IMG/VR virus record: IMGVR_UViG_3300044541_000010
Coordinates: 1-56,911 of that record
Reading direction: 5' to 3' (one strand)
From: a virus
Lineage: Duplodnaviria > Caudoviricetes
Length of the DNA: 56,911 nucleotides
Both the position numbers and the translations under genes were made by a program. The notes beneath the pieces are model-generated. The model saw nothing but the letters and a program-made list of their open reading frames with translations, was not told the origin of the DNA and searched no databases. Each line of letters begins with the position of its first letter. Position 1 is the stretch's first letter. Positions 1 to 56,911 of this stretch are shown one piece after another.

Positions 1-127
1 TCAGGTCCACGCCGGCCCGTTCCTTCTTGGCCGTGGCCAGCTTGTTGATGACGTGAGCGAACATGGTGATCCGGCGGATGTCGTCTGCGTTCATCATCTG
101 ACGGCCGCCGAGTCGTAACACGATCCC
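1..127. repeat. Terminal direct repeat (copy 1), identical to 56785..56911; probably an assembly circularisation overlap
   Basis: First 127 nt match last 127 nt exactly; the gene at 56720..56881 and the VRR-NUC stop overlap (ATGA) across the junction. Confidence 0.95.
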
Positions 128-507
128 CCGTCATGCCACCCCGGAGGGCACGTGCAGGCGGCTGAGATGGCCACAGAGACGTTTTCGGGGTGGACCGGGG
201 GTGGTGTCAGGGTGCCGAGCCATGCGACCGCCTCAGCCACGCTACGGCACGGCGACAGGATGGCCCCGCCAGCGGCTCGGATCTGCTCGGCGCGCAGGCG
301 TTGAACGGCGGTCGGCTGGCCACCCCCGGGCATCTTGGTCTCGATGCTGATGAACATGCCCAGGTAACACCCGGCGATGTCGGGGAGGCCAGCCATCATG
401 GTCGGTCCGCCGTGGTTCTTCCACACGAACGCGCCTCGTGCGCGCAGGGCATCCATGATCTGGCGAGATAGTCGGGACTCGGGTTGTGTGGTCATGTGCT
501 GCTCCAT
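94..507 (-). CDS. VRR-NUC / Holliday junction resolvase-like PD-(D/E)xK nuclease
   Basis: ESRLSRQIMDAL...GLPDI...FISIETKMPGG..PTAVQ..I..AGG signature. Confidence 0.85.
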   Translation of the reverse strand: MEQHMTTQPESRLSRQIMDALRARGAFVWKNHGGPTMMAGLPDIAGCYLGMFISIETKMPGGGQPTAVQRLRAEQIRAAGGAILSPCRSVAEAVAWLGTLTPPPVHPENVSVAISAACTCPPGWHDGGSCYDSAAVR

Positions 508-669
508 CTACTACGGAGGCCCGGTGCAGACGCGGAAGGCGACACAATCCCGAGGAGGATCCACCCACGTTCCACGTTGCACCGGGCCAATCCCGGCGAC
601 GGTAGAGGCATCGGAACGACCACCGACACACCAATGGTGGCGTACTAACCGGCTACCGTCAAACGACCG

Positions 670-1428
670 CTACAGGTCGTCCAGGTCCAGGTCGTCGTCC
701 TCGTCGTCGGCCGGACGCCGGCGCTTCTTCGCGGCGGCCTTCTTGACCGGGGGCTCGTCCTCCTCGTCGTCGTCCTCATCGTCCTCCGGCTCGGGGCGAC
801 GCTTGGCGACCTTCTTGACGGGCTTCTTGACAGGCGGCTCGTCCTCGTCTTCGTCCTCGTCCTCCTCCACGACCGGGGCGGGCTTGCGGCGCGCGACCTT
901 CTTCGGGGGGGCCGGCTCGTCTTCCTCGTCGTCCTCATCGTCGTCGTCCTCGACGGGCGCGGGCTTCTTCTTGGTGGTGGCCTTCTTGGCGGGCTTCTCG
1001 TACACCTCCTCCTCGTCGTCCTCGTCACCGCCCTGGACGTCGTCGACCGGCATGAAGTCCTGGACCTTCGACCGCATGCGGCCCTCGTACTCGTCGTCTT
1101 CGAGGAACACCCCGACGGTCTTGCCCACGAGCTTGTTCGGGTCGACCATGACGAGCTTCTTCGGCACGGGGATGCCCGCCGCGATGAACATCTTGCGGAT
1201 CTTCCAGGCGTTCTTCTCGTCCTGGCCGGCGTACACCGGGTACGACGAACGCTCGTCGCCGTCCACCTTGACCGTGAACAGCCACATCTCCCCGCCGTTG
1301 TTGGAGGTGTGGTCGTCCACGTTCACGATGGTGGCGGTGTAGTCGCCCTCGGGCTTGTGCCGAGGCCGGAAGTTCGCCCCCTCTTCCTTGACGTTGCTGA
1401 AGTCAACCTTGCGCTTGGTGGCCGTCAT
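670..1428 (-). CDS. Single-stranded DNA-binding protein (DUF669-like) with long acidic/basic low-complexity tail
   Basis: PEGDYTATIVNV OB-like N-terminus; D/E and K-rich repeats; DLDLDDL C-terminus; adjacent to Sak4-like ATPase. Confidence 0.7.
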   Translation of the reverse strand: MTATKRKVDFSNVKEEGANFRPRHKPEGDYTATIVNVDDHTSNNGGEMWLFTVKVDGDERSSYPVYAGQDEKNAWKIRKMFIAAGIPVPKKLVMVDPNKLVGKTVGVFLEDDEYEGRMRSKVQDFMPVDDVQGGDEDDEEEVYEKPAKKATTKKKPAPVEDDDDEDDEEDEPAPPKKVARRKPAPVVEEDEDEDEDEPPVKKPVKKVAKRRPEPEDDEDDDEEDEPPVKKAAAKKRRRPADDEDDDLDLDDL

Positions 1429-1434
1429 GCCGGG

Positions 1435-2274
1435 TCACACCTTTCCGGTTTGGATAGCCGTCACCAGGGAGGTAACGGTCGGGTTTCCGATGAAGTCCGG
1501 CAGGACGTAGTCCGACCGAAACCCCGTGTCGTACATCTCATGAGGACCGACCCACAGGCGCCGCTGCGTCGTGGTGGATACCTCGCGCTCGACCACACCG
1601 GACCGGGTGCGGACGTGGCGTGTGGTGACGAAGTCGCCTCGGACCACGTACATCCGGCCGATGACGTCGCACACCTGGTTGAACGGTGCTCGGGCACCCT
1701 TCGACAGGTCGGGCACGTACATGTAGCCGGCTGGGCTCGCGTCGTCGTCGCCGTCCATGTCTTCCATGTTGGCGATTTCGATCATGCGTTCTTGAGCCGT
1801 GAAGATGATGCCGATGTCGCGCAGCGCGTGGAACTGGTGCACCGCTTCCTCAATCATCTTGTTGGCTCGGCCGTAGTCCTGGATCTTCACGTCAGTCGGC
1901 TTGCGCGACAGGTCACGCACGGCCTCTTGCGATCGAATGAAGTTCACTGCGATCTGACCGATGCGCGTGCAGCCGTCCCACGCCACCCACCGGTACGGAC
2001 GGCCGGTGATGGGCGACTTGTTGGCTCGCGACTTGAGGAACCCAGCCGCGTCCACGAGATCCTCCCACGCATCCACCGGCCACGTGTCCGGGTCGCGCTT
2101 CTTCTCCTTCTCCGTACCGTCCTCGGGGTCCAGGATCAGGACGTCCGGGGCCGTGGTGCAGAACCTCGTCTTGCCTTTCTTGTTGCGCCCGTACACGAAG
2201 ATGCGGGGTGACCGCTCGCGCCGGGTGGGTGTGGAGATGCGACGCTTGGCGATGGCCGCGTAATCCTTAGCCAT
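1435..2274 (-). CDS. AAA_24 / Sak4-like ATPase (recombination)
   Basis: IFVYGRNKKGKT Walker A, VLILDPEDGT, WVAWDGCT, IIFTAQE, CDVIGRM. Confidence 0.85.
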   Translation of the reverse strand: MAKDYAAIAKRRISTPTRRERSPRIFVYGRNKKGKTRFCTTAPDVLILDPEDGTEKEKKRDPDTWPVDAWEDLVDAAGFLKSRANKSPITGRPYRWVAWDGCTRIGQIAVNFIRSQEAVRDLSRKPTDVKIQDYGRANKMIEEAVHQFHALRDIGIIFTAQERMIEIANMEDMDGDDDASPAGYMYVPDLSKGARAPFNQVCDVIGRMYVVRGDFVTTRHVRTRSGVVEREVSTTTQRRLWVGPHEMYDTGFRSDYVLPDFIGNPTVTSLVTAIQTGKV

Positions 2275-2456
2275 CAATCCTCCGCCTCTCCATACTTCTG
2301 CCACGGCTGCCAACCCTGGGCCGCGTCGTCGCGTGCCTCGTCCAGCAACGCGTCAACGGCGATCCACTCTGGCGAGCCTTTCGGGTGCACATTGCGGCGC
2401 ACCTTCAACCACTTCTGCAAACCGGCGGCTACTTCCTCGCCCGACCAGTCAGCCAT
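2274..2456 (-). CDS. Hypothetical protein
   Basis: Tightly packed ORF within the leftward operon. Confidence 0.6.
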   Translation of the reverse strand: MADWSGEEVAAGLQKWLKVRRNVHPKGSPEWIAVDALLDEARDDAAQGWQPWQKYGEAED

Positions 2457-2653
2457 TAGTCGCCCTGCGGCGGCGTGATCGGGAGTCCGGCCACGGTGTT
2501 GGCGAGTCCCAGGGCGTCGAGGTCGACACCGGGGCAGTGCAGTTGGTACTGCAGGATGACGGCTCCCTTCACTGGGTCACCCCACGGGTGGGGATCGTGC
2601 TCGACGTACTTGACCCGGCACTTCTTGATCTCATACGGCACCGGTCTCGCCAC
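2456..2653 (-). CDS. Hypothetical protein
   Basis: Packed ORF in operon. Confidence 0.5.
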   Translation of the reverse strand: MARPVPYEIKKCRVKYVEHDPHPWGDPVKGAVILQYQLHCPGVDLDALGLANTVAGLPITPPQGD

Positions 2654-2849
2654 CCCATCGCTTCAGGGCGTCCATGAACGTCAGGTCAGGAACCACCTGG
2701 TTGCGGTGCTCGCCCGTCGTGGCGTTCGCGCCGACGCGGACTGCGCACCACATGACGAGGCGACGCGGCATGCGGTAGGCGATCCACAGTGGCAGCTTGT
2801 CGTGCCACCACTGGTGAGTCCGATACTTCCACCATCGGTATATCTTCAT
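2631..2849 (-). CDS. Hypothetical protein
   Basis: GGAGG RBS upstream; operon position. Confidence 0.6.
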   Translation of the reverse strand: MKIYRWWKYRTHQWWHDKLPLWIAYRMPRRLVMWCAVRVGANATTGEHRNQVVPDLTFMDALKRWGGETGAV

Positions 2850-2896
2850 CCGTTCCTCCTTCCGGGGTTACATCGTCGCCGTGAGCCACGGCTCCG

Positions 2897-4027
2897 TCAA
2901 TCCTTGGTGGGGTCGGGCTGGTCCTGGTAGTAGTCGAGCGGGTCGCCAACGCGGAAGTTCTGTCGGCGCAACCGTCCGGCCTCGCCCGTGAACAGCTCGA
3001 CGGTGCACAGTTCGGTGTAGTCGCACATCCAATCGCACGACCGGTCCGGCACCCTCTCAACGGCGTCTGTGGCGTCGAAGTCGTACGCGTGCATGCGGTC
3101 ACGGGTATGCATGGCTGCCGCGACCACACGCGCGATCATGTCTTCATCCTTCTCCAACTCGGCGCGTCGGAAGAACGGTGACGTCTGCACCATGCCGGGT
3201 GTCCAGCGTTGCGCCTTCAATGCGCGCAGTTGTGCTCGGTCCCACTTGTCGGTGCCCTGAATACCGAGCCGTTTGATCTCGCGCGCCATCGTCGGGTAGT
3301 CTGTGTCGATTGCCTTGCTGGACAACCCTTCCCGCTTGGTGCCGACGTACACCAGGCGGGGCACGGTGGGTGCTTTGGTGCGGACGTAGTTCCACATGAA
3401 CCGCGTCACGTCCAGGCCGTTCTCACGAGCGCACCAGATGTAGAGGGCGGATGCCGCGTCGAGCAGTCGCGTGGTGCTGTTCGGCAATGTCTTGTGAGTC
3501 TTGTGGTCACCGACGAACAAGCCGTACTCATCCTCCGCGAGGATGTCGAGCCGACACCGGTAGATGCCCTCGCCGTCGGGCCACGGACACTCCAGCGTGA
3601 TCTCCGTATCGTGCACCTTCCACCCGTGCATGGGGTCGGACTTGTCGGCCCCGTAGTGCCACAGGTACGAGCGCATCAGACGCATGCACTCGTCGGGCAG
3701 GTCGCCCAGCGCGTCCTTCTCCTCGTCGAACAGTCCCCCGAACTGCTTGGTCAGGATCTCGTGCTCGGCCCGCCAGTCCTCGCCCCGGTAGTACAACTCC
3801 AGGAGCCGGTGGAACCACGTCCCGCGTTTGAGGGGCAGCGCACGCGCCGACACTTTGCGGGGCTTGAGCCGCTCGGCGTACTTGTACTGCGCCTGCTTCG
3901 GGCACCGACCGAACGACTTGAGCATGCTGTGCGTGGTGATCTGCCGGCCAGCCGCATCGACGTACAGCGCGGGTGTGGTCACACCCACTGACGCCAGTTG
4001 CTCGGCCCTCCGGTCACGGCCTACCAT
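2897..4027 (-). CDS. Cas4/RecB-like PD-(D/E)xK exonuclease
   Basis: THSMLKSFGRCPKQ, RGTWFH, RLDIL..VGDHKT, C-terminal CDWMCDYTELC; start approximate. Confidence 0.85.
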   Translation of the reverse strand: MVGRDRRAEQLASVGVTTPALYVDAAGRQITTHSMLKSFGRCPKQAQYKYAERLKPRKVSARALPLKRGTWFHRLLELYYRGEDWRAEHEILTKQFGGLFDEEKDALGDLPDECMRLMRSYLWHYGADKSDPMHGWKVHDTEITLECPWPDGEGIYRCRLDILAEDEYGLFVGDHKTHKTLPNSTTRLLDAASALYIWCARENGLDVTRFMWNYVRTKAPTVPRLVYVGTKREGLSSKAIDTDYPTMAREIKRLGIQGTDKWDRAQLRALKAQRWTPGMVQTSPFFRRAELEKDEDMIARVVAAAMHTRDRMHAYDFDATDAVERVPDRSCDWMCDYTELCTVELFTGEAGRLRRQNFRVGDPLDYYQDQPDPTKD

Positions 4028-4205
4028 TGAAAGCCTCGCGTGTTCCGTCTGCGATTGCATCGGCAATCAGGTTTCCAGCTGATCGATAGGTCTCTAATGG
4101 TTGATCCTCAAAGGCTTTGTTCCATGCGTCAGTCGTTCCTTCGCGCACGCCGCGTGTGAGTGCGTCGAGCCATTGTTGGGGGGTTACTCCGTCGGGGAGG
4201 TCCAT
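4014..4205 (-). CDS. Hypothetical protein
   Basis: Packed ORF. Confidence 0.5.
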   Translation of the reverse strand: MDLPDGVTPQQWLDALTRGVREGTTDAWNKAFEDQPLETYRSAGNLIADAIADGTREAFNGRP

Positions 4206-4555
4206 CAGACGTGCTCGATGTCGGACATAGCCAGCGCCACGCAGGCGACGGTGAGGTATCCGCCGTGAGCACTAGCGAGGGCCGTCAGACCGTCCACCAG
4301 CTCACCGGACACTCCCTCCGGGTCGATGGGCGAGATACCCTCGACCAGCGCGTCTGCGATGATGTGGGCGGCTGCGTCACGGCCCGCTTCGATGGCGTTG
4401 GCGAACCACGTCAGGACAGTCGCCTTAAGGTCAGCCGCCGGCATCACGATCTCACCCGGTGCGATGCGGTGCACACGGCAGAACTCGTCCGCCCACACCT
4501 GGGCGTCAGTGCCCATCCGGGCGATCAGTTCAAGGTCGGTCATCAGAAGATCCAT
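4205..4555 (-). CDS. Hypothetical protein
   Basis: Packed ORF; DAQVWADEF...WFANAIEAG looks like a recurrent small phage protein. Confidence 0.6.
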   Translation of the reverse strand: MDLLMTDLELIARMGTDAQVWADEFCRVHRIAPGEIVMPAADLKATVLTWFANAIEAGRDAAAHIIADALVEGISPIDPEGVSGELVDGLTALASAHGGYLTVACVALAMSDIEHV

Positions 4556-4666
4556 TCCACGAGTTTGATGGCCGCGCCGAGCACGACCACCACGACGAAC
4601 ACGGTACCGACACCCACCGACGATCCACGGCGACGCCGGCCAGACGTGACTACGAGCGGACCGGCG

Positions 4667-4846
4667 CTAACGCGCAACCGAACGCGCACGACGCACCTTC
4701 CACACCACGAGCAGCGGCAAGGCCACTACGGCTATGCACGTCATCGCCACGGTGACCCAGAACGCGGGCAGGTAGTGGTCGAGCGCCATGCCGATCCACA
4801 GCAGCGCGCACGCCACCAGAACCAGCGGCGGATCTTCGGTCTTCAT
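4667..4846 (-). CDS. Small membrane protein (two TM segments)
   Basis: Translated by hand: MKTEDPPLVLVACALLWIG...VVALPLLVVWKVRR; ATGA overlap with pol stop. Confidence 0.55.
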   Translation of the reverse strand: MKTEDPPLVLVACALLWIGMALDHYLPAFWVTVAMTCIAVVALPLLVVWKVRRARSVAR

Positions 4847-7449
4847 GACACCACCTTCTCAATCCACTCGGCCAGCTCGTCCGGCCGTTGCAGCATTGTC
4901 ACGTCGTCTAGCGGAGTCGCGCCACCCCAATGCATCCCCAGCTTGCAATCAGCGATCACGGGTACCGTGAGGTTAATGCCGAACATCCGTTGCAGGGGCA
5001 GATTCTCCATCACCTGCTTGATGATTGGCAACGCGGCGGTTGCGTCGTCGCGGTGTATCTCGAAGTTCACCGCGTCGTGCACCGCCGCGATCGGGTACGC
5101 GCGCAGTCCGAGCTTGCGGAACGCCCGGGAGGTGTGGACCAGGGACAACGACGCCATGTCCGAGGCGAACCCCTGAACCGGCGAGTTGATGGCCTGACGC
5201 TCGGCTTCCGACCGCACGCCGTCATCTTCCGACCGGATGTCCGGCAGGTTACGGACTCGACCCATGGGCGTCTGCACCCGGCCGTACTTGTACGCGAGCC
5301 GGCGCTGCTTGTTGTGCCACGGCATCAGTCCGGGGAACTCGTCGAAGAACGTCTTCCGGAACGCACGCGCCTCCCCCTCGGTCACGTGCACGCCGTAGTT
5401 CGACCACGCGGTACTGATGAACTTCGCCCATCCCATGCCGTATAGGAATCCGAAGTTCACCGCCTTGGCCCGCTTGCGTTCCTCTGCGGTCACGTGCGCG
5501 GCGGGCTTGCCGGTCATGCGCATCGCCATGGCCATGTGGATGTCTTGCCCGGTCTGGTACAGGTGGAGCATCCGGCGCTCGTCCGCGAGCCACGCGGCCA
5601 CACGGAGCTCAACCTGCGAGTAGTCGAACTCGACGAACACGTGACCAGGCGCCGCGCCGAACACCCCACGGGCGAGCTTATTACGCGGGACCTGCTGCAT
5701 GTTGACGCCACGGTTCTGCTTCGTGGCGGCCACCTTCTCGGCGTCTTCCTTGCCGGACGACATGCGACCGGTGACCGTGCCCCACGGCTTGAACACCGAG
5801 TGAATCCGTGAGTTGTCGTCGAGCTGTTCGGACCACGGACCGAAGAAAGCCGTGTCGTACTTGTTCCACTCGGATCGTTGGTACAGCAGCCCGGCGATCG
5901 GGTGGCCGATCTCGGCCAACACGGACAGAGTGTCGGTGTCCACCGACGGGTCACCCGGCGAGCCGTCGTCCTTTCGCTTGCCCCGCTTGATGACGGGCAA
6001 ACCCAGGTGGTCGAACAGCAGCCACCGCAAGAAGTTCGATGGGTTCCAGTTGATGCCCTCGGACTTCAGCTCGCCCGTTCGCTTCACGTACACCTTGAAC
6101 GGGTGGTCTGCGGGCACGAACGTCAGCAGCTCTCGTTCCAACACTTCGAGCTTGCCCCGGACGGTGTTCCAGTTGGTCACCAGCGTGTCGCGGTCGACGT
6201 ACACCCCGCGCTGCTCGACCGCTATCAACTCCTGAACCAGCGGCATCATCAGGTGGGTGAACAACGCGGCCAGCCGTTTGTCGGCCATGAGCTGTTCCTT
6301 GAACACGTAGTACAGACGCAGGTCGTGCCACGTGTCGAGGCCGTTGTAGGTGAGGATGTCGGCCAACGGAATGCGCAGGTACCAATCAGACGAGTGCACG
6401 TCGATGCCCCACGGGTCTGCCCCGAGGATGGACTGCGCCAATCCCTTCAACGCCTTGGGCCTGTTCTCATCGAGCACGGCCGCCGCCACGATGGTGTCGA
6501 ACGTCGGCGTGAGCAGACGAGTCGCACACGGGGACTGGCCGAACCGCCGCAACCACTTGGTATCGAACTTCGCATTGTGCGCGACCAGGCGAGGGCACTC
6601 AAGCAGCGCCTCGGTCACCATCCGCACCACGGTCAACCACCGAGCTGTGCTGCCGTGCATTACCGGCTCATTGAATGGTGACTCCGGATGCCACAGGGGG
6701 ATCTCCCACGTGTGTGCCGAGGCCATGCCGTCAGCGCCGGCCGTCGTGACCGCGATCGACACCATGCGGGCGTCTGAGTCGAACTCAGAGCCGCCGTTGG
6801 TTTCGATGTCGTACGCACTGACCACCGCGCCCCGTATGGCCGTCAGCGCGTCTCTGAGGGCCGCCTTTGTGCCTACGGTGGTGACGTGCCCCGCGTTGGT
6901 ATGGAACGGGATACCGTCGGTGGACTCGCCGCGCACCAGCCGAGCGAAGTAGTGCAGGTCGGCAATGAACCCCGTGCGCAACCCCGGCGACCGGGCGACC
7001 GCCGCTGGACTGATCGTCGGGAAGATCTGCCCGTTGCCCTCGGACACGTCGAACAGTCGGCCCCGGTTCTTCGTGATGTCGGCGTGGCCGGACGCGGCGA
7101 ACCACGCCTCAGCGCCGAACGTGATGACGTAGTCCGGGTCGACGATACGGAACTCATCGCGAAGGTATGGCGCGCATGCCTTCTGGTCACCCTTCGACGG
7201 CTCGGCACTCCACGTGTTGCACTTGACCGCAGCCGCCCACATGAACGTCTCTGCGTCGAGGCCGACCTCTGCGAAGTACGACACCAGCTCGGCGCGCATC
7301 TTCGACGCGGCGGACAGCGGCGTCTTGGTCACGATCATGATGCGCGACCGATTGCCGGATGCGACCACACACACCTGCTCGGCATCGGCGTGGAGCTTGC
7401 ATTTGGTGCAGTCGGCGTTGCGCACGGCGAGTGCTAGGCCACGGTTCAT
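4843..7449 (-). CDS. polA: Family A DNA polymerase with 3'-5' exonuclease and N-terminal family-4 UDG-like domain
   Basis: Exo YDIET/HNAKFD/YNGLD; pol TVTGRMSS, DYSQVELR, KAVNFGFLYG, AINSPVQG, VHDAV; N-terminal CTKCKL..AVKC..ACAPYL..E....P..VITFG. Confidence 0.95.
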   Translation of the reverse strand: MNRGLALAVRNADCTKCKLHADAEQVCVVASGNRSRIMIVTKTPLSAASKMRAELVSYFAEVGLDAETFMWAAAVKCNTWSAEPSKGDQKACAPYLRDEFRIVDPDYVITFGAEAWFAASGHADITKNRGRLFDVSEGNGQIFPTISPAAVARSPGLRTGFIADLHYFARLVRGESTDGIPFHTNAGHVTTVGTKAALRDALTAIRGAVVSAYDIETNGGSEFDSDARMVSIAVTTAGADGMASAHTWEIPLWHPESPFNEPVMHGSTARWLTVVRMVTEALLECPRLVAHNAKFDTKWLRRFGQSPCATRLLTPTFDTIVAAAVLDENRPKALKGLAQSILGADPWGIDVHSSDWYLRIPLADILTYNGLDTWHDLRLYYVFKEQLMADKRLAALFTHLMMPLVQELIAVEQRGVYVDRDTLVTNWNTVRGKLEVLERELLTFVPADHPFKVYVKRTGELKSEGINWNPSNFLRWLLFDHLGLPVIKRGKRKDDGSPGDPSVDTDTLSVLAEIGHPIAGLLYQRSEWNKYDTAFFGPWSEQLDDNSRIHSVFKPWGTVTGRMSSGKEDAEKVAATKQNRGVNMQQVPRNKLARGVFGAAPGHVFVEFDYSQVELRVAAWLADERRMLHLYQTGQDIHMAMAMRMTGKPAAHVTAEERKRAKAVNFGFLYGMGWAKFISTAWSNYGVHVTEGEARAFRKTFFDEFPGLMPWHNKQRRLAYKYGRVQTPMGRVRNLPDIRSEDDGVRSEAERQAINSPVQGFASDMASLSLVHTSRAFRKLGLRAYPIAAVHDAVNFEIHRDDATAALPIIKQVMENLPLQRMFGINLTVPVIADCKLGMHWGGATPLDDVTMLQRPDELAEWIEKVVS

Positions 7450-7937
7450 GACCCGTACTTCACCACGTCTACGCCAGCCGCGTCGAGTAGAAGGACTGAG
7501 CTGAGGTCCCGGTACGCCCGGTCGTACACCACGCGCACGACACCCGCGTTGATGAGGAGTTGCGCGCACGGCACGCACGGCGACATCGTCACGTACGCCT
7601 CACACCCTTCGACCGAGACACCGTGACGCGCCGCGTACGCCACGGCGTTGGCCTCCGCGTGGACGGCCAGCTTACACCCACCAACCGCCGCACATGTCTG
7701 CTCGTGACCCCACTGCAACATGGCCGGGGGGATGAACCGACTGGTTGTCTTGCTGGCCGTACACCGGCAGGTGTGGTCGCAGTGCGGCATGCCGGCCGGC
7801 GTGCCGTTGTAGCCGGTGGTGAGGATGCGTCCGGCGAGCGACAACACCGCGCCGACGGAACCGCGCGAGCACGTCGACCTCTGGGCCATGATGCCTGCGA
7901 TCTCCATCAGCATCGTGTCTCGACTGATGCGCGTCAC
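7446..7937 (-). CDS. dCMP deaminase
   Basis: RSTC.R..VGAV, TGYNG, HAEANA, SPCVPC motifs. Confidence 0.95.
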   Translation of the reverse strand: MTRISRDTMLMEIAGIMAQRSTCSRGSVGAVLSLAGRILTTGYNGTPAGMPHCDHTCRCTASKTTSRFIPPAMLQWGHEQTCAAVGGCKLAVHAEANAVAYAARHGVSVEGCEAYVTMSPCVPCAQLLINAGVVRVVYDRAYRDLSSVLLLDAAGVDVVKYGS

Positions 7938-8806
7938 GACATGCGCTCCTTGAGCTTGGGCACGTCGGCCACGAACAAGTGGAGAGACGCCACGTGGATC
8001 AGCAGGCGGCCGACCGTCACGTCAGGCGGGCACGTGTTCCCGTTGTGCTCGGCGTGGTCCTCGTCGAAGTCCAGGGCAGTGTAGTGGTTCACCGCGTCGG
8101 CCACCCACCCCATCAGGCGCGAGGCCATATAGATGTCGTTGTTGAGGTGGCGGTACACATCGCATGACCGCAGGTAATACCGGCACGAGAGCTCACCGTT
8201 CCGGATCATAAAGTGGTACCCGAGCGTGCACGGCACGCGGATGGGCTTCCCGTCACGCTCGGCCCCGGTGTCCTCGGGGAACCACACCGGGAGGTATGCC
8301 TGGCGCGTGCCTCGGTCGCGGACGAGCAGGGCGACGACGTCCGACAGGTCCCCGTAGTCGAACCGGATACCGTGATGCGGCGTGTTCTTCCCCGCGTTGT
8401 ACGTCACCGGATACCGGTTGCCCGCGTGACGCGGCCAGAACCGCTCGGGGTAGGTGTGGTCATACTCGGTGCCCGTGGTGTGGTCGGCGTTGCCTCGGAC
8501 CGCGTGCGGCCATCTGGCGGCGCTGGGCGGGGGGTTGTACGGGATACCCGACACGCGCTCATTGAAGTGGTCGGATGCCCACGGGAGGTCAGGCGCCATG
8601 AACATCGGGCCGTCCCACGTTGCGGGATGTGGAACGACGATCGTCATGTCTTCCATCTCATGCATCGCGTGGAGCTTCGACCCGCGCACGTTCATGGCCT
8701 GCCACGTGTCGGTCATAATGGCCGGCGTGAAGATGAGACTATCGATGAGCTGGCCGTAGTTGGTTTCGTTCCACTGCATCTGTGACACACCGTGCCGTAG
8801 CAACAT
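7934..8806 (-). CDS. Thymidylate-synthase-fold enzyme, probably acting on dCMP (hydroxymethylase/methylase-like)
   Basis: TRQAYL, VPCT catalytic Cys, RSCDVYRHLNND with Asp where ThyA has Asn, HVASLHLF. Confidence 0.85.
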   Translation of the reverse strand: MLLRHGVSQMQWNETNYGQLIDSLIFTPAIMTDTWQAMNVRGSKLHAMHEMEDMTIVVPHPATWDGPMFMAPDLPWASDHFNERVSGIPYNPPPSAARWPHAVRGNADHTTGTEYDHTYPERFWPRHAGNRYPVTYNAGKNTPHHGIRFDYGDLSDVVALLVRDRGTRQAYLPVWFPEDTGAERDGKPIRVPCTLGYHFMIRNGELSCRYYLRSCDVYRHLNNDIYMASRLMGWVADAVNHYTALDFDEDHAEHNGNTCPPDVTVGRLLIHVASLHLFVADVPKLKERMS

Positions 8807-9027
8807 CACTCGTCGCCCTTCATGAGCTTGCGTCGGATACACACACTGCGGAGGGTCATCGACGACCGGGCATGAGCCAGCGCGATGCGCGCGAGCGTGG
8901 TCTGGCACCCCTCGTAATCTCCGTCTCGGAGCTGCTGCTCGGCCACCCCCATAGATCGGATGATGGATTCCTTGAACGCGGCGAACTGGACGACCAGATC
9001 TTCATTCGTCTTCGTCGTCGTCGTCAT
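8806..9027 (-). CDS. Small helical hypothetical protein between the two TS paralogues
   Basis: ORF overlapping both neighbours. Confidence 0.55.
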   Translation of the reverse strand: MTTTTKTNEDLVVQFAAFKESIIRSMGVAEQQLRDGDYEGCQTTLARIALAHARSSMTLRSVCIRRKLMKGDE

Positions 9028-10060
9028 CGTCGACCACACCTCCGCCCGAACCGAGGGCCGAGAAGTCCAGCGACGACACCCATGTGGAGGGCAGCGGCGG
9101 GAACGCGCCCTTACCCGTGCCGTTGCGGGTACCGCCCTTGAACTGGTCCGAGTACTTCGACCCGAGGATCTCCACGTGATACCGCCGACGGATGCGCGCG
9201 AAGGATGAGAACGACTCGTCGCCGTACAACGTGCCCGCGTCATCGGACTTCTTGATGCGGGCCAGCCCGTCGAGACACTTGCGGTAACCGAGCTGGTTGC
9301 CGGCCTTGATGCCCGGTGCCCAGTCGAACCGGTTGCCGTACTCGGACAGCAGGTCGGCGTGGATGTCCGGGTCACCGAGAGCCCAGGCCAACGACCGGAA
9401 CCCATGGAACTGCGCCAGGTCGATCGTCCACACGAACCGGATATCTCCGATGGGGATGCCGGTGATCTGCGAAGCCTCGTAGGCGAATGACCGGGCCACG
9501 GCCATGTCCAGGATGGCGAGGTACCCGAAGTACGTGGTGCGGCTGTGCAGGGACACCGTCGGCACGGGGAGCTTGCGGAATGAGAGGTTCAACATGCACG
9601 AACCCCAGCGCCGGCGTACCGATCGACCGACTCCCTTGCCCTGCACCATGCGAGTCTTGAAGTACTCGATGCCGTCCAGGTCGTCGTCTAGCCCGGCGAA
9701 CAGCTCGGCATCGGTGATCTGGTGCTCGCCCGCGCGCAGGATGGCGATGCCCGTGCCTTTGGACTTGGTGCCGTAGTTCGGTCCGGCCATCCGTTCTTCG
9801 ATCTTGTCCAGGCAGTCGTCGAGCCAGACCGGGTCGATGTACTGACGGATCATCATCTTCCAGCGTGACGGCGGAATCCACAACCGCTTGAGGTCGAACT
9901 CGAAGTCGATCGAGTCGCAGAAGATCGACACGTTGTGCAGGCCAAGCTCCGTCCCCCGTGTCCAGTCGTAGTCGCGTCCGGGCGTGTCGCCGTAGACGAG
10001 CTGCTCGCACATGCCATCATGCGCGGCCAGCGGGTTGGCGTATCGGTAGGCGTGGATCAC
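9002..10060 (-). CDS. Divergent second thymidylate-synthase-fold protein
   Basis: WGSCMLNLSF...VSLHSRTTYFGYLAILD aligns with the TS PC..RS.D.......N/D core; adjacent to the first TS. Confidence 0.6.
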   Translation of the reverse strand: MIHAYRYANPLAAHDGMCEQLVYGDTPGRDYDWTRGTELGLHNVSIFCDSIDFEFDLKRLWIPPSRWKMMIRQYIDPVWLDDCLDKIEERMAGPNYGTKSKGTGIAILRAGEHQITDAELFAGLDDDLDGIEYFKTRMVQGKGVGRSVRRRWGSCMLNLSFRKLPVPTVSLHSRTTYFGYLAILDMAVARSFAYEASQITGIPIGDIRFVWTIDLAQFHGFRSLAWALGDPDIHADLLSEYGNRFDWAPGIKAGNQLGYRKCLDGLARIKKSDDAGTLYGDESFSSFARIRRRYHVEILGSKYSDQFKGGTRNGTGKGAFPPLPSTWVSSLDFSALGSGGGVVDDDDDDEDE

Positions 10061-10848
10061 CGGGTGTCCGTCACGCGCTTGTGATCGGCGGACCGGAGGT
10101 GCGCCGAGTGTTCGGCCTGCGTCATGCCGGGTACTCCGCAGTTACCGCACGTCCACAGGCGCAGCTCATCGGTCGCGGGGGGAACGGGAACGGGTGACGG
10201 GACTATCCGCTGTCCATACTGGTCGAGCGGGCACGGCGTATTGGCCTCGGTGTGGCCACGGTGCGGCGTGCCGGGGCAGTCAGACGCGAGCTTGTACCCG
10301 GCGATCGTGCCGTGGCCGTTCACCGGGTCGACGATGGGGTGGGTGTGGCGGTACTTCGCTGATACCTCGCACCACGAGCGAAGCTCGTCAGCCCCCCCGG
10401 GACCGAACGGCTCGGCCGGCGTGCAGTGCACCGCCGCGTCGTCGTAGGCACGGTGGCATTGGGGGCACTTGGTCGTCACGCCGTCGTAGCCGTGGGCGAT
10501 GCGGTCGAAGTTGACCTTCTGCTTGGCGGTGGTCAGCTTGACCAGCTCACCGGGTGTGACGCCGACCAGCAGCATGAGGTTCATGAGGTGCTGCCACGTG
10601 TCGCGCAACTCGGACACGAACGCCTCACGGTTGATGTGTGTGGACGTCGCCCATGACTTCCAGCCCACTTCGGCCAAGGCCTCGTTCACCTCGTTGATGA
10701 GGGCGAGCGCCTGCTCCCGGAGGTACTCCATCATCTGGGGTGTGGTGAAGTCGGCCGGGTCCGTGCCGTCGTGCAGGGCCATCTGCAACTCACGCTGCTG
10801 ACGGAACATCCGGCCGAGACCGGACAGTGTGCGGGTTTCGGTCCTCAT
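10057..10848 (-). CDS. All-alpha dimeric dUTPase/dCTPase (MazG-like) with Cys/His-rich C-terminal extension
   Basis: Q.ELQ, EVNEALAEVGWKSW, ELRDTWQHLMNL, K..VNFDR motifs. Confidence 0.85.
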   Translation of the reverse strand: MRTETRTLSGLGRMFRQQRELQMALHDGTDPADFTTPQMMEYLREQALALINEVNEALAEVGWKSWATSTHINREAFVSELRDTWQHLMNLMLLVGVTPGELVKLTTAKQKVNFDRIAHGYDGVTTKCPQCHRAYDDAAVHCTPAEPFGPGGADELRSWCEVSAKYRHTHPIVDPVNGHGTIAGYKLASDCPGTPHRGHTEANTPCPLDQYGQRIVPSPVPVPPATDELRLWTCGNCGVPGMTQAEHSAHLRSADHKRVTDTR

Positions 10849-11381
10849 CAGCAGGCCACCTTTCGAAGCGTCTCGTACACGGCGCTGAACTTACGGATGG
10901 TGTAGTCGTAGGGGATGACCACGCCGGGCCAGTCCACCATGACACGGAGGTAGTCGTTGTAGATGCGGACCGCGTTGTCGGTCACGCCGGCCATGTGCTC
11001 CCCGGCCATCATGTTGGCGTTGACGACGTGCCACGGCGGAAGACAGACCACCAGTACCGCGTGATCGGTGAGCCGGTCCGTCATCAGACCGCGCCAGCCG
11101 TTGTGCTCGAAGCCCGGGGCGAGCTTGCCACGGCACGCCGGGCCGTAGATGTACTCGCTGACGAGCGGGTGACGGTCGTAGATCCACGGCTTGATCTTGA
11201 AGGCCACCTCCGTCATGTCATCGCGCACGAGTTGCGCCAGGTTGGCGTGCGGTCCGTCGATGCTGTGGCTGAAACGCGGGTGCAGGTCCCACGCCTCAGG
11301 CATCCGCTTCAAGAGCTCATTGATGAACGTGGTCTTACCGGCCCCGTCGGGGCCTTCCACCACGATATGCTTTATGGTCAT
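10848..11381 (-). CDS. dNMP (thymidylate-like) kinase
   Basis: IVVEGPDGAGKTT P-loop; IYDRHPLVSEYIYG. Confidence 0.9.
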   Translation of the reverse strand: MTIKHIVVEGPDGAGKTTFINELLKRMPEAWDLHPRFSHSIDGPHANLAQLVRDDMTEVAFKIKPWIYDRHPLVSEYIYGPACRGKLAPGFEHNGWRGLMTDRLTDHAVLVVCLPPWHVVNANMMAGEHMAGVTDNAVRIYNDYLRVMVDWPGVVIPYDYTIRKFSAVYETLRKVAC

Positions 11382-11406
11382 GCGTCCTACCCTATGTCGG
11401 TGTGGA

Positions 11407-12930
11407 TCAGCGGCGCAACGACGTACGCAGGAGTGAAGCGGGTCGCCGGAGGATGGCCGAGGTGACGTCGCCGTCCATGCATAGCGTGTCGTAGATCAGG
11501 TGGTCGATGGTGTTGGGAGCCATGAGGTATGTGTACCGCGTGCCTCGGGGTGACAGGGCGATGCGGTCACACATCTGCGTGTAGTCCACCCACGATGAGA
11601 TCAGACTGAACCAGATCATCTCCGATGCGGTGCTCATGTCGATGCCCACACCGCCGGCCGAGGGTTGGACCACCATGACCCCCGCACCGTCATGCCGTTT
11701 GAAGGCCTTCAGAGACGCGTCAGTGACCACACGGTGCACACCCCCACGGATGGACCAGTGCCGTAGGCCTAACGCGTCACAGAGCTTCTGAACGGCGTCA
11801 AGCTCGGCCTTGAACCGAGCGCAGATCACCACCTTCTCTTCGCGTTCTATCGTGTCCTCGATCAGGATCGTCTTGAGCGCGGCGAGCTTCTCTGTGCCGA
11901 CGCGCACTGAGCGGGAGACCATGCGGTCCGGGTCGTCGGGGTGTGGCTCGCGGATGCCGACGTATCCGCCGGTGATCTGCAATAGACGGAGGGTGACCAC
12001 GAGGGGGATAGACGCCTCCGCGATCTCGCCCGTCTCTATCTGGGTGACGAACTGCTCGGCCATCTCGTCGTAGTACCGCGCTGTCGTGCGAGACAGCGGC
12101 ACGCTGACGATGCGGTCGGGGAGGCGATCGGGCAAGTCCATGCACTCCTCCCGGTGCACCACCATGCCGTCCCGGTGGATACCGCGCTGGAGGTCGCGCA
12201 TACCGCTTTCCTTCGGACGCCTCCACAGCTCGATGCCGTCGTGACTCGTCCACACCCCCGTGTGGTCGCGGAACGCCTCGTAGGTCATGCCCCATCGGGC
12301 GAACCGGTCGGGGTTGATGAGGCGCCATTGCATGTAGATGTCGGCCGCCCGCTTGGCCTTGGTGATCGGCGTCCCGGTCAGGATCAGGTGATGGGTGAAC
12401 AGCGGCCGCATGCCTACGATCATGTTGGCCGACTTGGCCGACGGGTTCTTCAGCCGGTGCGACTCGTCGCAGACAATGAGCGACGTGTCGTCACCCAACC
12501 ACTTCTTCAGAATCGTCCGGTGCTTGAACCTACCCGAGGCGCGCGACCGGCCCGAGGGTATGCGGCGGCCCTGCGTGCCGAACGCCTCGTAGTTGGTAAT
12601 GAGCACCTGGATGTCGTACCCGGGATCGTGGCGAGGGATCGGCTTCTTGCGTGCTCGTGCGTCCCACACGATCGTCTGAACGGTCAGCGGTGTGTGGGCG
12701 GCGATCTCGGCCAGCCACGTGCCCAGGACACGATTCGGCGCGATGATGACAACCTTCCGGATGCCGAACTTCATATGCCCCGCGCACATGGCGTCAATAG
12801 CCGTCTTGGTCTTCCCCGTGCGCGGCTCAAATAAGAGGGCCGCGCCGAGTCCGTCGGACCACTGCCGGAGGACGAACCTGACTCCCTCCCGCTGGTGCGC
12901 GTAGGGCTTGGTTCGGAAGACGTACTTCAC
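11407..12930 (-). CDS. SNF2-family (SF2) helicase
   Basis: PYAHQ, EPRTGKT, CDESH, LTGTP, GGVGIDM motifs. Confidence 0.9.
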   Translation of the reverse strand: MKYVFRTKPYAHQREGVRFVLRQWSDGLGAALLFEPRTGKTKTAIDAMCAGHMKFGIRKVVIIAPNRVLGTWLAEIAAHTPLTVQTIVWDARARKKPIPRHDPGYDIQVLITNYEAFGTQGRRIPSGRSRASGRFKHRTILKKWLGDDTSLIVCDESHRLKNPSAKSANMIVGMRPLFTHHLILTGTPITKAKRAADIYMQWRLINPDRFARWGMTYEAFRDHTGVWTSHDGIELWRRPKESGMRDLQRGIHRDGMVVHREECMDLPDRLPDRIVSVPLSRTTARYYDEMAEQFVTQIETGEIAEASIPLVVTLRLLQITGGYVGIREPHPDDPDRMVSRSVRVGTEKLAALKTILIEDTIEREEKVVICARFKAELDAVQKLCDALGLRHWSIRGGVHRVVTDASLKAFKRHDGAGVMVVQPSAGGVGIDMSTASEMIWFSLISSWVDYTQMCDRIALSPRGTRYTYLMAPNTIDHLIYDTLCMDGDVTSAILRRPASLLRTSLRR

Positions 12931-13158
12931 GGCGCATGGCCTCCGCATTCATGGCGTACCGGATGGACAGTCGGTGGAAGACGTATGACATCAGCTCGTG
13001 GTGCTCGGGTGTGGACCGGGGGAACTGGTCGAGGCACCACACGATCACGTCGTACCACGTCTTAAGCGAGGAACCAGCCGGCGACTGTGGCGACAACGTA
13101 TATACCTCCATACGTTACGGCGACGACCACACCGAAGTATCCGAGGCCGCGCACCCAG

Positions 13159-13533
13159 TCAGCCGCCGACATGGGACAGCCCGGCGTGAGTGTAGGCAGA
13201 TAACATTGCCTGGGCGTGATCGGTCCAGTGCGCCACGGCCGAACGACACCGACCACACCACACTTCGTAGATGGCCGGTTCACCGGCATCAGCCGGGACG
13301 CAGTTGTATACGCGCATCTTCTCTCGGTCGAGCATGCGCGCCTCAGACAACATGTGCGCTGGGTGGTTGAAGTGGCGCTGAGCCGCGTCGTTCATCTCAC
13401 TGCGGAATCCGGTGGCTACGGTCAGAACCCACGGGTACGCGCAGATCCGGCATTCCAACGCGTGCCACAGGCGTGGGTGCGGCGGACCGGGCTCGACCGG
13501 CACCACTTTGATGATGGCCTGCATGAGCGTCAC
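13159..13533 (-). CDS. Hypothetical protein with CxxC motifs
   Basis: Packed ORF; CRIC and CGRC. Confidence 0.5.
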   Translation of the reverse strand: MTLMQAIIKVVPVEPGPPHPRLWHALECRICAYPWVLTVATGFRSEMNDAAQRHFNHPAHMLSEARMLDREKMRVYNCVPADAGEPAIYEVWCGRCRSAVAHWTDHAQAMLSAYTHAGLSHVGG

Positions 13534-13793
13534 GCGTCATCATCCTCTCCGTTGACGCACGCGCGGTTCTGCGCGTCGGGACATCCGCCGATGCACTCAC
13601 CGTCCTCAGTGAACGGGCAGAAGGGGACGTTGGTCAGCAACGCGAGCACCTCCGGTGATACGTCTTTGGCCAAGATCTGGATGGCACGGGCATTCACGCC
13701 GATACACTGCTTGCTCCCGAGGAACGGCGGCTCATCCCACACGTGGGGCGGGTGGACTACAGTGGCCCCGCATGATGCGAGTCGGACGGTCAT
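13530..13793 (-). CDS. Hypothetical Cys-rich protein
   Basis: Overlapping start/stop with neighbours. Confidence 0.5.
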   Translation of the reverse strand: MTVRLASCGATVVHPPHVWDEPPFLGSKQCIGVNARAIQILAKDVSPEVLALLTNVPFCPFTEDGECIGGCPDAQNRACVNGEDDDA

Positions 13794-14317
13794 CAGTCCT
13801 CCAATAGGTTCGGGTCGCGCGGGAGTCCGGCGCGGCGGATGCCGCAGTAGTAGCACCGGAACGGCTCGTCTGTGGCGAGCGTGGGCTGGAGGCGCAACGC
13901 GTGGTGCGTGGCCGACCAGTTGCGGAATATCGACGGACGCCGGCAACGCGCGCACCACGTGAGGCCGGGCGGACAGGCATAAGTCGGTACCCAACGCTCG
14001 ACGATGGTCGGGGGGTTGGTCTTCGTGCGGAACTTGCGCCACTCGCCGGGGGGAGCGAACAGCACGCGCTTGCTCACCACGGCAACGTCTGCGACATCGG
14101 GCCGGATCAGGTACCGCTGGGCGACGTCCCACGCTCGCCCGTAGTCGTCGAACGTCCCGCGCTTCCAAGTACCGTCGCTCATGCGTGCCCACACCCACCA
14201 TGCGCCTTCACGCATCAGGCCGGGGTTGCGGCTCGTGGGGTGCGTCTCCATGTACTCGCGGAAGACGGGTATGTCGAGCAGTTCCGCCATCGTAGGCGGT
14301 GAGGCCAATCGGGCCAT
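13793..14317 (-). CDS. Hypothetical protein with C-terminal Zn-ribbon (WCARC...CYYC); first gene of leftward operon
   Basis: GAGGAGG RBS upstream of ATG at 14317. Confidence 0.7.
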   Translation of the reverse strand: MARLASPPTMAELLDIPVFREYMETHPTSRNPGLMREGAWWVWARMSDGTWKRGTFDDYGRAWDVAQRYLIRPDVADVAVVSKRVLFAPPGEWRKFRTKTNPPTIVERWVPTYACPPGLTWCARCRRPSIFRNWSATHHALRLQPTLATDEPFRCYYCGIRRAGLPRDPNLLED

Positions 14318-14401
14318 GGTTGGAATCCTCCTCGGGTTGCTTCGATGACCGATCATACCGACCGGGGCGGAGGAGTCATAACACGTGGCATGATAGCGGG
14401 T

Positions 14402-14584
14402 ATGCCGAAACGAAACCCCGCCCTGCCTGGAGAAACTCTGGGCAGCGTAACCATAACCGCAGACCTCGTGGAGTTCCACGAGTGGCGACGCCTGGTCAAA
14501 GCCGCCGGCCACTCGCCGTCAGTTCTCCTCCGCCGTTACGTCCGCGAAGACATCAAGCGCCGCCAGGCGGCTGCTCGTGTCTGA
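14402..14584 (+). CDS. Ribbon-helix-helix (CopG-like) DNA-binding protein
   Basis: SVTITAD...W.RLVKAAGHSPSVLLRRYVREDI; sits at the divergence point upstream of primase. Confidence 0.6.
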   Translation: MPKRNPALPGETLGSVTITADLVEFHEWRRLVKAAGHSPSVLLRRYVREDIKRRQAAARV

Positions 14585-16703
14585 CCGGGACACCTACCTA
14601 GACCACATGTTCGGCACCCGTCGCGGCTGGGTCGCCGTGGCGTACAAGGACCAGGATGCGAGCTGGCAAGAGAAGGCGTTCAAGTGGCCTTCAGCGCGTG
14701 CCTCGCTCGTCGGATGGGCACGGGTGCACGACGACGCCAATGTGTTCGTGTGCCCGTCTCTGCGTGGCTCTGAGGGCCGCAAGAAGGCCGACATGCCCCC
14801 CGACGGGTGCGAGTGGTTGTGGGCCGACGTCGACTGGGCGAAGATCACCGACCGCAACATCCGGGCCGAGGTAGCCGCGCGCATCGCGAAGATCGGCACC
14901 GTCGTCATAGCCTCAGGCAGCGGCGACAACCGTCACGTCTACGTCAAGCTCACGCGCGGTGTGGATGCGGACGAGCACCTGCGCCTGAACACCGGATTGC
15001 GCGACTACCTCTACGCCGACCACAAGCAGGCGGACAACTCGCTCCTCCGGTTGCCTGGCTCGCGCAACTGGAAGGAGGGCAACGACGGCACGCCCGTGGG
15101 TGTGGTCGGCGGCCACGGCAAGCGCGTGCGCCCCGAGGCGCTGGCCACGGTCAAGCAGTTCCGTGACGTCACGGTGAAGAAGGCCACCGACTCAGACGAC
15201 GGGTGGGAACGGGTAGATACGAGCGGGGTACCCCGCAAGTGGCAGCGTCTCGCCGCCATCGACACCGATGAGGCGGAAGGTCGTTTCGGCTCACGCCACG
15301 AGGCGGTGTGGGCGGTGACAGGCGACCTCGTCAAGGCGGGTCTCACGTCCGATCAGATCCACACCCTGATGGACGACTTCACTCCCGGTCGCGAGAAAGA
15401 GGATGAGGAACGCGGGTACTCCGTCCACGCGGACGTCGCCCGGCGTATCGCCAACCACGACCAGACCAAGGCCAAGCTAGAGAAGGCGGTCGAGCGGGGA
15501 TCAGACGACGGCTCGGCGTTCGAAGAACTCAGCGATGAGGAGATCGCCGCGTACGGCCCGACCAATCCGCTTGTGCGGCGCATCCTGGCATCACGCGAGG
15601 CCACCCGCGAGGCCGACGCGTATGAGGCTGCGGCTCGTTTCAGCGCACCGCCTGACGAGGTGTCGTGGTGTGTGGCCGATGCGCTGACCACACCACCGAC
15701 GGCGAGGCCGTACCTCATCCACGGCCTAGCCGGCGCTAAGCACAACGTCCTGGTGACGGCCGAGTACAAGACAGGAAAGACGGCGTTCATGCTCGCCACC
15801 GTGGCCAAGGCGTTGTGTGACGCCGAGCCGTTCGCAGGCGATGAGGAAAAGGCGGTCCCCGTCGAAGGACGTATCGTCGGCCACTGGAACTGCGAAGTGG
15901 AGGATGCCGAGCTGCTAGACGACTACGTCCGACCGATGGGTCTGCGCCACCCCGAGCGCCTGCACGTGGCCAACCTGCGCGGCTACTCTGTGAACATCAC
16001 CACGGCTCTGGGAAAGGCGTGGGCGGTCGAGTGGCTGAAGTCGCGGGGAGTGCAGGTGTGGATGGTTGACTCACTGGCTCGTCTCCTCCAGATGGCAGGT
16101 GTGGCCGAGAAGGACAATGACGAAGTACTGCGCGTCCTGATGGCCATCGACCAGATCAAGGTAGAGGCCGATGTCGACGTGTGTTTCGTCATCGCCCACA
16201 CCGGACGGACAGAGATGGAAGAGGGCAAGGAACGCGCCCGAGGCGCCACGGTCATCGACGACTGGGCCGACGCGCGCTGGATCATGACCAAGGACGGCGT
16301 GGGCAGTGGCGCTCTGCGGTTCTTGCGCGTGGACGGTCGCGGCGTGGCGCTGGACACGGTGTCGCTGGTATACAACGAGGACACGAAAGGATGTCGCCTC
16401 GGGGCCGAGAGCAAGAGTGAGGCGCGTGAATCCAGGGGCGTCCAGGGTGTGCTCACGGCGGTCGTGGATCACCCCGGAATCAACCAGCGGGCGTTGTTCA
16501 AGGTGTTGTCTGAACGATGCGGCGCGGGCCAGCGAACCGCTAAGGAATGGATCGACGATGCGGTCGAAGGCGGCCTTGTGACGGTGAAACGCGGGGGTGC
16601 GCGTGGCAGTTCCGCATCGTATTCGCCTGCGGTTTCGGCGAAGGGGAAAGACGGCGGAGGAGGAGGTGCGACACCCCGATTGGTCGACATGCGGCGTACG
16701 TAG
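14577..16703 (+). CDS. Primase (RepB-like) fused to RecA-like AAA_25 helicase
   Basis: WLWADVD, SGSGDNRHVY, LLRLPGSRNWK; AEYKTGKT, MVDSL, IAHTGR, RARGA. Confidence 0.85.
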   Translation: MSDRDTYLDHMFGTRRGWVAVAYKDQDASWQEKAFKWPSARASLVGWARVHDDANVFVCPSLRGSEGRKKADMPPDGCEWLWADVDWAKITDRNIRAEVAARIAKIGTVVIASGSGDNRHVYVKLTRGVDADEHLRLNTGLRDYLYADHKQADNSLLRLPGSRNWKEGNDGTPVGVVGGHGKRVRPEALATVKQFRDVTVKKATDSDDGWERVDTSGVPRKWQRLAAIDTDEAEGRFGSRHEAVWAVTGDLVKAGLTSDQIHTLMDDFTPGREKEDEERGYSVHADVARRIANHDQTKAKLEKAVERGSDDGSAFEELSDEEIAAYGPTNPLVRRILASREATREADAYEAAARFSAPPDEVSWCVADALTTPPTARPYLIHGLAGAKHNVLVTAEYKTGKTAFMLATVAKALCDAEPFAGDEEKAVPVEGRIVGHWNCEVEDAELLDDYVRPMGLRHPERLHVANLRGYSVNITTALGKAWAVEWLKSRGVQVWMVDSLARLLQMAGVAEKDNDEVLRVLMAIDQIKVEADVDVCFVIAHTGRTEMEEGKERARGATVIDDWADARWIMTKDGVGSGALRFLRVDGRGVALDTVSLVYNEDTKGCRLGAESKSEARESRGVQGVLTAVVDHPGINQRALFKVLSERCGAGQRTAKEWIDDAVEGGLVTVKRGGARGSSASYSPAVSAKGKDGGGGGATPRLVDMRRT

Positions 16704-16707
16704 CGAC

Positions 16708-16837
16708 AGTGTCAGCAAAGTGTCAGCAAAGTGTCAGCAAAGTGTCAGTAGGTGCTGAAGAATGGAGCGCCCCGTGAAAGGGAAAAGTGTCAGCGCATGG
16801 GGGTATGTTTTGTTAAAAACACCCCATGCTGACACTT
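16708..16837. repeat. Iteron-like tandem AGTGTCAGCAA x3.7 plus inverted repeat around an AT-rich core; candidate replication origin
   Basis: Copies at 16708, 16719, 16730, 16741; inverted arms AAGTGTCA..GCATGGGG / CCCCATGC TGACACTT at 16785-16837. Confidence 0.8.
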
Positions 16838-16881
16838 CCATTCCCGACCCCGAAACGGTGGGGTTGTGAGGCTGATACTCA

Positions 16882-17118
16882 GTGGGGATGATGAGGGCCA
16901 TGGCGAAGGAAGATGAATGGGAAGACAAGCCGCGTTGTGGCGAGCCGGTTCCGGACGGTGTGTTTGCCGACGGGGTGAACGCGACGTGCAACCGACTGGC
17001 CGGACATGACGAAGACATACACAATGCTCAGCGTCGGGTCAACGGGGTCTATGTAAGAGTGACGTGGTCTGCGAAGGGGAGGGATGATGGAACGCAACTC
17101 GGCGGTTGCGACGTCTGA
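16882..17118 (+). CDS. Hypothetical Cys/His protein
   Basis: C...C.RLAGH...H pattern. Confidence 0.5.
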   Translation: MGMMRAMAKEDEWEDKPRCGEPVPDGVFADGVNATCNRLAGHDEDIHNAQRRVNGVYVRVTWSAKGRDDGTQLGGCDV

Positions 17119-17392
17119 AGCCGGAGTTAGAGGTCCCTGGCTTCGAATGGAAATCTGCCGTCAGTGTTCTCAGCCTACTGGCCTTCCGTGTGTCGGATTG
17201 AAGGGCCAAGTCCGTGCCTCACCTCATCCGGGTCGGGAGTACAAGAGGCCCAAGCCGACAGACGCCGGAGCTGGGCCGCGCTGTCTCGACCGGATGAAGT
17301 TGCGCGGCGGAGTGACGGTGTTCTGCGCGATCGGGTTCGGACACCGGCCTTCGATCAAGCACCAGTCCGGAGACGGGAGGCACACCTGGTGA
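17084..17392 (+). CDS. Small zinc-finger protein
   Basis: CRQC-x6-C...PHPGR. Confidence 0.6.
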   Translation: MMERNSAVATSEAGVRGPWLRMEICRQCSQPTGLPCVGLKGQVRASPHPGREYKRPKPTDAGAGPRCLDRMKLRGGVTVFCAIGFGHRPSIKHQSGDGRHTW

Positions 17393-17802
17393 CGACGCTC
17401 AACCTCACCACGTACAGTCCGAAGGTGATGGCGATCGGTTGCCGGAAGTGTGGTCGACAGCCGGGCGAGAGATGCAAGGGACCGAGCGGACGGGACACGT
17501 CGGCTCATGAGGCGAGGAGGATGGACGTGGAGAACATCGACATCGGTGACTACGTGAACGATCGGAGGCTCGGGTCGGTGGAGCCGAAGTACGCGTCGTT
17601 CCACGGCGAAGGCTGTGACGACGGCGTGCTGGTTCTGCCCCGGGAGGGTGGAGACGGGTTCTTCACCCAGCGCACCTACACCGATCCGGCCGATGGTGAG
17701 ATCAAGCACACGGTGAGCGAGCCGTACCCCACGGCGCCCGGTGCGCTGGAGGCGGCGATCGGTGACGTTCAGTGGACCGCAGAGGCCACTGAGAAAGCGT
17801 GA
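17389..17802 (+). CDS. Zinc-finger protein with the same motif as the upstream gene
   Basis: CRKC-x6-C...AHEARR; GGAGG RBS; GTGA overlap. Confidence 0.6.
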   Translation: MTTLNLTTYSPKVMAIGCRKCGRQPGERCKGPSGRDTSAHEARRMDVENIDIGDYVNDRRLGSVEPKYASFHGEGCDDGVLVLPREGGDGFFTQRTYTDPADGEIKHTVSEPYPTAPGALEAAIGDVQWTAEATEKA

Positions 17803-18003
17803 TGGTTGGTCGTACCCACGATCGGCGGGGTACGCGTCTCTGCGACGAACTGAGTGGCCTCTAAAGACGGTCGTAATTCGTGCCGTCGGTCCGTGATTGA
17901 CGACGGGTCGGATGCGTCAGATAACGCACCGGCCCTTTGTCATGGCACGGCTAGCGTCTGATCCGTACCGTGGTGGACGTTGCCTATCGAAGGAGAGCAC
18001 GAC

Positions 18004-18897
18004 ATGTGGTGGATTATCGGAGTCCTCGCGGTCTGCATCGGCGGGGCGTGTGTGGCCCAGTGGCGTGAGTGGCACGTGAAGCAGGGCACGGCCGGACGGG
18101 ACGTTGAGACCGACTACCTGAAGGACGACGGACAGCCGGCGATCGAGGGTCGGTGGGACACGTCGCCCGGATCGGTGATGCAGTTCCGCGAGGACGAGCC
18201 GCGACCGGTCGTCATCCAGGTGACCCATCCGCCCCGGACTGGACGGTCGCCGATGGGTGATATCCGGAAGATGAAGATCCGGGACCTGCCGGAGATGTTC
18301 GACGTCGTTGATGCGGAGGTAGTGCCGGAGTTCACGCCTGACCGCGCACTGGACCCGTTCCCGGAGCTGTATGGCCCGGCCGAGATGGCGCGTCGGGAGA
18401 TGCGGTTGCGAACGTGGGTCAAGGTGCACCCGGACGAAGAGCCTCCTGCGTCTCGACTGCCATCACGTGATCCGGTGTCTACCGCCCAGCACATTGCGGA
18501 GATAATCGTGGGTGAGCACACCGGCGCTGACGAGACGTGGGCTGACACGCTGGCCGACATCAAGGACGGGCCGGAGGGGAGGCTGCTGCCCATCGGTGTG
18601 GCCGCACCCGACATCGACGACTTCTACGCGAGCCTGTCGGCCGACGACATCGAGGCGGCGCGTTGGTCGGCGGAGCTGGCCGCGTGGGACCGCGAGACCG
18701 AGCGCGACTTCCGTCGGCTGGACGACGTCCTGGAGGCCGAGCGCCAGCGGGTCATCCGCGCGCTGACCGAGACGTGGGGTCTGGGGTTCCGGGACGAGTG
18801 CAAGGCCATCGACATCCGTGACGCCGAGCTGCACCAGCGGATGATCGACGCGGAGCTGGCGGCCATCGCGGGCGCTGACACGTTGGTGATGGCGTGA
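18004..18897 (+). CDS. Hypothetical protein with N-terminal membrane anchor
   Basis: AAGGAG RBS; MWWIIGVLAVCIGGACVA. Confidence 0.65.
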   Translation: MWWIIGVLAVCIGGACVAQWREWHVKQGTAGRDVETDYLKDDGQPAIEGRWDTSPGSVMQFREDEPRPVVIQVTHPPRTGRSPMGDIRKMKIRDLPEMFDVVDAEVVPEFTPDRALDPFPELYGPAEMARREMRLRTWVKVHPDEEPPASRLPSRDPVSTAQHIAEIIVGEHTGADETWADTLADIKDGPEGRLLPIGVAAPDIDDFYASLSADDIEAARWSAELAAWDRETERDFRRLDDVLEAERQRVIRALTETWGLGFRDECKAIDIRDAELHQRMIDAELAAIAGADTLVMA

Positions 18898-19067
18898 AGA
18901 CGTCCGAGCTGATCGGGGTGCTGGCCGCGCGCATGGCCGAGCACGGCGACATGGAGGTCACGTTCTTCGATGACGAGCCATGCCTCTACGTTCCAATCAC
19001 CGATGTGCGGGTGACCAAGGACTTCGGTCGCCCGGTCGACGTGATGGTTCTGGGCGAGTCGTCGTGA
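18894..19067 (+). CDS. Hypothetical protein
   Basis: Translated by hand: VKTSELIGVLAARMAEHGDMEV...; GTGA overlaps at both ends. Confidence 0.55.
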   Translation: MKTSELIGVLAARMAEHGDMEVTFFDDEPCLYVPITDVRVTKDFGRPVDVMVLGESS

Positions 19068-19326
19068 AGTGGTGGCGCGCACTGGTCGCGTGGTACCGGT
19101 ACGGCATCTACCGGTGCCCTGAGTGGTCCGCAGACGGCCGTGCCCGGTGTCCCGGCGTCATCGGACCCGACGGTGTGTGCGACGTCTGTGGGTACGCGGA
19201 ATGATCGTGCGAGCGTTCGCGTCCATCAAGCGGGGAGTTGATGAAGCCCCGATGTGGATGTGGTGGACGATCGGTGTTCTATGGTTCGTGGTCTGGTGGC
19301 CGTGGTGACCGGCGATCCCGAGGAGA

Positions 19327-19577
19327 TGAGTCTGGGCGAGCAACTGACCGATCGGGTCCAGAGTGCTCTCTCGGAGGTGATGTACGCGCATGACAAGTCG
19401 ATGCCGGTGCGATGGGTGCTGGTCGTCGAGTGCATGGAGGAAGACGGCCGCACGACCATGAGCATGGGCCAGTCTCACGGGCTCGCCTCGTGGGAGATCA
19501 TCGGCATGGCGGGGTACGCGCATCAAATGGTGCAGGCGGCTGTCATCGCCAAGACGTTACGGGAGGAATCGGCATGA
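19327..19577 (+). CDS. Hypothetical protein
   Basis: GAGGAG RBS; ATGA overlap with JAB gene. Confidence 0.55.
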
Positions 19578-19951
19578 GGGAGTTCATCACCAAGCGCCTG
19601 CTGTACGAGGCGCGGGCACACCGACCGTTTGAGGCGTGCGGCCTGCTGATGGCTCGACCCGACCAAGGCGTGTCGTGGATCTCCAACCTGATGAACGTCC
19701 ACCCCGACGCGCTCAACCACTTCCGCATCGACGACGACGACCTGATGCAGGCGTATCACCGGGCCGAGGGGTTGGGCTACTCGGTGGTCGGCTATTGGCA
19801 CTCACATGTCGACACGCCGGCCAAGCCCTCGGGGTACGACATCGAGCGCACCGTGCCCGGTCTCATCTCCGTGATCGTCTCGCTGCTCGGCCACGGCGAC
19901 ATCACCGCATGGGACGGCCAGATACCATATGGAGGACATCTGCTCGATTAA
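19574..19951 (+). CDS. JAB/MPN+ (Mov34) metalloprotease
   Basis: PFEACGLL ... YWHSH....AKPSGYD, an intact E...HxH...S..D JAMM motif. Confidence 0.9.
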   Translation: MREFITKRLLYEARAHRPFEACGLLMARPDQGVSWISNLMNVHPDALNHFRIDDDDLMQAYHRAEGLGYSVVGYWHSHVDTPAKPSGYDIERTVPGLISVIVSLLGHGDITAWDGQIPYGGHLLD

Positions 19952-19960
19952 GGAGGCCCC

Positions 19961-21919
19961 ATGCCGTTGCCCGCCAGCCTGTCGCTGAGGACCGTAACCT
20001 TCCAGGCCGAGAAGGGCGACGGTACGCCGGAGACCGGTACGGTCACGTTCACCCGAGCTGCCGTGATCCAGTCGCCCGGAGACAACCTGTTCATCACGCC
20101 GTTCGCCACGTCCGTAGATCTCGACGTTGACGGCGCGATGTCAGTAGACCTGCCCGTGACCGATGATCCCGACTGGTCACCCCCGTTCAACTACGCCATT
20201 CACATCGAGCTGTCCGCGTGGGAGTTCAAGGGCTCGCTGTCATTGCCCACGTCTCTCAACGACCTCGACCTGGCCGACGTGCTGCCGACCACACCCGCGA
20301 CACCCGCGTCTGCGTACGTCTTGACGTCGTCTGTGGGCGTGCCTGGTGGACCGGCCGGACCGCTCGACGTCAACGGCCAGGTACCCGCCGAGCAGTTCGG
20401 CGGCGCTGGTCTGGGCACGGTGACGCAGGTCAACGGCAAGGACCCGGACGTCTCGGGTCACGTCACGCTGACGCCGGCCGACGTCGGCGCGATGCCCACA
20501 GACCCAGACCTCGTCACGATCGCGGCGCTCAGCCCGACCGCAGGCAACGTGATCCAGTCGGTTGCGGGCGTGTGGTCGTCGGTCACGCCAGCCGCGCTGA
20601 AGACCTCGCTGGTGTTGGCCAAGAGTGACGTCGGACTCGGCGCTGTCGACAACACGTCCGACGCGGCGAAGCCGGTCAGCACTGCGACACAGACGGCGCT
20701 TGACGGCAAGCAGCCGCTCGACTCGGACCTGACCGCCATCGCCGCGCTGTCCGCGACTAACGACGACGTGATCCAGCGCAAGGCTGGCGCGTGGGTGAAC
20801 CGCTCACCCGCGCAACTCAAGACCGACCTGGCCCTCACCAAGTCGGATGTGGGGCTGGCATCGGTCGACAACACGAGCGACGTCAACAAGCCCGTCTCCA
20901 CGGCCACGGCCACGGCCCTGGGCAACAAGGCCGATCTGGTCGGTGGCAAGCTAGACCAGACGCAGTTGCCTGACATCGCGCTCGTGCAGTACCTCGGGTC
21001 GGTGGCTAGTCAGGCGGCGATGCTCGCCCTGTCCGGTCAGCCGGGTGACTGGGCCATCCGGTCGGATCTCAGCACCACATGGATCATCACCGCGTCACCT
21101 CCGTCGATCCTAGCCAACTGGACGCAACTGTCATACCCGACCGCGCCGGTCACTTCGGTCGCGGGCAAGACGGGTGCCGTGGCGTTGGTCAAGGCGGACG
21201 TTGGCCTGGGGAACGTGGACAACACCGCCGATGCCAGCAAGGCCTTCACGACGGCCCAGATTACGTCTGGCGTGTTCGACATCGCGCGCATCCCCACGGG
21301 TGCCACCGGCACCACTGTGCCGTTCGGCAACGACTCACGGCTGTCGGACTCGCGCACACCGACGGGCGCGGCGGGTGGTTCGCTCACCGGCACCTACCCC
21401 AACCCGACCATCGCGGCGCTGGCCATCACCAATGCCATGATCGCGTCGGGTGCGGCCATCGCCCTCAGCAAGCTGGCCACCGACCCACTGGCGCGAGCCA
21501 ACCACACCGGGACGCAACTCGCCGCCACCATCTCCGACTTCACTGCGGCCGTCAACGCGTTGTATCCGACGCCGGTCCAGATCTCGACCGACTCGGGCTT
21601 CGGGGCGTACGCGGCGAACGTGGCCAACGGCACGCCGGTCCCCAAGTACCAGAACTGCCCCGGACTGCGGACGTTCCTGTCGGGCCGGCTCGCCATTACG
21701 GCCAGCGCAACCATCTCCACCGGTACGACGATGTTCACCCTGCCGACCGCATGCCGGCCCGCGCAGTTGGTCCAGTTCACCATCCGGACCGTGGGGTCGT
21801 CGACTCAGTGCGTGTTCACGCTCGACACAGACGGCACGTTCAAGAACGTGTCTGCGTTCACGGCCTCGGGCACCGGAGACACCATCGCCCTCGACGTCAT
21901 CAACTACGTCCATGCGTAA
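19961..21919 (+). CDS. Fibre / minor virion protein
   Basis: Repeats KSDVGLGxVDNTSD..KPVSTAT, VTQVNGK/VTSVAGKTG, RANHTGTQ; C-terminal FTLP..CRP receptor-binding-like domain. Confidence 0.8.
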   Translation: MPLPASLSLRTVTFQAEKGDGTPETGTVTFTRAAVIQSPGDNLFITPFATSVDLDVDGAMSVDLPVTDDPDWSPPFNYAIHIELSAWEFKGSLSLPTSLNDLDLADVLPTTPATPASAYVLTSSVGVPGGPAGPLDVNGQVPAEQFGGAGLGTVTQVNGKDPDVSGHVTLTPADVGAMPTDPDLVTIAALSPTAGNVIQSVAGVWSSVTPAALKTSLVLAKSDVGLGAVDNTSDAAKPVSTATQTALDGKQPLDSDLTAIAALSATNDDVIQRKAGAWVNRSPAQLKTDLALTKSDVGLASVDNTSDVNKPVSTATATALGNKADLVGGKLDQTQLPDIALVQYLGSVASQAAMLALSGQPGDWAIRSDLSTTWIITASPPSILANWTQLSYPTAPVTSVAGKTGAVALVKADVGLGNVDNTADASKAFTTAQITSGVFDIARIPTGATGTTVPFGNDSRLSDSRTPTGAAGGSLTGTYPNPTIAALAITNAMIASGAAIALSKLATDPLARANHTGTQLAATISDFTAAVNALYPTPVQISTDSGFGAYAANVANGTPVPKYQNCPGLRTFLSGRLAITASATISTGTTMFTLPTACRPAQLVQFTIRTVGSSTQCVFTLDTDGTFKNVSAFTASGTGDTIALDVINYVHA

Positions 21920-22114
21920 CGTCTGGCTGGCCCTGTGGGCCGTACTCGCGAGGCGCCGTGTGGTCGTCACACGATCATTTGTAGTCGATGCGCAGTTCGA
22001 CCGCGCGCCCGACTTGAACATCGCTCGGCTGGGCGAGGGTGAAGAGGCCATGGGCCGAACACCTCGCCGTCCGTGGCGCGTCTGATAAAGTCGATCTTCC
22101 ACAGAGGGGGAGAC

Positions 22115-22717
22115 ATGCCAAGGATTCAGGGCGCGGGTAACGCCAAGGGACCGATCGACGAGGCTACCGGCCTGTCGGTCACCCCGCAGCAGATCCGTGC
22201 CCGGATGCGCCGACGTGGCGTCAACATGTCACGTGATGTGGACCTCTACGTTGAGCACGTTTACAGGAAGCCGTTGGCCGAATGGGACCTGGAGGAGCTG
22301 GCTCGGGGCAGGCCACGGAACAAGCATGGTACCTTCTCCGGCGCGTGCCCCCAGTGGGTTACGCCAGTGGTCATGCGCGAGGCCAAACGACGGCTAGCGC
22401 AGAACACGTTCGGTGAGTTGGCTATCCACCTTCCACTGGCCATCCAGGTGATCGTCAACCTCATGAAGTCTAAGGCATTGGACGAGAGGGGCCGGCCACT
22501 GGTTGACGCGGCAACCAAGTTCAAGGCTGCTGCATTCCTCGTTGAGCACGTGATGGGGAAGCCGAAGGCATCGGTCGAGATCGAAGGTGCGGACGTCGTG
22601 AAGTCGTTCTTGGCGAATGCGCTCGTGCTCGACGACGGCGACCCGGCGCACCCGGTGGTGGACGGTCAGTTCTACGAGTCACCCGACGATGAAGAGGAAG
22701 ACGATGATGACGAGTGA
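22115..22717 (+). CDS. Probable terminase small subunit
   Basis: Upstream of TerL; helical, with EHVMGKPK and an acidic tail. Confidence 0.55.
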   Translation: MPRIQGAGNAKGPIDEATGLSVTPQQIRARMRRRGVNMSRDVDLYVEHVYRKPLAEWDLEELARGRPRNKHGTFSGACPQWVTPVVMREAKRRLAQNTFGELAIHLPLAIQVIVNLMKSKALDERGRPLVDAATKFKAAAFLVEHVMGKPKASVEIEGADVVKSFLANALVLDDGDPAHPVVDGQFYESPDDEEEDDDDE

Positions 22718-23114
22718 TGCGCGAGGTCTTGTTGGCCCCCCGTGCCGTGTACCTCAGCCGCCCGGATGGCATTGCCTGCGGAGTGAGCATCCGGAGCGAA
22801 CGCCGTGCGCGACCGAGCAGGACCAGGGTGACTGCGGGACCTGTGGCCAGTCGTGGCAGTGGCACATGGATGAGCGTCCACGGCACGACTACACACCCCC
22901 AGGCGGCGCTGGAGGCATCAACGTCACGCCACCGCGCACGGACACCCCGCCGACGGCTCGGGTCATCTCAGGGCCGTTCGACCCGGTTCTCCGGCAGGCG
23001 CTCATGGACGCGGGCATCATCACGCCCGAGATGCTACGTGCGGCCGAGGAGAAGATCATGGTCACAACCAACCAGTTCCGAGAGGTGATGCGCGATGACC
23101 ACACCCCTGCCTGA
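22707..23114 (+). CDS. Hypothetical protein (Cys/His N-terminus)
   Basis: Packed ORF; start approximate. Confidence 0.5.
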   Translation: MTSDARGLVGPPCRVPQPPGWHCLRSEHPERTPCATEQDQGDCGTCGQSWQWHMDERPRHDYTPPGGAGGINVTPPRTDTPPTARVISGPFDPVLRQALMDAGIITPEMLRAAEEKIMVTTNQFREVMRDDHTPA

Positions 23115-23394
23115 GCAGCCGGTCGGCAAGGACATCGGGCTCGACCCGTTGCGCCCGGAGCTCCACATCCAGATCGTCCCGCCGACCGGATCGCGCGACG
23201 TGCTGACGAACCCGAACGACTACCGCACCGGGTCCGAGTTCGGCGGTGTGGCCGGCATGGTCCAGCCGGTGCCGCACGTGCCGACTGCAAGCGAGCGCCT
23301 ACGCCAGGTGTACGCCATCAGTCCGGACGACGACGGCACTCGGCCCGACAGCGTGCTGCCGCCAGAGCTGGAAGGGGACTTCCGTCCGCGATGA
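23095..23394 (+). CDS. Hypothetical protein
   Basis: Packed ORF. Confidence 0.5.
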   Translation: MTTPLPEQPVGKDIGLDPLRPELHIQIVPPTGSRDVLTNPNDYRTGSEFGGVAGMVQPVPHVPTASERLRQVYAISPDDDGTRPDSVLPPELEGDFRPR

Positions 23395-23645
23395 AGGCCG
23401 CAGACATCGTGTCCATCATTAGCGCGCTGGCCGTACTCATCACGGCAGCTACCGCGCTGGTGGTTGCGCTGAAATCCCTCCGGGCCGTCAAGGAGGTCAA
23501 GGAAGTCGCCGTGGATGTCCAGTCGAAGGTGAACGGCATGCACTCCAATAGCATGGCTCGCGAGGCACAGCTGTCGACGGTCATCACCGACGGCGGGGGC
23601 ACTGTGCCCAGCGATCCCAACGTCGAGCAGTTGCCGACGTCATGA
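23391..23645 (+). CDS. Small membrane protein
   Basis: N-terminal TM IVSIISALAVLITAATALVVAL. Confidence 0.6.
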   Translation: MKAADIVSIISALAVLITAATALVVALKSLRAVKEVKEVAVDVQSKVNGMHSNSMAREAQLSTVITDGGGTVPSDPNVEQLPTS

Positions 23646-23772
23646 ACCGGGTAGCCGTCAGGATAGTGAAACGTGGTGACAAGTTCGTAGTCATCGGTAG
23701 GAAGACGTCGGTGGTGTGCGACACGTTCGACGAGGCCTGGGAGGCTAGCGTCCCGTACAACGCCGGGGTGAA

Positions 23773-25140
23773 GTGGTGACTGCCACCGCCCTCAGCAAGT
23801 CCGGGTACTTCCGGGACATCGGCTACGAGCCGCACGCCGGTCAGCTCGACTTCCACATGGCCCGTGCGCGGTTCAAGGTGCTGAGGTGTGGTCGACGGTG
23901 GGGCAAGACGTTCGCTGGCGCGCATGAGGGCGAGCCCAACATCTTCGTACCGTGCCCGTTCACTGGTGAGGCGCAGGTCGGGTGGATCGTCGGCCCGAAC
24001 TACACCGACGCCGAGAAAGAGTTCCGGGTGGTGTACGACACCCTGCGGAAGATCGGTGTCGAGCGCGACGCCATCAAGTTCCAGAACAATGTGGACTCGG
24101 GCTCGCTCCATATCAAGACGTCATGGGGTGCCGAGATCATCGGGAAGTCGGCGGCGCACCCGGAGAAGCTCGTGGGTGAGGGCCTGAACTGGGTGCTGTT
24201 CGTTGAGGCCGGCATGCACAAGCGCAAGACGTGGCAGATGATCCGGCCGGCGTTGTCGGACCGCCGTGGGTGGGCGATGTTCTCCGGTGTGCCCGAGGGG
24301 GCGTCAGAGAACAGCCTGCTCTACGCGTTCCACCAGCGCGGGCAGTCCACACGGTTCCCTAACTGGCGCTCGTGGCACATGCCCTCATGGACGAACGACA
24401 TCGTCTTCCCGGGTGGCCGCACGGACCCCGAGATCCTGGAGGCCGAGGCCGACCTGACCGAGGACGAGTTCGCCCGGCAGTACGGGGCTGAGTTCACCGA
24501 TAAGACGGGTCAGGTGATGAAGGAATGGGACGACGACATTCACCTGGCCGACCTGGAGTATGACCCGTCGTGGGCCACGTACATGGCCGTAGACTACGGG
24601 TTCACGAACCCCTTCGTGATCTTGTTCATCCAGGTGGGGCCGTGGGGTGACATCCGCGTGCTACGCGAGTTCCGCCGTCAGGAGCTCGATACCGAAGAGG
24701 TGTGCCGGGACCTGATGCTGGAGTACCCCGGCCTGGTACGGGTGACCACCAAGATCTATCCGGACCCGGCCGAGCCGGACGACACGCGTACCATGGTCCG
24801 CAAGTTGCATGTGCCCGCGTCGAAGAACACGGGCGGTCCGCTCAAGATTCGACTATCGCTGATCCGGCGCAGCTTGAAGGTGCGTAACCCGCACCTGCCC
24901 GACGGCGACACAGAGAAGCGGCCGACTCTTACAATCGACCGAACGTACTGCAAGGAATTGGCATGGGAGATGCGTGAGGGCTACAAGTGGCCCGAGAAGA
25001 AGTCCGAGCAGCGATCCGACAGCGAGAATCCCGTAGACGGGAACAATCACGGCGTAGAGGCATTGGGGCGGTTCTACCGAGGTTACTTCGGTAAGGGCCC
25101 GGCTGGTGGCTCGTCCGTCTCAGATGCAGATATGGGGTGA
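23773..25140 (+). CDS. terL: Terminase large subunit
   Basis: PHAGQ, CGRRWGKT, GEGL..VLFVEA, AVDYGF.NP nuclease domain, NHGVEAL. Confidence 0.95.
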   Translation: MVTATALSKSGYFRDIGYEPHAGQLDFHMARARFKVLRCGRRWGKTFAGAHEGEPNIFVPCPFTGEAQVGWIVGPNYTDAEKEFRVVYDTLRKIGVERDAIKFQNNVDSGSLHIKTSWGAEIIGKSAAHPEKLVGEGLNWVLFVEAGMHKRKTWQMIRPALSDRRGWAMFSGVPEGASENSLLYAFHQRGQSTRFPNWRSWHMPSWTNDIVFPGGRTDPEILEAEADLTEDEFARQYGAEFTDKTGQVMKEWDDDIHLADLEYDPSWATYMAVDYGFTNPFVILFIQVGPWGDIRVLREFRRQELDTEEVCRDLMLEYPGLVRVTTKIYPDPAEPDDTRTMVRKLHVPASKNTGGPLKIRLSLIRRSLKVRNPHLPDGDTEKRPTLTIDRTYCKELAWEMREGYKWPEKKSEQRSDSENPVDGNNHGVEALGRFYRGYFGKGPAGGSSVSDADMG

Positions 25141-25144
25141 ACTG

Positions 25145-26623
25145 GTGGCGGCCTTCACGCCATACACCACGAGTGCCGGCCTGTTCGTCGGTGTCCGGCC
25201 GTCGTGGATTCCGGACGAGCTAGACCTACAGAGGATCATGTCGTACATCACGTACGAGGAGATCTACTGGAACGTCCCCGACGTGCTGGCCATCAGCCTG
25301 CGCGGGTCGAACGAACTGCCGATCTACGTGCCCAGTGCGATGGCCATCGTAGACGCCATGAACCGCTACACCGCGCCGGGCTTCGCCGTGTCCGTGGCGG
25401 GCACCTCGACGGGCGACGTGGCGCAGATGCAGGCGATGCTGGAGGCGTTCACGCGGCGCGAGCGGTTCGCGTCGAAGTTCAACGGGTCGAAGCGGTACAA
25501 CATCATCCGGGGCGACTGGGTCTGGCACATGACCGCCGACCCGGCCAAGCCCGAGGGATCGCGCATCAGCCTCACGTCGGTAGACCCGGGAATGTACTTC
25601 CCGATCACCGACGACGAGGACGTAGAGAAGATCCTGGGCGTGCACCTGGTCGAGTTCATCAACACCCCCGAGGGGCCGCGCATCCGGCGACTGACCTACC
25701 GGAAGGTGCCTCGGGCCGACGGCACGAACCAGATCACGGTCGAAGACGGAATCTTCCTCACCGACAAGTGGGATGGCCCGACCGACCGGCCGGAGAGGGT
25801 GCTGCTCGCCCCGACGCCGCTGCCCGACGCCATCACGTCCATCCCCGTCTATCACATCAAGAACACCGAGGAGCCCGGTAACCCGTTCGGTTCGTCGAAC
25901 CTGCGCGGCCTTGAGCGGCTGCTCGGCGGCATCAACCAGACCATGAGCGACGAGGACCTGGCGCTGGCGCTCGAAGGCATCGGCATGTACGCGACCGACA
26001 GCAGCCAGCCGATCGACCCGGTAACCAAGGAGTTGGTGCCGTGGCGTCTCGGCCCCGGTCGTGTGGTCCACTACGACGGATCGAAGTGGGACCGCGTCCA
26101 GGGTGTGTCTGGGCTGGGTGACTCGTACGGCGCGCACTACAACCGCCTCTGGGAAGCGTTGAAGCGGTCGGGTTCCACACCGGACATCGCGCTCGGGTCG
26201 GTCGACGTGTCGATCGCTGCCTCCGGCGTGGCGCTGCAGTTGCAGCTCGGGCCGATCATCGCGGCGGCGTCCGAGAAGAACCAGCTCATCCTCGACACCC
26301 ACAATCAGATGTTCTTCGACTGGTCGACGATGTGGCTGCCGGCGTACGAGGACACGACGCTGGAGGGCGTGATCCTGACGTGCGGCGTCGGCTCGGCCAT
26401 CCCCGTGGACCGCGTCCAGCGGTTCGCTGAGCTCAACGACATGTTGGATCGTGGCGTCATCACGCGCGACTTCTACCGGTCCGAGTGCGTCAAGCTCGGC
26501 TACGTGTTCCCGACCGACATCGGTGCCAAGGCCGACGCCGAGCTGGCCGACAAGAACGCTGCTGCCGACCCGTTCGCCGCGCGGCTGAGCACCGAGGCGG
26601 GGACCGGTGGCCAGCCCGCCTGA
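25145..26623 (+). CDS. Portal protein
   Basis: About 490 aa directly after TerL; IPVYHI.N....PFG.S.L, ASGVAL motifs; start approximate. Confidence 0.85.
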   Translation: MAAFTPYTTSAGLFVGVRPSWIPDELDLQRIMSYITYEEIYWNVPDVLAISLRGSNELPIYVPSAMAIVDAMNRYTAPGFAVSVAGTSTGDVAQMQAMLEAFTRRERFASKFNGSKRYNIIRGDWVWHMTADPAKPEGSRISLTSVDPGMYFPITDDEDVEKILGVHLVEFINTPEGPRIRRLTYRKVPRADGTNQITVEDGIFLTDKWDGPTDRPERVLLAPTPLPDAITSIPVYHIKNTEEPGNPFGSSNLRGLERLLGGINQTMSDEDLALALEGIGMYATDSSQPIDPVTKELVPWRLGPGRVVHYDGSKWDRVQGVSGLGDSYGAHYNRLWEALKRSGSTPDIALGSVDVSIAASGVALQLQLGPIIAAASEKNQLILDTHNQMFFDWSTMWLPAYEDTTLEGVILTCGVGSAIPVDRVQRFAELNDMLDRGVITRDFYRSECVKLGYVFPTDIGAKADAELADKNAAADPFAARLSTEAGTGGQPA

Positions 26624-28613
26624 GTTCCTCCCGTTCCGCCGAGTCCAGGCCAAGACCGACGCCGAGACGAAGGCGGCACTGGAGGCAGCCGCCAAGAGTA
26701 TCCGCGCGACGCTGGCTGCGCTTGCACTCAAGCCGCCGGGCATTGGCAACCGGGTGCGCGCCGCTCAGCTGACGCTGGTGCTCGCGTCCATCGCCAAGAC
26801 CATCACGCGGCTGTGGGGTACCGACATCCTCGGTATCACGATGATGGGGTCGAAGGATGCCGCGAAGGCAGCTGAGGAGGCCACCAAGCTCCTGACGTCG
26901 GTCGCGTATGGCGCATTGGACCCCGACGCGGCTGAGGCGCTTACACGCGGTCTGGCGGCCACTGCCGAGGCGGGCATTGAGTCGTTCTTCGCTCGCGTAC
27001 CCAAGACGTTGTCTGAGGCGGTGTACCGCAACAGCAAGGACACGGTCAAGAAGGTCCACGATCTCATCAACGTCGGACTGATCTCGGGGCTGTCGGCCAA
27101 GGAGTTGGCCGCGTCGGTGTACGACCACATCAGCCCGACCACACCGGGCGGGGCCTCGTACGCGGCCATGCGCCTGGCGCGCACCGAGATAAACAACGCC
27201 TTCCACGAGCAGCAGAAGGCGGGTGGGTTCCGACCCGGCGTGCGCGGCGTCAAGTGGAACCTGTCCGAGTCACACCCGCGCAAGGACTTGTGCAACGTCT
27301 ACGCCGACCACCCGAACAAGTTGGGTGTGGGCGTGTACGCGGCGGGTGACGTCCCGGACAAGCCGCATCCGCACTGCTTCTGCTTCCTGACCTACGTCAT
27401 GCTCAGCCAGACGGACTTCGCCACCGCGCTGGCCGCTGGTGCGTTCGACGCCGAGATAGACAAGCGCACGAAAGAGAACCTCGCGCTGCTGGGTGTGTCG
27501 AGCGACGCCGAGACCAAGAAGAAGGTCAAGACGGCCGACGACAAGGAAGCCGCCAAGGAGAAGAAGTGGAAGGGCAAGCCGGCACCGAAGGAGCCGACCA
27601 AGCCGACCGTGCCGCAGGTCGATCGCGCAGCGTTCTATGACGGCTGGCTCTCCAAGGTCAAGGCACGGTACGAGGCGCAGTTCCCCGGCCAGAAGTTGGA
27701 GAACTCCACCAAGTGGTCGTATGTGAAGCGAGTCGTCGAGAAGGGCGACCACGTCACCATCGACTTCCTCAAGAAGGAACAGTACCTCGACGACAAGCTG
27801 GCGCAGGAGGCCAAGGAAATCGGGGGCAAGATCGTACTTGCGGCGGCCAAGGACACGACGTACTCCACTGCGCTGAAGAAGTACGAGGCGAACCTGCGCA
27901 CGTTCAAGCGCAACCACGCCGACTGGAAGGCTGTGAACGGCATCACGGTGCAGCTCACCGGCATGGACGCACCCGCGTTCGATCCGACCACCGTGGACGA
28001 GGGGCTGGTGTGGGCGAAGAAGCACTTCCCTGAGCCGACCGGCAACGAGCGCGCGGCCATCACTGACTACACCAGTTCGTCGTATCGATCGTGGAACAAC
28101 GACCTGCGGACCAACGCCAGCGGACAGAAGCCACCGGCCGGTCATTGGAAGCAGAAGACGACTGACGCTGACGCTGGCATGAAGAAGCTACCGTTCCCTG
28201 AGGATGCAATCGTTCGACGAGGCACCAACTTCGACGAGTTCCTATTCCCGACGGGTGAGCGAGTGTTCAGCGCACCACCGCCCGACCCGTCGAGTCTGAT
28301 CGGTAGCGTCCAGGTGCAACACGGCTACATGAGCACGTCCATCGCACCGGACCCAGCGTTCTCTGGGAACGTTCGACTGGTGTTGCGCGTACCGGCCAGT
28401 CATCACGGCTCGTATGTCGACCCGTTCTCAGTCAACCAGGGTGAGAATGAGATCTTGCTGGAACGATCCACACAGTTCTACATCCATGACGCCTACCAGT
28501 CGAGCTGGGGGCAGTGGGTCATCGAGGCCGAGGTGATTCCGTCTGACACCCCGCCATCGGACTACGCAGGTCTTTCACCCATGCCAAGGACGGTAAAACG
28601 GGTGAAGGCGTGA
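26607..28613 (+). CDS. MuF-like minor head protein fused to a C-terminal VIP2-like ADP-ribosyltransferase
   Basis: RLARTEINNA, W.LS..H...D.C, PHPHCFC (MuF); YT...Y..WN..LR, VRRG, GYMSTS, ENEILL (R-S-ExE ART). Confidence 0.88.
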   Translation: MASPPEFLPFRRVQAKTDAETKAALEAAAKSIRATLAALALKPPGIGNRVRAAQLTLVLASIAKTITRLWGTDILGITMMGSKDAAKAAEEATKLLTSVAYGALDPDAAEALTRGLAATAEAGIESFFARVPKTLSEAVYRNSKDTVKKVHDLINVGLISGLSAKELAASVYDHISPTTPGGASYAAMRLARTEINNAFHEQQKAGGFRPGVRGVKWNLSESHPRKDLCNVYADHPNKLGVGVYAAGDVPDKPHPHCFCFLTYVMLSQTDFATALAAGAFDAEIDKRTKENLALLGVSSDAETKKKVKTADDKEAAKEKKWKGKPAPKEPTKPTVPQVDRAAFYDGWLSKVKARYEAQFPGQKLENSTKWSYVKRVVEKGDHVTIDFLKKEQYLDDKLAQEAKEIGGKIVLAAAKDTTYSTALKKYEANLRTFKRNHADWKAVNGITVQLTGMDAPAFDPTTVDEGLVWAKKHFPEPTGNERAAITDYTSSSYRSWNNDLRTNASGQKPPAGHWKQKTTDADAGMKKLPFPEDAIVRRGTNFDEFLFPTGERVFSAPPPDPSSLIGSVQVQHGYMSTSIAPDPAFSGNVRLVLRVPASHHGSYVDPFSVNQGENEILLERSTQFYIHDAYQSSWGQWVIEAEVIPSDTPPSDYAGLSPMPRTVKRVKA

Positions 28614-28637
28614 TACCCTGGGGGTGGAGGTAACACC

Positions 28638-28979
28638 ATGGCAAAGGGAACGAGGCTGACGAACCAGCCCAACGACCTCGCATATGCACCACTCGTTTAC
28701 CCGACGCACAACTACCGGGGTAACGGGGAGGTCGTCGTGGTCCGGCTAGGCCGTGAGATCGTCGGGTGGCTGTCGCGCAAGGACTGGATCGCCGTCGGGT
28801 GGATGCCTCGCCCCGGGCTGTCCGAGCTGGCCAACGGGGTGCGGGGGGCCGTGGGTGACATCCTCCGCGCGTTCGCCCGTGACCGTAAGCCGATGGTGGA
28901 CGCGTGGGCCGAGGTGTTGAACACCACCCAGCACGATGCGCCGTACACCGGACGCCTGGAGAAGATCGATCAGTCGTAG
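28638..28979 (+). CDS. Hypothetical protein directly downstream of MuF-ART (possible immunity or partner protein)
   Basis: GGAGG RBS; function inferred from position only. Confidence 0.6.
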   Translation: MAKGTRLTNQPNDLAYAPLVYPTHNYRGNGEVVVVRLGREIVGWLSRKDWIAVGWMPRPGLSELANGVRGAVGDILRAFARDRKPMVDAWAEVLNTTQHDAPYTGRLEKIDQS

Positions 28980-29037
28980 TATCGCAACCCTGGTAGATTG
29001 AGCGTAAGAACAGCATCTCAACCAGGGAGAACACGAC

Positions 29038-29838
29038 ATGAGTCAGAGGCTCATCCAGCCGGGTCGGTCAGCGGCCACCCGGATCGGTACGACCGAAGCC
29101 GGCACGGTGGTGTGGTCGCTCGCGGGCGGCGACGGGACCGGCGACGAGGGCGCCAACGACGACGGGAAGTCGGGCGAGGAAGACGACGACTCGGACGACG
29201 ACGGCGACGAGAAGGACGACGACGAAGGCGAAGACGACGACGAGGACAAGCCGGTCTACACGCAGGCCGAGTACGACAAGATCCGTCGTCGCATGCGCGC
29301 GGCCGACAAGCGGGCGGCCGACTTCGAGGAGCAGAACCGCAAGCTCAAGTCCGGCACCAAGGCCAAGCCCGTGGCCAAGAAGACGGCCAAGCCGGCGGCC
29401 GATGCGGACGCGGACGACGACGGCGACGACGAGCGGGACGAGCGTGCTGCGAAGGCTGAGGCGCGTGCCGTCAGGGCCGAGGAGAAGGCGCGGACAGCGG
29501 CCATCGAGACGGCCATGGTCCGGGCCATGTCGAAGGCCGGCATCGACTGGGCCGACCCGGACGACGTGTCCAAGTTCCTCGACCTCGCCGACATCGACGT
29601 GGACGAAGATGGTACGGTGGACAGCAAGCAGTTGGTCAGGGCCTTGAAGGACCTGGCCAAGCGGAAGCCGCACCTCGTCAAGCCGAAGACCCAGAGCGGT
29701 TCGGACGACGACAAGGACGGCAAGTCGGACGGTACCCAGGGCGGTACGTCGGCACCCACGATGAACGGCAAGCGCAAGGGCGACAAGACCGTGGACAAGA
29801 CGACGCTCCGGCGTCGGTTCCCCAGCCTTCGCGCCTAA
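29038..29838 (+). CDS. Scaffolding protein
   Basis: Acidic N-terminus, YTQAEYD, coiled coil, L.K.KPHL; precedes capsid genes. Confidence 0.85.
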   Translation: MSQRLIQPGRSAATRIGTTEAGTVVWSLAGGDGTGDEGANDDGKSGEEDDDSDDDGDEKDDDEGEDDDEDKPVYTQAEYDKIRRRMRAADKRAADFEEQNRKLKSGTKAKPVAKKTAKPAADADADDDGDDERDERAAKAEARAVRAEEKARTAAIETAMVRAMSKAGIDWADPDDVSKFLDLADIDVDEDGTVDSKQLVRALKDLAKRKPHLVKPKTQSGSDDDKDGKSDGTQGGTSAPTMNGKRKGDKTVDKTTLRRRFPSLRA

Positions 29839-29916
29839 TCCGGCTACACTCCCGCTGGCCCGTGGCTACCGGGGAACCACACCACATAAAGCTACGGAGA
29901 CACAGGAAGGAGTGAA

Positions 29917-30366
29917 GTGGGTACCTCTCGATACGACAAGTACGACGGCGTGAACGGCGGTTTCCGCGCACCGCTGAACGCGGCGTGGACCGCCACGTCT
30001 GGACCTTCCGGCGTGACCGACCTCGCGCGGATTCTCTGCGTCGGGCTCAACAGCTCGGGCAACATCGTCAAGGCCGCGAGCGTCGCGGCATGCTCGGGCA
30101 TCCTGGTCGTGAACGCGGCGGCTGCGGCGGGCGACATCATGGACGTGATGACGTCCGGTGAGATCGTCGACATCGGCGTGGACGACATCCAGGGCGGCGT
30201 CGCTGCCACGGCCGGTCAGAAGCTCTACTTCGACGCGACCGCTGCGCGACTCACGGCCACTGCGCCGGGCGTCGGGGTCAACGGCTTCTACGTGGGCCAG
30301 GTGGCCCTCGCCCCGGACGGTACGGCCACGCGGCTCGTCGTCCGGTGTCAGGCGGTGCAGCTGTGA
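29917..30366 (+). CDS. Capsid decoration / cement protein
   Basis: Small Ala/Gly-rich beta protein between scaffold and MCP. Confidence 0.65.
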   Translation: MGTSRYDKYDGVNGGFRAPLNAAWTATSGPSGVTDLARILCVGLNSSGNIVKAASVAACSGILVVNAAAAAGDIMDVMTSGEIVDIGVDDIQGGVAATAGQKLYFDATAARLTATAPGVGVNGFYVGQVALAPDGTATRLVVRCQAVQL

Positions 30367-31637
30367 ACACGAACACGCTGCGTCGTCCTCAGCTCGTCAT
30401 GCCCGGTGGCGCGTTCGCGTCCACACCGAAGCGTGGCATGGAGCTCGTCAACCTGAAGGCCCTCGGGATCATCCCCGGGCTCGAAGGCGGTCGTGTCCAC
30501 GGTACTCACGTGGCCGGCGACGTCGTCACCCAGACGTCCGACGGGCGGGACCTGAATCAGGTCTGGCTCGACTTCATGGACCTGCTCAACGCGGTCAACT
30601 CGGACCGGCAGGAGCTGATCCGGTTCCTCACGTTCCCGGTGCAGAACCCGGTCGAGCTGGTCGCGCAGGCCGGTGGCGGTGTCGACTTCGAGCCGGCGTC
30701 CGAGTTCGGCCAGCCGGTCGGTGCGCGGCTTCAGCCGCAGTACTTCAACCTCGGGTACACGTTCAAGTGGTACGACCTCGCCGCGCGCTACACGTGGCAG
30801 TACCTCGCGGACGCGACTTCGACCATGGTGGACTCCGTCGCGAACGCGGCGGTCGAGGCGTTCTACCGCCTCCAGCTCACCCAGGTGCTCCGCACGGTGT
30901 TCAACCCGACGAACCTGACGGCGAACATCAACCAGCAGTCGTACAACGTCTACAAGTTCTACAACAACGACGGCACGGTGCCGCCCACGTACAAGTCGAA
31001 CGTGTTCGACGGCACGCACACGCACTACAAGACTACCGGTACGAGCGGTGTCAACTCGGCGGCGATCGAGGCTCAGGACCTGGACTCGCTCATCATCGAC
31101 GACTTCGCCTCGCACGGCTACACCCAGGAGCTCGGCTACCGGCTGGTGCTGATGGTCAACACGACCAACGGCAACACCATTCGTACCTTCCGCTCGGCGA
31201 CGGCGGCCGTCCAGGCCGTCGGCGGCGTCTACGGTCGGTACGACTTCCTGCCGGCCCAGGGTGCGCCGGGTCAGCTCATCACGCTGACTCAGCAGATCAT
31301 CGGCGCGTCGCAGGTCCCGAACAGCCTCAACGGGCTGCCGGTCATCGGCACCTACGGCCCGCTCATCATCGTGCAGGACGACTACATGCCGACCACGCAC
31401 ATCTTCGCCTTCGCCACGGGCGGGGAGAACTCCCTGGGCAACCCGATCGGTCTGCGCGAGCACGCGAACACCTCGCTGCGCGGCCTCCGGCTGGTCAAGG
31501 GCAAGCAGCCCGACTACCCGCTGATCGACTCGTTCTGGAACGTCGGCTTCGGCACGGGCGTCCGCCAGCGGGGTGGCGGCATCGTGGTCCAGCTCACGTC
31601 CGGCACGACCTACACCGCGCCTGCGGCGTACGTGTAA
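30363..31637 (+). CDS. Major capsid protein
   Basis: About 420 aa, strong codon bias, position, terminator downstream. Confidence 0.8.
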   Translation: MNTNTLRRPQLVMPGGAFASTPKRGMELVNLKALGIIPGLEGGRVHGTHVAGDVVTQTSDGRDLNQVWLDFMDLLNAVNSDRQELIRFLTFPVQNPVELVAQAGGGVDFEPASEFGQPVGARLQPQYFNLGYTFKWYDLAARYTWQYLADATSTMVDSVANAAVEAFYRLQLTQVLRTVFNPTNLTANINQQSYNVYKFYNNDGTVPPTYKSNVFDGTHTHYKTTGTSGVNSAAIEAQDLDSLIIDDFASHGYTQELGYRLVLMVNTTNGNTIRTFRSATAAVQAVGGVYGRYDFLPAQGAPGQLITLTQQIIGASQVPNSLNGLPVIGTYGPLIIVQDDYMPTTHIFAFATGGENSLGNPIGLREHANTSLRGLRLVKGKQPDYPLIDSFWNVGFGTGVRQRGGGIVVQLTSGTTYTAPAAYV

Positions 31638-31651
31638 GGGGGCTGAGGAGC

Positions 31652-31960
31652 ATGCGAGTAATCGACTGGTCGAAGCCGCTGAGCGACGACGACCGCGACT
31701 GGCTGGCGCAGGCCGGCATTCCGGGTACGCGCGAGCGCATCGCGGACAACGATGCCCTGTTCGGCGACGAGCCGGACGAGGACGACGAGGAAGACGGCCC
31801 GGACTACGAGTCGAAGACGGTGGCCGAGCTGAAGGCCATCGGCGCGAAGCGTGACCCGGCCGTGTCGTTCGACGGCGCCAAGACCAAGGCCGACGTCATC
31901 GCTGCCCTGGTGCAGTGGGACGAGGACGAGAAGAACGGCGAGCACGAGGAAGACGACTGA
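31652..31960 (+). CDS. Small protein with SAP/Rho-N-like helix-extension-helix motif
   Basis: YESKTVAELKAI...KTKADVIAAL; GAGGAG RBS. Confidence 0.65.
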   Translation: MRVIDWSKPLSDDDRDWLAQAGIPGTRERIADNDALFGDEPDEDDEEDGPDYESKTVAELKAIGAKRDPAVSFDGAKTKADVIAALVQWDEDEKNGEHEEDD

Positions 31961-31976
31961 TCCACGGGCGGGTGCC

Positions 31977-32021
31977 CGGACACCCCGGAGACCTTGCCGA
32001 AAGGGGTCTCCGGGGTGTTCG
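31977..32021 (+). terminator. Long hairpin after the capsid genes
   Basis: GGACACCCCGGAGACC / GGTCTCCGGGGTGTTC. Confidence 0.75.
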
Positions 32022-32039
32022 TCAGAAAGGCGGTGAACC

Positions 32040-32351
32040 ATGGCATCACTCGACCAGATCGCTCAGCTCCGCCGGATGGCGGCGCTGGACGACGACGACG
32101 AGACATACACGGATCAGGTCGTCGGCACGTACATCGACAACCTGGGCAGCCTCCAGGCCGCCGCAGGGGCCATCTGGGGCGAGAAGGCGGCTGCTGCCGC
32201 CGCACTGGTGGACGTGACCGAGTCGGGGTCCTCACGGGCCCTCTCACAGCTCGCAAAGCAGGCCCTCGCCATGCAGCAGCACTTCTCGCCCGACGACCCG
32301 ACGCCCGAGCCGGCCAAGTCGTCCTTCACGGTGGGCATCCAGCGGGTATGA
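32040..32351 (+). CDS. Head-to-tail adaptor
   Basis: Position; LRRM..YTD..., AIW..KAA, DVTESGSSR. Confidence 0.7.
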   Translation: MASLDQIAQLRRMAALDDDDETYTDQVVGTYIDNLGSLQAAAGAIWGEKAAAAAALVDVTESGSSRALSQLAKQALAMQQHFSPDDPTPEPAKSSFTVGIQRV

Positions 32352-32749
32352 CCACACAGACCGCCGAGCTGGCCGCACAGATCGCGCAGACACGCGCGTT
32401 CATCGACGCGGACTACACCGAGGTAGCCCTGATCCCCCGGGAGCGCCAGGCCACCGCGAGCGGCGGGTGGTCGTACATCGACGGGACACCGCGAGACCTG
32501 CAACGTTTCAAGCTGTCCCTGCTGAACTACGACCAGCGGCCACAGATCACGCTCGCCGGAGGTGTGGTCCGTCTCATCGACTATCATCTGATCGGCCTGC
32601 CCGATGCCGTGGTGTTCGTCGATGACTACTGGGTGGACGACGACGGCGTGAGGTTCGACGTCGTGGGGTTCAGCTCGGGCCGCCTGTACGAGGTCAAGGC
32701 GTTCGTGTCGTGCTCGGCCCCCGTCTCGGCGGTGCCCAGCCGTGGTTAG
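32348..32749 (+). CDS. Head-to-tail stopper
   Basis: Position, size, beta-rich. Confidence 0.6.
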   Translation: MTTQTAELAAQIAQTRAFIDADYTEVALIPRERQATASGGWSYIDGTPRDLQRFKLSLLNYDQRPQITLAGGVVRLIDYHLIGLPDAVVFVDDYWVDDDGVRFDVVGFSSGRLYEVKAFVSCSAPVSAVPSRG

Positions 32750-33119
32750 GAAGTCGTTCATCGAGTTCGACTCGCTGACGCCCGGTCTGAAGGCATTATT
32801 GCCGAAGATTGACGCGGCGGTTAGCTTGGTGTTCGACATGGCCGAACCAGAGGCCGAGACGTACGCACGCGGTAACGCGTCGTGGACTGACCGCACGGGC
32901 AACGCCAGGGCCGGCTTAGGGGCCAAACACAGCGGCGTGCCCATGCGATATCACGAGCTGGTCATCTACCATTCAATGAACTACGGCATCTGGCTGGAGG
33001 TGCGGTTCTCCGGGCGGTACGCCATCATCGGCCCGACCATGGCGCACATGTCAGACGTGCTCGCCGCGAACATCGCCACCGCCATCCACCACGTGACCTC
33101 AAAGGAGCCACGGCCGTGA
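32742..33119 (+). CDS. HK97 gp10-like neck/tail completion protein
   Basis: ASWTDRTGNARAGL, YGIWLE, GRYAII.PT. Confidence 0.75.
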   Translation: MVRKSFIEFDSLTPGLKALLPKIDAAVSLVFDMAEPEAETYARGNASWTDRTGNARAGLGAKHSGVPMRYHELVIYHSMNYGIWLEVRFSGRYAIIGPTMAHMSDVLAANIATAIHHVTSKEPRP

Positions 33120-33523
33120 GAGACGTCATCCTCGGGGCGTTGCTGGGCGACGCCACGTTAAGCGGTCTGGGTGTCTCTGACGGGGCCGTACTGACGGGCG
33201 ACGTGGACACGCCGGCCGAGCGTCCGTTCCTGCAACTGCGCTATGGCGCGACCACACCGGGGCCAGCCAGGGGCGGTGTGGGGCCGAACATGCGGGACCT
33301 GGTGATCTGGGTTCACGACCAGCCTAACGACTACACCCGCATCGACAAGATCATCCAACAGATAAAGGTCGTGATGCTAACGCTCGAAGCCGAGCAGTCC
33401 GCCCTGACAGACGGGTGGCTGGTCGTCGTCGAGTGGGTGGGGGATTCGGACGATCTGGCCGACGACGGCCACCGTACAATCACCCGTAACACCAGTTACA
33501 GGATCGTCGGATCTAAGCTGTGA
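33116..33523 (+). CDS. Tail terminator
   Basis: P..RPFLQL, IWVHD...Y..ID; position. Confidence 0.7.
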   Translation: MRDVILGALLGDATLSGLGVSDGAVLTGDVDTPAERPFLQLRYGATTPGPARGGVGPNMRDLVIWVHDQPNDYTRIDKIIQQIKVVMLTLEAEQSALTDGWLVVVEWVGDSDDLADDGHRTITRNTSYRIVGSKL

Positions 33524-33538
33524 AAGGAGGAAACACCT

Positions 33539-33892
33539 GTGAAGGTCATTGAGTACATCGGCCAGGCGCACATCCGCCGCATCTCGGCGCGTGACTGGCG
33601 CCTTGCCGGTGTGAAGGGCACGGACGTCGAGTGGTCGTGGGAGAACGGCTTCGGGCTTGCTGCCGAGGGGTTCAGCGTCGATCAGCTGGCGACGCTGGCC
33701 ACGATGCCCGACCAGTTCGTGGTCGTCGACATGGACGCGCTGCCGGCCCGGCTGCCGTTCCGCCAGACGCCGGCGCTGGCTCGTCAGGCGCGCGTCGCGG
33801 GCATGGCGGCCGTCATCAAGCCGGCCGAGGTCGTCGAAAGCGACGACGAAGACGACGACGTCGAGCAGCCAGTCGCGTTCGACAAGGGGTAA
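33539..33892 (+). CDS. Hypothetical protein
   Basis: AAGGAGG RBS. Confidence 0.6.
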   Translation: MKVIEYIGQAHIRRISARDWRLAGVKGTDVEWSWENGFGLAAEGFSVDQLATLATMPDQFVVVDMDALPARLPFRQTPALARQARVAGMAAVIKPAEVVESDDEDDDVEQPVAFDKG

Positions 33893-33894
33893 CG

Positions 33895-34089
33895 GTGGAC
33901 CTCCGCTGCCCGAGCCGCAAGCACGCGGTGCTGATCCGGCCATCCGCAGACGCGGGTGTGGTCGAAGTCATGTGCCCGAGCAGATGGTGTGGGAAGCGAG
34001 ACGGTGTCACGGTTCTGCACGAGTTCAGTACTAATACGGGCGAGTTGATAAGGACTCGCACGTTCCGCAATCCGATCGGGAAGAGGTGA
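33895..34089 (+). CDS. Small zinc-ribbon protein (Mu Com-like)
   Basis: DLRCPSRKH...VEVMCPSRWCG. Confidence 0.55.
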   Translation: MDLRCPSRKHAVLIRPSADAGVVEVMCPSRWCGKRDGVTVLHEFSTNTGELIRTRTFRNPIGKR

Positions 34090-34095
34090 AATAAC

Positions 34096-34944
34096 GTGAC
34101 GTTGGGAACTACGCTTCCCTACGGTTTGCGAGACGTGAAGATCATTCCGTATCCAAACCTGCAAGCGGTGGCCTTCGGGACGCAGCTCATCGACCTGCCG
34201 AACGCGCAGGAGATGGAGTTCAACGAGACCGAGGACTACGACGACCTGCGCGGCGACGACCACCTGGTCACGTCGCATGGCCAGGGTGCTCAGGTGGAGT
34301 GGAACCTGACCTCCGGCGGTATCTCGTTCGACGCCTACAGCGCCATCTCCGGTGGTGTGGTCGTGGACACCGGGGTCACGCCGAACCAGCGGCGTCGCAT
34401 CCGCAAGGCGACGAGCGACCAGCGGCCGTTCTTCACGGCCGTCGGCCAGGCGATCTCGGACAGCGGCGGCGACATGCACGCTGTCATCTACCTGTGTCGG
34501 GCGACCGGCAACCTGGAGGCGAGCTTCAAGGATGGGGAGTTCACCATCCCTGGCGCGTCCGGCATCGGGTACCCGTGCCGCGTGGCCGGACTGCTCGACG
34601 GCAACGAGATCAGCGGCGCGGTCTACGACTGGATCCAGCACGAGACGGCCACGGCCATCAGTGCGCCGATCCTGGACGTCCCGGCCATTCCGACCGTCGA
34701 CTCCCTGTCCGACAACGCCGGCCTGGCGGCTGGTGGCGAGATCACCACGATCTACGGCACGGGCTTCACGGGCGTCACGGCGGTCAACTTCACGGCGACG
34801 GCGGCGACCGACTTCGAGGTCCTGAACAGCCACACCATCACGGCGATCGTCCCGGCTCACACGGCCGGTGCGACCAACGTGCGCGTCACCAACGCGGCTG
34901 GCCAGTCGGCCACCGGCCCGCAGAACGTCTACACGTACAGCTGA
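34096..34944 (+). CDS. Major tail protein with C-terminal IPT/TIG Ig-like domain
   Basis: LPYGLRDVK, LRGDD; P.VDSLS...G..AGG...TIYGTGF...V.VTN..G.S. Confidence 0.85.
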   Translation: MTLGTTLPYGLRDVKIIPYPNLQAVAFGTQLIDLPNAQEMEFNETEDYDDLRGDDHLVTSHGQGAQVEWNLTSGGISFDAYSAISGGVVVDTGVTPNQRRRIRKATSDQRPFFTAVGQAISDSGGDMHAVIYLCRATGNLEASFKDGEFTIPGASGIGYPCRVAGLLDGNEISGAVYDWIQHETATAISAPILDVPAIPTVDSLSDNAGLAAGGEITTIYGTGFTGVTAVNFTATAATDFEVLNSHTITAIVPAHTAGATNVRVTNAAGQSATGPQNVYTYS

Positions 34945-34984
34945 CCTGCTCGACACATCAACTACCGGGAACTAGGAGCACACG

Positions 34985-35521
34985 ATGCCCCCCACCAACG
35001 AGCCACAGCAAGTGAACAACGTCTGGGCGACGCAGGCTGCGCAGGCCGACGTTACCTGGATCATGACCCTGCCCTCGGGTCAGACCGCGCGTGTCAAGAA
35101 GGTCAACGTGATGGACCTCTTGACGGCCGGCATCGCCCAGAACTTCGACTCCCTCACGGCGCTGGTCGTGGAGGAGCCGATTGCCAGCGCCAAGACGGCG
35201 CTGGCCGGGCGCAAGACCAAGGCGCCGACCAAGGCCGAGCAGGCCAAGGCCGAAGAGGCGCGCCTGATGAAGACGGTCCTGGCGGACCCGGCGATCATCG
35301 AGACCATGGCCGGCATCGCGGACCGCGTGACGGTGCTCGCGTGTGTGGAGCCGGCCGTGGCCCTCCACTTCGATCCCGACGACAAGACGCGTACGCCGAT
35401 CCCGGCCGACAAGCGCGACCCGTCGAAGATCTACACGGATCAGATCGACTTCATGGACAAGGTCAGCATCATGTCCGAGACCGTGGAGGACGTCGACAAG
35501 CTCGCCGCCTTTCGGTCGTAA
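34985..35521 (+). CDS. Tail assembly chaperone
   Basis: Between major tail and tape measure; TLPSG...VK. Confidence 0.75.
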   Translation: MPPTNEPQQVNNVWATQAAQADVTWIMTLPSGQTARVKKVNVMDLLTAGIAQNFDSLTALVVEEPIASAKTALAGRKTKAPTKAEQAKAEEARLMKTVLADPAIIETMAGIADRVTVLACVEPAVALHFDPDDKTRTPIPADKRDPSKIYTDQIDFMDKVSIMSETVEDVDKLAAFRS

Positions 35522-35801
35522 CCCCCTACAACTGTGGGAAGCCTGGGAAATGAGCCAGGCGTACCATGCACGACCCAGCGCAATCCTGGGGATCACTGAG
35601 GGACTCCCTGCATACGCAGTCGATCGAGCAGTCTGGACGTTTGCACGAGCCATCGAGGCCGCGCAAGAGGAAGCTGTGAAACGACTGCCCAAGAAAGCGA
35701 CAGAGGCGCTGCAAACCTCCACACGGACGCGGGTACTTGACACGTTCCTCGGGGTGGACCGCGCTACTGCCGGTCGGTACGCCGACCCGGCCACTCGCTA
35801 G
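35511..35801 (+). CDS. Tail assembly chaperone extension (+1 frame)
   Basis: Open +1 frame overlapping the chaperone end at GCC TTT CGG TCG TAA. Confidence 0.6.
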   Translation, partial: FGRNPLQLWEAWEMSQAYHARPSAILGITEGLPAYAVDRAVWTFARAIEAAQEEAVKRLPKKATEALQTSTRTRVLDTFLGVDRATAGRYADPATR

Positions 35802-35811
35802 GGGAGGGAAT

Positions 35812-38502
35812 ATGGCAAACCAGAGCGTCGGCTCCATCCGAGGTACCATCAAGATAGACTACGATGGTAAGGGGATCGTCGAGGCCATCCGCGACACCGA
35901 CGACGCCAAGGGGTCGATGGGGAAGCTGGACAAGGCCGCGAACCTGATCCTGGGCACCTTCGGCAAGTTCGCCAAGGGCGCCTTCAAGGTTGGGGCCGCC
36001 GCTCTGACCATCAGCGGTGGACTCCATACCGTGGCCGGCATCCTCGCCACCATCGGCCCGCTGATCGGTGCGGGGTTGGCCACACTGCCGGCCGTGCTCG
36101 CCACGGTGGCGTCTGCGGTCATCGTCGGCAAGATCGCAGTGATGGGCATGGGGAAAGCCCTCCAAGCGGCGAGCGGTGACGCGAAGGAATTCGACAAGGC
36201 GATAGCCGGACTACCGAAGAATGCGCAGGCGTTCGCGAAGGCGTACCGCGAGAGCTTGCCCGCGCTGAAGTCCGTGCAGTCGGCCATTCAGAACGCGTTC
36301 TTCAAGGGGTTGGCACCCCAACTCACGGCCACCGTGAAGACATTCACGGGATTCAAGCGCGGTGCCTCGGGTGTGGCCACCGCGATGAACATGGTTGTCA
36401 AGCAGGTCTTGCAGTTCGCCCGGTCCCCGATCTTCATCAAGGCCGTAGAGGTCGCGATGGACAACGTCCGGACGATCCTCCGAGGCATCGCGCCGCTGAT
36501 CGGTCCGCTGCTCAAGTCGTTCGCTGGCCTCGCCGCGCAGGGCAACACGATCGGGGCGAACCTCGTAGGCCCGTTGCGCAACGGGTTGACTACCATCACC
36601 AAGTTCGTCAACGGCGTCGACCTCGCGAAGGTGTTCGCGAAGGCCGGCCCGATCATCAGCGCCATCAGCACGACGTTCTCCACCATCGGCGGCATCATCG
36701 GCCCGATCTTCTCGACGCTGACCAACGGCGGACAGAACGCGGCGGGCATCCTCGGGACGATGGCCAAGCAGTTGGCCGACTTCCTCGCGTCGGCACAAGG
36801 CAAGGAGGCGCTCGACGCGCTGGGCAAGGCATTCGAGGCTATCAGCACCGGGGCCGGTCAGGTGTTCCTGGCGCTGCTCCAGGCGGCTGGCCCGATCCTG
36901 ATCGCGCTGGCGCCCGGCATCACCGCGCTGGCCACACAGATCAGTGCCGCACTCGTCCCGGCTATTCAGACGGTGGCTCCGATCCTCCAGGACGTCGCCA
37001 AGTGGTTGTCTGAGAACGTGTCGTGGCTCGGGCCGTTCGCTCTCGGGGTCGGTGTGGTGGCCGTAGCGATCAAGGGCTACATCGCCGTGCAGACGGTGTG
37101 GAACAACGCGCAGAAGCTCGCCACGAAGCTCAAGCTCAAGGACGCTGCCGCGTGGACGTTGCTCAAGCTTCAGCTCTTACTGACTCGTGCGCAGCTCGTC
37201 GCGTTCACGTTGTACCAGAAGGGCGCGGCGGCTGGCGCGTGGGTGCTGAGCACGGCCAAGATCTTGGCGAATCGCGCGGCCGTGCTCGCGGTGTGGCTCG
37301 CCCAGAAGGCGCAGTTGATCCCCGGTCTCATCGCGTCGACAGCGGCCGTGGTGAAGAACACCGCCGTGACTGCGTTGAACGCGGCCATGAGGGCCGGTGC
37401 GTTCCTGGCCTCGTGGGTGGTCACCACCGGAGCAATGATCGCGCAGAAGATCGCGATGCTCGCCACGATCGTAGTCATGAACGCCATCAAGGTGGCGACG
37501 CTCGCGTGGACCGCCGTCCAATGGCTGCTCAACGCGGCGCTCGATGCCAACCCCATCGGGATCATCATCATCTTGATCGCGGCCCTCATCGTCGGCATCA
37601 TCATGCTGTGGAAGCACAGCGAGACGTTCCGCAAGATCGTGATGGCGGTGTGGAACGGCATCAAGTTCGTCGTGATGGCCGTCGTGAACTGGATCAAGGA
37701 CACGGCGGTGCCGTGGCTGAAGGCCGCATGGAAGGCCATCTCCGACGCCGCGACGTTCATGTGGAACCTGGCGCGAGCCGCGTTTAACACCGGCCTGGCC
37801 GTGGTGAAGAAGGTCATCGCCTTCATCGTCAACATCATTAAGACAGACATCGCCGTCATCATGGCTGTGTGGGATCGCATCAAGCAGATCCCCACGATCC
37901 TGCACAACGCGTTCACGCTCGCCTACAACAAGGTGAAGTCGATCGCCAGCACGATCGTCGCCTACGTCAAGGGGTTGCCGGGTAAGCTGATCTCGGCACT
38001 GGGCAATCTCGGGTCGCTGCTCTACAACAAGGGCAAGGACTTGCTCCAGGGCTTCCTCGACGGAATCAAGTCGGTGATCGGCAAGATTGAGGACACGATC
38101 AAGGGCGTGGTCGGGAAGATCACCGACTTCCTCCCCGGCTCGCCGGCCAAGAAGGGACCGTTGTCCGGCCACGGCTACGTGCTGCTCCGAGGCCAGCGGT
38201 TCATCACCGACTTCGCCAAGGGCATGGACAACGCCGGCAAGCGGCCCGTACGGGCCGTGAGGAGCATCGTGTCACCGGTTGCGCAAGCGGTACCGTCCAC
38301 TGCCTCTGCGACCGTCTCAGGGGCCTCTACGCGTGCTGCTGCGTCGACCTCGCACGGGCCGTACGCGTTCATCCTTGACGGCAAGGTGTTCGCTAAGTTC
38401 GTCATCGACACGGTGACGGGCGAGCCGCAGGTTATCTCCGACACGAACTCCGAGGGATCGCGCCTGGTCGCGTGGGCCGGATCGGGAAGGAACGGATCAT
38501 GA
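35812..38502 (+). CDS. Tape measure protein
   Basis: Long Ala/Ile-rich helical protein; AAL.ANPIG, SETFR, W-periodic repeats, PGSPAK.GPL. Confidence 0.92.
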   Translation: MANQSVGSIRGTIKIDYDGKGIVEAIRDTDDAKGSMGKLDKAANLILGTFGKFAKGAFKVGAAALTISGGLHTVAGILATIGPLIGAGLATLPAVLATVASAVIVGKIAVMGMGKALQAASGDAKEFDKAIAGLPKNAQAFAKAYRESLPALKSVQSAIQNAFFKGLAPQLTATVKTFTGFKRGASGVATAMNMVVKQVLQFARSPIFIKAVEVAMDNVRTILRGIAPLIGPLLKSFAGLAAQGNTIGANLVGPLRNGLTTITKFVNGVDLAKVFAKAGPIISAISTTFSTIGGIIGPIFSTLTNGGQNAAGILGTMAKQLADFLASAQGKEALDALGKAFEAISTGAGQVFLALLQAAGPILIALAPGITALATQISAALVPAIQTVAPILQDVAKWLSENVSWLGPFALGVGVVAVAIKGYIAVQTVWNNAQKLATKLKLKDAAAWTLLKLQLLLTRAQLVAFTLYQKGAAAGAWVLSTAKILANRAAVLAVWLAQKAQLIPGLIASTAAVVKNTAVTALNAAMRAGAFLASWVVTTGAMIAQKIAMLATIVVMNAIKVATLAWTAVQWLLNAALDANPIGIIIILIAALIVGIIMLWKHSETFRKIVMAVWNGIKFVVMAVVNWIKDTAVPWLKAAWKAISDAATFMWNLARAAFNTGLAVVKKVIAFIVNIIKTDIAVIMAVWDRIKQIPTILHNAFTLAYNKVKSIASTIVAYVKGLPGKLISALGNLGSLLYNKGKDLLQGFLDGIKSVIGKIEDTIKGVVGKITDFLPGSPAKKGPLSGHGYVLLRGQRFITDFAKGMDNAGKRPVRAVRSIVSPVAQAVPSTASATVSGASTRAAASTSHGPYAFILDGKVFAKFVIDTVTGEPQVISDTNSEGSRLVAWAGSGRNGS

Positions 38503-39419
38503 GGGGTTACCGCACCGACGCCCCGGTGTACTTCGGATTGCCGGGACAGCTCGTCAGTATGCCGAGTCCACGCGGCGGCATGGCCGCGCCAGTGGACCGT
38601 GAGGTGTTCGACTTCGAGTCAGGCTCGGGTGGTCACCGGATCTCCACGCTGTTGGGCACATCACGCTCGTACTCCCTCACGTGGGCGGCACTGCATCAGT
38701 CCACGTTCGACAAGATCAATGCGTACTGGGTCGGCGCGATGGGTCCGGGGCCGTTCTGCATCATCGACCCGTCGCGACCCAACCTGCTCACCGTGAACCA
38801 GGCCGCCGCGACTGCGCAGTGGAACGACGCGACTGACTTCACGCTCGGCGGGGTGAACCACGGCGCCCTGTCGAGCAACAAGACGACCACACTCATCCAC
38901 CGGACCAACGGCGTGCGATCGTTGCGGTGGCTGTTCTCCGGGTCGCTCGCCGCGACGTGCACCGTGAGCATGTCGTCGCCTTACGCGTTGTGGCCCGGTA
39001 TCCCCGTGCTCCCGTCGGTGTCGTACACGTTCGCCTTCTGGTGCAAGCCTGACGGCGTGGTGGACAGCAACATCACCACAGGCGCGACGATCACCTGGTA
39101 CGACGTGACCGGGGCCGTCATCAGCACGAGCACCCTCACGGCTGCGGCGGTGACCACGTGGACTCAGCTAGTACTGACGGCCACTGCGCCGAGCACAGCG
39201 GCCTACGGGTTGCCGGCCCTCACGGTGACGTCGTCCACGGTCACGTCAGGCGGTTCGCTGTACGTGGACGAGCTGGTGTTTGAGCAGGACTCGGTCGCCA
39301 ACGAATGGGCTCCCGGGACTGGTGTCTACCCGGTCGGCATGACCAACTGGACCGAGGCCGTACCGTTCGATGCGTTGTTCCGGGTGTCCCCGGTACTGTC
39401 CCTGAGGGAGGTCAAGTGA
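38499..39419 (+). CDS. Minor tail protein (Dit-like, with CBM-like insertion)
   Basis: Follows TMP; YTFAFWCK...LYVD jelly-roll pattern. Confidence 0.7.
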   Translation: MRGYRTDAPVYFGLPGQLVSMPSPRGGMAAPVDREVFDFESGSGGHRISTLLGTSRSYSLTWAALHQSTFDKINAYWVGAMGPGPFCIIDPSRPNLLTVNQAAATAQWNDATDFTLGGVNHGALSSNKTTTLIHRTNGVRSLRWLFSGSLAATCTVSMSSPYALWPGIPVLPSVSYTFAFWCKPDGVVDSNITTGATITWYDVTGAVISTSTLTAAAVTTWTQLVLTATAPSTAAYGLPALTVTSSTVTSGGSLYVDELVFEQDSVANEWAPGTGVYPVGMTNWTEAVPFDALFRVSPVLSLREVK

Positions 39420-42400
39420 CCGCGCTAAGTGACGCGTTGGCATCGGTAGCGCCGGCATGGGTCCGGCCGCTGGTCAAGACCGATTGGCGACGGTCGAGCG
39501 AAGGATACGGCGGAGACGGTACGTACGACGACCTCACCGACCAGACCGGCTCATCGTTCGACGTCGACCACTCGTACGACGACGGGCTGCCTGACCCGGT
39601 GACGTACACGAGTGGTGCCACGGCCTCTGGTGCGCTCGGGATCGGCACGGTGCTCGGTCGGTACGGTCGCAAGATCTCCAACTTCAAATGGGGTGCCTCG
39701 ACCAGCAGCACCTACGACACCAGTGCACCGGCCGGCAATGTCGCAGATCAGGGTGACATCAGCGTGCTGACCGAGCAGGTAGCCGGTACGGTCCGAGTCA
39801 TCGTGATCTGCTGGTACGACAACCTGGGTTCACCCCAGACCATGCGCCAGTACCCAGCTCAGTACGATGTGATCGTGCCCGAGACGGTGAACGGTCGGCT
39901 CCACACCATCATCCTGGGTCAGGCGTTCACCGAGCGGAAGGCCATCAACACCGGGGGCCGGTTCTACCTGTCCGGTGCGGTGTCCGCGTGGATCTGCTTG
40001 GAGATGACGGGGCAGGCGTATGACGTTGCGGGCGGGTGGGTGCCGTGCCAGTTCGCCTCCAAGGCCATCCAGACGGACGCTGTGTCGGGAACGGTATACA
40101 CCGGCCCGGCGATGACGTTCACGTCTGACGATGCGTCTAAGGCGATCCCACTGGGGTTCTTCGTGAACTTCGGCACCGGGTCCGGGTGGGCGACGCACAC
40201 CGGATGGGGAGTGCAGGCGGTCATCAACACGTCAACCAACTTCCTGCACCTCGCCGCAGTGTTGCCGCAGGCTGCCTTCTCGGTGAACTTCCCTGGATCT
40301 GCGCCTGGCACGTACACCCCGACATGTGACGCCGGAGCAGTGCCCACGGCCATCCAGGCCGCATCGATCCTCATCGAACCGGTTGAGCCGGGGGCCATGG
40401 ATGCTCGACGGTACTTCTCTCCGTTCGCTCCCGAGAGTCCGATCTACCACTTCGACCGGGACGTCTCCCCGTTGACGCTGGATATGGGCATCCTCACGGA
40501 CACCGGTCCGCAGTACGTCCGGCTGTTCACCGGCCAGATGTCGGGTGTGGACGTGAAGGGCCGAGTCGCGAGTATGGGCGGTGTCTCGGCCACCCGTATC
40601 AAGATGATGCAACCGGTTCAGCCTCCGCTGGTGAACGGCAACATCACCGGGGCGAACATGACCTGGCTCGTGACTTACCTCATGGGCGAATGCGGGCTGT
40701 TCTATTCCACACCGACGCCCCGGCTCACGCGGCTGTGGGCGACCCTCCATGGATCGATGGCGTTGAACCTCGGACGCCGGCCGTTCAACAGCCCGATACC
40801 CATCTGCCAGGCGTGGTCCTACACCGTCATCGACGGAACCAACACGACGGCGACTCCATCGTGGACAGACGGGCCGTTCCTCAACGCGATGGACGCGTGG
40901 CAACGGGCTGACTCGGGCCACGAGCTGGTCATGCGGTTCCGTCCGGCGCAGGACTGGCCCGCCAACTACCCGGACCGTGACTCGTCATGGGCGTCGGTCA
41001 CCGGCTGGTGGGACGCGTTGTCTCAGTCCAACTCCATTGGCCGCGTGAGCTTCTGGGTCCGAGGCGACGCGCATACCGTGACGCCGGCCTACACCATCAC
41101 CTCCGGCGTGTCAGCTCTCACGGAGTTCCAACTGGGTGCGGTCACGGCTGCGTCGGCCACGGTCGCGGCGGTGTTCGGCGGCATCACGTCCGACGCCGGC
41201 CGACACCCGTACGTGCGGCTGCTCGACAACTCCGGCCATGACACCACGTGGACGGCGACTCAGTCCTTGCCCTCGGATGGCGCGTGGCACTTCGTGTCTC
41301 TCACGTACGACTGGGCGAGCGGTACTGCGAAGTCGTACATGAACGGCGTGCAAGAAACGACCTCCGGCATCGTGACGACGGACGCGGATGCGCCGATCGG
41401 CGAGGTGTACTGGGAGTCGTTGAACAACCACATGGGAGCTCAGTTCACCTCGCGCCTACCGGTGGCCGAGCTGATCTGGGAGTGTGGACCGTCGGTGTAC
41501 TCCAGCACGTACCTAGACGCGGCGTTCACTGCTACCGCCGTGGTGCGTGTGGTTGACGATGACCTGGTCTGCATCGCTGAGCCGGGACCGCGCGCCGCGT
41601 GGGACCTGATGGTAGACCTGGCACAGGCGTCACTGTCGTCCTACCGGTGTGACGAGCTGGACCGCGTGTGCTTCTTGCCGCTGTCTTACTTCGGCGAGGC
41701 GGCGCAGCTCACGTCAACCGAGATCATCGACACGCAGACCAATGCGCAAGACCTCGACGTCAAGAAGGATCCCACGAAGATCCGTAACTCGACGACCGTG
41801 CAGTTCTTGGCGACTACGGTGGGGTCGCCGTTCCTCCCGGTCACGGTGTTGTCTATGGATGAGGGCGTTCCGCTCGCCGTCGGTACGACAGACCTCGTGT
41901 ACGAGCTGGACACGCCCATCGGTGACGTGTACCAGGTGAGCTCCACGATCCAGATGTTGTCCGAGACGCAAGTCAACGCGGGTGCACCACCGGTAGGTGT
42001 GGGCCACTGGGCCACGGTGAACACCGAGCGAAACGGAACTGGCACCTACATCACGTCTTCGGCCATCACCGGGGCCATCATCGCGGCCGACTCGCTGACG
42101 ATGACCATTCGCTGGAAGAACACCTCCACCAAGACCGTCTACCTGGTGAACGACAACCCTGACGGATTCCCGGTTCTAGTGCTCCGAGGTGTGCCGCTGC
42201 TCCAGGTTCCTGGATACGCCACGGTGTCTGACGACACGTCGGTGGCTAGGCGTGGCGCGCGGTCGCTGTCGTCACAGCTCGACTACATCCAATCCCGGGC
42301 CGTGGCGGCTGATGTCGCGGCCACGCTGACCACGATGCTGTCCAAGCCGCGCGGTGAGGTCACGGTGCACGTGATGGGTAACCCGACGCGGACGCCCGGA

Positions 42401-42577
42401 CAGCTGGTGACGATCGCAGACAGTCAAGGGACCGAGGCGTCTGGGACGTGGCGAGTCTTGGCTGTGCACCACGTGAGGAACGGTGCCGAGTTCACGCAAG
42501 ATCTATCACTAGTTCAGGTGGGACCGGTGGCGCTTTGGAACACCGGGCTCTGGGGCGTCAGCGTTTGGAGTGAATGA
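39416..42577 (+). CDS. Large minor tail / baseplate hub protein with LamG-like domain
   Basis: DGAWHFVSLTYD....KSYMNG; C-terminal GNP...PGQLVTI. Confidence 0.75.
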   Translation: MTALSDALASVAPAWVRPLVKTDWRRSSEGYGGDGTYDDLTDQTGSSFDVDHSYDDGLPDPVTYTSGATASGALGIGTVLGRYGRKISNFKWGASTSSTYDTSAPAGNVADQGDISVLTEQVAGTVRVIVICWYDNLGSPQTMRQYPAQYDVIVPETVNGRLHTIILGQAFTERKAINTGGRFYLSGAVSAWICLEMTGQAYDVAGGWVPCQFASKAIQTDAVSGTVYTGPAMTFTSDDASKAIPLGFFVNFGTGSGWATHTGWGVQAVINTSTNFLHLAAVLPQAAFSVNFPGSAPGTYTPTCDAGAVPTAIQAASILIEPVEPGAMDARRYFSPFAPESPIYHFDRDVSPLTLDMGILTDTGPQYVRLFTGQMSGVDVKGRVASMGGVSATRIKMMQPVQPPLVNGNITGANMTWLVTYLMGECGLFYSTPTPRLTRLWATLHGSMALNLGRRPFNSPIPICQAWSYTVIDGTNTTATPSWTDGPFLNAMDAWQRADSGHELVMRFRPAQDWPANYPDRDSSWASVTGWWDALSQSNSIGRVSFWVRGDAHTVTPAYTITSGVSALTEFQLGAVTAASATVAAVFGGITSDAGRHPYVRLLDNSGHDTTWTATQSLPSDGAWHFVSLTYDWASGTAKSYMNGVQETTSGIVTTDADAPIGEVYWESLNNHMGAQFTSRLPVAELIWECGPSVYSSTYLDAAFTATAVVRVVDDDLVCIAEPGPRAAWDLMVDLAQASLSSYRCDELDRVCFLPLSYFGEAAQLTSTEIIDTQTNAQDLDVKKDPTKIRNSTTVQFLATTVGSPFLPVTVLSMDEGVPLAVGTTDLVYELDTPIGDVYQVSSTIQMLSETQVNAGAPPVGVGHWATVNTERNGTGTYITSSAITGAIIAADSLTMTIRWKNTSTKTVYLVNDNPDGFPVLVLRGVPLLQVPGYATVSDDTSVARRGARSLSSQLDYIQSRAVAADVAATLTTMLSKPRGEVTVHVMGNPTRTPGQLVTIADSQGTEASGTWRVLAVHHVRNGAEFTQDLSLVQVGPVALWNTGLWGVSVWSE

Positions 42578-42580
42578 CCA

Positions 42581-43138
42581 ATGACAGGCACATACGATGC
42601 GCTGATCCAGATTCCGGTAGACGGGCAGCCGGTCAGCGTTGACCAGTACGGCATTCCGGTGAGGAATGCGATTCTGGATCTCGACGCGCGGGTGATCTCG
42701 CTGGCTGGTCTGGGTATCCCCGGAGCAGCCGTCACCACGGGATCTAACGGCACGGCGACTTCAGGCACGACCGAGACCCGGGACGCCGTTCTGGGCAACT
42801 ACCAGTTTACGGCCATTGCCAACGTGCGGTACCGGTTGACCCTGGCTGGCCGTGGTCCTAGTTGCACAGTGGTAGCGGACCGGTTTGCCTTGGGCCTGAG
42901 GTACACCATCGGGGGTGCCACACCGACGTCTTCGGATACCCTTCTGGGCCACACCACGACCTGGGTGCCGAGCGTGGCGGGTGGCAATGGTGTGGTCACC
43001 GTCAACCATTCGGCCAGCTTCATCCCCGGTGCCGGTCTCATCACTGTGGCCTCGTTCTGGACGCGGCTCAACGGTACGGGCGTCGCCACGCCGACCGGCC
43101 TGTGTGAGATGTACGCCGAGGCCATCGGTTACGTGTAA
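42581..43138 (+). CDS. Minor tail protein
   Basis: Position; Thr/Gly beta-rich. Confidence 0.6.
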   Translation: MTGTYDALIQIPVDGQPVSVDQYGIPVRNAILDLDARVISLAGLGIPGAAVTTGSNGTATSGTTETRDAVLGNYQFTAIANVRYRLTLAGRGPSCTVVADRFALGLRYTIGGATPTSSDTLLGHTTTWVPSVAGGNGVVTVNHSASFIPGAGLITVASFWTRLNGTGVATPTGLCEMYAEAIGYV

Positions 43139-43165
43139 GAATCGGGTTAACGAGAGGAGCCAGAC

Positions 43166-44038
43166 ATGACTGTCAAACTGGCTGTGTATGACCGGGGCGT
43201 GGATGTCTCCGGGTATCGGATCGGTACGGCCTCGGGTGCGCCGGGCAACCCGTTCAAGTTCGTGATGCGGTACAGCGCGGGGGCCGGCAACACGTCGAAG
43301 CTCACGCAGTGGAAGCTGTGCGAGAAGGGCGAGCTCAAGAAGTTGCTCAGCCTGGGCTACGACTTCATCGCCAACTCCGAGTGGACCGAGGACCGGATCA
43401 CGGAGGGCGCGCGTGCGGGTACCGCCGACGGGACGGCCGACCTCGCGTTCTGGAAGGCGCGCGGACTCAACAAGGGGTCGAGCATCTACGTGTCGTGGGA
43501 CACCAAGTCGTCCCCGGCCCTCTACGGGGCCGTGGAGGCGTATTTGCGGGCATACGGTGCCGCGATGGGTGGTTACTACCACCCGGACCTCTACGGCGAC
43601 GACAAGGCCATTGCCGCCATGTTGTCGCGCGGCGTCATTCGGTACGGGTGGCGGTCCATGTCGGATTCCTTCTCGGGCGACGGTGACTTCTACATGCCGG
43701 GGTCCGACTGGAAGGCGACGGCCGTACGAGTCGCGCGGGTGTCGAAGGCCCACATCTGGCAAGACGGCAACCGGGCCTTCACGGGTGACGCGGATGAGAA
43801 CGTGATCCTGCGCCTCCCGGTCGGCTCGCACCTGGAGCAGACGACGTCGACCACACCTCCGCCGAAGCCGGCCCCCAGGCCCATCACGCACATCGTGGAG
43901 TCGGATGACACCATGTGGTCCATCGCGGACATGTGGAACGTGACCCTCCGCCAACTGGAGGCGGCCAACCCGCACGCCGGCCACCCGGCTGGGAACTTCG
44001 ACGTCATCTACGCAGGCGACGTCATCACGCACCCGTAA
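43166..44038 (+). CDS. Endolysin: DUF1906/GH25-like catalytic domain plus LysM
   Basis: GVD, FVMRY, IYVSWD, LYG, IWQ, D.N; C-terminal HIVESDDTMWSIA..WNVT..QL..AN. Confidence 0.85.
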   Translation: MTVKLAVYDRGVDVSGYRIGTASGAPGNPFKFVMRYSAGAGNTSKLTQWKLCEKGELKKLLSLGYDFIANSEWTEDRITEGARAGTADGTADLAFWKARGLNKGSSIYVSWDTKSSPALYGAVEAYLRAYGAAMGGYYHPDLYGDDKAIAAMLSRGVIRYGWRSMSDSFSGDGDFYMPGSDWKATAVRVARVSKAHIWQDGNRAFTGDADENVILRLPVGSHLEQTTSTTPPPKPAPRPITHIVESDDTMWSIADMWNVTLRQLEAANPHAGHPAGNFDVIYAGDVITHP

Positions 44039-44049
44039 CGGAGGTACCG

Positions 44050-44415
44050 ATGGACTGGTTGATCTGGACGGCCCCGAGCATAGCCACGGGCGAGCTGTCC
44101 GGGTGGCTCGGCAATACCCTCTCCATCGGTGCGCTAGTGATGCTCATCGTAGGCGGCCTGGCCACTAGCCGATTGTGGACGCAGAGCCAGGTGAGCGAAC
44201 TCAAGGCACAGCACGCGGCCACACTGCGGAACGTTGAAGAAGTGTGGAAGGGACGCTGTGACGACGCAGTCCGACGTGAGGACGAGTGGAGGGCCGTGGC
44301 CACCAAGTGGCAGGAGTCCTCCACCGTCCTCGCGGACGGCTTCGAGGCAGTACAGGAGCAGGGGCAGACCATGCTGACTATCGTTCGTGAACTTCAACGG
44401 GCGCGCACGCCATGA
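44050..44415 (+). CDS. Membrane protein (holin-like)
   Basis: One TM plus coiled coil after lysin. Confidence 0.6.
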   Translation: MDWLIWTAPSIATGELSGWLGNTLSIGALVMLIVGGLATSRLWTQSQVSELKAQHAATLRNVEEVWKGRCDDAVRREDEWRAVATKWQESSTVLADGFEAVQEQGQTMLTIVRELQRARTP

Positions 44416-44594
44416 CCGATGACGATCGCGACCGGGCGGAAGCAAAGCGGGAAGCCGAAGATGCATTGCTCCGAGCACAATCACTACAGCGCCGTGGGCG
44501 GACGTTGGTGCGTGGGTGGCGGACATCGCGCGCTGACAACAACTTCCGCCAGATGATCAGGAACCTAGGCGTTGGGGGACAGCAAAATGGTTAG
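44412..44594 (+). CDS. Small lysis-cassette protein
   Basis: Overlapping ORF; R..NNF motif. Confidence 0.55.
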   Translation: MTDDDRDRAEAKREAEDALLRAQSLQRRGRTLVRGWRTSRADNNFRQMIRNLGVGGQQNG

Positions 44595-44937
44595 GGAAGT
44601 CGGAACGATTGCCTTCCAGGTGGCATCGTTCGCGTTCATCGTGTTCACTGTCGGGTTCTTCATGACCGTGCGCTGGTGGACTGATGCACTGGGTCGATCC
44701 ATTGCGGGTGTGGTCGGGTCGAGCGCTGCAATCCTGGTGGTGTCGTTGTGCTACACGCTCGGCGTTCCGATACCCGAGATTCTGTGGGTACGTGCAGTCC
44801 TGTACTGCGTATTTGCCCTTACGATGGGTACCGGGGTGGTCGTGTTCTTCTGGTCTCAATTCATCGCTCCGGCCGTGCGTGCACGACGTTCAGCAAAGCA
44901 TCAGCAGCCTGCTGAAGCGGACCGTTCAGTGAGCTAG
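44587..44937 (+). CDS. Holin-like protein, three TM segments
   Basis: Three hydrophobic segments, WWTDALGR. Confidence 0.65.
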   Translation: MVREVGTIAFQVASFAFIVFTVGFFMTVRWWTDALGRSIAGVVGSSAAILVVSLCYTLGVPIPEILWVRAVLYCVFALTMGTGVVVFFWSQFIAPAVRARRSAKHQQPAEADRSVS

Positions 44938-44958
44938 GTCAATACGACTGGCGATGCT

Positions 44959-45002
44959 TCAGCGGGGGGGTGTTACGGTAGGCTTACCGTACCCCCCGCT
45001 GA
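44959..45002. terminator. Hairpin between convergent genes
   Basis: TCAGCGGGGGG..TACGGTA / TACCGTA CCCCCCGCTGA. Confidence 0.75.
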
Positions 45003-45021
45003 TCGTTGACGGTCCCGGCAA

Positions 45022-45384
45022 TCATTCGATGGTTTCCGAGGTGACCACACCTTCCGGATTACGGAATAGCGCGGGTGTCTTGTCCCGGCGCAACAAGTTG
45101 AATCCCAAGCCGTCGAGCAGTCCGCCGGATACGCGGCGCCTCCATTGCGGGTGTCGTCCGCCGCACTGACACGTCATGTACCCGCCGAGCAGCGAACGCG
45201 TCCACGCCATCGTCTTGTGACCGAATCCTGCGCACGGCGCGTGAACCTCGGTCTCCTCCTCGCGTGTTGGGAAGGCATACGCGGCGATGACTCGGCGGGC
45301 GTTGCTGTCGTCCGGATGGTTGGCGTTGTAGACGGTCTCGGCGGCCTTCCGGTTCTTCGCATAGACAATGACCAGGTACGGCAT
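45022..45384 (-). CDS. Hypothetical protein
   Basis: GAGGAG RBS; lone reverse gene. Confidence 0.65.
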   Translation of the reverse strand: MPYLVIVYAKNRKAAETVYNANHPDDSNARRVIAAYAFPTREEETEVHAPCAGFGHKTMAWTRSLLGGYMTCQCGGRHPQWRRRVSGGLLDGLGFNLLRRDKTPALFRNPEGVVTSETIE

Positions 45385-45494
45385 GGGTCACTCCTCAGTG
45401 TCGGTGGTGTGGTCCAGTGTAGTCGTTTTGGCGTAGCCGGAGGATAGGATAATGTGCTTCACGACACCAACGAACAGAACACGAGGAGCACACC

Positions 45495-46055
45495 ATGCCC
45501 AAGGCCACCAAGACCAAGACCGCCGCGCCGGTCGACGAGATCGAGGAGCTGGACGACGCCTTCGAGGAGCTGGACGAGACGCCGGCCCCGACCCAGAAGA
45601 AGTCCGCCAAGAACGCTGCCGCGAAGCCGGCCCCCAAGGCCGTCGACGAGGACGCGGAGGACGTCGTCAAGTTCGACACGGGCTGGCTCGCGACGATGGT
45701 CACCGAGGCGACCGGCGAGGCGGTCGACGGTCGCGGCGTCCGGATGCTGCTGCGCAAGATGGTGTCCGACGGCGAGCTGGCTCGCGAGGTCGGCACGGAC
45801 CGCACGCGGTACCACTTCCCGAAGGGCCTCAACGACCCGACCGTCAAGAAGGTCATCGCCCGCGTCAAGGGCGGTGCGCTGAAGGCCGCGAAGGCCGAGG
45901 GCCTGGCCCGCGCGACCGGCGGCAAGAAGAAGCCGGTGGCCGACGCGCCGCTCCCCGAGGAGCTGGCCGCGCCGAAGACCAAGACCAAGGCGAAGGCCCC
46001 GACCGAGACGCCGGTCAAGGCGCAGCCGTCCACGCGGACGCGTAGCAAGAAGTAG
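45495..46055 (+). CDS. Lys/Ala-rich DNA-binding protein with central wHTH-like core
   Basis: FDTGWLA...DGRGVRMLLRK...RTRYHF; histone-like tails. Confidence 0.65.
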   Translation: MPKATKTKTAAPVDEIEELDDAFEELDETPAPTQKKSAKNAAAKPAPKAVDEDAEDVVKFDTGWLATMVTEATGEAVDGRGVRMLLRKMVSDGELAREVGTDRTRYHFPKGLNDPTVKKVIARVKGGALKAAKAEGLARATGGKKKPVADAPLPEELAAPKTKTKAKAPTETPVKAQPSTRTRSKK

Positions 46056-46182
46056 TACGTCGGGGAAGTGCGCTAGGTCGAGGTGTCGGGGTCGGTCAGT
46101 CTTCCCCCCGCCGACCCCTTCGTCCGAGAGGTCACCGTTAAGGGCGCACCAGCCGGGAGGCGGTTAGCTCCGGCACACAAGG

Positions 46183-46268
46183 TTGGATGACGTAACGTAG
46201 GGCGTAGACGATCAGCCGGGGTAAGCGGGAGCGGTCATCGTCTGGGGGTTCGACCCCCTCCATCCACA
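46183..46268 (+). ncRNA. tRNA-like structure, non-canonical
   Basis: TTGGATG/CATCCAC acceptor, GGGGG-TTCGACC-CCCTC T-arm, AGACGAT/ATCGTCT stem. Confidence 0.5.
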
Positions 46269-46310
46269 CGCGAGGTCTTCCGGTCGAGCGACCGGCGGAG
46301 GAAGAAGGTA

Positions 46311-46760
46311 ATGCCGATGTTCAAGCGTATCGTGCTGGTGCTCGCCCTCATGGTGGGTATCGGCATCGGGTCTCCGGTCGCGGCGGCCGAGATCCCGCCC
46401 GGCACCCAGTCGTGCCACTTCACGGCGTTTGACGGACTGGGCTGGGAGACCCACAACGGGACGACCTGGACGTTCTCCCAGGACTTCGTGAAGCCGGCCC
46501 CGGGGTGTTTCGATGTTCAGGTGAACCACGCCATCTGGCCGAACCTGTGCGGTGGCTCGTACCCGACGCAGATGGTCGTGCAGGTCGAGACCCGGAACTC
46601 CTCGGGGGGCCACATGGCGTGGGGGTCGCTGCTCACCGTCCATGAAGACGTGGCGGCCTACGTGATCCTGTGGCACAACATGCCGACCGGCCAGCACTAT
46701 CGGATCTGGTCGTCGGTCGGGAGTACGTGCTTCACGCAACGCGGAGACATCATGCACTGA
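46311..46760 (+). CDS. Secreted protein with signal peptide
   Basis: MFKRIVLVLALMVGIGIGSPVAAA; four Cys. Confidence 0.7.
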   Translation: MPMFKRIVLVLALMVGIGIGSPVAAAEIPPGTQSCHFTAFDGLGWETHNGTTWTFSQDFVKPAPGCFDVQVNHAIWPNLCGGSYPTQMVVQVETRNSSGGHMAWGSLLTVHEDVAAYVILWHNMPTGQHYRIWSSVGSTCFTQRGDIMH

Positions 46761-46770
46761 CGCACGGGGG

Positions 46771-46823
46771 GACGGAGCGGTGTGGACGTGGACACCCGAC
46801 GGGTTCGATTCCTGGCTCCGTCA
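46771..46823 (+). ncRNA. 53-nt mini tRNA-like structure lacking an anticodon arm
   Basis: GACGGAG/CTCCGTC acceptor plus discriminator A, GGTGT/ACACC hairpin, CGGG-TTCGATT-CCTG T-arm. Confidence 0.5.
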
Positions 46824-46843
46824 CGCGAGATACCATCGCACGC

Positions 46844-47236
46844 ATGACCGGTATTCGGATGGCCGGGCTGCTGCTGCTCCTGAAGATCAGCCGCCAGCTC
46901 GACCGGATGGAACGACGAGAGGAACTCAGCTTCATGAAGATCCAGGATGTGCTCGACCGCGCCGGGGTGTCCCTCCACCACCTGGAGGACACGGACCGCG
47001 AGCTGCTCGCGGAGATGGCGGCGATCCAGGAGGCCGGCGGCACGCTGACCCCCGACCAGGAGGCCCTCGCGAACGACGCGCTGGCCCGGATCGCGTCGCT
47101 GGACGCGGCCGACCGCGCGGCGATCGACGCCGCGAAGGCGGGCACCACGCCGGCCACGGGCGACGAGCCCGGTACCCCGGACGAGACGCCGACCACCGAC
47201 GGCTCGGACGGCACGGCGGAGACGAACGGGTTCTGA
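46844..47236 (+). CDS. Hypothetical coiled-coil protein
   Basis: ORF with strong codon bias; start uncertain. Confidence 0.6.
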   Translation: MTGIRMAGLLLLLKISRQLDRMERREELSFMKIQDVLDRAGVSLHHLEDTDRELLAEMAAIQEAGGTLTPDQEALANDALARIASLDAADRAAIDAAKAGTTPATGDEPGTPDETPTTDGSDGTAETNGF

Positions 47237-47260
47237 CCCGTTAGGCCGGACACCCGGCCA

Positions 47261-47302
47261 GAAGCACCCCCCGGCAACCTGCGACACGCCGGGGGGTGCT
47301 TC
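47261..47302 (+). terminator. Intrinsic terminator hairpin
   Basis: Perfect 15-bp stem GAAGCACCCCCCGGC/GCCGGGGGGTGCTTC. Confidence 0.85.
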
Positions 47303-47307
47303 ATGTG

Positions 47308-47336
47308 TTGACACGTGTTATCTCACGACGTACACT
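47308..47336 (+). promoter_or_regulatory. Housekeeping-sigma promoter
   Basis: TTGACA-N17-TACACT. Confidence 0.8.
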
Positions 47337-47369
47337 TCCCTCAACCGATTCCCGGGAAGGGGAAACGAC

Positions 47370-48248
47370 ATGAGCGCGATTCTCGCGAGTATGACCCGCA
47401 CCAACCTGGCGCACATGGCCGAGCAGGGGGCCACCGCCGAAGAGCTCCGCGCGTCCGAGCTGATGGACGCGGACGACAACTGGATTCACCCGGACACCGA
47501 GGCCGAGCAGTTGAAGGCGGCCGAGCAGGACGAGCTGTCCACCCGCCTCACCAACCAGTCGCGCAACGGTGCGGCCATCATCGCCGCGAACCGCGCGGCC
47601 GTCGCCGCGTCCGGCATCAAGGTCGAGCCCAAGCCCGAGCGGTTCTACGGGTCGGGCACCGACGACACCGAGCCCATGCGCCCCGGTCAGATGGGCCTGT
47701 TCTACCGGCTCCTGAACGAGCTGCGCACGCACAACCCCGACCGGGAGTCCGCCGCGCGGGTGTGGTTCGAGTCGGTCAAAGCCACGCTGACCAAGCGCCA
47801 GTGCTCGGCCGGCATCGACCGCCTGCGCTCGTACCTCGCGGCCCCCGCCAACGCGCCGACGATGGCCACGGCCCCCGGGGGTGTGGTCGTCGTGCCCGAG
47901 CCGGCCCCCAAGGCCGTCTGGGACGCCTTCACGGACGTGCCCAACGGTTACTACGCTGTCCGGGACGCGAAGGTGGAGGGGAAGATCCACTACTACCGTG
48001 TGTCCCGGTCGAAGTCGGGCCAGTACGTGAACATCCAGGAGATGGCGTCCGACACCCTGTACCCGGTGCGCCCGTGGAGCCGTGCCATCGAGATCCTGAA
48101 GATCATCCGTGAGCGGGGTCCGGAGACGGCCGCTATCCTCTTCGGGCGTACGATCGGTCGGTGCTGCCGTTGTGGCCGCACCTTGACCGACGCGGATTCG
48201 CGTACTGCGGGCATCGGCCCGGATTGCGCGGGCAAAGGGATGTTCTGA
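47370..48248 (+). CDS. Protein with C-terminal DUF6011-type zinc finger
   Basis: CCRCGRTLTD..S...GIGPDC. Confidence 0.75.
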   Translation: MSAILASMTRTNLAHMAEQGATAEELRASELMDADDNWIHPDTEAEQLKAAEQDELSTRLTNQSRNGAAIIAANRAAVAASGIKVEPKPERFYGSGTDDTEPMRPGQMGLFYRLLNELRTHNPDRESAARVWFESVKATLTKRQCSAGIDRLRSYLAAPANAPTMATAPGGVVVVPEPAPKAVWDAFTDVPNGYYAVRDAKVEGKIHYYRVSRSKSGQYVNIQEMASDTLYPVRPWSRAIEILKIIRERGPETAAILFGRTIGRCCRCGRTLTDADSRTAGIGPDCAGKGMF

Positions 48249-48451
48249 TGGGTGAAGACGTACGGGTGCCGGGTCAGCTCCTTGGCCCGGCACTTGAACG
48301 CATGACGTACGCCGACGATGACTCGGCGCACGACGAGCTGGAGAAGTTCTGGGAATGGGTGGCCGCGTTCGTCGCCACGTTCCCCGGCCTGTACGATGAT
48401 CTACCATCGGCTTTCCGCGAACCGGGGACCGATGCGCTGCGCAACAACTGA
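48248..48451 (+). CDS. Hypothetical protein
   Basis: TGATG overlap. Confidence 0.5.
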   Translation: MGEDVRVPGQLLGPALERMTYADDDSAHDELEKFWEWVAAFVATFPGLYDDLPSAFREPGTDALRNN

Positions 48452-48503
48452 CCGAGCAATGCCCCCGCCGTCGGAGGCGGACACAACCCGAGGAGTTCTA
48501 GTG

Positions 48504-48938
48504 ATGGACACAAAGCAGGTGGCCGCTCTGATCGGCACCGACCCGCGCACGTTGCGCCAGTTCCTCCGCTCGCCGTCGTCCACCTTCGTGGCCGTGGGGT
48601 CGGGCGCCCGGTACGACTTCACCGAGCGGGACGTACCGACGTTGAAGCGCAAGTTCTCCGAGTGGTCCGGGGCCGGTAAGGCGACGCCGGCCACACCCGC
48701 ACCGGTCCGCCGCATCCGCACGATCGTGCCGACGTCCGAGGAGGCCACGCGAGAAGCGCAGCGGAAGAAGGACGAGGAGGTGTGGGCCGAAGAGGGACCG
48801 ATCTTCATGGAGGACATCCGTGACGCCAGGGTCCGGGCACGGGTGCGCCGCGATGCCGAGGACCGGGAGGCCCGACTGATGATGCTGCTCATGTCGAAGG
48901 GCATGCACGTCATGCAGCGCGGGGACCGCAAGAAGTGA
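48504..48938 (+). CDS. HTH DNA-binding protein
   Basis: MDTKQVAALIGTDPRTLRQFLRS...GSGARYDF. Confidence 0.75.
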   Translation: MDTKQVAALIGTDPRTLRQFLRSPSSTFVAVGSGARYDFTERDVPTLKRKFSEWSGAGKATPATPAPVRRIRTIVPTSEEATREAQRKKDEEVWAEEGPIFMEDIRDARVRARVRRDAEDREARLMMLLMSKGMHVMQRGDRKK

Positions 48939-48967
48939 CGCACGACTGACCCGAGAGGCTGAGAACG

Positions 48968-49546
48968 ATGATAATCGATATGGACCGGATCAAGCGGAGG
49001 AACCGTCGCATCCTGGTGACCTGGGTTGTGCTGATCGGGCTGGCCGCCACGTTCCTGGCGTACCGCATGCTCGACGCCGAGCAGCACGCCAAGCCCCGTC
49101 AGCACGCCGTAGGCGTCACGATGGGCGAACCCGTGCCGATTCCCACGGTGGTGCCCCTGGGCGGCTCTGTGGCGTTCCAGGCGGCGCACGGGGCCATGCG
49201 GATGATGGTGGGCGGGGTGCGGCGCAAGTCGAGCTGCGGCCCCGGTGATCCTCCGGTCCGAGCTGGGTATGAGTTCTTGATCGTGTACCTCTACGTCCAG
49301 GTCACGTCCGGGCGGGTGAACACCGACCCGTTTGAGTGGTCGTTGGACCAGGCCGGGGTCGACGTCCCGCAGTCGTTCGCAGACTGCACCGAGACGGCTG
49401 GGTCCGGCCGGTGGCCGCACGACGACGGCCTGATGTACGGGGTGGCCATGCCCGGCATCGTGGTCTTCGAGATACCGCGCGGCTCGGCGGGCACGGTGGT
49501 GTGGTCCCCCGTGTTCTCCCCCGTGGCCACCTGGGGCTTCTCCTGA
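48968..49546 (+). CDS. Membrane-anchored protein (DUF4352-like)
   Basis: N-terminal TM; GYEFLIV.L.V, G.VVFEIP. Confidence 0.6.
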   Translation: MIIDMDRIKRRNRRILVTWVVLIGLAATFLAYRMLDAEQHAKPRQHAVGVTMGEPVPIPTVVPLGGSVAFQAAHGAMRMMVGGVRRKSSCGPGDPPVRAGYEFLIVYLYVQVTSGRVNTDPFEWSLDQAGVDVPQSFADCTETAGSGRWPHDDGLMYGVAMPGIVVFEIPRGSAGTVVWSPVFSPVATWGFS

Positions 49547-49763
49547 CGGGGTCCGGGTGGCGCCCGGAGGTCTCCGGCTTACCCTAGGGTAGAGCCCGTA
49601 GGCAAGACGCCGCAAACTCCTCGCTGGACCTCAACCTTTCGTCGTCGAAGACGAAGACGAACGGATGAGGGTTTCGCCTTGCGCCGCACCTCCGGTTGCC
49701 GTAACGTAGTCTTCACCGGGGCGGTATCGGAACCGCCCGGACACGCAACCCGAGGAGAACACC

Positions 49764-50303
49764 ATGATCGACACCACCGCTGCCGCGACCTGGATGACGA
49801 CCAACAAGGGCAACGAGATCGAGATCGAGTTCAACAACGACACGATCGTGACCGGCACCGCCGTCTCGATGAACTCGAAGGGCGTCAACATCCGCGTGGA
49901 GGACAAGGTTCGTTCGTTCGCCCTGGCCCGGATCGTCGGCCTGGTGTGCGAGGACGCCCTGCCGGGCTTCACCTCCCTGATGGACGACGAGCTGACCGCC
50001 GACGACATCGCGGACGGCGAGGCCGAGATCGACGCGGACGACAACTGGATTCACCCGGACACCGAGGCCGACTACATCGCGGACATGAAGGAGTCGGGCG
50101 AGGTCGACCTGACCGACATCGACACATCGGCCACGTTCACTACTGCCGAGGTGGCCGCGCGGTTCGCCATGACGGCCAAGGAACTCCGGGTCCAGCTCCG
50201 GGCGTGGGGCATGGGCGTCGGCCAGGGCCGCACGTACGCGTTCGACGCGGCCGACCTGGTGACCATCCAGACGAAGCTCGCCGAGAAGGCCGAGCAGGCC
50301 TGA
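49764..50303 (+). CDS. Two-domain protein with C-terminal HTH
   Basis: FTTAEVAARFAMTAKELRVQLR..GMGVGQGRTYAF; GAGGAG RBS. Confidence 0.7.
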   Translation: MIDTTAAATWMTTNKGNEIEIEFNNDTIVTGTAVSMNSKGVNIRVEDKVRSFALARIVGLVCEDALPGFTSLMDDELTADDIADGEAEIDADDNWIHPDTEADYIADMKESGEVDLTDIDTSATFTTAEVAARFAMTAKELRVQLRAWGMGVGQGRTYAFDAADLVTIQTKLAEKAEQA

Positions 50304-50397
50304 CCGAAAGGATGAGGCCCCGCCTATTGCGCGGGGCCTTTTCCCAGCGTAGACTTGGTTTGTGGGTCGAACGGCCCACACGAACCGAGGAGGATCG

Positions 50398-50661
50398 ATG
50401 AACACGATCAACGACCACCGCGCCGCGCGACACGCGACGTGGTCTGTCCCGGACACCTGCGCGATGTGCGCGGCCGTGGACGCCATTCGGCTGGCGATCG
50501 TCGCCCGTGACGAGGTTCTGGCACTCGTCCTGGTCGGCGCGATGGCCCCGCTGATGGACCGGGCGGACATCGACGTGATGGACGTCTGGCTGGAGGACCA
50601 CCCGGAGGAAACCCACCGGGAGATCATGACGGCGATCCGTCACCGGTCGGACCTCATGTAA
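50398..50661 (+). CDS. Hypothetical protein
   Basis: GAGGAGG RBS. Confidence 0.65.
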   Translation: MNTINDHRAARHATWSVPDTCAMCAAVDAIRLAIVARDEVLALVLVGAMAPLMDRADIDVMDVWLEDHPEETHREIMTAIRHRSDLM

Positions 50662-50677
50662 CACCTGCTCGCGAACT

Positions 50678-50708
50678 GGCCTCGCCTTCGGGCGGGGCCT
50701 TTTCGTTT
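50678..50708 (+). terminator. Intrinsic terminator
   Basis: GGCCTCGCC-TTCG-GGCGGGGCC-TTTTCGTTT. Confidence 0.85.
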
Positions 50709-50883
50709 GCCTCGTACGCCTCCGGCGAAGGCCGAGACGTACCTAGGGTAGGCCCCTCGGCACGGTCTCCGTGGCGGGCTTCTCAGGACCAACCGAAAGG
50801 TTGAGGCCAAAACCTTGCGCCGAGGCGAAGGGATGCGATAGGTTATTGACATCGGAACGAACCACACGGACAGGGGAACGAAA

Positions 50884-51234
50884 ATGGCGAAGAAAATGTG
50901 CATCATCTGCGGTCGGCGGAACGCGACCTCCGCGAACGGCCCGGACATGAACGACATGTGCGACCCGTGCTACACCGAGGCGGGCTGGGAGAACACCCAC
51001 TCGGACGGCGGACACGACGAGATCAACGCCGGGACGTACGTCAACGCGGACGAGAAGATCTACATGGAGAACTGCTGGATCTGCCACCCCGAACTGAACA
51101 AGGCGAAGGCCGAGGCCAAGACCGGCCACACGAACACCGTGGCGAAGTCGTACACCTCGCACGCATCGTGCAAGCACCCGGTGACCCCGAAGGCCCGCGC
51201 GGCGTGCCGCAAGGCCGGTGGCCCGAAGGCGTAA
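50884..51234 (+). CDS. Multi-Zn-motif protein with C-terminal HxxCxHPxTP..R..CR module
   Basis: CIIC, CDPC, CWIC, SHASCKHPVTPKARAACRK. Confidence 0.75.
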   Translation: MAKKMCIICGRRNATSANGPDMNDMCDPCYTEAGWENTHSDGGHDEINAGTYVNADEKIYMENCWICHPELNKAKAEAKTGHTNTVAKSYTSHASCKHPVTPKARAACRKAGGPKA

Positions 51235-51437
51235 CACCTCGCGACGACACGGCCCCCTCCGGGGGGCCTTCGTCGTAGACGGGTCCGGGAAGGCCAGGGT
51301 GTACCTAGGGTAGGTCACGTCGGCCGAGAGGCGCACGGAGGCGCACAGGCCGTTGTGCCAAACGGCTGACACGGAGGCCGAAGGCGCGTAACGTGGTGTG
51401 TGCGGGACCTTCCCGCATTCGCCCGAGGAGGCACACC

Positions 51438-51761
51438 ATGACCGACAAGGTTACCGAGATCACCGAGGCGATGGTAGTCGACGCCGTCACCCACGAGCCG
51501 GTCCTGGACCTGGACCCGATCCAGATCCCGCGCATGAACACCGTCGTTCGCGGCATGGCCGACTCGCACGACCAGACCACGGCCGATCTGGTGCTCGCCT
51601 GTGGCGTGTACCGGGCCGAGACCGAGCGCCGGGTGTCGGTGGTGTGGTCGGACACGCGTGACATCGTCCAGGCGGTGTGCTCGCGGTGCCACAACCTGCA
51701 CCCCATCGCGTGGCTGGTGCCGACGCCGGCCGGTCTGATGTGCCAGGCGCACGCCGACTGA
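51438..51761 (+). CDS. Hypothetical protein
   Basis: GAGGAGG RBS. Confidence 0.65.
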   Translation: MTDKVTEITEAMVVDAVTHEPVLDLDPIQIPRMNTVVRGMADSHDQTTADLVLACGVYRAETERRVSVVWSDTRDIVQAVCSRCHNLHPIAWLVPTPAGLMCQAHAD

Positions 51762-51828
51762 AAGGTTTGACCGAAAGGTGGAGGTCCCGTCCTTGCGGCG
51801 GGACCTTCGCGTAGGTTAGATTGACGAC

Positions 51829-52083
51829 ATGGAAACCTTCGAAATCACCCCGGTCGGCTCGACCCGTTCCATCACCGTTCGCGTCGGCTCGGTCGTCATG
51901 GTTCGCCTGTCGGGCAACCCGAACGCCGTCCGCGTGACCGTGATGACCGTCGACGTCATCGAGCACGACGAGCTGGGCGAAGAGATCGTCATTGGATGGA
52001 ACGACGGCAACCAGTCGGAGAACCTGTTCGGCATGTGGCCCTCCACGTACGCGAGCAACATCACCGCACTGGTGACCGCCTGA
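51829..52083 (+). CDS. Hypothetical protein (probably leaderless mRNA)
   Basis: ATG 6 nt after TAGATT -10. Confidence 0.7.
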   Translation: METFEITPVGSTRSITVRVGSVVMVRLSGNPNAVRVTVMTVDVIEHDELGEEIVIGWNDGNQSENLFGMWPSTYASNITALVTA

Positions 52084-52150
52084 AAACGTGAACCGAAAGG
52101 ATGAGGCCCCGGGCTTGCCTGGGGCTTCCTTCGTAGGTTAGGTTGTTGAC

Positions 52151-52486
52151 ATGACGAACCGCATTGACCACACCGGACACACCCACCCGGCGACTTCCGC
52201 TGGCCGTGCGATGTGCCGTCGTGGCGTCGATGCGGGACGGTTGACGCTGGTCGAGGCCTGGAACGACATGGAAACCTACGGATGGGTGATGACCGATGTC
52301 ATGATCCACCTGATGACGAACTGCGTTTCGACGTTGAACGGTATCCTTCACGGGTATGGCTCGCAGGCGGAATTCAAGGCGATCCGGCGACTGGTCGACA
52401 TGGGTTACCTGTGGGAGACCGAAGACGGCGACACGTTCTGCGACACCGCCGGGTATGAATGGCGCCGTGCGAACGGCGTCGGCTGA
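52151..52486 (+). CDS. Protein with N-terminal His/Cys module (probably leaderless)
   Basis: IDHTGHTHPATSAGRAMCRR; ATG 6 nt after -10. Confidence 0.7.
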   Translation: MTNRIDHTGHTHPATSAGRAMCRRGVDAGRLTLVEAWNDMETYGWVMTDVMIHLMTNCVSTLNGILHGYGSQAEFKAIRRLVDMGYLWETEDGDTFCDTAGYEWRRANGVG

Positions 52487-52536
52487 ACCACACCACCGGG
52501 GCCGATCGGACGGTCCCCAACCGAGGAGGCAACACC

Positions 52537-53268
52537 ATGGCACGTAACATTCTCTCCACCCTCCGCGCGATGCTCGCCAAGGCGGAGGACCCGGCCTGCA
52601 CGCCGGCCGAACGCGACGCGTTCCTGGACAAGGCGCAGGCGATGATGACGGCCCACTCCATCGAGTCTCACCAGTTGGGTGTGGCCGACCCCAAGCTGCG
52701 CGAAGGCATCGTCAAGGTTCGCCTGCTCGCCACCACCGACAAGGCCACGCTGTTCATCAAGGCCAAGCGCGAGCTGCTGTCCGGCCTGGCGGAGGTCAAC
52801 CAGTGCCGCACCGTGATTGGTGCCGGTCGCGCGTGGCTCGACGTGATTGGGCACGAGTCGGACGTGGAGATGGTCCAGATCATGTTCGCCTCCATCATGA
52901 TCCAGTTGCAGACGGCGCTCGCGGCCGCTGAGCGGGCCGGTGAGGTCGCTGGACGCACGTCCCGCGTGTCGTACGCCCACGGGTACGTCCGTCGCGTCTA
53001 CGCCCGTCTGACGGCCGCGAAACGGGCTGCCACGTCCGGCACCGACACGCCCGGAACCGCGCTCGTCCTCGTGGACCGCACGGCGCTGGTCTCGGCCGAG
53101 CTGCCCGAGCTCTACCCGAGCCTGTCGAACCGCACCTTCCGGTGCACCGACGCGGCCTACAACGACCCCAACGCGTTCCGCACGGGCGACCGTGACGGGC
53201 TACGCGCCGACCTGGGCGGGAACGCGGTACGGTCGAGCGACAACGACCGGAAGGGAATCGGGTCATGA
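52537..53268 (+). CDS. DUF2786-domain protein
   Basis: LRAMLAKAE....TPAE..AF..KAQ.MM..HSI. Confidence 0.8.
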   Translation: MARNILSTLRAMLAKAEDPACTPAERDAFLDKAQAMMTAHSIESHQLGVADPKLREGIVKVRLLATTDKATLFIKAKRELLSGLAEVNQCRTVIGAGRAWLDVIGHESDVEMVQIMFASIMIQLQTALAAAERAGEVAGRTSRVSYAHGYVRRVYARLTAAKRAATSGTDTPGTALVLVDRTALVSAELPELYPSLSNRTFRCTDAAYNDPNAFRTGDRDGLRADLGGNAVRSSDNDRKGIGS

Positions 53269-53513
53269 ACGTGTTGCGCGCATCCACCTGGCGCCTGGTG
53301 CGTCACGAGCTGTGGCTGTACGTGCTCGCCTTCCGCGACATCTTCGTCACGGACTGATCGCAACGGCTCGGCACTCCGGTGTCGGGCCGTTTCAGTAGGC
53401 GTGTGTCCGCTGAGGTGACGCCCTAACAACCGAACGGATGAGGTCTCCGGACCGAGCACGCGGTAGGTTGGGTGTGTGGTCGATGACGGCCACGCGAACC
53501 CGAGGAGAATCCC

Positions 53514-53912
53514 ATGATGGTGAACGCCAAGCTGGTGGCGTACCTGACCGCGTGCATGCGCGAGGCCAAGGACGCCACGTCCACCGTGGAATGGATGGAG
53601 GTCTGCCCCGAGTGCGGCCACATTCCGCAGACGTACGACACCGAGCACCTGATCGTGGAGGTTGGCGACGTCCCCGACGCGCCGGAGAACATCATGGCCG
53701 TGGTCGTGGCGTGCGAGGGCTACTACGCGGTCGACCCGGCGAAGCTCGGCCTGGCGGCCGACCACCCGAACTGGATGGCGCCCGACGCGGAGGTCTTCGT
53801 CGGTACGGCTACCGTCGAGTGCACCTGCGATGGCGCCGACGGTGAGACCGGTGTGCACCTGCCCACGTGCCCCGCCGCGACGGTCGGGCCGACGAAGGAC
53901 ACCCTGCGGTAA
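53514..53912 (+). CDS. Hypothetical protein
   Basis: GAGGAG RBS; VVACEGY. Confidence 0.65.
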   Translation: MMVNAKLVAYLTACMREAKDATSTVEWMEVCPECGHIPQTYDTEHLIVEVGDVPDAPENIMAVVVACEGYYAVDPAKLGLAADHPNWMAPDAEVFVGTATVECTCDGADGETGVHLPTCPAATVGPTKDTLR

Positions 53913-54005
53913 GGTTGACCGAAAGGATGAGGGCTCGGCCTTGCGCCGGGCCTTCGTCGTAGGTTATGTTCTGGGTGTTCACCCCTTCAACTCCCGGAGG
54001 ACACC

Positions 54006-54236
54006 ATGACGACCCTCATTCACCTCTCGTCCGTTGCGGCGCAGTTCATCCGCGTGGGCGAGATCATCGAGCGCCACCACGGCCACACCTACCGTGTCGT
54101 CGGCCGCCCGTTGCCGGAGGGTACCGCGCCGGGTCGGGTATCCCTGGTCGCCTACGACCTGGAGGACGAGGCACAGACATTCGTCCTTATCACGATCACA
54201 CGTGACGTCATGGTCAAGACGTACGACGAGATTTAG
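54006..54236 (+). CDS. Hypothetical small beta protein
   Basis: GGAGG RBS, flanked by cassettes. Confidence 0.65.
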   Translation: MTTLIHLSSVAAQFIRVGEIIERHHGHTYRVVGRPLPEGTAPGRVSLVAYDLEDEAQTFVLITITRDVMVKTYDEI

Positions 54237-54300
54237 GTTTGACCGAAAGGATGAAGCCCTCACCTTGCGTGGGGGCTTCTTCGTAGGTTAGGTTGTTGAC

Positions 54301-54678
54301 ATGACACGCATCGACCACACCGGACACGGACATGACGCAACGCCTGCGGGCCGCGACCTCTGCCGCAAGCTGAAGCTGTCGGTGCGGCCGTTCGTGACGA
54401 ACCACACCCACTACTCCGGATACCTGATCCAGGCCTTCAATGCGGCTGGCCAGCTGATCGACATGGACGCGACGCCCGAGGGCGAGTCGTTCCACGTGGA
54501 CACCACATCGGCCGTGGTGTGGGTGTTGAACAACCTGCGCTATGGTGTCCTGCACGACTGGGACGCGGAGACGCACACCGTGCACGCGATTCGCACGATC
54601 AAGGTTGTCCACACGACCGGGGGCAAGCCCGAGGTTCACCGCATCGCCGCTGACGGCACGCGGACGATGGAGGTATGA
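54301..54678 (+). CDS. Protein with N-terminal His/Cys module (probably leaderless)
   Basis: IDHTGHGHDATPAGRDLCRK. Confidence 0.7.
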   Translation: MTRIDHTGHGHDATPAGRDLCRKLKLSVRPFVTNHTHYSGYLIQAFNAAGQLIDMDATPEGESFHVDTTSAVVWVLNNLRYGVLHDWDAETHTVHAIRTIKVVHTTGGKPEVHRIAADGTRTMEV

Positions 54679-55046
54679 CGGTGGCCACGCACGCGGGTCA
54701 CGGGCACCCGGCGACACCTGCGGCGCGTGCCGCGTGTCGTCGCGGTGCGAGCCTGCCGGCCAAGGTCCAGGCGATCATCAAGCTGGCGGAGTTCCATGGC
54801 ATGACCGTGGTGTCCGAACTGAAGGACCCCGACCGGTGGACGCGTGCCCACGGGATCCTGGACCTGGTCAACCCCAACGATCCGTCTCCTACGCGCCTGT
54901 GGGTGTTCTGGTCGGTCAACGCGGACACCGGGCGACTCCGTCGCTCGGCCGTGGTGTATCACTCGTACTCGGGCAACACGAAGAAGGTGCACATCGGCCA
55001 GCTGTGGTCGTGGATCGTCACCCTGGGCAATCGGAGGAACCAATGA
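54675..55046 (+). CDS. Protein with N-terminal His/Cys module
   Basis: THAGHGHPATPAARAACRR. Confidence 0.7.
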   Translation: MTVATHAGHGHPATPAARAACRRGASLPAKVQAIIKLAEFHGMTVVSELKDPDRWTRAHGILDLVNPNDPSPTRLWVFWSVNADTGRLRRSAVVYHSYSGNTKKVHIGQLWSWIVTLGNRRNQ

Positions 55047-55204
55047 AGTTGCGCGACATGTGGGCCGAGGCCAACCCGGTAGCCCGCATCGGTGGTGTGG
55101 TCATCGTGACCGGCATCGCCTTGGCCACCGCCTACGGGCTCGTGGGGCACGACGTAACCGACATGTTCGTTGTCATCTGGACGGAGATCAAGTCATGGCT
55201 ATGA
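55043..55204 (+). CDS. Small membrane protein
   Basis: GGAGG RBS; TM segment; ATGA overlaps. Confidence 0.6.
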   Translation: MKLRDMWAEANPVARIGGVVIVTGIALATAYGLVGHDVTDMFVVIWTEIKSWL

Positions 55205-55686
55205 GTCACGCGGGACACGACCACCCCGCCACGCCGGCCGGACGCGCGGCCTGCCGTAAGGCGGGGGGTGCGAGCACTCCGGTCGTCACCAAGAAATCCC
55301 CGGTCAAGGAATCGCTGGGCAAGCGGATGGTGAAGCACGCGGCCGAGCCGGAGAAGCCCGTCAAGAAGGTCAAGGGCGATACCGAGCAGCTGTGGCGCGT
55401 GCCGCTGACCGTGATCCCCGACGGGTCGAGCCTCCTGGGCATGCCGGCGTACGTGGCCGAGCTGGTCAAGCTGGCGTGGCGCAAGGAATGGCGCGTAGAC
55501 GTCGGCCCGGTGTGGAACACCGACGGACGCCGTTCGGTCCGCGTGTCGACGTACCGGGGTGAGATGACCGTCCGGTGGATGCGCGAGGGCAGCGGGATCA
55601 CGTCGGTGGTGTGGGCATCTGACGAGGACGGGGCCGAGGAGCTGGGTTCGATGAACGAAGGGATTCGCAAGCTCAAGGGCGAGTGA
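55201..55686 (+). CDS. Protein with N-terminal His/Cys module
   Basis: MSHAGHDHPATPAGRAACRK. Confidence 0.7.
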   Translation: MSHAGHDHPATPAGRAACRKAGGASTPVVTKKSPVKESLGKRMVKHAAEPEKPVKKVKGDTEQLWRVPLTVIPDGSSLLGMPAYVAELVKLAWRKEWRVDVGPVWNTDGRRSVRVSTYRGEMTVRWMREGSGITSVVWASDEDGAEELGSMNEGIRKLKGE

Positions 55687-55769
55687 CCACACCTCGCACG
55701 GATGCCCCTGGCCGTTATGGCTGGGGGCTTCTCCGTTACGGTGGACGTCAACCGACGGAGGAGGAACGT

Positions 55770-56636
55770 ATGCACGTTGACGTCAAGGGAACGCGGTTCA
55801 AGGTCACCACAGGGGACGGTCAGTCGTTGACCGTGGCCGGACCGCTCGGAATCGAGGAGCTCACCACACCTCGCCTGATCGTGGGGTCCGACCGGTACCC
55901 GATCGACACGAAGGTCTACCCGAAGCTGGGCGGAACGCGGGTGTACTCGCAGACCGGTCCGCCGAGCCTGACCGGTGTGCCGGCCGAGGCGATGCCCATC
56001 TGCTCGTGGAAGGAGCGGCCGACCAACGCGGCCAAGTTCAACGCCTGGGCGTACGGCCGTCCGCGCAAGCTGACCACGCTGCACGAGATGGACCGCGACC
56101 CGACCAAGGGCGGACCGACGCCAGCCGCGTGGATCGAGGAGGACGCGCAGACCGAGGCGCTGATCGTCGCGCACTCCAACGCGGCGAACCTCCAGCAGAT
56201 CGACATCTTCACCGGGTTCGTGTCCCGGCACAAGCCGGCTCGGTCGTGGGACAACTTCTACCGGAAGTCCACCGTGGCCGGTCGCGTCAAGGCGCTCGGG
56301 TTCGACCTGGAGGTGGACCACACCGCATGGCCGAAGGGATACCCGCCGGCCGACAAGTTCCAGGAGGTGGCGCTGTACGCCTTCCGTGACTCGGGTGTCG
56401 GCGAGGGCTGGTTCACCGAGTACGGCTGGCCGTGGGACGAGGCCAACGACCCGGACATGAGCCACCTGCGCGCGTTCTATCAGGACTCGTTCGACTACGC
56501 CGCTGAGCAGACCATCGCGCGTGTGCTCGGCATTTTCGCGTACGACTACGCGGGGGGCTCGACAGGAGACTACCTGATGCGAGGCGACGTCCTCGTGGAC
56601 CACCAGAAGCGGACGGCCGCGCAGTTCGTCGGCTGA
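55770..56636 (+). CDS. Putative clan GH-A (GH26-like) glycoside hydrolase
   Basis: LTTLHEMD (acid/base-like) and WFTEYGW (nucleophile-like); GGAGG RBS. Confidence 0.5.
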   Translation: MHVDVKGTRFKVTTGDGQSLTVAGPLGIEELTTPRLIVGSDRYPIDTKVYPKLGGTRVYSQTGPPSLTGVPAEAMPICSWKERPTNAAKFNAWAYGRPRKLTTLHEMDRDPTKGGPTPAAWIEEDAQTEALIVAHSNAANLQQIDIFTGFVSRHKPARSWDNFYRKSTVAGRVKALGFDLEVDHTAWPKGYPPADKFQEVALYAFRDSGVGEGWFTEYGWPWDEANDPDMSHLRAFYQDSFDYAAEQTIARVLGIFAYDYAGGSTGDYLMRGDVLVDHQKRTAAQFVG

Positions 56637-56647
56637 CTCGTCTACTG

Positions 56648-56681
56648 TCCTGCCCCCGGTGTGCGAAGGCCGGGGGCAGGG
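56648..56681. terminator. Hairpin between convergent transcription units
   Basis: CCTGCCCCCGG / CCGGGGGCAGG. Confidence 0.8.
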
Positions 56682-56719
56682 ATCAGTCCGCCGGAGATTG
56701 CCCCGGCACGTGGATGGTA

Positions 56720-56881
56720 TCAGGACTTCTTCTTGGGTATCAGCAGCTTGATCCCGGTCACGAGCACGGACACTTCTTCGGACGTCAGGTCCACGCCGGC
56801 CCGTTCCTTCTTGGCCGTGGCCAGCTTGTTGATGACGTGAGCGAACATGGTGATCCGGCGGATGTCGTCTGCGTTCATCAT
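56720..56881 (-). CDS. Hypothetical protein, last gene of leftward operon
   Basis: ATGA overlap with the VRR-NUC stop across the circular junction. Confidence 0.6.
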   Translation of the reverse strand: MMNADDIRRITMFAHVINKLATAKKERAGVDLTSEEVSVLVTGIKLLIPKKKS

Positions 56882-56911
56882 CTGACGGCCGCCGAGTCGT
56901 AACACGATCCC
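56785..56911. repeat. Terminal direct repeat (copy 2)
   Basis: Identical to 1..127. Confidence 0.95.

Follow-up and report, generated by a model that had tools for sequence, protein, structure and literature searches.

This locus raises the question of what two tRNA-shaped sequences, neither of which has an anticodon arm, are doing between the protein-coding genes of a phage: whether they are structured RNA modules at all and, if so, whether they are kept for a purpose or are remnants of former genes. A preliminary description of the DNA had read them as two non-canonical tRNA-like RNAs on either side of a gene for a secreted protein, and had proposed that they act as signals for RNase P and RNase Z or as decoys. 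We examined the two sequences (elements A and B) by folding, covariance models, tRNA detectors and a structural descriptor, and compared the locus with related contigs and with known tRNA-like RNAs.

Genome and operon context

The window, meaning the whole stretch of 56,911 nucleotides which was analysed, is the complete genome of an uncultured soil actinophage, with direct terminal repeats and a lytic-type gene set. ARAGORN at default settings found 0 tRNA genes in it, and no integrase or recombinase was found when 36 proteins were scanned against PHROGs and 43 against Pfam. The capsid protein shares at most 46% identity with that of any isolate. The locus had no nucleotide match in 50,697 phage records (megablast and blastn), and viral-contig scans with the 292-aa protein and the endolysin found no relative.

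All features of the locus lie on the plus strand with tight spacing, in the order gene186, leader, element A, ORF149, element B, gene130 and terminator; both elements are intercistronic, in sense orientation, in the two spacers of the operon. The first gene, gene186 (45495..46055; 186 aa, GC3 0.97), encodes a protein with an acidic N-terminus and a Lys/Ala/Pro-rich tail, which matched PHROG 16498 (unknown function) at 2.5e-11 and no Pfam family; it has eight relatives at 42-81% identity, and tblastn with the protein gave no match. ORF149 (46311..46760; 149 aa, GC3 0.90) encodes a protein with a signal-peptide-like N-terminal segment and four cysteines. A single homologue, at 67% identity, was found for it among 5.8 billion proteins, with no family in Pfam or PHROGs and no relative in the viral-contig scan, and its AlphaFold2 model was unusable (mean pLDDT 40.5). 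The last gene, gene130 (46846..47236; a 130-aa ORF), has no known family in PHROGs or Pfam; its start and the 22 nt upstream are conserved in a sister contig, L003. The operon is probably closed by a terminator, a strong 15-bp stem-loop at 47261..47302 (-48.1 kcal/mol, z -6.2, with 0 of 200 shuffles equally stable), which is missing from a simple terminator scan because it has no T run. The next transcription unit has a sigma-70-type promoter-like site at 47308..47336 (TTGACA-17 nt-TACACT, 10/12 positions), and a promoter scan upstream of element A found none.

Element A is preceded by a non-coding leader (46056..46178) which is 90% identical in L003, versus 83% and 77% for the flanking genes. 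The leader contains a long hairpin (46078-46124) with one compensatory pair, G-C in the window and A-T in L003, and a second hairpin at about 46149-46175; further hairpins had been described upstream of element A, and they are present. The fold energy of the leader is ordinary (z 0.03) and it had no match in Rfam. A genome-contig scan with a 20-nt leader motif returned one match, in a Prevotella MAG; this is about the number expected by chance and it was dropped as a relative. Another hairpin of ordinary stability (46276..46299; -16.5 kcal/mol, z -0.26) lies between element A and the ribosome-binding site of ORF149, a purine-rich Shine-Dalgarno stretch at about 46297-46308.

Structure of the two elements

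Element A is a tRNA-like module of 86-88 nt which ends at 46268 and starts at 46181 or 46183 depending on the register; it was recognised by sequence, fold, the tRNA model RF00005 and our descriptor. Every feature which had been described for it at 46183-46268 can be read in the sequence. In that register the acceptor (46183-46189 with 46261-46267) has six of seven pairs and a U1.C72 mismatch, with A46268 as discriminator, and immediately 3' of the acceptor strand stands a D-like GG-loop hairpin, ACGT-AACGTAGG-GCGT. The anticodon arm is replaced by an arm of 33-38 nt (38 nt as closed by AGACGAT/ATCGTCT) with a 7-bp and a 4-bp stem and a 13-nt loop, which adjoins a GGGGG-TTCGA T arm with 5/5 stem pairs, and the whole folds as a four-way junction. 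When RF00005 was run alone on this genome, element A scored 21.8 bits (E 0.00125), below the cut-off of 29 bits, and aligned over positions 1-71, the whole model, with a 29-nt insertion in the anticodon arm. In the alternative register which the model prefers (46181-46266), the acceptor is mismatched at U3.U70 and the T loop is 5 nt long. The fold energy of element A has a z-score of -1.0, with 31/200 shuffles folding as well. None of the sequencing runs listed as containing the phage was an RNA run, and mapping of four small-share runs gave no cover over 46070-46270.

Element B (46771..46823; 53 nt) was recognised by sequence, the tRNA-Sec model, the descriptor and its presence in two other runs, and its described anatomy was likewise readable in full. 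Its acceptor (46771-46777/46816-46822) is a perfect 7 bp, or 8 bp counting C46778-G46815, and encloses one GG-loop hairpin, a linker of 2-3 nt and a T arm with an exact GGTTCGATTCC, followed by discriminator A; there is no anticodon arm. The T stem has 4/5 pairs in the window. Weaker alternative 5' strands exist at 46740 and 46763. Against the tRNA-Sec model the element scored 17.1 bits (E 2.5), with acceptor, variable arm and T arm aligned, and it had no match to RF00005 at E ≤ 10. Its z-score is -2.1, with 8/200 shuffles as stable.

The 3' ends of A and B had been reported as identical, and CGCGAG does follow both: the 8-nt CACGCGAG occurs at 46267..46274 and again at 46822..46829. This 8-mer was counted 8 times in the genome versus 7.5 expected, and it is notable only for its position directly behind both acceptor ends. 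We rejected it as a target-site duplication because its frequency is at chance level. We also rejected a single tRNA split by ORF149, because there is no pairing between the 5' strand of A and the 3' strand of B, and an intron-bearing tRNA, because a group I intron is far longer than the insert.

Detection and chance expectation

The lack of a canonical tRNA call had been predicted in the preliminary description and agrees with what we found in the window: 0 genes by ARAGORN and 0 matches at the Rfam gathering thresholds. Relaxing ARAGORN to 80% called element A and an extended B, plus 3 other places within the same 1.1 kb, and at thresholds of 60-80% the two elements and their counterpart in the sister contig (element C) were called along with many places in coding sequence; at 80% the program does not discriminate. 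When the whole window was compared with Rfam at E ≤ 10, 7 weak matches appeared, all of them unrelated; the filters of the scan kept A and B from being among them. Used as short blastn queries, A, B, C and the element of mycobacteriophage DS6A matched only at chance level or through the T arm, and scans of viral contigs with the exact 3' halves of A and B gave no match.

A more specific test was a descriptor which asked for three things: at least 6/7 pairs in the acceptor, a TTCRANN loop in the T arm, and a GG-loop hairpin of 4 bp lying ≤ 2 nt from the acceptor. On both strands of the 57-kb window this full descriptor found A and B and nothing else, and in 400 dinucleotide shuffles it found a mean of 0.31 matches, with two matches in 9/400, a figure which takes no account of the 500-nt distance between A and B, of their shared strand or of their location in spacers. 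Omitting the hairpin term gave 6 distinct matches, four of them inside coding sequence, versus 1.4 per shuffle (maximum 6). The observation of the two elements is confirmed, they look like more than a chance resemblance, and our results support the view that they are non-canonical tRNA-like modules and that both keep the acceptor, the T arm and the GG-loop (elbow) hairpin and lack an anticodon arm.

Comparison with related contigs

The sister contig L003 has 78% protein identity to the window and keeps both flanks of the locus, with 86% identity in the 3' flank and 77% in gene130. It contains a single tRNA-like element, C, and no ORF149; ORF149 and one element therefore form an indel. From this comparison ORF149 and one module appear to have been gained or lost as a cassette between sister phages, and the locus looks like a recombination hot spot.

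The mutual identity of A, B and C is only about 60%, versus 86-90% for their flanks. Even so, 6-7 acceptor pairs, a GG-loop hairpin of 4 bp and an unbroken T stem are present in every one of the three, formed by different letters in each. Between B and C the pair 2:71 changes from A-U to G-C; C has an A3.C70 acceptor mismatch and, as in A, a closed helix in the place of the anticodon arm. Element B is also kept in contigs from two other soil runs (X3 and X4), where only three linker letters differ; one of the changes, A>C at 46799, turns an A.G mismatch in the T stem into C-G and completes the fifth pair (5/5). It should be noted that, with one sister sequence and two contigs which are nearly identical, a test for covariation has next to no power, and that a MAFFT alignment of the TLD-like elements was poor in the variable middle. 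The tRNA-like design which had been proposed from the window does recur, as C at the same locus in L003 and as B in the two other soil runs, and a metagenome scan for relatives found at least two loci. An element of this kind is absent from the more distant relatives L002 and L004 (42-46% identity).

Comparison with known tRNA-like RNAs

Elements A and B resemble canonical tRNAs (RF00005) in the 7-bp acceptor (6/7 pairs in A and 7/7 in B) stacked on a T arm with a TTCGA loop of the TTCRANN type, in the discriminator and in the GG-loop D-like stem. They differ in the anticodon arm, for which a 5-bp stem and a 7-nt loop were found in neither: A has the 33-38-nt hairpin with its 13-nt loop, and in B the arm is missing altogether.

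Several known RNAs share parts of this design. The T4 stable RNAs RNAC and RNAD (species 1 and 2) and the similar stable RNAs of T5 are tRNA-like and processed along with tRNAs, and they are phage-encoded and non-decoding with unknown function, as A and B would be; they lie, however, in tRNA gene clusters of large coliphages, whereas A and B punctuate protein-coding genes in a phage with no tRNA gene. In polycistronic RNAs, a tRNA-shaped module between messages can serve as a processing signal recognised by RNase P and RNase Z. Mitochondrial tRNA punctuation, mascRNA and RNase P sites in bacterial operons are of this kind, and they offer an analogy of mechanism, not a sequence family. YrlA and other Y RNAs (RF02553) are tRNA mimics which also keep an acceptor-like stem, a T arm and a D arm; the topology of A and B, in contrast, is not permuted, RF02553 had no match in the window, and there was no Ro/Rsr-like protein among the 36 proteins compared with PHROGs or the 43 compared with Pfam.

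Among known RNAs the nearest analogue of A and B is the tag-less (CDS-less, "TLD only") tmRNA of the actinophage DS6A (JN698994, 28478-28557; 80 nt), which two reports describe (PMC4131195, PMC11915505). This RNA is likewise tRNA-sized, with an acceptor, a small GG hairpin, a closed helix for the anticodon arm, a TTCGATT T arm, A73 and no encoded CCA, and it too is missed by ARAGORN and by the Rfam gathering thresholds. It is intergenic and directly follows late and lysis genes, whereas A and B stand within an operon between coding genes; there are two elements in the window, and B lacks the central helix. DS6A also has G1-C72, G2-C71 and G3.U70. The alanine identity set as published is G3.U70 with G2-C71, G4-C69 and A73 (PMC9976931). 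A73 is present in A, B and C and G3.U70 in none of them, position 3:70 being G-C in A (or U.U in the model register), C-G in B and A.C in C.

The comparison with the tRNA-like domain of tmRNA which had been made in the preliminary description holds as an analogy, given the DS6A example in print, and not as membership. The tmRNA model RF00023 had no match in the window at E ≤ 10, while the same search scored DS6A at 43.2 bits, L012 at 57.6 and L018 at 41.2, and the mt-tmRNA model RF02544 had no match in the window either. The P2-like closed helix in place of the anticodon arm is found in A and C and not in B, and this likeness is architectural, not tmRNA-specific. Membership of A and B among tmRNAs or TLD-only tmRNAs fails. 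A two-piece or permuted tmRNA was rejected as well, as the order of the parts does not fit and neither model matches.

Discussion

Our preferred reading, which is tentative and to which we give a probability of roughly 0.4, is that A and B are structurally selected mimics of the top half of a tRNA which are excised from the operon RNA by host tRNA-processing enzymes. RNase P, RNase Z and the CCA-adding enzyme all recognise their substrates by a minihelix of acceptor and T arm together with an elbow. Each module would have an acceptor helix stacked on its T arm and a GG-loop hairpin able to form the elbow, a shape which selection would keep even though decoding is impossible. The operon would be transcribed as a single RNA, host RNase P would cut at the 5' side of each module, and RNase Z or exonucleases would trim at the discriminator; CCA would be added post-transcriptionally, since none is encoded. 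The cuts would part the three messages from one another, as in "tRNA punctuation", and two stable RNAs, of about 86 and 53 nt, would be set free. The anatomy, the place in the operon, the return of the design in relatives and the indel are shown; we infer this transcription and processing, and with them any effect on gene expression. The reading is favoured by the results of the descriptor and of the tRNA model, by the operon context and by a shape which persists in A, B and C although their letters differ. The interpretation in the preliminary description is partly supported overall, and our analysis adds to it the indel of ORF149 and one element between sister phages and the failed tests for tmRNA membership.

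Several observations count against this reading. The fold energies are ordinary, and both elements fall below the curated Rfam threshold, B barely above noise. The module region is the least conserved (60%), which also fits relaxed constraint or recombinational replacement. L002 and L004 lack the element, and the promoter scan upstream of A was empty.

It is possible, if somewhat unlikely, that both elements are inert relics, an alternative which the preliminary description had itself named. They would once have been phage genes for a tRNA or a mini-tmRNA, since shuffled by recombination and now decaying, and their helices would survive only because the decay is recent. Such a history would suit a phage without a working tRNA gene, the sub-threshold tRNA match of element A with its 29-nt insertion and 5-nt T loop (model register), the resemblance of element B to a tRNA with the anticodon arm deleted, the acceptor mismatches (U1.C72 or U3.U70 in A, A3.C70 in C), the lower conservation of the element region (60%) than of its flanks (86-90%) and the relatives at 42-46% identity without any element. 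However, at about 60% identity drift should break helices, and A, B and C keep all three with different letters; the variant of B in the two other runs mends the T-stem mismatch and breaks nothing, and A and B sit exactly in intercistronic spacers in sense orientation. A mere resemblance arising in GC-rich, hairpin-rich intergenic DNA is highly improbable. The ordinary fold z-scores of both elements, the lack of a significant Rfam score for B, the four coding places matched by the loose descriptor (acceptor and T arm) and the fact that CACGCGAG is not rare would all fit it, but this explanation is already weakened by the E value of 0.00125 for A with the tRNA model, the restriction of the full descriptor to A and B with only 9/400 shuffles reaching two, the third element at the same locus in L003 and the exact GGTTCGATTCC in B.

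We also give very little weight to the suggestion that A and B are att or recombination scars, pieces of the 3' end of a host tRNA or tmRNA left by site-specific integration. The 3' ends of tRNA and tmRNA genes are common integration sites, DS6A itself has a partial tRNA 3' end near its integrase, and the indel hot spot is flanked by an 8-nt direct repeat. An att remnant nevertheless appears unlikely because no integrase or recombinase was found in the protein scans; the direct terminal repeats and lytic-type gene set also argue against it, as do the chance-level frequency of the 8-mer and the presence in each element of a 5' acceptor strand matched to its 3' strand, for which an att core would have no use. 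A role in trans, in which the released small RNAs would be decoys for a host factor reading the top half of tRNA, such as SmpB or a defence toxin which modifies or cuts the acceptor ends of tRNA, seems to us unlikely. Element B lacks the helix that SmpB-bound TLDs carry, none of A, B and C has G3.U70, and RF00023 finds nothing in the window at E ≤ 10, yet scores DS6A, L012 and L018. On the other side, A and C share the four-way TLD-only architecture of DS6A, and two different modules could widen the range of targets. An SmpB decoy role has been proposed for the DS6A RNA, and the DS6A form is reported to have inhibited endogenous tmRNA in E. coli (PMC11915505); on that account the lack of G3.U70 would not forbid a decoy role.

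The preferred reading of excised top-half mimics could be joined with the decoy role, a speculative combination which we consider quite improbable. A lytic actinophage would then put a pair of non-chargeable mimics to dual use: in cis, they would let host RNase P and RNase Z cut the operon RNA into separate messages, and once excised, the RNAs (about 53 and 86 nt) would act in trans by sequestering a host factor which reads the acceptor end or elbow (SmpB or a defence toxin modifying the acceptor end). They would also be recombination joints for swapping small cargo genes such as ORF149.

Phage genomes contain many small non-decoding tRNA-shaped genes which are overlooked by standard annotation tools and whose roles are almost unknown. 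RNAC and RNAD of T4 and the tag-less tmRNA of DS6A are examples in print, and A and B belong to this poorly understood kind of phage RNA. The locus adds a variant without alanine identity, a placement between protein-coding genes in a phage without tRNA genes, and a natural comparison between a two-module form with a cargo gene and a one-module form without it. If the modules are relics, the locus is an example of the decay of such genes and of their use as recombination joints; if they are processed, a phage operon would be divided by tRNA punctuation, and the locus would offer a simple system in which to study how a bare tRNA top half acts in an infected actinobacterium.

Genome and gene context

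The record (56,911 bp, G+C content 65%) is the whole of a virus with direct terminal repeats and a completeness rating of 100%, and its predicted gene content is that of a siphovirus of Actinobacteria. Scans against PHROGs and Pfam identified genes for terminase, portal, a MuF-like head protein, capsid and tape measure, as well as an endolysin and holin, a family A DNA polymerase, a helicase and several nucleotide-metabolism enzymes. Among 162 matching isolate records, from Arthrobacter, Microbacterium, Gordonia and Mycobacterium phages, none has a capsid protein sharing more than 46% identity with that of the window.

Several other regions of the genome are worthy of note. In about 1.28 kb (16704-17979) between a primase/helicase-like gene and the next clear gene, no ORF shows a typical codon-position G+C pattern. 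In the MuF-like minor head protein (26607-28613; 668 aa), C-terminal residues 461-648 match a PHROG whose annotation is ADP-ribosyltransferase exoenzyme toxin (E = 1e-22) and resemble an enzyme domain packaged in the head. The family A DNA polymerase lies in a region of nucleotide-metabolism genes (4843-7578 on the minus strand and 7446-11381), carries a uracil-DNA-glycosylase-superfamily domain at its N-terminus and adjoins dCMP deaminase, thymidylate-synthase-like, dUTPase-like and kinase-like genes, a combination suggestive of modified DNA or of a changed nucleotide pool.

The tRNA-like elements A (46183-46268) and B (46771-46823) lie among three plus-strand genes, encoding a 186-aa protein (45495-46055), ORF149 (46311-46760) and a 130-aa protein (46846-47236). 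The third gene is followed by a 15-bp stem-loop at 47261-47302 (-48 kcal/mol, z = -6.2, with none of 200 shuffles equally stable) and then by a promoter-like site, TTGACA-17-TACACT, at 47308-47336. From this arrangement of same-strand genes, end stem-loop and next promoter-like site, A and B appear to occupy the two internal spacers of one operon; no consensus promoter was found upstream of A. ORF149 has a signal-peptide-like N-terminus. A search of 5.8 billion proteins yielded one homologue (67% identity), Pfam and PHROGs yielded no family, and the AlphaFold2 model was unusable (mean pLDDT 40.5).

Anatomy of the two elements

All of the features of A and B listed in the preliminary description are present in the sequence. 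In that register, the acceptor of A (46183-46189 with 46261-46267) has six pairs and a terminal U.C mismatch, followed directly by a D-like hairpin of 4 bp with the 8-nt loop AACGTAGG, a central arm formed by a 38-nt hairpin, a GGGGG/TTCGA T arm and the discriminator A46268. Unconstrained folding gave a four-way junction without linker nucleotides, of ordinary folding energy (z = -1.0). Run alone on the genome, the tRNA model RF00005 aligned to A along the full length of the model, with a score of 21.8 bits (E = 0.00125) that is below its cut-off of 29 bits. This alignment (46181-46266) is set two bases upstream, so that A has two competing acceptor registers; in the model register it has U8 and a U3.U70 mismatch, the variable region is 4 nt and the T loop 5 nt long, and the anticodon arm carries an insertion of 29 nt.

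Element B has a perfect 7-bp acceptor (46771-46777 with 46816-46822), a single hairpin with GG within its loop and, after a linker of 2-3 nt, a T arm with the exact motif GGTTCGATTCC. Its discriminator is A, the anticodon arm is absent and its folding energy is ordinary (z = -2.1). Against tRNA-Sec it scored 17.1 bits (E = 2.5), aligned as acceptor, variable arm and T arm. As had been predicted for elements of this kind, canonical calls were absent: ARAGORN found no tRNA or tmRNA genes in the window and Rfam gave no match at curated thresholds. CGCGAG directly follows both A and B, and the 8-mer CACGCGAG common to them is not rare (8 copies in the window vs 7.5 expected); only its identical placement after both acceptor ends is notable.

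A one-element counterpart in a sister phage

The 186-aa protein has eight relatives, and a metagenome scan identified at least two loci. The most informative relative is L003, a 1,275-bp contig with 78% protein identity. Compared with the window, identity is 83% in the upstream gene, 86% in the 22 nt ahead of the downstream start codon and 77% in the downstream gene. Between these conserved flanks L003 lacks ORF149 and has a single tRNA-like element, C (L003 736-809), and by this comparison ORF149 with one module is therefore an indel separating the sister phages, of a direction not readable from two sequences. No such element was found in the more distant L002 and L004 (42-46% identity).

Element C was called by neither ARAGORN nor Rfam and is 60% identical to A and 62% identical to B. 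In the fold of C, six of the seven acceptor pairs form (A3.C70 is the mismatch), the 4-bp hairpin has GGA as its loop, a closed helix spans 29 nt and the T arm has 6 bp. The central helix of C is like that of A, and its acceptor, T loop and 3' flank are like those of B, with alignment z-scores of 3.8 (C vs A) and 4.1 (C vs B) as against 1.8 for A vs B. Words of the locus were found in eight sequencing runs, none of which is recorded as RNA, and B is covered by contigs from two soil runs of different studies. These differ from B only in the linker, at 46797-46799, where the change 46799 A>C turns a T-stem A.G mismatch into a C-G pair. Pair 2:71 is A-U in B and G-C in C; it should be noted that this covariation set, one sister sequence and two near-identical contigs, has almost no power.

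The 123-nt non-coding leader upstream of A (46056-46178) is 90% identical between the window and L003, above both flanking genes, and its long hairpin contains one compensatory change, from G-C to A-T. No Rfam family or consensus promoter was found in this leader, which could itself act as a regulatory RNA or be a binding region for protein.

Comparison with tag-less tmRNAs

We scanned viral contigs with a pattern that B and C share in their 3' halves. It matched 14 contigs, lying within an ARAGORN-called tRNA or tmRNA gene in 3 and outside in 11; the latter represent 8 distinct sequences after omission of the duplicates L007, L014 and L016. At gathering thresholds Rfam named two of the eight, L019 as tRNA (33 bits) and L012 as tmRNA, with a 78-nt match spanning the whole model at 57.6 bits, i.e. 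a tmRNA reduced to its tRNA-like domain (TLD-only).

The L012 element (5949-6026, minus strand; identical in L016) scores above the cut-off of RF00023, has G3.U70 and an encoded CCA, and adjoins a tRNA-Pro gene in a provirus contig. A similar element is found at 7014-7092 of L018, about 1 kb from a Pistol ribozyme match (6052-6115, minus strand; 71 bits, cut-off 34.5). In L010, a viral contig of 148 kb for which the 26 ARAGORN calls comprise 25 tRNA genes and one tmRNA gene, a 61-nt element (8604-8664; same in L007 and L014) lies between the full tmRNA gene and tRNA-Val in a phage tRNA array, and 3489-3836 matches bacterial RNase P RNA class A in full (124 bits). The elements of L006, L008, L009, L010 and L017 are tRNA-sized or larger, have an acceptor and T arm, and were named by neither ARAGORN nor Rfam.

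A passage of PMC4131195 lists "Mycobacterium phage DS6A (TLD only)". We mapped this element to JN698994 28478-28557, in a spacer downstream of late genes, where it was missed by ARAGORN and by Rfam at gathering thresholds; it folds on the four-way plan seen in A and C. DS6A also has a partial tRNA 3' end with CCA (36363-36449, minus strand) in the gp50-gp51 spacer, about 2 kb from the integrase gene, and this piece probably represents the attP core.

Run alone, the tmRNA model gave 43.2 bits for DS6A, 57.6 for L012 and 41.2 for L018, while in the window neither it (E ≤ 10) nor the mt-tmRNA model had a match. The alanine mark G3.U70 is present in five of nine tabulated elements (DS6A, L012, L018, L006 and L010) and absent from A, B, C and L009. 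According to a passage of PMC9976931, the bacterial alanine set is A73, G2-C71, G3.U70 and G4-C69, and some 3:70 mispairs (C-C, C-U and G-A) stayed active in E. coli; neither mispair seen here (for A, U.U in one of its registers; for C, A.C) is among these. As the tmRNA-model and alanine-identity tests both fail, TLD-only membership was rejected: A, B and C belong to neither the TLD-only tmRNA family nor the tRNA family, and at most they may work like a TLD-only RNA.

Possible function and alternative explanations

RNase P, RNase Z and the CCA-adding enzyme recognise the acceptor and T-arm helix with its elbow. The best-supported reading, to which we give a probability of roughly 40%, is that A and B are tRNA top-half modules kept for their shape, with transcription, cutting and effect all inferred. 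Modules in the operon spacers would be cut out of the transcript, and this excision would separate three messages and free RNAs of about 86 and 53 nt. What the sequences show is the anatomy, the placement, a design recurring despite 60% identity and a variant in which a stem mismatch is repaired.

Somewhat less likely, the elements are inert remnants of what were once tRNA or mini-tmRNA genes. Trans-acting decoys for SmpB or for attackers of tRNA acceptor ends, which would be compatible with top-half modules, are less likely again; an excerpt of PMC4131195, citing Mao et al. 2009, describes strong tmRNA inhibition by a similar molecule, chargeable or not, perhaps through SmpB titration, and one of PMC11915505 reports inhibition of the endogenous E. 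coli tmRNA by the DS6A form. Integration scars seem very improbable, and no integrase was found in the window (36 proteins compared with PHROGs and 43 with Pfam). Chance resemblance is just as improbable. A loose descriptor (an acceptor with at least 6/7 pairs adjoining a T arm with a TTCRANN loop) had 6 distinct matches in the window vs 1.4 per dinucleotide shuffle (n = 200, maximum 6), the other four all within coding sequence (5775-5838, 22908-22995, 39311-39384 and 55974-56055), and by itself proves little. With a 4-bp GG-loop hairpin at most 2 nt from the acceptor added, the descriptor matched exactly A and B; 400 shuffles gave a mean of 0.31 and reached two matches in 9, a figure which ignores that A and B lie 500 nt apart on the same strand, both in spacers.

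Phage tRNA look-alikes that do not decode are already known, among them T4 RNAC and RNAD, "of yet unknown functions" in a passage of PMC9697503, and the DS6A tag-less tmRNA. New here are an element without alanine identity, a phage without a tRNA cluster, two unlike modules which punctuate protein-coding genes and a natural one-module counterpart without the cargo gene.
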